From Convolutriloba macropyga (Eukaryota), in assembly GCF_964194025.1 (NCBI RefSeq), contig NC_134470.1, positions 32,488,001 through 32,552,000 of the forward strand: a stretch of DNA of 64,000 bases, in the 5' to 3' direction. Below, piece by piece: positions 1 to 64,000 of this stretch. The position numbers were made by a program, and so were the translations under genes. A model generated the notes under the pieces. The model was not told the origin of the DNA. It saw nothing but the letters and a program-made list of their open reading frames with translations, and ran no database searches. The stretch's first letter is position 1; each line of letters starts with the position of its first letter.

Positions 1-1100
1 AGTCTTGTTAACTACAGGCGTATTATGACATCATTTTTGTCACGGTTAGGTGTCAAAAGGGACTGGTGCCACAAAATCTTTTATTTTCAAAGAATTGGTT
101 TTGACTTTACCGGCTTTTCACGGGTTTTTCACAAAAAAAGTAAAATAAGATTTGATTTTTGTTATATTTGACGTTCCTTTTTTGGAGACGAAAGACATAC
201 TTTGGATAATTGCAGGTCTAACGGGCTTCCTTTGGATGAGCAAACGAACCTATTTAACTTTATCAGTTCGTATTTAATGCCTCTCGTGTTTTTGGAAATA
301 ATTTTTTTCCGAAAAAAACAGGTATTACTTAATTTTGCCTTTTTCTGTCTACTGGTTACCTGGTTTCCTTAATGAGAGGTCATATAATACACTATCGCTG
401 TTCAACAAAAGTGCAATCGAACCTATTTTGAGGGCCAAAGTATGGCTTTACGCCTCCGAAAGCGTTTTCTGGTAAGTTTTAATTGATATTTTTTTGTTTA
501 ATGTCTATTTGTTGTTCTTTTTGTAAACGCATAAAAAATTGAATACCGACAGTTCTTATTTCTTTTTGACAGAAGAATTGGGAATTGAAAAGCTTTTGGA
601 TATTTTTGTGGATTTCTAATTGTTTTCATTACTTAATTAAATTTTTTTTAAAATTAGCGAATTTTTCAACTCTACAGTTTTTTTCTTTATTTTCTAATTG
701 TTACCAAGCCTTATTACGGACTGGTCGCAGATCGTTTCTGTTGGAGTACAAGTTATTTTGTTTAGAATCAGTTTTTTTCTGACGCTAATTTGACTTTGTT
801 ATTAGGTTTTGTTTTGTAAATTTTTGATTTAATTAATTACCATTGTTGTTGTTGTTTGATTTTGCTGTTCGTCTTGACTCGCTTTCCTATTATTGGCATA
901 TCTCCTCAATCTAGGGTAACATCTTTACTCCACTGAGTTAATTGCTTTGGAGGCTATCTCTTCGTTCATACACCAATTTTTTCGAAAAATAATTGACTTT
1001 TTGTGTTTTTCTATCTGTTCCTCATTTGGTGAACAATTATGCCAAAAATGTGGATGAGCGGAGTATGAACCTTATGTGCGAACGCACATTACCGAGCCGC
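1..1100. repeat. Dispersed repeat; diverged inverted copy at ~49300-50385, fragments at 1233-1318 and ~57055-57120
   Basis: CCTCATTTGGTGAACAATTATGCCAAAAATGTGGATGAGCGG...GTGCGAACGCACA recurs at 1233-1318 and as a reverse complement near 49300-49385. Flanks also match (CTCCACTGAGTTA vs TAACTCAGTGGAG). Confidence 0.7.
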
Positions 1101-1746
1101 CTTGTTTCTTTACTTCTAATAGAACCTGTACTGGGATGTTTTAAACTTTGTGGGCAAAGTAAATTAACTGACAAAAAGGTTGGGCTGAGATTGAAAACCC
1201 GGGGTGCTTTCAACAGATGCTTTCATCTGCATCCTGTTCCTCATTTGGTGAGCAATTATGCCAAAAATGTGGATGAGCGGAGTCTGAACCTTATGTGCGA
1301 ACGCACATTATCGAGCGTCGTTGTATGTTTTAAGTTTTGGTGTTCAAAAAATTCAGCGACGAACAGTATATTCAGTAAAAAAAAGTGGTGAGATTCAAGA
1401 CGCTGATTTTTTGAAGTGTTTTGTTTGCTGTTTTGTAGGTAAAACGATCCAGAACCGAAGATAAGTGCTGAATTTGTTGAAGCTAATCGTCAAGAGTGGG
1501 AATTTTTTAAAAATGTTGTAGCAATCGCAATTGAAATGCCAGTAGTGCGGCAAATATATGGAAACTGTTAAAAAAAATTACGCGGGAATACAAACAAAAG
1601 CCTTTTTGTCCTCTTTATTGGTTGTCAGCAGTTTATTAAATTCATTGCGAAGTAATCATGTAGGATATGTCAGTTGAATTTCATGTCAACGTCTGCCAGC
1701 GCATTTATTAAATAATTTTAGCAAAAAAAACGAATTTGGAGACATC

Positions 1747-2761
1747 TGTAGAAATTGAGAAATCCTACTTTTCTCGCAAAATGTCGCAATAAAATGGATA
1801 CAACTTGAAAAACAAAAATCGGTCCGCAACAAATTGTTAGCATGAGCATTGGCTTGCATTTGAACAAAATTTGGTGAGCCGATTGTTTTGATTGTTGTCA
1901 CTCTTGGGAATCTCTTTTTTAGTTAACATGGGGAAAACTTTAAACTTCCAGTTAAGGCTAATTTTTTTGAGTTGAAAGGTTGACCGATTGATTAATTGGT
2001 AGCGTTATAAGTCTGATACTGCTTTTGTTTTAGTTTAAATTGCTTGAATGGAAGTCAGTGGCTTCAAGAGAAGACATTCAGGTCATTCAATTGTTCTTTT
2101 GAAGTCATAACATATTTACGTAAGAGAAGCATAAATAATGTAATCCATACTGCAAAGTGATTAAATTCTTTTGTTTTGATCACTCTTGTACGATGTTGCT
2201 TGATTAGTTAAACAAGAGTAGAAGAACAACATTACTAAAAGGCAAACACAACAGAGCTGTAACTTAGGAGTAGATGTATAAAGAAGTTGTGATAACAAAA
2301 ACCTTGTTGAGAGAGTTGAACTGAATTGATAAATTCGGAACACCTGATTGCGCGATTGGAAATCAGAACACCGAAAAACACCGGAGAACCGCAGTTAGAT
2401 CAAGTGGCTTGTATAATTGAGAGCTTGTAGAACTGAGAGATTATAAGCTCTTTTATTGTGAATTTGGTTACAAATTTGAAATTGTGAATCATCTTTTATA
2501 AAAAAAACTCTGGTTGGTTTTTGATTTCATTTTGTGATCTTTTATATTTCTTGTTCAGTCATTTGATGTTATTTGTTTACTTAAATCAAATCATTATTCC
2601 AAGTAAAGCGCCCTACCTACAGCCGACAAGAGCAAAGTGGGGACAAAAGTTCCCTCCAATAGAAGTCTGAGAGCCATTAAAACACACCTTTCAATTTGTT
2701 AGAGTATTGGGCGCTAGTCGGTCCCCAGCTAGTCAGCCTAAGCAAGAAACGGAATTCTATA
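1747..2761 (+). repeat. 5' LTR of element 1 (~1015 bp)
   Basis: Colinear with 7780-8274 but with extra blocks at ~1785-2180 and ~2475-2610; terminal CA appears mutated to TA. Confidence 0.85.
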
Positions 2762-3407
2762 GAGGCGCTCATGGGTGGGCGCTTGAGACCTCATGACAGT
2801 CTGGGGGAATTGACGGCTGTGGTAGTTTCAGATGAACAATAGTGACCTTTGCTATTGTAATTGACTAGTGAAGGAGAATTGACTTGTGCGACAACTAGTG
2901 AAGAAGAAAAAAGAAACCCGTGGACAGGGTCAAGTTCAAGCTTCACTGAGAGAGAGAGAGAGTGCAAGTGTGCGGAGCAATTGAGTGTGTTTCAGTTGAT
3001 TGGAGTTCGACTGTGGGTACTGTTAACAATTAGTTTTTATTGAGATTAGAGGAGAGTTAGTTTTGACTTAGTCAAGAGCGCATGTTGCGTGACGCTGAGT
3101 TTGGGCAGAGAATTGAGTAGAGTGTCGCCTTTCTTAGCGAAAGTTGTTACAGGGCCTTTTGCCGAGATCAAGAGATTTGTGAGGCAAGGTAGAGGGAAGT
3201 TAGAAATAGAGGTAGTCTAAAGGGGGAAAGCTAAGTGAGAGCAATTTATTCAAGACTGTTATTGTTAGTAGTTTTTGGTTCTTGAGGAAAGAAGGCCATT
3301 TCAGAGTATCAACAGTTAAAACAGGAAGTTTGTAAGCTGGTATTTGGCAAGTGACAGTTGTGAATGTAAGATTTGTGATTATAGAGTAGAGTAGAGTGGA
3401 ACATAGT

Positions 3408-3410
<3 letters not shown>

Positions 3411-3444
<34 letters not shown>
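3411..3444. repeat. (AG)n microsatellite
   Basis: Direct reading. Confidence 0.95.
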
Positions 3445-3447
<3 letters not shown>

Positions 3448-3785
3448 TTTCTACGCGGTTTTTTTTCTTTTCAAACTAGAGGAGCACGAGTTAGTGAGTT
3501 TGACACTGAGGCAGAGAACAAAGAGAAGTTTGCAAAGTAGGCCAGTGGTGGTCCAACAGCAGCAGGACTTTAGTGCAAAGTAAGTAACAGCAGCAAAGTA
3601 GAATAAGTCATTGTTAGAGGAACGGTTTCTACTGATAGGAGTGGAGGCACAGCGCTTAGCAGAAATGAAAGGCTAAGGGATTGTTTGAGACAGAGAGGAC
3701 GGTTAGACAGAGTAGAAAGAGTTAGAGCTGAGGAACGCCAAGAATAAGTAGAAGGGAAAAAGAGGTACATAGTTATTCAGTAAAC

Positions 3786-4019
3786 ATGGATTGGAGTGCG
3801 TTCCCGCTTGTAGATTATTTTCCGTCGGAAAGGTTTCCGAAGTTCGAGGACTGGAAGAGGTACTGCCTTGACGTTGTAAACGTGTTACAAATGAGTGATG
3901 GTCAGGCAATCGCGTCAATGCTTAGTCTACTGAGAGGATGTGCGTTGCAAGGGTTTTGGGATTTGCCTTTCAGATTCCGGTTGTCGGGAACTGGTGAAGT
4001 AGTGATGTTGTCGGGATAA
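3786..4019 (+). pseudogene. Gag capsid-like remnant
   Basis: FEDWKRY...MSDGQAIASMLSLLRGCALQGFWDLP resembles the LxxLLRGxAxxxFxxLP pattern of Ty3/Gypsy Gag; lies inside the LTR element. Confidence 0.55.
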
Positions 4020-5244
4020 AACCTTGACATCATTAAGAAGAGGCTATCTGTCACTAGGGAAGACAACTGAAGGTAGAAGTAGGGGAGGAAGTGAGAATGG
4101 TCGGGCAGAAGGCAGGATAAAATATTTCTTAAGTGAAAACTCAGTGGAAGATTTGGAGCACAGTGAAGTTGGTTCAAAAATAGTGGGAACAAGATGCAGT
4201 AACCAAAATGAAACAATGAGAATTTTCCAGAACGTGGTAGATTTGCTACAATGATGTGAGGAGCAAGCAGAACAATTAGGTCCGAGTATGCTGGGAGAAG
4301 TAAGCAGGGAGGAGCAAGTAGGTATTTAGCATCAGTAAGATCAAAGAAACAGACAGGGAAAAGTTGTGATCCCTAGTGAATGGCTCGAGACAAATATTGA
4401 TTCTACAGAATTCGAAAGTGAGTCATTTGGAAGGTTTGATGAAGAAGCGTGTCGAGGATAGCTAAATGTTTGTAATAGAGTTGGACAATGCAACAGGTTT
4501 GATGAAGGAAAAGAAAGAAGGGATAGAGAGTTACTGTCAAACGTTGAAGACGAAGAGGAGGAAGGGCTTTATCGTGATATAGAGAGCAAGGAAAAGAGAT
4601 GATTAAAAGAGGAGAGTAGGGAAAATTTCTTTTCGAGAAAGTAGCCACACCTGAAGGATTCGAGTACTATGTAGACCGTTCATCAGCGAACAATGAAGGA
4701 GATGACTGTTCCTTCATGAGTGATGGACTATGAGAGCAGTGAGGAAGAGGAAACTGAGCTTCCTCCGGAGTTCTTTGAATGTACTCAAATGACAAGCCTT
4801 AAGGATGTACCTCTCATGGCGCTTGCGTTTTCGTCTCTATTAGGAGGCGGTGAAATTGATATGAGAGAGATAGAATCCACATATAGAAATTTTGCAGAAT
4901 GTCTAGCCTAGGACAATCTCAGAGCTAATTTGGATGAAGAGATTGGCTTCGTAAGTGAAGAAATCCCATGTATAGTTGAGAAACGATGTTGTGTATCTAG
5001 TAGAGATAAAAAAGAATCTTTTCGACACGTAACTAAAGTCATAAGCACAAGCAATGATTCCGATTGTCCCGTAAGCGTTAGTTGTGGACCCTGGCGATGT
5101 ACAAACTCAAAAAATAGGATTGGACAAATTTGTAGACATGTTGAGTGGAGTGCCAACCCGGGTGACTTAAAAGTGAAACGGTCAAAGATGTGTTGAGTTA
5201 ATAATCCACAAGGGGATACAGCGTTTCAGTAGTTTCAGGCATAC

Positions 5245-5784
5245 TTGAAAACTAGTACACGGGCAGTTGTGGACTTTCAAAATGATAGGAGCGTAGTCCA
5301 GAGTCCCCAAAAATTGAATATACGAGATAGGTTTCAAGTTCTATTGAGGGGTTGTGAAGTAGACTTCTGCTGGGAAACAACGGGGGTTCTTGAAATTAGT
5401 GAACCAAGCAAGACTAGAGCTGACTATGTTCAAGTCCCTGATAACTGCCGATCAATGGTTGCAGTGGTACATCAAGGGAGCAGTTTAGGTGAATGCAGAT
5501 TACAAGTGCTGTCCTTAGCTAGTGCCGCTGAGTTCGAATGGGAAAACACATCAGAGATTCCTATCGAGGGTTTATGTGTAGCGGTTTCCAGCAGAGAGCG
5601 GGATCAACTCTCCATTTCTATAGAAGTAGTGGAAGTAATTGAAGTTTGTTCAGTTAATGACACAGCGAAAACAGCTTTTCACAATAAGGTAGTGATAGAG
5701 GCATGCAAGCCTCATTTGAGGAACGCCAAGAACTACAGAGGAGTTATAATCGTACATTGGGTCTTGAGAACCAGTCGTGCTTAA
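5245..5784 (+). pseudogene. Possible degenerate retroviral protease C-terminus and post-protease region
   Basis: LNIRDRFQVLLRGCEVDF resembles a decayed ILGxDFL...VDF motif, followed by VQVP beta-rich sequence. No DTG/DSG found. Confidence 0.3.
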
Positions 5785-7779
5785 GTAGGTCCGAGCTCCG
5801 GGCCAGACTGGAAAAGAACTTGTCTAGAGTTAAAGACCAGTGGCCGGAAAATGAGGATGGAGGGGAGGAGCTCCATTCCTTGGTGGATTTACAGTATCTG
5901 TTGATTAATACGATTCGATTGGTACACAGCAGATTGGGAGGTAGTAATGAGAGGCTTCGGTTAAGGTTGAGGCTTGATGTCGGTCACAGGGTAGTTTTAG
6001 CAATAAAAAACCCCTTTGCTAAAAATGTCCTCAGGAAAAGAAAGATGTTTGAAGTTCAGTAAACGGCCAAGTGTGAGTTTTGGTGGAAGGTATACAAAGA
6101 GGTAATTGAGGAAGTTTGCCAATTTGAATGAGCAAGCAGAAAGAAGGTTGAAATGAGCAAAGGCCGGGAATTCTCCGGTACTGACGACTCGAATGACGAT
6201 ACAGATGTCAAGGAGGCACAACCAGACTTGACAACTGGTGCGTTAAGTGTGATCGCAACCGATGAGTTGGACTTTCGGTCTACTCTTGACAGTGAAGCTG
6301 GAAGTTCCTTGGAACAATAAGAAAATATTAATGGCATGACTTCAGGTAGAATGGAGGTCAGATATGCTGACCCCCAATTGAACACAGGATTCGAAGGGAC
6401 AGAGGAATTGCAGAAAATTAATGAGGGAGATATAAGGCACAGCAAAGTTTGGACGGATGAAAGAGACTCCGACGACCATTGGTTTCGAATGGGAGCGGTG
6501 TTTTACTGTGTTAATCAGGGTCAAGGTCCTCGAAAGGAATTTTATTCTTTTTCTTGGGGATCTTTAAACGAATTTGGAAGCAGAAGCGAGGAAGTCCATG
6601 GAATACCAATTGTATGGTCTCCACCCGTAGATAGCAAAAGTGATGTAGTCTAAAACAGAATGTTGGAGTCTCAGTCAGTATTCGTATTGCATTATACGTG
6701 GATGAGATCGATGGCTGACTTCCACAGCAGAAGGGAGGAATTTTGTCTGAGAGGATACTGTTTAAACGGTTGTCGAGACCCAATGTCACGATGGACAACG
6801 TGGCTTCAGAAAATTCGGAAGGAGCGATAGGGAAGGCTGAAGCTAATGAGGAGATGGTGCTGGAGGAGTAGACCTCCAGATGTGAGATGGTGGTCCACTC
6901 AGGAGATGGGTGGACATCCCTTCAAGCATGGAAGGAAAAAATATTTGAGGAAGCATAGTCGTTTTCATAATCTTCATCATGATAGCCTCATCATATCATA
7001 GTATGTAATCTTGCGTTTGAAATTAGTTTCTTTTTGTCTAACGATTGGTCGTTAACGTGCTGGAGTTGAATAATCGCTTGATATTGTTATACAAATTGTA
7101 ATTGGTAGAGGGTGTATGAGGTGTCAATGATCAAACACAGAAACTTGGTTTGTGAGTATTAGAATATTAGTTACAGAAAGCTAGTTGCATTTAACAAACC
7201 TTGAAGAAGTATTAGAAGGTGAATTGACCAATTTAATTGAATTTCGGGTTACCAGAATTGTTTGAAGGAGAATTTTTGGTGAGATGGCCGGGATAAATAG
7301 AGACAAAAATCGATGGTTCAACTAACCAGTTATTTTGTAGATAAAGCGTAACAGAATGTGTTGAATTTCCACTACATTAGTTGTTTTAATGTTAAATCTA
7401 TAAACTGAAAGGAGTTTTAAATTTGCGTAATCTTTCGAGTAGTTTTATCCATATTTGTTCATTTGAATACAAATGCCGTAAATTTGATAAAAGTTATAGA
7501 GTAATACTTTGATGTACTATTAAAACTCAAATGTAGTTAGCGATGTTTCACAAATTGGTCTACTAAGCCTAGCTGAAGTGAATAAGTCTGTTGTGATGTG
7601 TTGTGGAACTAATAGGGAAAATGTAAGGCATGCATGTTGCATAACCTACTGATAAGGGAGAATAGATGTATCAACAAGACAAGAAAATCATTTTATTTTA
7701 AGATGAAGGTTGGTTGAGATTTAGGATAAATGCCAGTTTTAGCAATTATTCGGGAGAATAATAGTCTATAAGGCAGGAT

Positions 7780-8274
7780 TGTAGAACTTGGGAAATCCCA
7801 ATTTTCTCGCGAAATGATGACTCTTGTACGTTGTTGCTCGATTAGCTAATAAGGAGAAGAAGAACAACATCACTAACACAGTACCATAACTGAGCTGTAA
7901 CTTAGGAGTAGACCTATAGAGAATTGGTGATAACAGATACATTGTTGAGAGAGTTGAAGTGAAATGATAAATTCAGAACACCTGTTTGCGCGTTTGGAAA
8001 TCAGAACACCGAATAACACCGGAGAACCGCAGTTAGATCAAGCGGCTTGTAGAATTGAGAGCTTGTAGGACTGAGAGAATATAAGCTCTTTAGTTGTGAA
8101 TTTGGTTTCAACCAAATTTGGTTCCTACAGCCGACAAGAGCAACGTGGGGACAAAAGATCAATCCAATAGAAGTCTGAGAGCCATCAAAACACCCCTTTT
8201 CAATTTGTTAGAGTTTTGGCGCTAGTCGGTCCCCAGCTAGTCAGCCTAAGCAAAGTACAAAACAAAATTCTACA
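7780..8274 (+). repeat. 3' LTR of element 1 (495 bp)
   Basis: TG...CA ends, homologous to 1747-2761, followed by the TSD. Confidence 0.9.
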
Positions 8275-9332
8275 ACATCAATGTGAGCATCATCCTCATT
8301 TCATCATGCCAGGATCAAAATTAGCGCTGACAGATTTTCTATCTGCACTTTCTTAAAATTCTTTTTATTGTATGAGAAATGAAAGCATTTTCGTAAGTAC
8401 AATCGTAAAGTGCCTTTTTCCAACATCCTGATCGGAATATCTGTAAGATTTTTCAGACAATTGTTTTTCTACATGGTGATTTGACAAGTGAGTGAGCACA
8501 ATTTCAATTCACTTCGAAACTTATGTGTTTTTTATTTGAGGTTTTGATTCATACAAAAAATATGGTATTTATCTCAGAAGTTCAACAACAATATCAACGA
8601 TCTTGTTAAAGAAACTTAATAGTGCTTATATGTGATAATTTTTTTTTTTCACATTGAAATCAACAATCAGTACAAACTTCTCATTCGTATGCAGTTTTAT
8701 ATGATTGGTGTGATGAAGTTCAGAATGCTAGTACCCCTGATGTTGACGATTGAGCTTCATATATTACAAACAATTGCGCGGATTTTAATTGATTTCTTGA
8801 TCTTTATAAAATTTCATTTATATGTATGGTCGTAAAACTTTTTTGTTGAATTGAATACATAGATTTAAAATAAAATATAGATTGGAGTTTTTGAAGCATA
8901 AAATCAAACAATTTTTTAGTAAAAATTTTTTTGCAACTTACTAATTTTAAAAACAAGGAAGGATGAATGAGAGCATGAAAATCTCAGTATTGTTGCAGAC
9001 ATATATTGAAACAAATTTGCATCGTAGGTTGGTATTTAAGCTCTCACTAACAGCATAAAACGATGATAGTATTATATGTTATGAGTCCGTGATAGTATAA
9101 TTCTAAGTGATATATAATGTATGTCTTGTAACAGTTTTTGTTAACCGAAATTTGCCATCGAAAATTCAATTTAATTGAATTCAAATCAATGTTTGATACC
9201 GTGGGCAATCTCAGTACGACTACTAGGAGGTGTCAGCCAGGTTCCTAGCCGTTGAATATTGTCTAGTCTGTTCGTAGCTCCTAACACAATTCATGCAACT
9301 CATAAATTGCACTGGAACATGTTGTTTTATAG

Positions 9333-9566
9333 GTGTCAACCCGGCAACGGGATATCACTACCAGATAGAGGAGCAAGATCGCATGAATGGTCTCAAATCT
9401 GCGTCGGAGATTGTCTACGTGTGCACTGACCCCCCGAATCCGGACAGTGTCTACTACACTTTCGAATCAGACTCCATGGAAGCTACAATTATTTGGAATG
9501 TTCCCGTTGGGTCATACGGCAAAACCATTTCTGCACAGGTCACTACCGACTCCATCACCAAGCAAC
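9333..9566 (+). CDS. Host FN3 receptor gene, exon a (FN3 segment)
   Basis: Acceptor ttttatag. GVNPATGYHYQIEE...TDPPNP...ATIIWNVP fits an FN3 end/start. Phase-1 donor gttagc (boundary less certain) is compatible with the next exon. Confidence 0.65.
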
Positions 9567-11346
9567 GTTAGCAAACTTTCCATCAAAAGTCAAGGGTTAA
9601 TCACCATAAAAGAAATCAACTATATGGATTTTCCGGAAAATGACTAACCATATTATGACTGGCAACCCGGAAACGGTGTCACCAAAATTCAGTTTGGCTG
9701 ATACTAGCTCAAAAAAGTTAAAAAAGAGTTTAAAAAATATTGAAGAAAGATCAGGAAATTCTTCAGTTCATTTTAGAACTTTAATTTATTAAAACTGACC
9801 ACAAACAATTTATTGTTCCTTTGAGAACAAAAAAGTTTCAAATCACGATTTTCATACTATTTCATAAAAACTCAATTCATCACCCCAAGAAAATGAAAGT
9901 GGCAGCTCTGCTTTGTATTCCAAATTTATAGGAAAATTAATTTTGTACCGGTTCACCCATTGGAAAAAAATGAAAAACTTATTTTCTCACTAACTACCGC
10001 AATTTGTCTTACCTGTTCCCTTTGAGAAGAAACTGTATTTCGGGAGTGCTACTCAGCTTTTCATTGAGGACAGTACATCGTCAGTTTTTTGGTTAACAAA
10101 ATGTTTGTTTCGCCTAGTTTTGTGTTTGATTGTTTTTTGTCTCGTTTTTGTTTTGGGGAAACTGCTCAAACTTGGTTTTCTCAGCTATTCTATGTCAATT
10201 TTTTTCTGTAGTTTAATTAAGTAACCCCGCCACTGCTGGTCCCAACCCGCAATGAAAACGGATTAGGGTAAAAACCACACGGAGCCTAGTAGAAAGTCTG
10301 AAATAGTCAGTTTTCAAACTGATTTGGGAGAACTTTCGACAACCTATGTTATAAGTTTGTTCAGTTTCTACAGGTATTGTAATAATTTGTGTTTTTTATG
10401 GACCTGAGAGCGAAAACTACTGTAAAACCTAGCTTGACTCACGACCATAAATATGTCTTTAACCTAATTCAGACAAAAATCAGAGTCTGAATCAAAAGAA
10501 TTTAAGATTCTGAATCAGAAAAAATCGGAGTCTGATTCTGAGACCGATTCCGAGTGTGAATCAGAGCCTAAATGAGAGAATATTAGAGTAAAATGTGACT
10601 TGAAGAGACTCTTTACTGAATTACTCTGAAAGTTAGGTTCGGGTAATAAACGCGGGAAGATTTTATCCTCTAGGAATGGATTGAGGATTAAACCATTTTT
10701 ATGAAAAGACTAAAGCTTTTCAACACGACTAAAACGACTAACAAAAAAAGTACTCCTGCATTTACTCCTTGAATGACGGCAGGTTTCTTTGTATTTCATT
10801 CACTTTACAAATCTCTCCACCTGATCAAGGTTTTGTATTTTAAACCCCCTCCAGCTCTAAAGGTGGGGCTGAAAACCGTCTTCAAGCCAAACGTGTTCAG
10901 AATTTAGCACCTCAGCGAATTTGACAAAATTAAAAAAAAACAACCGAGAACAGGTTAAGCATCAATTTTAATTTCACAGTTAATCATAAGTTCACAACTC
11001 CGAGTCATTTTTAGTGAACATAATTATCGGAGTAGTGTTGATTCCTCATTGTTATTGTATTGGGTTGGCTATTCCTGAAATTTAATGAAACAAAATCCTC
11101 AAGTTTTCATTTTCACCGTGAGAAATTGATCAACAGCACTTTTAAGCGCTAATCACTAGCACTGATTTTGACGCGCACATTGAATCGGCTGTGTTCAAAT
11201 GAGACCATAGACATTTTTGGGCTACTCTACATTGGGCTACTCTTTTTCAGATTTGAATTTGACTAGGGAAACGTATACAGAAAGCGACTGAAAGGTAGAT
11301 TTTTCAGCTGCTGAAAGTGAATGGTCAAAAGTTATCTGTGTTTCAG

Positions 11347-11587
11347 CTCTGTATTCGACGTCTACGAATCCATTCACGTGGCCTGCTGTTTTGGATCCAG
11401 CTTATCGATATCAGTTCTATGTTCAACTTTTCATTGACTGTCAGAATTCAGTCAATGGGGGCCATCAGTACTCCTTGTGGGAATCGGTTGTTGTCAGGGC
11501 GGAAAAACCCCAGCTATCTGTTGTACAAAATGACGCAGAGAGTGCTATTGTTGACATTAATGACCACAGACAGTTTAATCAGATCAG
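11347..11587 (+). CDS. Host FN3 receptor gene, exon b
   Basis: Acceptor tttcag; LDPAYRYQFYVQL matches the FN3 LxPxxxYxFxV motif; phase-2 donor gttggc. Confidence 0.75.
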
Positions 11588-12601
11588 GTTGGCTTCTGTC
11601 TTTTAAAAATGTGGGGAAAATTTGTAGAATTCAGTGTCTTTACTCATTCCTAAAGTTATGAAAGATCAGTTAAATAAATCGTTCAACGAAGGATCTGAAA
11701 TCTTTCGTGATAAAATTGGACTGATTAGTGCCAATGGCACAATTGTTAACGGTCATTTGAAAATCGACACCAAAAATCCAATATTTTTGCATTGCAACAT
11801 TGTCCATTTGAGTAATTCTTGCAAAATGAGAACAGAAACCAGCAACATTGAATTGAGTACGTAAGAAACGTTGTCAGGTCATTTTCTACCAAACAAAATG
11901 TCTTTTGATTATATACGGAAATATAATTTGCATAGCAAAGAAGGGCGCGCAAAAGGAGGGCGCGTTTCAGTAAGGAAGGTGAGATATAGTATGATTTAGA
12001 ATGGATGGGGCTATCATTTTGGGAGTACTAAATCCTCCTAATTTAAGTTAATTCAATTTAGTTCAATTTCATTAAGTTTTAGTTCCATTTTTAGTCATTT
12101 CCTGTTTGAAGATCAAATCTTCATTATTTCATGCTTGTTCAATTTGTTTACATATTTTACTGAAATCATTGTCTGTTCATGTCGTCTAGTAATTCGGTTT
12201 CCGGCAATTTGTAAAGTTTAGTTATGATCAAATTGTTGATCACATTCAGTTAATTTTAATTTCATCATTCATCTCAATTCTGTATTCAAGTTTAGTTGCA
12301 TCTCCTTTAATCCGAAATTTGTACTGCGAATCGCTTAAGTATACAATTCTACTCAAAGTCTAATTTTGCTTAGCGAAATACTAGATTAAAAAGTAAAGCT
12401 AAATTCGCATCGCCAAATACACATAAATTTAGCACTCAGAAATCTGAATCTTCTGAATACAAAATTAATAGCGAATTCGCTCCACGAAATAGCCAATAAT
12501 AAAAAATCTCAAGCTGAATAACAAATCCGCGAAATAGCTGAATAACAAATCTCTAAATTTGGCACCTCTGAATTCATTCTGAATAATGTAACGAAGTCTG
12601 T

Positions 12602-14156
12602 ATGACATGGCGCAGTCAGCAGGATACCGATACGCCTAATACCGATACTACAACAGTCACTTCACCATCTAATGACGATCTCTATACGGACGCATTTAAT
12701 TTTGCATCATCCAAAACATTTTCGAGTACCCTGATGGCAAGCTTTACTTCAAAAGACGCCATCCTCAAGGCGACCAGGGACTGCGTTCTCCCAGAAAATG
12801 AGGACAGATGTAAACAGATAAGCCCCTATATCCATAGTTTTTGGAAGGAACTGCACGTTAAGAATGGATGTGTGTGCATAGACGATCGCATCGCCATACC
12901 GAACTCAATCAAGGACGCCTATGTGGAGGCAATCAATGCAACACACCCAGGGTGTTGGGGGATGGTAGATATGGCGACACATGCATGGTGGCCGTACATG
13001 CATCGTGATATCGTAACAAAAACGGCAAAAAGCAACCCTTGTGTAAAATTGGTAAAAATTTAAAGTCTCTTATTCCCGCAAACAAATGGGCACCAATAAA
13101 ATTATGCAAAGTACCAAATAAGGAAATTCAAATCGATTTGGGGGAGCAATTTATAATGAAAAGAATCAAGAAGTTTACTTTCTTGCATGTATAGATCGAT
13201 TTTCTAAACTTCCGTCAGCGGAGGTATCTGATAGAGCAAATGCAGATAATATTTTGAAATTCCTTCAAGAATATGTTTTGCTACACGGAGTACCTCGTTC
13301 TATTAGACTATACCAAGCGCGGTGTCAAACAGGTCAACGGATTAAAGCATTTGTAATCAAAATAATATACAATTAATTGAAGCTCCAATACATGACCACA
13401 GATCAATCGGACTTGTTGTAAGGCTAATTCAAACAATCAAGAATCGCTTAGCATGTATTAAAACGGCGGCGCGAAATCAATTTAGTTTGAAAGCATCAGT
13501 AAACTCTATTATATACCAACTAGTTATATGCCGCCAAAAGACTATAAATATATCACCATTTGAAGAACACTTTGGAAGAAAAGCGAAAACTCCATTAAGT
13601 AATATATCAACTGAACCTGACACTAGTAGTCTCACATAAAACGAATTATGAATAAATATTTATATATGGAGACAGTCCGTTGGGAAGACCAGTCCTGATT
13701 TCGGAGAAAAATTGGAACGTGGAGGCCAGAAGCGACATCGAGTTGGAACTAAATAGAGACAAACTAAGCAAAGATGCGGTCAGACGGAGCAACGTAGATA
13801 CTGACAAGGAACCTCGAGTAATTCCCCACCCAGATGTTGATATGGCAGTTCCACGAACAGAGACTTCTCTTAAAGTAAAACTGGCAAAGAAGAAACCAAA
13901 GAGCAAGAGGTCAAAGAAATGTCTCGATGGTCTCTACGAGGTTCTGGCTTCTGGATCTTCTGTATTCAAGACAGACGCTTTTACATCTGTAATCAAAGAA
14001 CCGGGGAAGAGAGAAGTTACAATTCGCAACTCTGATTTGGCAAAGTTTGGGACAAAGGCAGAACGCCTATCAGACCTACAATTCTATGCTAACAAGAGGC
14101 CGAAAGTACCGTCAGGGAAGATAACTGAGGACTTAATCAACCAGCATGCGAGATAG
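12602..14156 (+). pseudogene. pol: Gypsy integrase remnant (H2C2 zinc-binding domain, frameshifted rve core, C-terminal region)
   Basis: DRIAIP...THPG...WWPYMHRDI...PC, then EIQID, IDRFSK, HGVPRSIR and SPFEEHFGR across shifted frames. Confidence 0.85.
12608..12625 (+). other. Primer binding site, tRNA-Ser type (TGGCGCAGTCAGCAGGAT)
   Basis: Directly after the 5' LTR; complementary to a eukaryotic tRNA-Ser 3' end. Confidence 0.7.
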
Positions 14157-16067
14157 GCGAAAAAAATTGGAGGTTAATAAAAAAATGAAACATAAAAGGA
14201 TCGCAGATGATGTCAGTGCCGTTTCATCCATCCACTCAAACGTGACGAGAGCGTTGCCAGTACGAATGCCTGTAAAACCAAAGAAAACTTTAGTACCCGC
14301 ACCGCCATAGGCACCATCTGAAAACGTAACTGAATTCGCGCCAACAAAGGAGCTTCCACTTTCATCTATTGTAATCGCAGAGCCACCATCGAGACCAAAG
14401 AGGAAAGCAGCAACAAAGGCAACAGAGGCTTTCCAGCCAATACCGAAAAGAAAAAGATCCTCCCCGTCAATTACAGAATCTCACGAGTTTTTAGCTTCAA
14501 TTCAGACATCCACCGACAACATGCTCATCTTCTGCACCTTCGCGACACAAACGACGACAATTAATCAAACAAACGCAAATACAAAACAAGTCAATTGTCT
14601 CAAAATTTCAAAAAACTGCAGCCAAAAGTCAAAATGTAGAGTCTGACTATACAGTAGGTCCGTGTTCTCCAGTACAAACCTACCCGACTCAATACTACAT
14701 TTCACCAAATTACGAGGGACCAGAAATGTCTATGACAGTTGGTGAAGCGGAAAGGTTATAAGAAAGTGATTCTGATTAAAACTTTCATAAACATTACAGT
14801 ATTATTTATAGTAACCAGCAGTCATGTTATTAATTTCTTGATAAACTATTTCGTCGTTTATTTTGTCGAGGGAGAAATGTGATATAGCATGATTTAGTAT
14901 GGATGAGGCTATCATTTTGGGAGTACTAAATCCTCCTAATTTAATTTAATTTAAATTATTTCAATTTCATTAACTTTTAGTTCCATTTTTAGTCATTTCC
15001 TGTTTGACGATCAAATCTTCATTATTTCATGCTTGTTGAATTTGTTTACATATCTTACTGAAACCATTTTCTGTTCATGTCGTCTAGTAATTCGGTTTGC
15101 CGCAATTTGTAAAGTTTACTTATGATCAAATTGTTGATCACATTCAGTTAATTTTAATTTCATCATTCATCTCAATTCTGTATTTAGGTTCAGTTGCATC
15201 TCTTTTAATCAAAAATTCGTACTGCAGATCGCTTAAGTAGACAATTCTACTCAAAGTCTAATTTCGCTATGCGAAATACTAGTTTAAAAAGTAAAGCTAA
15301 ATTCGCGTCGCCAAATACACATAAATTTAGCACTCAGAAAAGTGAATCTTCTGAATACAAAATTAATAGCGAATTCGCTCCGCGAAATAGCCAATTACTT
15401 CTGAATAACAAATCTCTAAATTTGGCACCGCTGAATTCATTCTGAATACAGTAACGAAATCTGTATGACAGAAGGCTTTCTGAAAAACCAATAGATAAGT
15501 CACGAGTTTTCTAAAATGGTCAAATACGGTACTTTGTCCAATCCGCTGCGAAAAATGGGCAAATAATCGGCAAACGCTGGTGTTGCTGTTTAAATATCTG
15601 AGAGTATTTGCGTGCTAATTTTTGTGGATAAAAACTAACCAACCCGATATTTACAGTTTGCAATTCTGCATTTTATTGCACAAGAAACTAAACCAGTTAT
15701 TACACACGCGAAAATGTAGTTTTAACCGGGAATAAATACAGGATTGAAGAAAAAACACGTGATTGAAAAAGATATGACATGCAAATTAAACTGACACACA
15801 GCACCTAACTTTAGGAGAGTGTGGGATGGTTCGACCATCAGCTGCCAGAAAGCAATATCTGCATTGTTGGATAACAACCCAGTTATAAACAACAATTTCC
15901 ATTGTAGAGAAAACATTGATCGTTAGTTCTGTTGTTTATGGTTTAGGAGCCGTAATACCTAATCAACTCTTGCGTGGGATAAACTGTCCAATCTGAATAG
16001 TAGAAAGAAGTGGAAGTGTACATCAAAAAATACAGTACTCGGGTCGAGGTTTTTACCCAAAAATACC

Positions 16068-16550
16068 GGGGAAAAGAGTGTAAAGAGTGTAAAAATAAAA
16101 AAATTCCCCCCTATTTCTCCGCTTAATTAAGGGTGGAAGAGTGGAATTGAAAGAGTGGAATTTTAAAAATTTAGAGTGGAAAGAGTGGAAAAATAATTAT
16201 TTCCACTGTTAAAAATTACACTTAATTTTTATTTTTACACTCTTATAATTTCACTCTTAAAATTATTTGTACACTCTTCCACCCTTATTAAAAAAATTCC
16301 ACTCTTTGAATTACACTCTTCCACCCTTAATTAAGCGGAGAAATAGGGGGGGAATTTTTTTATTTTTACACTCTTTACACTCTTTTCCCCAGTTCATAGC
16401 GCCGGAATTAAAGTGGAAATATTTTATTTTTACACTCTTTACACTCTTTTCCCCGTAAAATATATCGGAATAAAGGTGGAATTAATTCACTATTACACTC
16501 TTTCCACGCAAGCCAGAACAAAGGTGGAATTTTTTTATTTTTACACTCTT
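16068..16550. repeat. Left subterminal repeat region, including palindrome 16068-16390
   Basis: Many AAGAGTG(T/G)AA / TT(A/C)CACTCTT motifs; ~80-bp near-perfect inverted arms. Confidence 0.85.
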
Positions 16551-16857
16551 AAATGCACCAACCTAGAAAGCAGCTCCATAATGAAGATGAAGAGCAGAGG
16601 GTTCGACAACTCCACAAAGTCCGAATATTTAAAGTCTTTTTAGCACTGTGAGCTGCATGAAGATCTCAACAATAATAGGAAAACAACTTTTTTGCTTGAA
16701 AGCAAATTTTATCAAGGAGTTTCCCTACCAATGTTGAGAAAAAAGTGCACCTCTAAAGAGCTAAGACTTTTTAAATAACACATATAAGCAAGCTGAAACC
16801 AACATAAGCATATCATCACATCATAAGCATAGACAAACTCAAACCAAAAAGCAACCG

Positions 16858-17000
16858 AAGCGAGAGACGAGCGTCAGACGAACAAGACGAGCGAGAGACG
16901 AGCGAGAGACGAGCGAAAGACGAGCGAGAGACGAGCGAGAGACGAGCGAGAGACGAGCGAGAGACGAGCGAAAGACGAGCGAGAGACGAGCGAGAGAGCG
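16858..17000. repeat. 11-bp minisatellite (GCGAGAGACGA)n
   Basis: Direct reading, about 12 units. Confidence 0.95.
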
Positions 17001-17089
17001 CAAGAGCCAAGGGAGGGGGGATAGAACACCGAAAAATCTTGACGCCCGAAAGGCGTCCCACCCATTTTTGACGTAATTTCATTGCTTTT

Positions 17090-19142
17090 GCAAAATTCCG
17101 TATAAAACTAACTTTTTTCCTAGGCAAACTATGACAAAAACTCTTTTTGTCATACACACTAGGTACACATGGGATACTCCATGCCAACATTGGTTTGATT
17201 TCGACAACTCTAAGACCCAATAAAAAAAAACTGTAGTTAAAATTCGTTATTCGCAAAAATTGCAAATTTCCGTATGAAAAACTAGCTTTTTTCTAGAAAA
17301 GTTATAGCAAAAATTCCTTTTGCATTACACTCTAGGTACACATGGGATACTCCATATCGAGTTTGGTTCGATTTGGACAACTCCTTGACCTAATCAAAAA
17401 GACCTATTTTTAAAAATTATTTAAAGTTAATTATTCGAATTAATCGGAAATTAAGGTACGAAAAGCTAACTTTTTTCCTAGACAAGGTACAGCAAAAATT
17501 CTTTTTGTTTTTCACTCTAGGTACCCATGGGATACTACATACCGAGTTTAGTTTGATTTCGACAACTCCTTGACCCGACGAAAAAGACCTATTTTTAAAA
17601 TTCGTTATTCCCGAAGTTCGCAGATTTCAGAATGAAAACCTAACTTTTTTTCCTAGAAAAACTATAGCAAAAATTCCTTTTGCATTACACTCTAGGTACA
17701 CATGGGATACTCCATACCGAGTTTGGTTCGATTTGGACAACTCCTTGACCTAATCAAAAAGACCTATTTTTAAAAATTATTTAAAATAAATTATTCGAAT
17801 TAATCGGAAATTAACGTACGAAAAGCTAACTTTTTTCCTAGAAAAGCTATTGCAAAAATTCTTTTTGTTTTTCAGTCTAAGTACACATGGGATGTTACAT
17901 ACCGAGTTTGGTTCGATTTGGACAACTCCTTGACCCGACGCAAAAGACCTATTTTTAAAATTCGTTATTCCCGAAGTTCGCAGATTTCAGAATGAAAACC
18001 TAACTTTTTTTCCTAGAAAAACTATAGCAAAAATTCCTTTTGCATTACACTCTAGGTACACATGGGATACTCCATACCGAGTTTGGTTCGATTTGGACAA
18101 CTCCTTGACCTAATCAAAAAGACCTATTTTTAAAAATTATTTAAAATTAATTATTCGAATTAATCGGAAATTAACGTACGAAAAGCTAACTTTTTTCCTA
18201 GACAAGCTATAGCAAAAATTCTTTTTGTTTTAGACTCTAGGCACCCATAGTATACTCAGTACTCAGTTTGGTTCACATTGGACAACTCCATGACCCGACG
18301 AAAAAGACCTATTTTTAAAATTACTTATTTGAAATAATAGCAAATTTCCGAATGAAAAACTAACTTTTTTCCTAGGCAAGCTATACCAAAAATTCTTTCT
18401 GTTTTAGAATCTAGGCACCCATGGTAAACTCAGTACTCAGTTTGGTTCACTTTGGACAACTCCTTGACCCGACGAAAAAGACCTATTTTTAAAATTACTT
18501 ATTTGAAAAAATAGCAAATTTCCGAATGAAAAATTAACTTTTTTCCTAGGCAAGCTATTCCAAAAATTCTTTCTGTTTTAGACTCTAGACACCCATGGTA
18601 TACTCAATAGTCAGTTTGGTTCACTTTGGACAACTCCTTGACCCGACGAAAAAGACCTGTTTTTAAAATTTGTTATTCGCGAAATTCGCAAATTTCCGTA
18701 TGAAAACCTAACTTTTTTCCTAGAAAAGCTATAGCAAAAATTCCTTTTGCAATACGCTTTAGGTACACATGGGATACTCCATATTGAGTTTGGTTCGATT
18801 TGGATAACTCCTTGATCCGACGAAATAGACCAATTTTTAAAATTCAATAATTGCAATTTATTTGAAATAATAGCAAATTTTCGTATGAAAAACTAACTTT
18901 TTTCCTAGGCAAGCTATACCAAAAATACTTTCTGTTTTAGACTTTAGGCACCCATGGTATACTCAATACTCAGTTTGGTTCACTTTGAACAACTCCTTGA
19001 CCCGACGAAAAAGACCTATTTTTAAAATTCGTTATTCGCGAAATTCGCAAATTTCCGTATGAAAACCTAACTTTTTTCCTAGAAAAGCTATAGCGAAAAT
19101 TCTTTCTACTCTAAATTTTTAGTACACAGGGAATACTCCATG
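17090..19142 (+). repeat. Satellite array 1 (alternating ~188/~172-bp monomers, 360-bp dimer)
   Basis: CATGGGATACTCCATA recurs at 17341, 17701 and 18061; core GAGTTTGGTTC(G/A)ATTTGGACAACTCCTTGACC. Confidence 0.95.
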
Positions 19143-19163
19143 CACACATATAATCGTACATGC

Positions 19164-19164
<1 letters not shown>

Positions 19165-19213
<49 letters not shown>
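19165..19213. repeat. (TA)n microsatellite
   Basis: Direct reading. Confidence 0.95.
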
Positions 19214-19216
<3 letters not shown>

Positions 19217-19488
19217 ATAAGTTTGCGTAATTAAGAATAAAAAGAATCCGGAACATAGATCTACATTATTCGAAAGTATCGGGCAAATTAAATCGAAAAG
19301 GGACACAAACAGCAGAAATTTATACAACTGAATGAACAAAGAAATCACATTTTGAACTAGTTTCTCATAATAAATAATAAATTTCAGTACTAAAAAGTAA
19401 TTTTTTTTCTGAAAAAAAATCAGCGCTAGGAGACAGTTCAAAGATAAATACTGATTGAAGTCTGAAGTTATTCAAGTTCAACTCAACA

Positions 19489-22400
19489 TTAGTCATGCTC
19501 GAAATGTGTGAGCACATGAATGAAGTATAAGTTGTCGAGAAACAAAAATGGAATAAGTTTGCTATCTATTAAACTGCACATCAAAACTCGAACTTCTGAG
19601 GACTTCTCGACAAGATAACCAAGAGGCTTAAAGTTGATTTTACGTTCACGAAAATCAGTTGACGAAAGATCCAAAACTATTTTGTCAACAACGTCATAGA
19701 GCTGAACAGCGCACATAAACACTGAATCTTGCTCAATGAATAACAAGATCTGGCCTACCAAAATTTCGTTCTCCGAAGAAAAAGAAACAAAACTGTTTGA
19801 TTCAGATCTTGTGTATAATTGGCTGTCCAGATTAAAATTGCCTTGATATCTGCAGAACAACCGGGGTCCGGGAAACTTGCTTTGAAAATTTTTGTACACT
19901 TCGTTTTGCTTCATAGAATATTCCTCCTTCAAGCTGCTTTGTTTGCCCCTCAACGTCTCCAAAAATCCTGCTAAATTATCATCTTTCACCTCCAAGGCAT
20001 CAAAGTGTCTGTTCCGAATGTATCATTTGACAATGAGGCTGCACGTATTGACAGTGCCAGTTAAGTTAAGGTCCTGATAAGATGATTATTGGCACTTTCG
20101 AACATTGTTGCTGACGTAGTCCACAGGGGTCCAAAAAACTTGCATTGCCATGCTAAATGTCGAAGCAGATGGAAATTAATGGAGTCGAATTTCTTTAAGG
20201 GATAACGAAGGGACATTGTAGCAGAAAGCTTCTAAAAGGTAACCACAAAACTCTGCCTCGGCTTCACTTTCGTACATAGAGCGGAGGGAGAAGACCAAGT
20301 AATTGAGACTTTGCAGATTCGACTGATGCGCCACGGAGCTTTCTGGATATGTTTGGAACACAATTGGCGCAAAGTAAAGCAGGAAAGTTTTCAGTTCTTT
20401 AGCTTTGAAGTACTCGCGTGATCTCAATGATCTAATCGATCTCTTGAATTCGTTTGGTAAGACAACTTGTTTTGTGGCGCCATCAATTATTTATAATTCG
20501 ACGGAGCTCAGCTGTTCAGCAAAAAAGTTGATCAAGTCATTCGCAACTCCTTTGAGACATTGGTGCATTGTATCAACGGGACAAGTCAACGGGAGATTTG
20601 GAATTACTTTGAACAGATATGAGCGCCCCTTCACTCCAAGCGTATCGACCTCTGGATCTTTCTCCTTTCTACTTTTCCTCTCTTCTACACTCCCACTCTC
20701 AAATTGTCTTACAAGGTACTCGTGCATCCCAGGATCACGCATTGTAAAAGTTTCATTGTTCGGATACGAGCGACTACCTGGATATTTTTGCACGCCTCGC
20801 ATGGTACACAAACCGCATCCATAGTGTCCGTCGAACTTTTTCATTTTTACGTCATGCTTGCAAACAAGATCCAGTATCACAAAAACAGTTGTAAACTTCA
20901 GTTCGTATTCCACCCCATTCACTTTAATCTTCCTGTTTTTCGATATTTCAGAAGAATAGTGCTCAAATATCGAATCCCAGTGTATACTTCCTTTGCCATA
21001 CCACAAGGAACACAGAAAAATATTATCAAATGAAGCTCGTAGTTTCGGTGGTAGGTCAGCCAGAGCAACCCAAACAGGATAAGCCGAGCAGTCACTGGAC
21101 TCTTGCACCCGAACTCCATCTGTATTGAGAATAAGCTTGAAAGTGACTGTATTTCCATCGAACAAATCTGCGAGCTTCAGATCTGTTTTGGTATCTGGAT
21201 TAGCATAGGCTAAAATTTCATTTATGTACTTTTCAATTTTTTCCTGAATTTTATCAGCAAAACTCAGAAAAATAGCTTCCCCACTGCCGTTAGCCTCTGT
21301 CCCTTTGATGTATCGGTCAGTTAATTTCCTTGTTTCATTTTTTATGAAATTGGGGGCCGGTAAATTGTCTTGCGGATGAAGTATTTTTTGCCACCTCAGG
21401 AGGTCATACAAAGCTTCGTCAGGTAAACAATGCCTTGCAACAATTCCAAACAAAGCCATTGATGCATTATGAGCAGTGACATTTTGATTGCAACTCAGAG
21501 GGGCTGACGAGAAAGAAAATTCGACTTCCTGGTCCTGCTCGGTTTCTTCACCCTCGTCACTTGATTCTTCTTCGGACTGCGATTATGGAACTGAAGTGGC
21601 ATCTTGAGTAGAAATGTCAGACTCAAATTCATTACTATGTAGAGTTGCACGCTCATCCGTTCTCTCTATCTTGTCACCAAGCGAAATTTCTAACTCCGAA
21701 GATCTGCTAGAATCTACTTGATGAATGAATGCCCGAATTTGTCGACTTGATGAATCGTCAACCAGTCTTCTCTTCACTTTCCGTTTTCATTGACTTGAAT
21801 TTCGTCTTTTTCTGTCAGCTTGAGAAATGATAGGGGTCGCGGAACTTGATTGACTTGCTGAATACTGTGATCCAGTAATTGATGATTCTGTCGATTGGGA
21901 AAGACTGATTGGAATCTGGGGCGTAAAAGACTCTTGAGGATTTTCCTGCATCAAACTTTCGTGTTTTTCTGTATGTGGGCATCTACATTTTAGCCGACCA
22001 TCTTTGAAGTAATTTGAACCGTAACTTACGGTGATTTCTTCATAGGGCTATACTGAAGTTATTACTTTAAGGAAAACGCATTTGTTATGCGGAAGGAAGG
22101 GGCTGGTGTAACCAAGAAAAAATTGTGTGTTAGGAGAGCAGGAGTGATTGGCGAAACGAATCGGGCCGAGTAGGACTTGTTCATCGGCGTCCAACTCACC
22201 CCGCATGACTGAAAGATCGGACATTTCGTTTTGAAGCTCGGCAGGGACGCTTTTGACAGGGCCGACAGGAAATGGCCTAAGGGGTTCAAGTGATGGCTTC
22301 AAAACCCGGCCTGTATGATTAAATATTCCAAAGCCTCCAAATTTGTCCGGTAAGATCTTGAAACCAGATTGATCACACTGCTCATAAAGGTCTTTCAGCG

Positions 22401-22560
22401 AATAATACACTTTCATAAGCTTTTTGTCAAACTTCAGACAATTTTCAAATTCCTCGAAACTGTTTAAAGGCAGCATTGACTCAAGAGATACATCCAAATC
22501 TTTGAGCAATTGACGAACCACTTGCCCATCCGCAATAACTAGGTCTTCACAATTAATCAT
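19489..22560 (-). pseudogene. SET domain (Suv4-20-like) - linker - EnSpm/CACTA DDE transposase fusion, ~1020 aa when restored
   Basis: ORFs with upper coordinates 22740, 21777, 21459 and 20427 share one frame, separated only by single stops (22048, 21787, 21583, 20491). Frameshifts at ~20215 and ~20065 (TTAAC duplication); stop at 20023. SET motifs: GFGIF, DLSVM, LGPIRFANHSCSPN, EEITVSYG, CRC. Transposase motifs: LNTDG, DLPP..R, YGCGLC, GVKG, VDTMH, FKAKE, NFHLLRHL..GPLW..S..FES. Confidence 0.85.
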
Positions 22561-22991
22561 AATTCTGCAAAAATTGGGAAACGATTTAGAAACGAGTTGC
22601 TTTAAAAAGAAAAACTCATAAACCCGGTGAATAAAAAAACAAGGTAAAAAATCAAACATTGCCTTGGTTTTTAGGTGAATATCAGTTTCTTGAAGAAAAA
22701 ACAGCCTTTTAATAGTTGAATTACCTGAACGGTTACACATATAAAAAATTTGGATTGCAGAACTGATTAACGTTAAAACATGAAAATAAAATAAAACTCA
22801 TTGAACAAGCAATCAAAATTGTACTATAAAATATACAACTAAACGTGATCTGAGGCATAAAACTGAGACGAAGAGCAAACAAGTATATATACTGATCAGT
22901 TTATCACAAACAATTACTAATCTGTAAAGGTGTTCTCAAAAGTCGAAGAAAGTAAAACTTTCAGTTAGATTTTGAAGTTCAAACTATCTCT

Positions 22992-24593
22992 TCAGTTGGA
23001 CTCACTCACTGTTGAGCCACCACCCCTTTTTCTACAGTCCTTTCCATACTGATTTGCCGCTTTTCTCGCCTCCTCGCATGCCAGGTTCGGGGTATCAGGG
23101 TAATTCTGCTTCACGACATCTAAATGCAAAAAAAAACTTCTAAATGCGATTTATTAGTCATGCTGCTTTATTAAAAGTTACGGTTTTTCTCTCGTTTTCG
23201 AGCTTTAGCATCTCAGATTGAAAGTCAAAGTGAAAAAATTTCAAGGCGGGAAAAGTGAACAAGTTTCAACAAAACCAAAATAATTACAAAGGTTCTTACT
23301 CATAAACTTCTCCAGAAGGTTTTGAGGAGCTGCCGTCCTACCGTCATCCTCCCTCCGTCTAGGCGCAAGAATGAAGTTCCCACGATAACTTTCGCTGAAA
23401 AGCTTGTCATGAAGTGCCCTAGCCAGCTTTCCAACATCGACCCTGCATGTATGGACATCAGGTCTTCGCCCTCGTGGAGAATTACTTTGCTATGTGTAGC
23501 TCGTGAAGGGTGTTCGTCTACACTACGGAAGCCATGCACGTCCACGAAACGGACTTCCTTCAGCTCAGCAGTCTAAAAAAGTGCCTATATCGCAAAACTG
23601 TAGCAAAAACCTACATCTATCAGATGAGGAAAAGTGAAACAAAAAACTCCTTTCAAATATTCAGTTTCTGATGACAACGGTATAAAAGAAATGGAGAGCA
23701 AGCTTACTTTCTGATCGATTCTAGAGCACAGATTTGTCCGATTTGTTTCCTCTTTCTTCTTTTGCTCTTCAAAAGCTTTTCGCAGTGCGTCCATCGCTAG
23801 GGCATAAGAGTTCAAGAACTCATTGAGCAGCGGGCACTTTGGACCACATTCAGGGTTGTCCTCGTTTCGCGCTGTATTGTCAAAAGTAAGACTAGGTTGA
23901 ATCGAAGAGCATGGCTGCGTGAAGACCTCTTGTTCATCCTGGATACAAAAAAAACCAAATTGGCCTACTCGTCAATTAAAATAGAATGAACCAGCTAGTG
24001 AACTTTGCAAAATTTACATTTTTTGTTGCCTGAAACCTTTTCAATTTGTACTGATTGAAAAATACCTGTTCAAGAATCTGGCTTTGGTTGACCACTGGTT
24101 GCTGACTTGAGCTTGCTTTCAATTTCTTGGCTTTCCCACTTTCCTTGCCCATTGTAATCGCCGTGCTCGTCATATTCGGTGCACGAGATGAGCTCAAAAA
24201 GTCAACTTCTTCTACCAACGGAGATTTCGATGCTGTCAGAATTGTAGTCTTCAGACCCGAAGGCCGTTTTCCCGAGTCCATCTCTGCTTGCTAACTCAAC
24301 ATCGCCCGTTCTACATACTTCAAATTCCCTTTGGTCAAAAGGCGACAGGGATATATTTCTTCCTTCCTCCTCAAGTCATAGCTCTGACCCTCAATAATGC
24401 TCAATTTTTGCGACGGTTTGAGCTTTTCAGGCCACTTTGTGCTATTTAGACTTAGAAGTATTAACTCTTTGTCCACAAAGAGCCAGGCCATATTGTTCGA
24501 CACAAGGTTTGCCTTGATTGCATTCTCTCTTTTGGCTTCTGAGTCGAAGTGAAGGTTTTTCTTTGCCTGCTCTTGACGCGATGTTCTTTTCAT
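22992..24593 (-). pseudogene. BEN-domain-like accessory gene A (exons 24593-24066, 23938-23708, 23572-23300, 23119-22992)
   Basis: GT-AG introns with compatible phases. One stop (24291) and one 1-nt frameshift (~23440). Coiled coil, then KLARALHDKLFSE...GRTAAP..LEKFMNVVKQNYP...EARKAANQYGKDCRKR. Confidence 0.65.
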
Positions 24594-24843
24594 TTCTAAC
24601 ACTCTGAAAAACTTCAATCGAATTGAGATAGGAAAAAAGAAGACATAGTAAAAAGCTTTAGAAATTCTTCCAAATCATCTTTTTTCTCTCTTCACTTTTG
24701 TCATATCTACCATTCCAATGCTTAATTTTCTCTCTTTCTTTTCTTGAAGAAAATCACTATTGGTAAACATAGTAAATTTCAGAGAACTTTATGAGGAAAA
24801 CAAACATTACTACTATCAATGTTGGAATACATTGTAAATCAAT

Positions 24844-24845
<2 letters not shown>

Positions 24846-24875
<30 letters not shown>
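24846..24875. repeat. (CT)n microsatellite
   Basis: Direct reading. Confidence 0.95.
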
Positions 24876-24876
<1 letters not shown>

Positions 24877-24989
24877 AACATCCTTAAATTTGATGAATGA
24901 AAAACTGCGCTTCGTCAGTATTGAACAAAATAAGCAACTAAAATTACTGCACCTTTCCAAAAAAAGAAAACTACTCTATACAAAATGAA

Positions 24990-37312: not shown

Positions 37313-38000
37313 TTTCCTTTGAACACTTTCCAATTTGACTTGCCCCAAGCTGATTTTTTTTGATAAAGTGCAAGTCGAGATTGAAAGTAAATTTTAGCAA
37401 GATTTCAAAACCCCAGGTTGGGGGGGTCGATTCTTTGCCCGATCATATAGAAAAATAGGATTTAAGATTTAAAATTTTCAATATTTTACAAATTTTGTCT
37501 CCTTTGAACACTTTCCAATCTGACTTACACCAAACTGATTTTTTTGATAAGGTGCAAGTGTAGATTGAAAGTAAATTTTAGCAAGAATTCAAAACACCAG
37601 ATTGGGTGGGTCGATTTTTTGCTCGATCATATAAAAAAATAGGATTTAAGATTAAAAATTTTCGATATTTTACAAATTTTGTCTCCTTTGAACACTTTCC
37701 AATTTGACTTACCCCAAACTGATTTTTTTGATAAGGTGCAAGTGTAGATTGCAAGTAAATTTTAGCAAGATTTCAAAACCCCAGTTTGGGGGGGTCGATT
37801 TTTTGCTCGATCATATAGAAAAATAGGATTTAAGATAAAAAATTTTCGATGTTTTTCAGATTTTGTCTCCTTTGAACACTTTCCAATTTGACTTACCCCA
37901 AACTGATTTTTTTTGATAAGGTGCACGTGTAGATTGAAAGTAAATTTTTGCAAGAATTGAAAACCCCAGGTTGGGGGGGTCGATTTTTTGCTCGATCATA
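37313..38000 (+). repeat. Tandem array, ~184-bp unit, ~4 copies
   Basis: CCTTTGAACACTTTCCAAT at about 37316, 37501, 37685 and 37869. Confidence 0.9.
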
Positions 38001-38029
38001 CAGTGAAATATTTTTTAAGAATAAAGTGT

Positions 38030-38480
38030 AGATCCTAAAAATAGGGGTGTAAGAGTGTAAAAATAATTGCTACTTAATTTAAGGGTGGAAAAAAGAGTGT
38101 AATCTTTTATCCATCCACCTTAAATTACGCTGTCTTAAAAATAGGGGTGTAAGAGTGTAAAAATAATTGATACTTAATATAAGGGTGGAAATAAGAGTGT
38201 AATCTTTTATCCGTCCACCTTAATTTACACTGTCTTAAAAATAAGGGTGTAAGAGTGTAAAAATAATTGATACTTAATATAAGGGTGGAAAAAAGAGTGT
38301 AATCTATTATAATTCCACCCTTAATTACACTCTTTACAAAGAGTGTAAAAAGAGTGGACAAAAGAGTGTAATTAAAGTGTAATTTTTTAAAATTACACTC
38401 TTCCACTCTTTTCCCCGATAAATAACAGTGGAAAACGGATTACACCCTAATCCCCGCTAATTAGGGGTGGAATAGGGGTG
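38030..38480. repeat. Right subterminal repeat region (three 100-bp units plus AAGAGTGTAA motifs)
   Basis: ATA(G/A)GGGTGTAAGAGTGTAA at 38041, 38141 and 38241; same motif as the left end. Confidence 0.85.
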
Positions 38481-39249
38481 AAACCTCGACCCGGGTAATG
38501 AAAGTGGTCCTGTTTGGTTTCTCGACGACAATTGACGACAATACATTGTCGGTTGAAGTAAAAAAAAACAAAAGGTTCTGCGGTGTGATTTTATCAGCGA
38601 AACTTTAAATGAATATTGGAATTTATAAAAAGAAATTAGCAGTGAACTTCTCTCTGGTACTAGCCGCAATAAACGATATTTTCATGATTTAAAAAGGCAG
38701 ACGGTGATGGACTTCAGATACCAGATCAGCCAGCAAAATCAAGGCCAAATTAAATTGCATATTTATAGTAGCATATGTCCAGTGAGCGAAGCCAGAATCA
38801 TAAAATTCAATGTTACCACTTTATGCACATATGGAATGAACTTTATCCTTTATCATGCTACCGAATTCATTAGACAAGGACATCTACACTCATCCAAACT
38901 CAAATAATTGAGAATAAGGATAGAGCTTGAGAATAGACAAAATCAACAGCTAAATTCAAATTTGGATAACTTAATCTAATATACAAAGCTCATTAAATTG
39001 TAAATTTTCTCGAGTGGTACGTTAATTTGGTGGGGTGTCCTGTGTCCGTACATCTGTTTACTGATTAGACAGTTTAACTTTGCTATGACATCATACAGTT
39101 TTTAATTGCCTATGTTCGGATATTTTGCACTGAATTTAATAATTAATGTAAAAAATGCAGTTCAAATGTCAGTTATACAAAACCTCGACACTTGTGAGAA
39201 AAAAAAAGTTTATAAAAAGAAATCACTTATAATTGACATTTTTGCATAG

Positions 39250-39407
39250 CTTGTTTGTGGATGGAATTGAATACCTGCCTGCACCGTTCTCCTATCCTCA
39301 CACAGTGACTGGCCTCAACCCAGGGCAGATGTACACTTTTTATGCAGAGGCGGAGCAGTTCGGAGAAACAGTTCAGTCATCAGATATTGATTTGATCCTT
39401 TCAGGAG
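39250..39407 (+). CDS. Host FN3 receptor gene, exon c
   Basis: Acceptor ttgcatag, phase 2 matching exon b; TVTGLNPGQMYTFYA FN3 motif; phase-1 donor. Confidence 0.8.
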
Positions 39408-39753
39408 GTTATTTCACTAAATTGACATACTTCCTTGTACTACTTCCCGCGTTTAAAATGAAAATATAGCAGCCCGGGCCATGTCCCAAACTTGGCTGTT
39501 CAGGGGTGGGGGGATAACGTACTTACCAGCTTAAAATTGGTCGGAGTAGATTTTCTCGAAAGTTTCACTGGAAGTATTGATCATAAACGGGGAATTTTTT
39601 GTGGTCATAAGTCGGAAATGTCAGCCATTTGTTTTAGGAGTAAGCCTGACATCAATTGGATGATAAATCAAAATCCTCTTTTTGCCACTGGTCAAAACAG
39701 CCACTAAAACACCAAAGAGCTCGCGCGTTCAAATTTGTTTGGTCTGATCGGTA

Positions 39754-40151
39754 CCCTGGTTATGCGAGAATTCATAACTTGCAAGAATCTTGCCAGATTT
39801 TGAATTCATTTTGAAGGGTATTTAATTTTTTCTCCGAGATTAGCATTTCAGTTTCGAAAGTTATATGGATATGAAAAACTTAACCAAAACTTACTTCCAG
39901 TGCCAATTAATGAGCAAAAATATTTCTAAATTACTATTATGAATTAGTTCATTAAACTCATTTATAGTGTATTTCCGCACTAAAAAATTTCGACAAAAAT
40001 GATACTGCAAGTTTTGGCTTTAGAGGTTTCTTAAACTGAAGTAATTTTGATCGTTAAATTTCTGTTTGGAAAAAATATATAGCATCGTCTTCCAAGTTAA
40101 TTCAAAATCTTGCAACATTCTTGCAAGTCATCCATTCGGGCTTTACTAGGG
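39754..40151. mobile_element. Non-autonomous CMC-type MITE (~400 bp)
   Basis: CCCTGGT...ACTAGGG ends; ~53-bp imperfect TIR sharing ACTTGCAAGAAT..TGC.AGATTTTGAATT; TA/TG flanks. Confidence 0.65.
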
Positions 40152-40247
40152 TGGGAGATGAGACTGGGGAGTGTGCAAACATATGTATTGAAATTGTAAT
40201 CGAAATAGATTAGTACCATGTTAGATTATGCAAGTAAATATTTTCAG

Positions 40248-40386
40248 AAATCAAGTCACAGCCGAAATCTGAAAACAAGACCTCCGATATATCGATTGGC
40301 ATTTTGCTGGGGATTGTGTGTGCAGCAATTGCTGTGATTCTGGGCTTCATAGTCCTGGCAGTGGTTGTGCTTCGCTTCTGTGTCCT
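40248..40386 (+). CDS. Host receptor gene, exon d (transmembrane helix)
   Basis: ttttcag acceptor, gtaagt donor; ISIGILLGIVCAAIAVILGFIVLAVVVLRF; phase 1 in, phase 2 out. Confidence 0.85.
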
Positions 40387-41374
40387 GTAAGTATCTAAAG
40401 CAGTCTACGTACTAAATATCCCATGGACATATTTTCAACTTAAATGCGAGCAGAAATGAGTTTTTATTCGGCAAAGCGTTCATAAAGTTAATAACAACAG
40501 ATTATTTGAGAAATTATAGCCCCCCCACGAAGTTATAGCCCTCCACTGTATTGTGTTTACCAATGGGGGATATATGTGTTATCTGACGGGAGGGGTCCTA
40601 TATCTGTAATGGGAAAGAATGGTGTCATCAATACATCATTGATGCCCAATTAATTAGAGAACATCTATGCACTATTATGGATCTTTGCCCGAAACAGACC
40701 TTCAATGGTTAAGAGAAGAAGTGACAAAACAAAAGGAAGCAAAGAAAAGCAGTCGAATTTCAACACACAAAAAACTAAAAAACTGAGAACTGATTTATTT
40801 ATCTTAAACGCTTGTATCATCATTATTAATTCAAATAAGCAAAATGATTTCCTGAGTATACTTAAGGCGGTCAATGTGACATTCTGACGCCCAACGAAAA
40901 AGACAAAGGATCTAAAATTTCCTTCTCGAAGAATTTTTTTCTCGTAAAAAGGGTAGAGAAGGAAATTTTAGAAAAAACCCATCCCATCCAACACCCGGGA
41001 GAACACCCATTCCATCACGAGACGAGCTTCATATATTTAACTGGGCTTTCTTATTTCATTATTATTTATCTTTCCCTGTTATTTTTTCGCCCGTTTGATT
41101 ATTCACCCCTTTCTTGCGACCTGAGAATTTTTTCCGGATATGACCAAAAATTACTGGCAAATTTCGATGTTTCAACAATTTTACCTTCTTGCATTTTCCG
41201 GTAATTCCGACCGAGCGCTTTAATATCCGTTCCCAATTTTACGAAACGAGCGTAACACACACGAGCCCACCAAACACGTTTCAACAGCATTCTCTTTGTT
41301 TTTATGTCCGGAAAAACAACGACCTTATTCTGAACTATATATTTTTTCCAAATGCTATGTAGAGTCGGCATTGG

Positions 41375-41630
41375 TAGGGTATTCAGGTAGGTTTCGGTTG
41401 TTCAGGTAGCTTTCTCTGGTGTTATCAGGTAGGTTTAAGTGGTATCTGGTAGGTTATTGAATACATATCAGGTAGGTTGCAGGTAGGTCCAGGTAGGTAT
41501 TTGGTAGATTTTAGGTATTCAGCTAGTTTTTTTTCAGGTAGTTTTCAATTTGGTTTTTGGTTAGGTTTCAGGTAGGTACCTAGTAGGTTTTTAGGTATTC
41601 AGGTAGGTTTACCAGGTAGGTTTTGCAGGT
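41375..41630 (+). repeat. Degenerate CAGGTAGGT repeats in the BEL 5' UTR
   Basis: Direct reading. Confidence 0.8.
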
Positions 41631-41704
41631 TCTAACAGACTTGCTGAAAAAATTTCGTAGCGCATCGAAGAAAGAAGCTGTCTTTGTTAGACCGGTGAAA
41701 TTCA

Positions 41705-44700
41705 ATGGTTTTTACTAGAACTGGAAAATCCACAGGAAGTAACAACCAAACAATGATCTCCTCAAATTCGCAGACACAATACTCAGACGACAACACCGAA
41801 AGTCAAGAGCAGGTCTCTGAAGATCCCCATTTAAAACGTCTGACCAACTTAAAGTTGATGTACGAAAGTGAAATCGAGTCGTGCATCGAATTTATTACAT
41901 CTGGCATCGACTGCGGCGAGGACTCAGAGACAGTCGAGGAAACTCTCCTTGAAATCAAGGAACTTCAGGAGAAGTACGAACTTACAATTCATGAACTTTT
42001 AGACAAAGCACCATCATCTGATGCAGAAAATTTATGCTCTCATTTGAGCAAACTCAAATTCAAGATACGGAAGATTACTTCCGCATACCGAAAATACAAA
42101 AAGGAACTTGTGTCCGCAACACAAAGCAACCAAACAAATAACATCCCGAGGGTGACCTTTGACAACAGCAGTTATCAAACTCATACTGAGGCATCTCTAA
42201 CGACCAACATTTTCTCAGCACCCGCTGAAAACAGTTCTTACAGTGAATCCTTCCTTAACAATGCTGCCCCCAGTAGCTTAATGGGAGATTCAAACACAAT
42301 TTTGCCGCCGGCAAATTTGTCGCAACAACTCACCACCACATCTGCTGACGTATCAGGCACCAGCACCATCAACAATGCCTTGTCTGGAGTTACCTCTGGT
42401 GGCTTCAATTCCACTTCCACAAAAATCGACGGCGCATTTCCCTCATTCGATGTTTCTCATCAGGCGGCCCAAACTTCTTCTTTAAATCCGCCAATCAGAA
42501 CTTCGCAACCATCCTCTACACTTCCAGCAGTTGGTATTGTGCCTCAGACTCTTACCTCAATGTCTTCTTGTTTTCAGAAATCGGTTCCGAAGTTACAGGC
42601 AACAAAGTTTGATGGAGATCCATTAAGTTGGTTAAAGTGGTTCAGTGTGTTTCAAGCAACAATTGATCGTTCTCCAATGTCCTCTGCAGAAAAAATGATT
42701 CATCTGCAATCGCTCCTGATTGGAGAAGCAAAAGCACTGGTTGACGGCTATGGCTGCAATGGCAGTCTGTACGCACCCGCTTTAGCACGTCTGGAAGAAC
42801 ATTTTGGTAATCCGAACAGGATTGTCAATGCCTTCCTCGAAAAAGTGTCACATTTTAGACCCCCTAACCTGACAATCCCAGACAGTTATACGCAGTTCTC
42901 TGCTTTCCTTTTAACCCTTGTGGACACATTTCAGCAACTTGGATTCAACCATGACATACATTCCACTACAAATGTCAATCAAGCCTTAAACAAGCTTCCA
43001 ACACCAGTCCGCTTGGAATGGAATAAGCACGTTTTGGAAAGAAGTTTACTTCAACCATCTCTGAAAGAGCTTTCGGAGTGGCTTCTGATCTATGCAAAGG
43101 CTTGCAGAGATTTACCCACCTCTTGTGCATCAGCTCAACCTCCAAGCACTCGTTCAAAGGCCTCTAATCATTTTTGGAAGCATTCGAATCAGCAAACCCA
43201 ATTCAACCGTCCGTCCAACAGATCTCACCAGGATCAACGCACAAACCCGTCAAATAGCTTTCAACCAAGCTCTGCGAAAGGTGTCGTTTGTCCAAACAAC
43301 GGTAGCTGTCAGTATTTATACAAATGTTCTCATTTCCAAGATCTGTTTCCACTCGATAGACGAGAACACGTGAAAAAATTGAAACTATGTTTCAACTGTT
43401 TTGGTAGTCACCATGTACAACAATGCACATCAAAAAATGTTTGTCGCTCTAGAGACTGCGGCGAAAAGCACCACACAATGCTCCATGAAAGCTTCATTGC
43501 AAAAAATCAAGCAATCCGACCCTCTTCAACAGTTAAATCGGTTCAACTGCATGGCACAGGTCAAGTTGCTTTCTTACCAGTTCAACTGTCTAACGGGGAG
43601 AAAACGTTTGAGACATATGCTTATCTTGACAACGGAAGTTGCCAGAGCCTCCTCCTCCAATCCGCAGCTCTGATTCTAGGTATTGATATGAACACTTTTG
43701 GCAAGATGCCTATTAGTGGCTACCACACAACAAAAGAAATAGATTGTTCTCCAATGTCTTTAAAAATTAAACCTTATCAGTCTAATAAGACACCAGTTCT
43801 CGTAAACGAAGTCTTGGCAGTACCCGATTTGAATATGAACCCTGTTAACACTAATGAGCTGAACAAGCTTTGCAAGAAATTTGAACATCTCAATCACATT
43901 TCGTTCCCTAATGTTGATGAAAATAAAGTTTCAATAATCATCGGCATCGACAATCTTCAACTGATCCATTACAGTAAGGTGATAAACGGCCCAAAAAACA
44001 CGCCCTGGGCTGTAGAAACTCCTCTAGGATGGACATGTGCAGGTAAAACTAGCGTCACAGCAGACGAACAGAATCCAGTGTTCAAAACACAAATCAACTC
44101 TCATCCTCATCTAGACAATGAACTTTTCACAAAAGTACAACAGTGGATGAAAATTGAGAACTACGGTATAGCTTCATCAAAAAGGGCTATGTCTAAATAT
44201 GATGAAAAAGCTCTGCAAATCCTTGAGTTGACTACAAACTTTTCTGATGGTCACCACGAAATAGGCCTTCTTTGGAAGGAAAACGCCAAGTTACCAAACA
44301 ACAGATGGCTACCAGAAAAACAGTTAAAGCAATTAAACAAAAAACTCTCAACAAAACCAGATCTACAAAGTAAGTACGAGGAGACGCTCCAGAAAGATCT
44401 TCAAAATGATTATGTTGTCAAAGTTGATCCAGCTACAGACAAAGAAACAGCATGTTCTTATCTTCTTCATCATCCCGTTTCAAATGAAAACAAACCCGGA
44501 AAAATCAGGAGAGTCACCAATGCATCCAGTGTTTTTCAAGGTCAATCCTTGAATTCAAACCTTTGGAGGGACCCGATTTGTTGAGTAATCTTGTGGGAGT
44601 CATATTGAGATTCCTCGAGCAACAAGTGGCAATTTCAGCAGACATTGAGCTAATGTTTATGCAAATTAAAGTTGCTCCCTCTGATCGTGCGTTTCTTCGG

Positions 44701-47407
44701 TTTCTCTGGAATCACAATGGCAAAATCGAAGAGTATCAATACACACGTCCTATCTTCGGCGCAACATCTTCCCCATGCATAGCGTCCTACGCTCTTCGTC
44801 GTTCGGCACGTGACAATCAAGACAAATTTCCTCAAGTTTTGGACGTCATTGAGCGTAATGTTTACATGGATGACCTATATATCTCGACAGCAGACGTTGA
44901 AATTGCTGTAAACGTTATGAACAGCACCAAAGAGTGTCTTTCACTTGGTGGTTTCAACCTCACAAAGTGGAACTCTAATTCAGACGAGTTCTTGAAAAAC
45001 GTCGCAAACGAAAATCTTTTGAAGCCTGATCTACCATCACCTCAACCTCAAAAAGTTTTGGGTTTACCGTGGAACGCGAGCACGGACGAGTACATCATTG
45101 ACAGAAGGCTTTTCAAAAGGTTCCCCAATGATCAATTCACAACACAGAGGAAACTTTTGAAGTTCGTCGCTTCATTTTTTGATCCCCTTGGCGTTATAGC
45201 CCCTATAACAATCAGAGTGAGGAAAATATTGCAAGCGATTTGGAATAAAGGTCCACAATGGGACGCACCTCTGGACGTTCAGCAGTTCTCAGACTTTCTC
45301 CAATTCAAAAACGAACTTCCAACTTATCAGAATATCAGCATTCCAAGTGCTCTCTTCCGTAGAAACACGAAAATTCAGTCAACAGCTCTTCACACGTTCA
45401 CAGACGCTTCAGAGTATGCTCTATCAGCAGTGTCTTGTCTAAGAACTGAGTATGTTGATAAAACAGTTGATGTAGTGTTCATGATGGGCAAAGCCAGAGT
45501 AGCTCCGATCAAGAGGATGACTATTCCAAACCTGGAGTTGCAAGCGGCAGTTTATGGCGCGCAATTAGCTCAGTTTATCAAAGAACAGCAAGATTTGGAA
45601 ATCGGAAATTACTTTTTCTGGTCCGATAGTACAACTGTACTCCATTGGTTGAGAACTCCAGAAATGCGGCATTGAATTTTCGTTGCCAATAGACTAGCAA
45701 AGATTCTCGACGCCTCTTCATCTCTCAATTGGCGCTACATCGCTTCTTCTGATAATCCCGCTGATGACGGCTCAAGAGGCTATGAGGTTCGACAGATGAA
45801 TGCAACTTCTCGTTGGTTGAGTGGACCATCATTTCTCCGCTCCGGAGAAAAAGAGTGGACTTGTCAAGATCTCTTGAAGCATAACCCACTGGTATTCTCA
45901 ATACAGCCAATGGAAGCCCCTAAACCGTCAACTGAAGGGTGTGTAATAGATATTACACGTTTTAGCAACTGGAATCGGTTGATAAGAGTGACTTCGTACT
46001 GCTTCTTTTTCCGCGACCTTTGCAAGAAGCTAAGCAAACATTTGGCTCTCTCTCATCATACTTTTGCGTACAGGTATCTGATCCAGGTATCGCAGATTGA
46101 AAATTTTGCAGACGAAATGTCTGCTCTACGTAAGGGAAAGGAAATTTCAGCATCAAGTCGTTTGAAAGACCTTTGTCCGTATGTTGAAAATAATGATCAG
46201 CTCCGCCCCAAAGGTCGGTTGTCCAAGGCAATGGTTTTGGAGACTGCCCGACACCCAATCATTCTGGATGGTCTAAACAGAAATTGTGAAGCTGCTCATC
46301 AAAAATTTTCACCTTACTAACACTCACTCAGGAGTTGAACAAACCCGCTGCCTCCTTATGCAATACTTTTGGATTTTGAAATGCCGAGCTGTCGTTAGGC
46401 AGACAGTCCGCCAATGCATTCCTTGTCGGCGAATGATACAGGAAATCCAGCAACCTCAAATGTCTGATCTACCATGCGAGCGGTTACCAAGTGAGCACCA
46501 CTTTGTCTTTGCGACGACAGGACTCGACTTCATAGGTCCTTTCCCCGTATCTCAATGCGGCAGACACGCTACACGCTACGTACTTCTGTTCACCTGCTTG
46601 GTGGTAAGAGCAGTTCACTTGGAGATAGCAGAAAACCTGTCTACAGATTCAACAATGAATTGCATCCGCAGATTCATTAGTCGCCGCGGAAAGCCAAAAA
46701 CATTTCTCTCCGACAACGGGAAAACTTTTGTCAGCTCTTGTTCGGGACTAAAGAAAGGTATCGAAGCACTCAGAGCATCAAAAGAATTTGCCTCAAAACT
46801 CCATATTCTTGATATTGAAATTGAATGGAAGTTTAATCCTCCCCTTGCACCACATTTTGGTGGCAGTTGGGAAAGGTTAATTCAGGTGTTCAAACTGTCT
46901 TTGCACAAGGTCATTGGATCAAGAACACTAACACATGAAACGTTGTCTACCTTCACTTGCGAAATAGAATCTAACATGAACTCTCGTCCCCTCACATACA
47001 CTTCGAGTGACATTAATGATCCACTTCCCCTAACACCAAACCATTTCCTTTTGGGCAGACCCACTGTTAATTTTCCACCTGGTGTTTTTTCCGAGAGAAA
47101 GATTACAATCTCAAAGTCTTGGAGAACTTCACAACACTTGGCCGAACACTTCTGGAACAGATTTCTTAGAGAATATATCCCAAACCAGCAGAAACGTTCG
47201 AAATGGACTAAAGGTTGTCCGAATTTACAAGTAGGCGATCTAGTTTGGGTTTTAGAGGATTTCACGCCTCGAGGTCTTTGGCCACTGGCCAAAGTCATTG
47301 AAGTATATCCTAGTTCGGACCAAATTGTCAGATCCGTTAAACTAAAAACCGCATTTGGGGAAAAAATTCGCCCTGTTGTTAAATTAAGCAAAGTTCTAGC
47401 TGACTAA
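41705..47407 (+). pseudogene. gag-pol: BEL/Pao Gag-Pol polyprotein (DUF1759-type gag, Zn knuckles, protease LDNGS, RT YMDD, Pao RNase H, integrase)
   Basis: FDGDPLSWLKW, CFNCFGSHH, LDNGSCQS, NVYMDD, FTDASEYA, GLDFIGP, SDNG, GGSWERL. Broken by frameshifts at ~44565 and ~46280 and a TGA at 45673. Confidence 0.95.
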
Positions 47408-48599
47408 TTTTTATCAATGATTCAAACACCGATTTACAAGGTTCGGCTCTTTGTAAGTTCTGGTATTAGAAAAAGAACAATTTTTTAATGACAATTTGTA
47501 CTCAAATTTTGCTTTTTCTGCGCGGGTAGAAAAATTGCTACACCGTAGCAACCTGTTACTCCCCTCAGAGCGTTCGGACATCTTTATTTTGACCTCCTCA
47601 TTAAATTTTCTGGGGAACCGCAGTTTTTGCGAAATGTTTACTTTATTTTTTGCGTTTATCGGTTTATTACGCCTTTTAACCGCTTATTCTCACGTACTTC
47701 GTTTATCTTCGCAAAAACGTTCATTGAAATCCGTAAGTTGATTTTCTTGCGCAACGTCAGTTATTCGTTTATCTCGAAACTTGTTTCTTTGTTAATGGGT
47801 CACCATGTTTGCATTTTCAACCAAGAATTGTCTTTAATTTTATGGACTTACTTTACTATTCTTTGCAATCCTGCAAATGGGGCCGGCTATGTCATCAATA
47901 CATCATTGATGCCCAATTTATTAGAGAACATCTATGCACTATTATGGATCTTTGCCCGAAACAGACCTTCAATGGTTAAGAGAAGAATTGACAAAACCAT
48001 AGGAAGCAAAGAAAAGCAGTCGAACTTCAACACACAAAAAACTAAAAAACTGAGAACTGATTTAATTATCTTAAACGCTTGTATCATCATTATTAATTCA
48101 AATAAGCAAAATGATTTCCTGAGTATACTTAAGGCGGTCAATGTGACAAATGGAAACATGTTGTTGTCTTGACTGATGTTTGATTTGTTTGAGAAGGGAT
48201 TTATACTATATGTTGAGAAAGTATTATACTCTCTCCTACGTTGAGTTTAATGTCTGCTGTGTTGCTGTGTTTAAACTGGAGATTCAATGACTCAGAACTG
48301 AGTAGAATTCTTTTTTAATGCCGCTGTGGTGAGACACTCTGTGGGTGGACCCGGGTTTTGACATCGTACTTCCTTTTTGACGTTCCTTTTTGACTGCTTT
48401 TTTCGGTAGATCATTTCATATCCTATTTCAATTTGTGATTTTTGGTAGGCTTTTCAGCTCAGGGAAATTTTTACAAAATTTTTGAAATGAGCAGTCCGGC
48501 AAGAACAGTTACTGAATGTGGAAAGTGTTAAACGTTATCTATTTTTTAAACAAATTGAGCCAAAGATAATGTATCCATTGAATTTCCAATTTCAATGCC

Positions 48600-49292
48600 C
48601 CACAGTTTCTGTGGAAGAATTTGAAAAAAAAAATTCTGATGAAGTAAAATGTGCTCCTTCCAAAACGACTTTTTTAAAAGTGTGTGATCCATATAAAAGG
48701 TATGATGAGCATTGAGAAATTGCCATTTTATTAAAAACTACCCTCCGCTGTCTTTCATTTTCAGATTTCAGGTCGGTCGGTTTGTTCGGTTCCGACAGCT
48801 TGCAGTCTTAGCTTATTTTTGTTCCGATAACATGAATTTTTGGTTGTCTTTACAATATCTAATTTTTTGCATCGCAAGCAATGGAGGGTAATCCAATCAA
48901 GTCTTTGTTTTCTTTTAAACTGTCACAAATGTCTTTCCAATTTCTGCGTTTCGCAAAATCTTTCCAATTTTATGAGTGAATTCGCCTGTGTTGTTATATC
49001 ATGTTAGCAAATACGTATCTCCACCGAATTCAAGAAAATCAAGTCTTTCATTTTTTTTAAAAATTTTATAAAACTAGTGAGCTATGTTTAAAAAAATTCA
49101 TTGCCCAATTTGCCATGAAATACTTCAGGATTGAATTTTTTTTAGTTGCGCTCGGAAGCGGAATTCTTGAAAGTGGTCACAATTCACTCAACAGCATCTT
49201 AAGAGTTTAACTCCCAACGAACAACTAAGAAAATATGTAAAGAAGACATAGCTTGATGAGTGTTATGAAGTTGCGAATAAGCTGACCTCACA
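48600..49292 (+). repeat. Dispersed repeat; direct copy at ~52960-53652
   Basis: Shared AAAAGTGTGTGATCCA, GGAGGGTAATCCAAT, CAGCTTGATGAGTGT and AAGCTGACCTCACA blocks. Confidence 0.8.
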
Positions 49293-52029
49293 GTTCAGAC
49301 AAGGAGGCTCGGTGATGTGCGTTCGCACATAAAGTTCCGACCCCGCTCATCCACTTTATTGGCATAAATGTCTACCAAATGAGGAAACGTATCTTTCAAA
49401 AAGAAATGTGTATTAAAAAAAAAGATCGCCTGCAACGCAAATAACTCAGTGGAGTATAAATGTCGCATTAGATTGATGAGATCAACCATTATTAAGAAAG
49501 CAAGCCAACAATAACGACAAAATTAAACAACAATAACAACAAACATTAATTACATCCAAAACTTTATGTCCATTTAAAAAAAAACTTTTAAAAAGTCAAA
49601 TTAATGTCAGATAAAACTGAAACTAGAAAAACGTGAACTTTACTAGAAAAGATGTGGGACCACTCCATAAACAGGCTCAGTATCTAATTAGACTACAGAA
49701 AAAAAACTGGCCTATAAACTAGGAAACAATTAATTTTGAGGTAATGAAAACCATTAGATAGCAATTGAACACATCCAACAAGCTTATGATCGCAAACGCT
49801 TCCATAGGATTGCATTAAGAACTGTTATTATTCACCTTTTGCGGTTACAAAAAGAACACAAAATAGAGACAACAATCATAAATGCAATTAAAACTTGGGA
49901 GAAAACGCTGTCGAAGCCGTAAAGCCAGACTTTGCCACAAAAATTTGTTCAATTGAACCTTATTCGAATGCCAAAAAATCATGAAAATTAGTGCTCGATT
50001 ACCATTAAAAAATAGGAAGCAAGTAGACGAAAAAGAGAAAAACGGCAAAATTGAGTAATAGTTTTGTATTCTTCGAAAAAAAATTATTTTTAAATTCATG
50101 AAAGCTATTAGCTACAAAAAGACATAATTAATTAGTTTCGCTTATTGGTTTATTCGTCCAAAGAAAAAACACTTGAGACCTGTAAATAATCACAGTTTCT
50201 CTTACGTCTAGAAGAAGAACGTCAATTATAGACAAAATTCCAAAATTAGTTTACTTTTTTGCGAAAAACCCGTGTCGAAGCCAGTAAGTTTACCACAAAT
50301 TCTTTAAAAACATTAGATTTTGTACACTTACACCTTCCCTTTGGGAAAATAATTTCATATACGACCTGTTATTTACGGGACTGGGTAACAAAATGACAAA
50401 AAGAACAAAAATACGAAATTAATAAGTCTTTTTTAAAATTTTTTCAAAACTTTTTTTTCAAAGTTTTAAAAGCCATCAGCTATCTACCAAAATCAGAATA
50501 TTGACGCAATTACTCCCCCCTTGAAAGACAAAGAGACCTGTCATTATCCAGGAAAGTTCATACAATTAAAAAAGACAAAGTCAAAACTACAGTTAAAGAA
50601 AAATCTAAAAAAAAAAATCAAATGATTTCTTCGAGAAAGGGGTGTCGAAGCCGTTAAAAACAAAATACATGGCATTAAAAATTCTTCTATATTTAATTGT
50701 GCATATATTGAACTTCAATGCTGTAAAATGTGAACTTTCAATAATTAGATAATTTGACAAAACGAGAACAAAACGTGAAAAAATTGTCCAATGCCTAATA
50801 AGAAAAAAAAGGAAATCTAGTAGTATCAAAGCCAGAAAACCATAACTTAGCTTGTAAAACCGCAAGAGTGCTAAAGTTTCTTGAAATAGGAAGAGGAGGA
50901 AGAAGAAGCTTTCTTTCTTTGCTTACACTAAGCTACAAGTTGGCCAGATTAGAAGAAAAATCATGGCAAGATTCAATAAGCCATTTTTTATTTCTAACTA
51001 AAACATTTTTAAAAGTCAAAACAACCATAGTCTGTCGAGTAAGGAAACTATATAAAATAATTTGGAACTGCACAGGAAACCAAATGGACCTATTAACAGT
51101 GAGCTTTGATTTGAATTGTTCTGTCCGTTAATTATCATAAATAATCGATTTTTTTTCTTTCAAAAAAGACGGACTGATTATAATCTAAATCATTTTTGGA
51201 TTGTAACAACACACGATGGATCAAAACCAACCTTGCTAATGCTGTTCGTCCAGTGAGAACACTCAATTAATTCCAGTGTTTTAAATCTTGATAATTTGTT
51301 TGTTAAAAGTTCAAAAACAAATGCTGTGTTTTTGATATTCATATAGTTAAGTTAGCGAAAAACGACAAAAATGTAATTCCCGACTACTTTCAATGGAAGA
51401 AAAATTAGAACTTGCACCTTTTGTAGTTTACAGAGATGGTTTTGGTTGTTTTTGGTTGTGTAATTACGGCAAATTTGATCAAAGTGGACTAAGGAAGCTT
51501 ATTTTGGACAATTTTTGATGAAAAGATTGAACTTTGAAATATTTAGCCAACATATATAGTCAAAAAATTAAACCAAAATAGCAAACAAGAAATTGGTCTC
51601 TAAAAGTTAAATCAACAGTTCTTTGTTAACAATTTTGTACATATATTAGCAAAATTGATGAAATTTTAGGAAAAAATTCCGGAAAATTTGAATAAAAAAA
51701 CACACAAATCGGTCTAAAAACTTCAACCACGATAACTCGCTCTAGAAAACGAAATTTAAAAAAGTCTTTTTAATTCTATAATCTACGCTGGATGGGCTTT
51801 TTAATGATACCACTCACTACTGTCTACGATGAATATATCGATCGGTCAAAATTGTCCTATCAAAAAAAAACATTTGAGTATATAGTTCCTCCCCCCTCAA
51901 TAGGTGTCAGAACAAATTTTTGTTTCGATTGCTTAGTTTATTTTGTTTTTGAGAACCTTGGACATGACCGGATATTAAAGATGCCGAGACCGGATCTTGC
52001 TAGATTTTACAAGAAGACAAGATTTTAAC

Positions 52030-52590
52030 TAGACTCGGTAACTTCTTCTAAAAATGTAATGACCACTTTTTTGGAGCAAATTTTCCCGAAAATCAATTTA
52101 AGTTCCCATGTTTCTCCCAAAAGTTTTTTACTGAGAAAAGGTAAAATAAACATTAAGATTTATATGTGTCTGTAATAATCACTAACAATGATTTTTATGC
52201 AGGGATTTGAGCTACTCACGCTGAAAATCTTGATATTTCCGGTGAAAAGTTTCTGCGGGAAAATTATTTATGAAGTCTCAAGGGATTTCAGGATCATCCA
52301 AACTTCTGGCGAAAAAACTGGAGAAAAACAACACCTCCAATAGTTTTTCGGGCAAATGAATGTTTTCGAGGAAGCTGATACGTAATAGGGTAGGATACGA
52401 GTGAGGAGAAGGGATCTAGAAAAACTAAACACGCTTCCTTCCATTAAAAACTAAGTGACTTTCCTTGGTGTCAGAAAGTGAATTTTTGTTTTACTACAAT
52501 TTTATTGTGAATGAGGCAACAACAGCAAGAAAAAATTTGATGCAGCATGAATAGGGTTTCCCATCAAATTAAAACTGAGAAAAACTGTTC
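52030..52590 (+). repeat. Dispersed repeat; direct copy at ~53840-54390
   Basis: Shared TTTTCGAGGAAGCTGATACGTAA, CTAAGTGACTTTCCTTG and CCCATCAAATTAAAACTGAGAAAA. Confidence 0.8.
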
Positions 52591-55500
52591 TAAAAAATTT
52601 GAAAACTAGATTTTAATTAGCCTTTTTACTTTTTAAATTATTTATTTTCTGCTGTTGTCAACTGTATTCCCCTTCAAAAGTGAGAACTTCTTTTATTGGT
52701 TGTCAATAGTTGCCAAATGTTATTTTTTGAACCTCTCTCTTTCTCTCACTTGCACGAAACTTGTTCTCCGATCAATTATTCTAAAACACTTATTCTGCTC
52801 CCCAAATTTATTAATATAAGAAATCCATTACACGTTTTGGTGGAAAGGGCAAAGAGCCACGAAACTTGTGTTCGTTTTTTTTTTCATTAGTCTCAATACT
52901 GTGACAAAACTGCAGAAATTGTGAGGGACAAGGAAATTCCTATGGAATTATTTTAAAAAATAGTTTCTGTGGAAAGATTTTAAAAAATGTTCTAATGAAA
53001 TAAAAATTAATCCTTCCAAAATGAGTTTTTTAAAAGTGTGTGATCCAAATAAAAGTATGATGAGCTTTGAGAAACTGCCACTTTAGTCAAAAATAACTTC
53101 CGCTGTCTTTCATATACGGATTTCAGGACTGTCAGTAATTCGATTCCGACAGTTTCTTGCAGGTTCAGCTTGCATGTTGCATGTTCCGATAAAAACGAAT
53201 TTTTAGTGGTCTTTACAATATCTAATTTTTTGCATTGCAAGCAACGGAGGGTAATCCAATTAAGACTTTGTTTTCTTTTAAACTGTCAAAATTGTCTTTC
53301 CAATTTTTGTCTTTCATAAATTGTTTCCATTTTTATGAGAGAAATCGCTTCTGTTTTTAAACCCTATTAGCAAATAAGTATCTCCAATGAATTCAAGAAA
53401 ACCAAGTGTTTTATTTTTTAATTCAATAAAACTAGTGCGCTATATTTAAAAAATCTTAATTGTCCAAATTGCTAAGATTTACTTCAGATTTGAGTTTTTT
53501 TTGTTCAGTTGCACTTGGAAGCAAAATTCTCGAAGGCGTCACTATTCAATCAACAGCATCTCAAAAATACAACTCACAAAGAACAACTAAGAAACTATGT
53601 AAAGAGGACAGCTTGATGAGTGTCGTGAAGTTCGGACTAAGCTGACCTCACAATTCAATAAATTTGTTTCGACTGCTTTTATATTTTTTTGGAGATCCCT
53701 GGATCAGCCCGAATAGTAAAAATGCCGAGACTTAATGTTAAAGAAAGTATCTCTTGCAAAAGATTGAAAGTCTTTCAAGATCTTACAAGTAGATTTTAAT
53801 CTTGCAAAATTTTTTAGGATTCTTGCAAGATTGACTTCATAACTAGACTAGTAACTTCTTCTTCTCAAAATGTAAAAACCAGTTTTTTGGAACGAATGTT
53901 CCCAGGAATCGATGTATGTTCAAATTTGTCTCCCAAATTTTTCTACGGAGAATGTAAAAAAAACATTGAGAATTATATGTGGCTGTATTAATCACTAATT
54001 TTTTTACGCTGGTTATTGGGCTACTTACGATGGAAAACTTAATATTCCGGTGCAAAATATCTGCGAGAAATTTATTTGAGACTTCCCAGTAGGATATCAA
54101 GACCAACCAAATTCTGGCGAAAAAACTGAAAAAACAAAAGTTACCCTAAACTTTCGGGAAAATGAAAGTTTTCGAGGAAGCTGATACGTAAAAGTGTACG
54201 ATAGGAGTGAGGAGAAACGATCTAGAAAAACTAAACACACTTCCTTCCCTTAACAACTAAGTGACTTTCCTTGATGTCAGAAAGTGGATTTATGTGTTAC
54301 TGCAATTTTTTTTGTGAATGAGGCAAAAACAGCAAGAAAAAATTTGATGCAGCGCGAATATTGTTTCCCATCAAATTAAAACTGAGAAAACAATGGTTGT
54401 TATTAAATAAAGCAAATTTTCTAAACGATATATTCCAATTTTTTAGTCTGAAATTTTTTTGCTATTGTCAGTCTTCAATAGTCTTTGGCAGTGATTTGAT
54501 GTATCTTTTATGTGATTTGATAACTTGTAAACAACTAGTTATCAAGTTTTCAGAAATTATCAGTTACTTCTTTATACCTCACATTCCGAAATTATGATCC
54601 ACAATTGCTCTTGCTCTGAACCAAAGCAATTTTAAAAGAACCTTTACGAGACAAAATAGTTTGGCAAGGTTCGTTTAATTTTTTTGGACGAAAATTAACT
54701 GTTTTTATTTTCTGGCATGAAAATGCAAAAATGCAGTAAATTTTGATTGAATTTCATTATCAATTGTTGGTTTTTCAACCAGTCTGCCTCGGCCAACAAA
54801 ATACCATAGTGTCGTCAGCCAGTTTATTCGCATTATAAACATTGTTTAAAAAAATGCTCTTAGCAACGAGTATTGTTCATTTGAATATAATGGTTCAAGA
54901 ATTATTTTTAAATTATATTGAAAATTAAGACAGTTTAAAACATTAGGCTTATTTAGTTATTAATTGACAAGAACTTCATGGGCTCCTTTAGTTTTTCAGG
55001 AACTGTTGCAACTCATATTACGAAAACCCGGACTCGAGCAAAAAAAGCACGAGAAGTTCCTTGATTACGAATTGTTTGTTCATTGGGCTATGAATCATAT
55101 TTGTCAATAACGGAACCTACATATGAAAAAAGGCGAGTCTCCAGTCGACTCAAGAAAACAAAAAAAATATGAAAAATTTTCTTTGAAAAAACTCTCAAAT
55201 AGAGGTCGAATTTTTTTGATTGTAAACTTCCTTATGAGACCAGATCTCGTCTTTTTTATTGGCTTTCCTCTATTAGGAACTCAAAATTGATTCGTTTTGT
55301 GGCATGAAATCTAATTTTGAGCTAATATTTTAATAAAAAAGATCTTAATTTGAAGAAAAATTACACTTAAACTGAACAAAATCATGTCAAATATCCCGTG
55401 TTCACACAAAACTTCAGTCCTCGATAACTCCTAGAAAAAAATAAAATTCAAAAATAATCTTTTTAGTCTGAATTGTACGCTGGAAGAGCTTTTCAATGAT

Positions 55501-58500
55501 ACCATTCAAATTCCTCTACGATGAATATATCGATCGGCCAAAAGTGTCTGAACAAAAAAAACCATTTGAGTATATAGATCCCCCCCCACAATTGGAGTCG
55601 GAACAATTACCTATTAAACATTTGTTCTTGACCTCTCTATTGCTCAAGATAGTGTATTTAGTTTGCCTGAGTATTTTGAGTGAGATTAATATTCACATCT
55701 GTTGTTCTGCGGCTGGGTTGTGTGGCTGTGTCACATTTATTCTAAAATTCCATTATTATGCAACAAAAATTTTGCTCCCCAAATTTATTAACCTAAAAAA
55801 TCCATTACGTGCGGAAATTAGCAAAAAGCCGCAAAAGTCAGATTCGTTGATTTTATTAATCACAATACTGTGACAAAACTGTGCAAATATTTTGAGGGAA
55901 AAGGGAATTACAGAGAAATTTATTTTTAAAAAAATTGGAGAAAAAGACCCTCATTAAGGACTTCGATTAATTATTATTTACGGCTCTTAGCCAAGAGTAC
56001 TTCTCATTTGAAAATAGTGGTTCAAAAGTTATTTTTCAATCAAATCGAAAAGTAAGATAGTTTTAAACATTAAACTTAGTTGTTTATTCAATGACAAGAA
56101 CTTCATTGGCTCTTTTCATAATTTTTCAGGACCTGTTGCAACTCATATAAATACAAGTTTTCTGCACTGTTTACAGATGCCACTAAGGTCAATACTCGTA
56201 TCTGTTGGTAATTGCTATCTCGTTTGTGATTGCATTGGTTTGTTAACTCGTTTGCATATTAAAAAAAGATCAAAAAGATCTGGACAAACCTGGTCGAATT
56301 CGAGCGGTTAACTTGTAAATTTCTCATAGCACCGCCTTGCAACGCTTTGTAAGTTTTTCTTCCAAACATTGCAAGTTTTTTTTAATTTAACCATTCAACT
56401 TGTAATTTCTTATAAATTAATCATTCGACTTAAAAGCTCTTACAAGTTAACAATTCGACTTACAAGTTCTTAGAAGGAAACCATTCGAGTTATTAGGTTC
56501 ATGAAAATTAACCATCCTACTCATCGGGTTCTTACAACTTTAACATTCGGGACAAATAATGTTCTTTCATAAGTTCTTAGGGTATGAGTTGATATACGAT
56601 AACAATTCTGCTTTATTGTAGCAAAACCAAAAAAAAAGTTGCAAGTTACAAATGCAAACAGATGTTTAAAAACATAGGATCAGGAGCATTGCGAATTACA
56701 CTTATGAAAAAAACGGTATAAAAACTGAATGGTCAGTAAACTATTTCGAGAAAAAGCTGACATATAAAAATTTGAAAATCAAATCAAAGCAAAAAGGGTA
56801 AAACTATATAAAATTTGAAGAATTTTTTGAGCATGCAAGCGTGAAGAAGCTATTTGACATCTTTTAATTATGAATTGAACTACAAAAGGACATCCTGAGC
56901 TCAAAAAATTAAATATATGCTGATGAAGCTGATTAGCTGATCTTCTCTTATAGGTTTTGAAAATCTGATTCTACGTTGTTCGTTTTATTTGTAATGTTCT
57001 TAATTTGCCTTCGTTTTCCTACATCGGTGGTTTATTTTAAATGAGGAGGTGAACAACAAGGAGGCTCGTTAATGTGCGTTCAAGATGTTTCGATCCGCGC
57101 TCATCTAAATTTTTGACTTAACTGTCTTTTGACTTAAAATTTTGACAAATAGATAATCAAAAATAGGTGTTTGAGTCTAAAAAAATCGTTACAGAACCAA
57201 ACTAATTATTGACTTTACCTAGTCTCATATAATAAGATTTGTTAACAAGTCGACAAAAGGAAAAATTTATGAGCCGAAATTCAACAATCAATCAACATTT
57301 TTTGAACTAAATAATTTCAAAAGTCTTTAAAATCATTAGCTTCGAAAAAAATAGATTTACAAAAAGTGGCAATGAAACCAATAGGACCTGTCGTTGGTTA
57401 GACTAAGCTATAGGAATGGACTGAAGATGCAGAAAAACTTGAATAATTACGAACAACAAATTACAAACATTGCGAAAACACAAATAAGTGAAGCCATTAA
57501 AAACATTAGCTGTTATCTGAGTTTTAGTTATTTTTATTTCAATTTCTAATTATACTAATTCAGCTAACATTATACTGAATTAATCATTAAGTTCAATTGG
57601 GCTACCAGTGGTGGTCAATGGGTTCTGTTATTACGCGATTGTGCACAAAAAAAAAGAAACAAAATACACCAATCACATAACTTTTTATGAAAACGCATAT
57701 TGTCCGACTAATAAAACATCAGTTACGCCATAATATCAGTGAACATGTTAAATTTTACAATACAAGGAATTGTTTGGATCTCTCAATGTTGAGAATGAGT
57801 TACAATTTGACGAAAAGAACAACAAAAACTGAAAAAATTGAAAAATCATTAAAAAGCATAATAATTTGAGCATCACAAATTTTAAGACTATTCGCTATAA
57901 ACCGACAGCTCCGGGTAACATCAGTCATTCAATCTTCAATTAAACGCTTATGAGACGGGTCATCATTTAACGGCTACATAGAGAAAAAAATAAAAAATTT
58001 CTACTTTTAATTATTTTTTAACTGCAATGAAGTTCTTATTTTTAACAATTTGACTCCAATATATCATCAAACATGAACAAATACATTAAAACCACAAATT
58101 TTTTGAGAAAACCTGTAGTATCAATGCCATTAAATTCAACAGCCTGCCACGGAAGCTAATAAATGCGCGAAGTTATGCTTCAAGAAAACAAAAAGTGTGC
58201 CATTCATTTGACATCAATGAGGCATTACAATAAGTCATTGACTATGAAAACAACGACAAATATAGGCAAAAATCAAATATTTAGTAGAAAAGGGCGAGAA
58301 ATATCGGAGCCATTTAAACCATAAACTCTCCTCTGAAAATTGTATCTATGATCCATTAAACGTCTTTTCTAACTCACTGCAACCGTTAAAATTAGAAAAA
58401 TGTGTTAGAATTCCAAAGGGAACCAAAAAAATCCGAAAAAACATATAAATATATATTCTTTTAATTATGAAAACTCATGCATCAAAATCATAACACCAAT

Positions 58501-59342
58501 AGTTAGAAAGATAAAACCGCTAACTAGATTAATTTTGTTGAAATAGAAAAGACTGGATCCGGTCATAAGTGAGAGGGTCATCTTACAGTTCACGAAACTA
58601 AGTTTACGATTGATTAGTTTTCAAAGATGAAATTTCGAAAAATTATTTTTAAAGACATGACTGACATTAAATTCAATAGCTTTCAAGGGAAGTCGACAAA
58701 TAATCTAAGTTATGCCTTGATTGAAAGAAAAAAATAGTCATGCATAGGTTATTGATTAGACATCGCAATAATTCCTATGACTATGGAAACAACAACAACA
58801 ATTATAGGCAATAATCAAAAATTCAATAGTAAAGTGCGAGAAGAAAGTGTGGAACTATGTACTTTTTTCTGAAAACTTTAACCTTGATCCACTGAACGTC
58901 TTCTCTAAGCCAATGGGAGGTATCCATATCAGGTTAATGTGGTAAGATTTCAGGGGAAACCAAATACACGAAAATATCAAAACAATTTTTTTTTATTTTT
59001 GACATCTTATGAATTGAAGTCATATTTTTCTTTAACAAGTAGTTAGAAGATAAGACCGCTAAACAGAATAATGTTGGAAGCAGTAGAAAGGAATGATGTC
59101 CTTTCTTCACTGAGACTGCCTTACAATTCACAAAAATATGTTTACGTTCGGTTAATGTTAAAAAATGTCCCGAAATTCAATTTTAAAGTCTTAACAGCCA
59201 TTAGCAGTCCACTCAAAGCAGACAACCTATGCCAGAGGACTCCAAAAAACCTCAAAACAAAATCAAAAACTCATTTAAAATTTTGCCATAGGACTCCAAA
59301 AAAACCTCAAAAAGGAAATCAAAAATTCATTTAAAATAAACG

Positions 59343-61665
59343 GAATCGAGCCAAAAAAACACGATCAATTCCTTGAATACAATTTTTTTGTTTTTGAGCT
59401 ATGAATCAGATTTGTCAATAATGGAACCTAGATATGAAAAAAGACGAGAGTTCGAATTTTTTTAATGTAAACTTCCTTATGAGACCAGAACTCGTCCTTT
59501 TGATTGGCTTTCCTCTATTAGGAACTCAAAATTGATTCGTTTTGTGGCAAGAAATGTACTTTTGAACTTAAATTTTAATAAAAAAAGATCTTGATTCGAA
59601 GAAAAATTACACTTAAAGTGAACAAAATCAAGCCAAATATAACGTGTTCACACAAAATTCCAGTCCTCGATAACTCCTCGAAAAAAATGAAATTCAAAAA
59701 TAATCTTTTTTGTCTGAATTCTACGCTAGAAGAGCTTTTCAATGATACCACTCACATCTCTCTACGATGAATTTATCGATCGGCCAAAATTGTCTGAAGA
59801 AAAAAAACGTTTGAGTTTATAGATTCCCCCCCCCCCCCCACAAGTGGGGTCGGAACAATTACCTATTGAACATTAAATTTGTTCTTGACCTCTCTATTGC
59901 TCATTATAGTGTATTTAGTTTGCCTGAGTATTTTGAGTGAGATCAATATTCACATCTGTTGTTGTGCGGCTAAATTGTGTGGCTGTGTCACAACCATTTG
60001 ATTTTACAGATCCCCCACAAGTGGGGTCGGAACAATTACTTATTGAACATTAAATTTGTTTCTTCTGGAGCTCTCTTTTGCTCAAGATAGTGTATTTAGT
60101 TTGTCAGAATATTGTGAGTGGGATTACATTTCATATCAGTTGATGTGCGGCTGGGTCTTCAAGCTTTATTGCTCGAATCTGAAAAAAAAAACATTTTTTC
60201 AGTTTTAGACGATGAGATCTGCAATAATTTTTGATTTTGAGAAAATATATATTCTAGGAGCAATATAACTGCTTTCATTAATTTTCATATAGTGTCCATG
60301 ATCTTTTTAATGAAACTTGGCTCGTTTCATGAAAAAAAATTGCTTTATCAAATTAAGAGCTGATTTTGGGGAAATATTTTAACCGAATGAACTGAAGACT
60401 CATGTATTGGCTAGACTCAAGGGTTCCATTTCACAAATTGCATCGCGTTTAGGATTATAATCTCCCTATTGTTTCTTATCGTTCTTTCTAGTTAGACAAA
60501 GTAAATAAAGAATCGAGCCAAAAAAACACGAGCAATTCCTTGAATACGATTTTTTTGTTTTTGGGCTATCAATCAGATTTGTCAATAATGGAACCTAGAT
60601 ATGAACAAAGACGAGAGTTCGAATTTTTTTACTGTAAATTTCCCTATGAGACCAGAACTTGTCTTTTTTTGGCTTTCCTCTATTAGGAACTCAAAATTGT
60701 TTCGTTTTGTGGCAAAAAATGAACTTTGAACTTAAATTTTAATAAAAAAAGATTTTAATTCGAAGAAAAAGTACACTTAAAGTGAACAAAATCATGCCAA
60801 ATATACCGTGTTCACACAAAATTCCAGTCCTCGATAACTCCTCGAAAAAATGAAATTCAAAAATAATCTTTTTAGTCTGAATTCTACGCTGTAAGAGCTT
60901 TTCAATGATACCACTCACATTTCTCTACGATGAATATATCGATCGGCCAAAATTGTCTGAACAAAAAAAAACGATTGAGTTTATAGATTCCCCCCCCACA
61001 AGTGGGGTCGGAACAATTACCTATTGAACAGTAAATTTGTTCTTGACCTCTCTATTGCTCATTATAGTGTATTTAGTTTGCCTGAGTATTTTGAGTGAGA
61101 TTAATATTCACATCTGTTGTTGTGCGGCTGAGTTGTGTGGCTGTGTCACAACCATTTGATTTTACAGATCCCCCCACAAGTGGGGTCGGAACAATTACTT
61201 ATTGAACATTAAATTTGTTTCTTCTGGAGCTCTCTTTTGCTCAAGATACTGTATTTAGTTTGTCAGAATATTTTGAGTGAGATTACATTTCATATCAGTT
61301 GTTGTGCGGCTGGGTCTTCAAGCTTTATTGCTCGAATCTGAAAACAAAAACATTTTTTCAGTTTTAGACGATGAGATCTGCAATACTTTTTGATTTTGAG
61401 AAAATATATATTCTAGGAGCAATTTAACTGCTTTCATTAATTTTCATATAGTGTCCATGATCTTTTTAATGAAACTTGGTTCGTTTCATGAAAAAAATTT
61501 GCTTTATCAAATTAAGAGCTGATTTTGGGGAAATATTTTAATTGAATGAACTGAAGACTCATGTATTGGCTAGACTCAAGGATTCCATTTCACATATTGC
61601 ATCGCGTTCAGGATCATAATCTCCCTATTGTTTCTTATCGTTCTTTCTAGTTAGACAAAGTAAAT
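59343..61665 (+). repeat. Tandem duplication, ~1165-bp unit x2; partial older copies at ~55030-55735 and ~51720-51915
   Basis: Units start GAATCGAGCCAAAAAAACACG at 59343 and 60510 and end GTTAGACAAAGTAAAT; each contains CCCCACAAGTGGGG hairpin ends. Confidence 0.9.
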
Positions 61666-62608
61666 GAAGAAGAGTTAACTCCTTTTTGTTTCTGCAATAT
61701 TTTCCAAAGACATCGATAAGAGTTATCAACTTACAACATTCACAACCCAAAAGAATTGTTACAACCAAAACAATAATAAAACAAAAAAAGATATATAATC
61801 ACTAGCTTTTGCGTCTCCAGTCCGGCAGGTGAAGCAATTTCTTGTTGACTTTCTGCTGATTTTCGAAAAATTTCCTTTTCTTAACACTTTAAAATCAACT
61901 GCCAAACTAATTGGATACCTGTTTGTAGCTGGTCTGTTAGTGGAACGTTTTTGGCGTATTCTTTGGTATTATTTTGAAAAACAATTGGTCGGGCATTTTG
62001 CTTAATAAAATTTTTGATTCTACGACCAGACTAAAGTTAGAAGTATCTTATATCAATATCATGCTTTTTTGTTTAAAAAGCTGTTTGTTTTTTGGATGTC
62101 GAGCGAGAACAAAAATTTTAAACTTATTCAGCAACTTGAACATCACCTCTTTTGATGAAGAAACGAAAAAAAAACAATTCGAGATAAATGTTTGCTGTGA
62201 TTAACAGCCGTTTTCTTTTATTATTTTTTAATCTAAAATTTCTACCCAGTGCATTGGTTCCCGGAAATGTTAATAAGATCCCGGATTTCTTTCCGCTATG
62301 ATGGAAGAAATTCATGGGGATGATCCTGGGAAATTACCGTGAAATTTGTCGGGAATTTCAAGATGTGCCAAGGTAGAGCAAGATCCCGTCTTTCCCGTCG
62401 GGAAATCTGGGAAATGTAAGATTCCTGACAGGAAAACCGGGGAAAATGAAAACCTAGCGGAGTTTTCGAGATTATCTGCCGGGCTCTTACTGGGAAAACT
62501 GGGAAGTTCAGAATTCCGTCAGTAGTTCCTGGAATAAGCTGCGGGGATCTTACCGGGAAACAAAACGGAACTTTAAAAATATTTTGTTTAATATCATTTT
62601 TTTTTCAG

Positions 62609-62647
62609 AACCAACGACAAGAGCACAGCTCCTGATGCGTCTGCGAA
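62609..62647 (+). CDS. Host receptor gene, exon e (39-nt juxtamembrane exon)
   Basis: Strong poly-T cag acceptor and gtaagt donor; phase 2-2, open in frame with the TM exon. Confidence 0.75.
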
Positions 62648-62740
62648 GTAAGTTTGTTTTTCAGGAAAGTTACTGCGTGTAATTTGTAGCTTTTCAGAGT
62701 GATCATTGTTTTCTTTCGGCTAATTCACTTACGATTTTAG

Positions 62741-62996
62741 GTATAATTCTCGACCAGCAAAGCCCAATGTAAACATCACAACAAACAAACCCGACATAAA
62801 GGATACGTATGTTAACGAAGATCAAAGTCCTTATAATGCAAACCAATATGACGCTTTGAATCCCGATTACGAACCTCCTGGAACTGGTTTTTGTCATAAG
62901 GAAAATAATGTTGAACAAAGAGAATCAAGAGTGGCAGCTAGTTACAATGAATCAGTTCCAAACGCCTACTTAAAATTTGGGCAATATATGGAGTAA
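62741..62996 (+). CDS. Host receptor gene, last coding exon (tyrosine-motif cytoplasmic tail)
   Basis: ttttag acceptor, phase 2; KYNSRP...TYVNEDQSPYNANQYDALNPDYEPP...YLKFGQYME*; TAA at 62994-62996. Confidence 0.75.
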
Positions 62997-64000
62997 TCGA
63001 GATTAACGTGGATTGAAGGAAATGATGTATTGGAAACATCGGTACAATTTCTGATATAAATTATTTTAGATCACTAAATCACTCAATGTCATTATGATCC
63101 CGGGCCCCTGCCACATAACGTGAACCATTTCATGCATTTTGCATATTTGATTCCACAAAACAGATCTTATTACATATACATATGTAAAAATAGCCTCACA
63201 GTGCGGCTTAAAGGCATGATTATGCTAATTGTTAATTATACAATGTCTTTGTTCTATGTCGCCAAATTCCTCAAATTATAGATTATAATAGAGCAATATT
63301 GACTAAAGGTGCGGGGCGCCGGTTCGTAATGGTGGCAAAATTTCAAGGCATCATTAATTGAGGGGAGCAAGGGCTTCTCCAAGGACATACCTGTACGATC
63401 GAAAAATATTTCCAGCCCAACTGAAATCCCAACCATTTCATCTGCTAAATCACTCAACCATTTTTATTATGTTCACCTCTTCTGTTTTTATGAATGCTGT
63501 CACAAAATTTTTCAGAAGATTTACGACATATAACTGCCTGCGCAGTTTTCTCAAATTTCTCATCATTATCTTAGATATTGTAAATATAGTTTGCGTATGA
63601 AATTAAATGAAGATTTTAGAGCAGAGCGTCTTTCAACCAGCTTGCTGTTAGATCGGTAACCTTGAATTCCTTTTAAAGGAGTCGGTTTCGGGTCAAATTA
63701 TATACCCGGAATCAATACCATAAAATTATTTTAGCAACCATGCAAAATCATATATGATTACTAGTAGTCATATTAAATTTAGGACATTTCAACAAGCATA
63801 CTAATATCATATATGAAATCTTATTGTTCCATGATTTTTTTCAAATATGAGGGAAAATATATGCCAGGCTGGCTCTTTTATTGCTGGTCAAATTTTCACT
63901 TTTTCTTTACGCATGGTACCCAGGTTGAAGTACCAGACCGAAATTCGATATGTCCAGATCGAAATGAACCCAACAGGGGGGTTCGTGCGTTCAAAATTAC

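Follow-up and report, generated by a model that had tools for sequence, protein, structure and literature searches.

A decayed SET–transposase fusion gene of Convolutriloba macropyga and its intact relatives: indications of a Mirage-like transposon family with a built-in KMT5-type module

Introduction

The 64,000-nucleotide stretch of Convolutriloba macropyga DNA analysed here, called the window below, contains a minus-strand region in which the motifs of a SET histone methyltransferase are followed by those of a transposase. This raises the question of whether the two belonged to one protein, what kind of mobile element encoded it and what a methyltransferase could have done there. A sequence-only reading had described the region as a Suv4-20-like SET domain fused in frame to an EnSpm/CACTA transposase, broken by three stops and free of introns and frameshifts. 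All positions given are those of the window.

The fusion gene in the window

Minus-strand translation of 19489–22740 showed that 19489–22560 is one decayed gene of approximately 1,020 codons. It encodes an N-terminal SET domain, a serine-rich and acidic linker, a DDE transposase and a C-terminal domain ending in HFEHD, in this order. All motifs named in the sequence-only reading were present in this translation. The parts of the gene are located as follows:

19489–22560, minus strand: SET–transposase fusion pseudogene with five stops and two frameshifts, by comparison with the single-frame paralogue L010 and intact relatives
21973–22560, minus strand: predicted KMT5B/C (Suv4-20)-type module (N-terminal helical domain, SET, post-SET), broken by the TAG at 22048
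22348–22368, minus strand: SGFKILP, SET
22321–22338, minus strand: GGFGIF, SET
22204–22221, minus strand: SDLSVM, SET
22138–22158, minus strand: RFANHSC, SET
22048, minus strand: stop TAG from CAG, C>T relative to paralogous copies
22018–22041, minus strand: EEITVSYG, SET
21973–21987, minus strand: CRCPH, post-SET
21490–21972, minus strand: Ser/acidic linker with a basic cluster (KRKVKRR at 21766–21786) and two of the stops
21787, minus strand: stop TGA from CGA, C>T relative to paralogous copies
21583, minus strand: stop TAA from CAA, C>T relative to paralogous copies
20064–21489, minus strand: predicted CMC-type DDE transposase, from conserved residues, Pfam matches of relatives and an AF2 model
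21115–21126, minus strand: NTDG (D of DDE)
20866–20877, minus strand: ILDL (D of DDE)
20806–20817, minus strand: CGLC, C(2)C, transposase
20560–20577, minus strand: VDTMHQ, transposase
20491, minus strand: stop TAA from GAA, newly found
20157–20171, minus strand: HLLRH, H(3)H, transposase, off-frame
20088–20102, minus strand: FESAN (E of DDE), off-frame
19489–20063, minus strand: conserved C-terminal domain ending in HFEHD and a stop codon, aligned in all family members
20029, minus strand: stop TGA from CGA, newly found
19492–19506, minus strand: HFEHD, C-terminal end

The three stops reported previously are real, and each differs from the paralogous codon by one C>T change. The paralogue P0015 has Q, R and Q at these positions and is a single open ORF spanning the C-terminal half of SET, the linker and the N-terminus of the transposase. 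The stops at 20491 and 20029 raise the count to five. The description of one frame lacking introns and frameshifts is correct up to the last third of the gene; there, 2 bp have been lost near 20217 and 5 bp duplicated near 20070. Because of these two lesions, HLLRH and FESAN are read in a frame different from the remainder. A 3-bp in-frame deletion is also present near 20849.

A chance open frame is excluded, since about 690 codons at approximately 40% G+C hold just three stops, far from random expectation, and the window pieces match paralogues with E values down to 1e-171. The searches were performed with the ORF pieces of the window and with intact paralogues, and the stops were not read through. 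No other copies of the window pieces were detected by tblastn inside the 64-kb window, and Rfam and tRNA scans of the window returned no matches. A BEL/Pao element indicates that the genome is that of an animal. Splicing from the upstream ORF 22992–23129 into the SET ORF was considered and rejected, because the most evident donor and acceptor differ in phase and the intact relatives begin with a methionine a few residues before the conserved DGQV. With five stops and two frameshifts, the window copy is non-functional and is incapable of the methylation and transposition roles discussed below.

Intact relatives and selection

The possibility that the SET part stands beside the transposase at one locus only was checked. 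The fusion was found at many loci and in several assemblies, and uninterrupted ORFs of about 1,000 amino acids in which SET is in frame with the CMC-type DDE transposase recur in many copies, in agreement with the in-frame fusion described by the sequence-only reading. In the paralogue L010, one frame with just two stops runs from SET through the transposase. At least 15 intact proteins of 908–1116 amino acids with identical architecture were obtained from four assemblies or read sets; they are prokaryote-style gene calls on genomic contigs, and the one-chain protein is predicted from these genomic ORFs. In these 15 proteins SET lies near residue 130–150, the first D of the DDE triad near 440–565 and the E near 770–915, and most of them have an HFEHD-like end. 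A single-sequence SET search among 1.84 billion representatives gave matches of which all those of at least 900 amino acids have transposase motifs. A word-indexed search with full-length P0037 added two further relatives only. The architecture is the same in families that share 25–46% identity.

Four copies of 1035 amino acids, located on four contigs, differ by 2–10 residues, which indicates that the family is recently active. ORF fragments cluster with 20–66 near-identical members, and an 8-kb core is 88–96% identical among L001, L008 and L009.

Comparison of P0067 with P0123 gave dN/dS values of 0.13 for SET, 0.37 for the linker and 0.17 for the transposase. The mean pairwise identity is 38.8% in SET, 24.2% in the linker and 43.8% in the transposase core, the two L010 stops being entered as X in this comparison and in the trees. 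The linker, of approximately 150–350 amino acids and of low complexity, is the least conserved region. As judged from substitution rates, SET is shown to be under purifying selection as strong as that on the transposase. The SET and transposase trees agree on the main split, which has 100% support, and branch identically within one clade; the tree comparison shows the two parts to have diverged jointly from a single old fusion. Because intact, recently active relatives carry it, the fusion is regarded as a real and selectively maintained feature of the transposon family.

The SET module

Pfam searches with seven window pieces gave a sub-threshold SET match alone (19.5 bits, cut-off 22.4), with no transposase family and no DUF1258, and the classification was therefore drawn from intact relatives. 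The window SET piece alone gave a marginal match in the PDB, with E about 0.03. With a family profile, the best ten PDB matches were all SUV420H1/H2 (80–86 bits, E 2e-23 to 1e-21), and the next SET families, KMT2C/D, ASH1L and NSD, scored about 37 bits (approximately 1e-8). The profile score for KMT5B/C exceeds that of any other SET family by 45 bits. The AF2 model of the L010 SET module (pLDDT 82.8) contains the family-specific N-terminal helical domain before the SET core. In a Foldseek search with this model the top 15 matches were all SUV420H1/H2, with TMq 0.60–0.71 over 214–259 columns, compared with 0.35–0.43 for other SET domains.

The transposon module shares with KMT5B/KMT5C (SUV420H1/H2, Suv4-20, Set9) the SET core with the helical domain in front of it and, apart from the third post-SET ligand taken up below, the post-SET cysteines, as well as the motifs D.SVM, LGP..F.NH.C.PN and YG..FF...N..C.C, at approximately 20% identity to the solved KMT5B/C structures. 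Fifteen sequences agree without exception at G76, at S117 of S-V-M, at N138 and C141, and at Y180, and the S-adenosylmethionine-binding and catalytic-tyrosine SET motifs (GxG-type loop, NHxC, Tyr in E-E-x-x-x-Y) are retained. In one clade the histidine of the KMT5B/C motif NH(S/D)C is replaced by serine, giving NS(D/S)C (RF.NSDC), a change that may or may not affect cofactor binding. Of the putative post-SET zinc cluster (CxCxxC together with the Cys of NHxC), C192 and C194 are invariant; the third ligand is a cysteine in one clade (C.C..C) and apparently a histidine in the clade of the window (CRCPH).

Further differences from the host enzymes concern substrate contacts and targeting. The residues Y254, S255 and T256 of SUV420H1, which follow S-V-M and contact the H4 tail, are unconserved, and the window family has R-G-E there. 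The C-terminal arginine anchors R352 and R357 of SUV420H1 bind the acidic patch and are needed for full activity on nucleosomes (PMC10697951). The linker of the transposon proteins contains a conserved basic cluster, which may or may not correspond to these anchors. KMT5B/KMT5C carry a C-terminal heterochromatin-targeting tail, and in the transposon protein the transposase is found in its place. Profile and structure comparison both put SUV420H1/H2 on top and bear out the Suv4-20 assignment made by the sequence-only reading: the SET module is classified as a member of the KMT5B/C (Suv4-20) family, and it may act on H4K20.

The transposase

The motifs NTDG, (V/I)(A/L)DL, C..C, H...H and FES(A)N, which show little or no variation among family members, agree with the published definition of CMC transposase motifs (PMC12730594). 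DUF1258 (PF06869), which marks the Mirage group (PMC3985635), was matched above the cut-off of 33.1 bits by P0117 (51.2), P0067 (45.0) and the SET-less relative P0136 (40.4), and at 21–33 bits by other members. Transposase_21 reached 15–24 bits in all fusion proteins scanned (cut-off 28.6); P0136 has 40 bits for both families. The AF2 model of the transposase (pLDDT 75) matched the RAG1 core, BbRAGL and HzTransib best in Foldseek (E down to 3e-10, TMq about 0.5). According to profile and model comparison, the transposase belongs to the CMC group, nearest to Mirage, with a predicted RAG1/Transib-like fold.

The label EnSpm/CACTA had to be withdrawn. A canonical element of this type is ruled out by non-CACTA termini, by a candidate target site duplication of 2 bp and not 3, and by the low Transposase_21 scores. 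With Mirage/CMC elements the family shares DUF1258 above cut-off in some members, the RAG1/Transib-like fold, subterminal repeats and a short candidate duplication. It differs from them in the N-terminal SET module, in satellite arrays of kilobases and in extra accessory ORFs. CMC elements mostly have 5′-CA..TG-3′ termini and 2–5-bp duplications, whereas the termini here begin with CCCGGG.

Structure of the element

Termini were located by inspection of the outer edges together with a comparison between copies, as a generic inverted-repeat search was swamped by satellites. The element is most likely about 22 kb long and spans 16038–38495, with the terminal sequence CCCGGGTCGAGG. The following features were identified:

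16036–16037, no strand: candidate 2-bp duplication (TA), left, just outside the terminus; a single case of 2 bp in AT-rich DNA
16038–16052, plus strand: terminal inverted repeat downstream of the genes, CTCGGGTCGAGGTTT
16053–16555, no strand: subterminal foldback with repeated ACACTCTT-type motifs (inverted repeats I1–I5), kept after the satellite in L009 and L010
17104–19105, no strand: internal satellite array of 174/185-bp units (360-bp dimer), by TRF
22998–26513, minus strand: accessory coding blocks upstream of the fusion gene, by tblastx conservation with L010, L002 and L003
27184–33875, no strand: internal satellite array of the same 174/360-bp family, 6.7 kb, by TRF; upstream arrays also in L001, L008 and L009
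36134–38331, no strand: tandem arrays (178 bp, 184 bp, 100 bp) adjoining the other terminus, by TRF
38481–38495, minus strand: terminal inverted repeat upstream of the genes, CCCGGGTCGAGGTTT, an inverted match to the left terminus
38496–38497, no strand: candidate 2-bp duplication (TA), right, just outside the terminus

The 13-mer of the terminal repeat occurs exactly twice in the window, in opposite orientation. The terminus downstream of the genes is shared by L008, L009 and L010, where the flanks are unrelated from the terminus outward, so that four copies with defined termini, including the window, are available. The pairing of the window termini is defined by a 13–15-bp inverted repeat and a 2-bp TA, which is probably the target duplication, and no copy other than that of the window showed the terminus upstream of the genes. 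For the intact L011/L012 element, a search of its 10-kb flank did not locate an upstream end. The subterminal motifs of 16053–16555 recur inverted at 38040–38268, and the 100-bp units of 36134–38331 hold the motifs of 16229–16551, also inverted. The satellite downstream of the transposase gene is found in L001, L009, L010 and L002 as well.

The accessory blocks at 22998–26513 probably constitute a second, multi-exon gene; it had no Pfam match, and the relatives found were same-genome paralogues only. Two candidate features were discarded. Three P0081 contigs of about 3.3–3.7 kb, considered as transcripts, lack poly(A) and terminate in tandem subterminal repeats. The long ORF with which L013/L014 begin was attributed to a repeat artefact, as positions 1–1850 of L014 are free of stops in all three forward frames and in one of the reverse frames.

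Possible role of the fusion

We consider it likely that the locus is the decayed main gene of a large CMC/Mirage-like transposon, encoding a fusion transposase whose methyltransferase would be used at the element's own ends or targets. The transposase would be a single chain of about 1,000 amino acids, consisting of a KMT5B/C module, a flexible linker, a RAG1-like DDE core and the C-terminal domain. In active copies the DNA-binding parts of the transposase would stand in for the heterochromatin-targeting tail of the host enzymes. They would recruit the methyltransferase to nucleosomes at the ends of the element or where it excises or integrates, and there H4K20me1 would be converted into H4K20me2/3. 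H4K20me2 is read by 53BP1 and ORC1. The most likely benefit would be local control of break repair or of the chromatin state during transposition. The proposal of the sequence-only reading, that the active ancestor could have methylated H4K20 at its ends or target sites, is plausible. We regard as distinctly unlikely the more specific proposal that active members are self-mobilising histone writers, which would place H4K20me2/3 on their own 170–185-bp satellite arrays and on excision and insertion sites and, through reading of the mark by 53BP1/ORC1, steer break repair and/or replication timing to their own favour.

SET might alternatively be kept as a chromatin-docking device and not as an enzyme; by binding the nucleosome surface and the H4 tail, it would tether the transpososome to particular chromatin for integration, in the manner of the chromovirus integrase chromodomain, which tethers to H3K9-methylated chromatin. 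The domain is still constrained in the clade with serine in place of the NH-motif histidine, and a cryo-EM study reports that SUV420H1 has non-catalytic roles on nucleosomes (PDB 8t9f). The catalytic tyrosine (VxYG), the N and C of NHxC and the S of S-V-M are, however, invariant in the 15 diverged sequences, as expected of a working enzyme, and docking appears unlikely.

The substrate of the methyltransferase could also be a non-histone protein, either the transposase itself, as in SETMAR, or a host repair factor. The lack of conservation of the H4-contacting residues after S-V-M would agree with this, as would the arginine anchors, for which no clear homologue was identified; automethylation is reported to regulate SETMAR/Metnase (PMC2566874). 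Such a substrate is nevertheless given a slim chance against the retention of the whole KMT5B/C fold with its N-terminal helical domain (TM 0.60–0.71) and the 45-bit advantage of KMT5B/C in the profile search.

It is similarly very unlikely that SET and transposase are separate products, arising by splicing in the linker, internal initiation or proteolysis, with the continuous ORF as just a compact arrangement. En/Spm-type elements offer a precedent, two proteins being made from one transcription unit, and the long, poorly conserved linker and the L002 copy, in which the SET and transposase ORFs are in different frames, could be read in this way. Yet the frame is open across the linker in 15 of 15 intact proteins despite its low conservation, the linker dN/dS is below 1, and the frame change in L002 is most simply a decay lesion. 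Chance juxtaposition of a host KMT5 exon with a transposase remnant, or a domesticated single-copy fusion of the SETMAR kind, has a negligible probability and is refuted by many, mostly decayed copies with the same SET–linker–transposase order, defined termini and unrelated flanks, and by intact relatives that keep the architecture at deep divergence; nothing in its favour was found, the origin of SETMAR being the one reason to consider it.

Comparison with known systems

Primate SETMAR/Metnase, a fusion of SET with an Hsmar1 mariner, likewise combines an N-terminal SET with a C-terminal DDE transposase in one polypeptide. It arose when a dead mariner was captured as an exon and exists as a single-copy host gene, whereas the element described here is a multi-copy, recently mobile CMC element; its SET belongs to a different family with reported H3K36me2 activity and is joined to a Tc1/mariner transposase, in contrast to the KMT5-type SET found here. 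SETMAR-type domestication does not fit an element found in multiple copies, some of them intact and near-identical, with terminal repeats and unrelated flanks.

SET genes are carried by HarbingerS, Phytophthora MuDR, Helitrons and red-algal Plavaka (PAG2) (PMC12730594; bioRxiv 10.1101/2025.02.11.637652), which share with the present family the acquisition of a SET histone methyltransferase by a DNA transposon. They belong to other superfamilies and hosts, their SET is by description a separate accessory gene and not a part of the transposase polypeptide, and a KMT5-type SET is not reported in their descriptions. The Plavaka SET is joined to a DNA methylase domain, unlike that of the fusion. 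Fungal KDZ, Plavaka and other elements with TET/JBP dioxygenases, and the VANDAL anti-silencing proteins, are further examples of transposon-encoded factors that act on epigenetic marks; these are separate proteins directed at DNA methylation, whereas the SET of the fusion is of a histone-mark type. A description of a SET–transposase fusion of this type was not found in the searchable literature, a scope that leaves Repbase and Dfam aside. The earlier statement that no Suv4-20–CACTA fusion is known therefore stands within that literature, with the qualification that SET genes on other transposon lineages are already known. The transposon family with a built-in KMT5-type SET is, within the same scope, apparently undescribed.

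Transposons are usually the targets of histone marks and not their writers. In the known exceptions SET is an accessory gene, or a host gene has captured a dead transposase. Here, the transposase of a mobile family itself contains the writer domain, and selection has kept this fusion through deep divergence. The marks of KMT5B/C are linked to heterochromatin, 53BP1-dependent repair and origin licensing. The near-identical intact copies are natural, testable proteins with which it can be asked whether a transposon uses a histone mark to handle its own DNA breaks or to choose where it lands, and chromatin research might find in them a compact, DNA-targeted H4K20 methyltransferase.

Reading frame and recurrence of the fusion

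The fusion gene of the window is read on the minus strand from 22560 to 19489, about 1,020 codons by translation, and runs from MINCEDL to HFEHD, which is followed by a stop. All motifs quoted in the sequence-only reading were found in the gene and their coordinates were fixed. That reading had described one frame without frameshift, broken by three stops, each a single C>T change from a sense codon. Alignment with four paralogous copies confirms the origin of these stops (TAG at 22048 from CAG, TGA at 21787 from CGA, TAA at 21583 from CAA), but two further ones, TAA at 20491 (from GAA) and TGA at 20029 (from CGA), had been overlooked. The absence of frameshifts was a misreading: two indels, a deletion of 2 bp near 20217 and a duplication of 5 bp near 20070, jointly place the segment 20064-20216, with HLLRH and FESAN, out of the main frame. 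An in-frame 3-bp deletion is also present near 20849. The stops and the frameshifting indels show that the window copy is dead. The gene was examined as pieces and through natural intact paralogues, and no sequence was restored.

The transposase piece retrieved 22 paralogous ORF fragments (44-96% identity), all in one ENA assembly. One of these, P0015, stays open from the C-terminal half of the SET domain across the linker into the first part of the transposase, and carries Q, R and Q at the positions of the three earlier-named stops. In L010, the locus of a more distant paralogue (77% nucleotide identity), all 1,026 codons lie in one frame, which contains only two stops. Searched against 1.84 billion representative proteins, the SET piece (170 aa) gave only 97 matches; the long ones include full-length proteins of 908-1108 aa with an N-terminal SET domain and transposase motifs behind it. 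These fusion proteins, all of them ORF calls on genomic DNA, come from the ENA assemblies ERZ25071359 and ERZ25071366, the NCBI assembly GCA_013332895.1 and Logan assemblies of four SRA runs. A 1035-aa fusion is present in four copies on four contigs, which differ from one another by only 2-10 residues, and a 995-aa fusion in two copies one residue apart. Such near-identical intact copies indicate that some families were recently active with the fusion ORF intact. The intact proteins from several assemblies bear out an uninterrupted fusion in multiple copies. Judged from genomic sequence, the SET-transposase fusion is real and recurrent.

Identity of the SET module and the transposase

The description of the SET module as Suv4-20-like is well supported. 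A profile from a 15-sequence family alignment, run against all PDB sequences, gave SUV420H1 and SUV420H2 (KMT5B/C) as its best ten matches at 80-86 bits, the next SET families following at about 37 bits. The alignment spans D.S(V/I)M, LGP..F.NH.C.PN and YG..FFG..N..C.C. The window SET piece on its own gives a marginal match only. Along its full length, N-terminal helical domain included, the AlphaFold model of the L010 SET module (mean pLDDT 82.8) fits SUV420H1/H2 alone (TM 0.60-0.71); other SET domains align with the core only (0.35-0.43). The only non-fusion long matches in the SET search were P0116 and P0134 (895-896 aa, JGI metagenome), SET proteins with RFVNHDC like host KMT5 and without transposase motifs.

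The label EnSpm/CACTA, originally given to the transposase, has to be replaced. The window pieces match no transposase family in Pfam. Intact relatives match DUF1258 (PF06869), two of them, P0067 and P0117, above the cut-off, whereas the Transposase_21 matches of the fusion relatives fall below the Transposase_21 cut-off every time; P0136, a relative lacking SET, exceeds both cut-offs. DUF1258, which represents the Mirage group, is closely related to Transposase_21, the CACTA family (PMC3985635). The DDE residues are kept throughout the family (D in NTDG, D in (V/I)(A/L)DL and E in FESAN), the signature given for the EnSpm-Mirage-Chapaev-Transib group in PMC12730594. Modelled with AlphaFold (pLDDT 75), the core has its best structural matches in RAG1, the RAG-like transposase of amphioxus, and Transib. 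The Pfam matches, the DDE signature and the fold thus identify a CMC (CACTA-Mirage-Chapaev) transposase nearest to Mirage, and not a canonical EnSpm/CACTA enzyme.

Selection and history

Among 16 sequences (15 full-length proteins and the frame of L010, in which X stands for each of the two stops), pairs are on average 38.8% identical in the SET module, 24.2% in the linker and 43.8% in the transposase core. Between P0067 and P0123, intact and from the same genome, dN/dS is 0.13 in SET, 0.37 in the linker and 0.17 in the transposase with the C-terminus. The underlying counts are small, with 4 non-synonymous against 8 synonymous changes in SET. Maximum-likelihood trees of the SET and transposase parts agree on the main split, which has 100% support in each; one clade has identical topology in the two trees and the other is poorly resolved in both. 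The trees and dN/dS values, based on few sequences, fit one old fusion that was inherited as the family diversified, with the SET part under constraint.

The element and its surroundings

Repeat arrays and coding regions in the window and at related loci or contigs (L numbers; L003 is an NCBI contig)
17104-19105: satellite array of 174/185-bp units, one side of the 8-kb core
27184-33875: the same satellite, opposite side of the core
26513-22998, minus, same strand as the fusion gene: accessory coding blocks upstream of it, conserved with L010, L002 and L003
L010 1-2800; L002 3300-6300; L003 8800-10950: accessory blocks
L002 10856-13197; L003 2785-3787; L011 14441-20083; L012 14443-18381: tandem arrays of other copies
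L003 11668-12333; L013 1503-2000; L014 1860-2357: GDSL/SGNH-hydrolase-like ORF
41705-47407, plus: BEL/Pao LTR retrotransposon coding region, split over several ORFs

The 8-kb core (19159-27160) shares 88-96% identity with three other loci. Beyond the arrays, CGGGTCGAGGTTT has exactly two occurrences in the window, inverted, at 16040 and 38493. The gene-downstream terminus is common to L008, L009 and L010; homology runs two bases past the motif, after which the copies have unrelated flanks. In the window, TA lies just outside either end. From the inverted pair, the shared terminus and the flanking TA, the element most likely spans 16038-38495 (about 22.4 kb), with terminal inverted repeats of 15 bp, repeats in the subterminal regions and a candidate target duplication of 2 bp. 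Least secure in this reconstruction is that the two ends belong together, since the gene-upstream end is seen only in the window. Past the end of the L010 copy, a further terminus of the gene-downstream type stands in opposite orientation (12141-12153, plus), and this region suggests two elements tail to tail.

Satellite arrays flank genes on both sides within the element, and further kilobase tandem arrays occupy 36134-38331. The array units of 168-185 bp (dimers 337-360 bp) correspond to roughly one nucleosomal repeat. In other families, and in another assembly as well, the SET-transposase gene adjoins arrays that have a similar period but an unrelated sequence. Two simple repeats inside the element bracket the downstream satellite array: an 11-bp microsatellite, AGCGAGAGACG (16859-16997, about 13 copies), and a (TA)n tract (19169-19220).

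The accessory blocks, located upstream of the fusion gene in the window and downstream in L003, contain two motifs, GF.SVDE.P and YP.TP.LA...A..AANQ.G, each repeated twice. The blocks match nothing in Pfam, lack annotated relatives and probably represent a second, multi-exon gene. Two distant families have the GDSL/SGNH-like ORF alongside the SET-transposase gene (26-27% identity between the two ORFs, tblastn E 3e-8 and 8e-11; Pfam Lipase_GDSL_2 23.7 bits, below cut-off); in the family of the window copy no such ORF was found.

Elsewhere in the window, the BEL/Pao region encodes DUF1759, RVT_1, Peptidase_A17 (Pao peptidase), Integrase_H2C2, rve and DUF5641; a retrotransposon of this type points to an animal genome. 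Over positions 2001-8000 the GC skew stays positive (+0.28 to +0.33) with a G+C content of 38-42%, in contrast to the remainder of the window; TRF reported no tandem repeat there at score >= 200, and the only long ORF (5245-5784) has no Pfam match.

Comparison with known systems and proposed function

The acquisition of SET methyltransferases by transposons is already known. SET genes have been reported in HarbingerS, Phytophthora MuDR and Helitrons, and in red-algal Plavaka an accessory gene combines SET with a DNA methylase domain (PMC12730594; bioRxiv 10.1101/2025.02.11.637652). In SETMAR, a host gene, a SET domain of another family is paired with a mariner transposase, whereas here a KMT5-type SET is joined to a CMC transposase. 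Full-text searches turned up no description of SET fused to a CMC transposase, nor of a KMT5-type SET in any transposon. As far as checked, three features are new: the fusion in frame with the transposase, a SET domain of the KMT5 family, and a host element resembling Mirage; prior cataloguing of the family is possible, since Repbase, Repbase Reports and Dfam lay outside the searches.

Host KMT5B/C convert H4K20me1 into me2/me3 and reach chromatin via regions outside the catalytic module. The SET module of the fusion is likely to be catalytic, because its catalytic and cofactor residues are invariant and its dN/dS is as low as that of the transposase. Set against the invariant residues, a non-catalytic docking device is an unlikely role for it; in one clade the His of the NHxC motif is replaced by Ser. 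Action on a non-histone substrate is less likely still. SUV420H1 needs arginine anchors on nucleosomes (PMC10697951, with structural details of KMT5B/C action on chromatin); equivalents were not identified in the fusion, the sole candidate being a conserved basic cluster in the linker. That SET and transposase are separate products is just as improbable, set beside the uninterrupted frames.

In this family a transposase stands where host KMT5B/C have their outer, chromatin-targeting part. In the simplest reading, which we propose here, its DNA-binding parts would deliver the methyltransferase to nucleosomes, either at the ends of the element or at sites of excision or integration. The pay-off can be guessed to lie in 53BP1 repair pathway choice, in ORC1 origin or replication timing, or in local heterochromatin.
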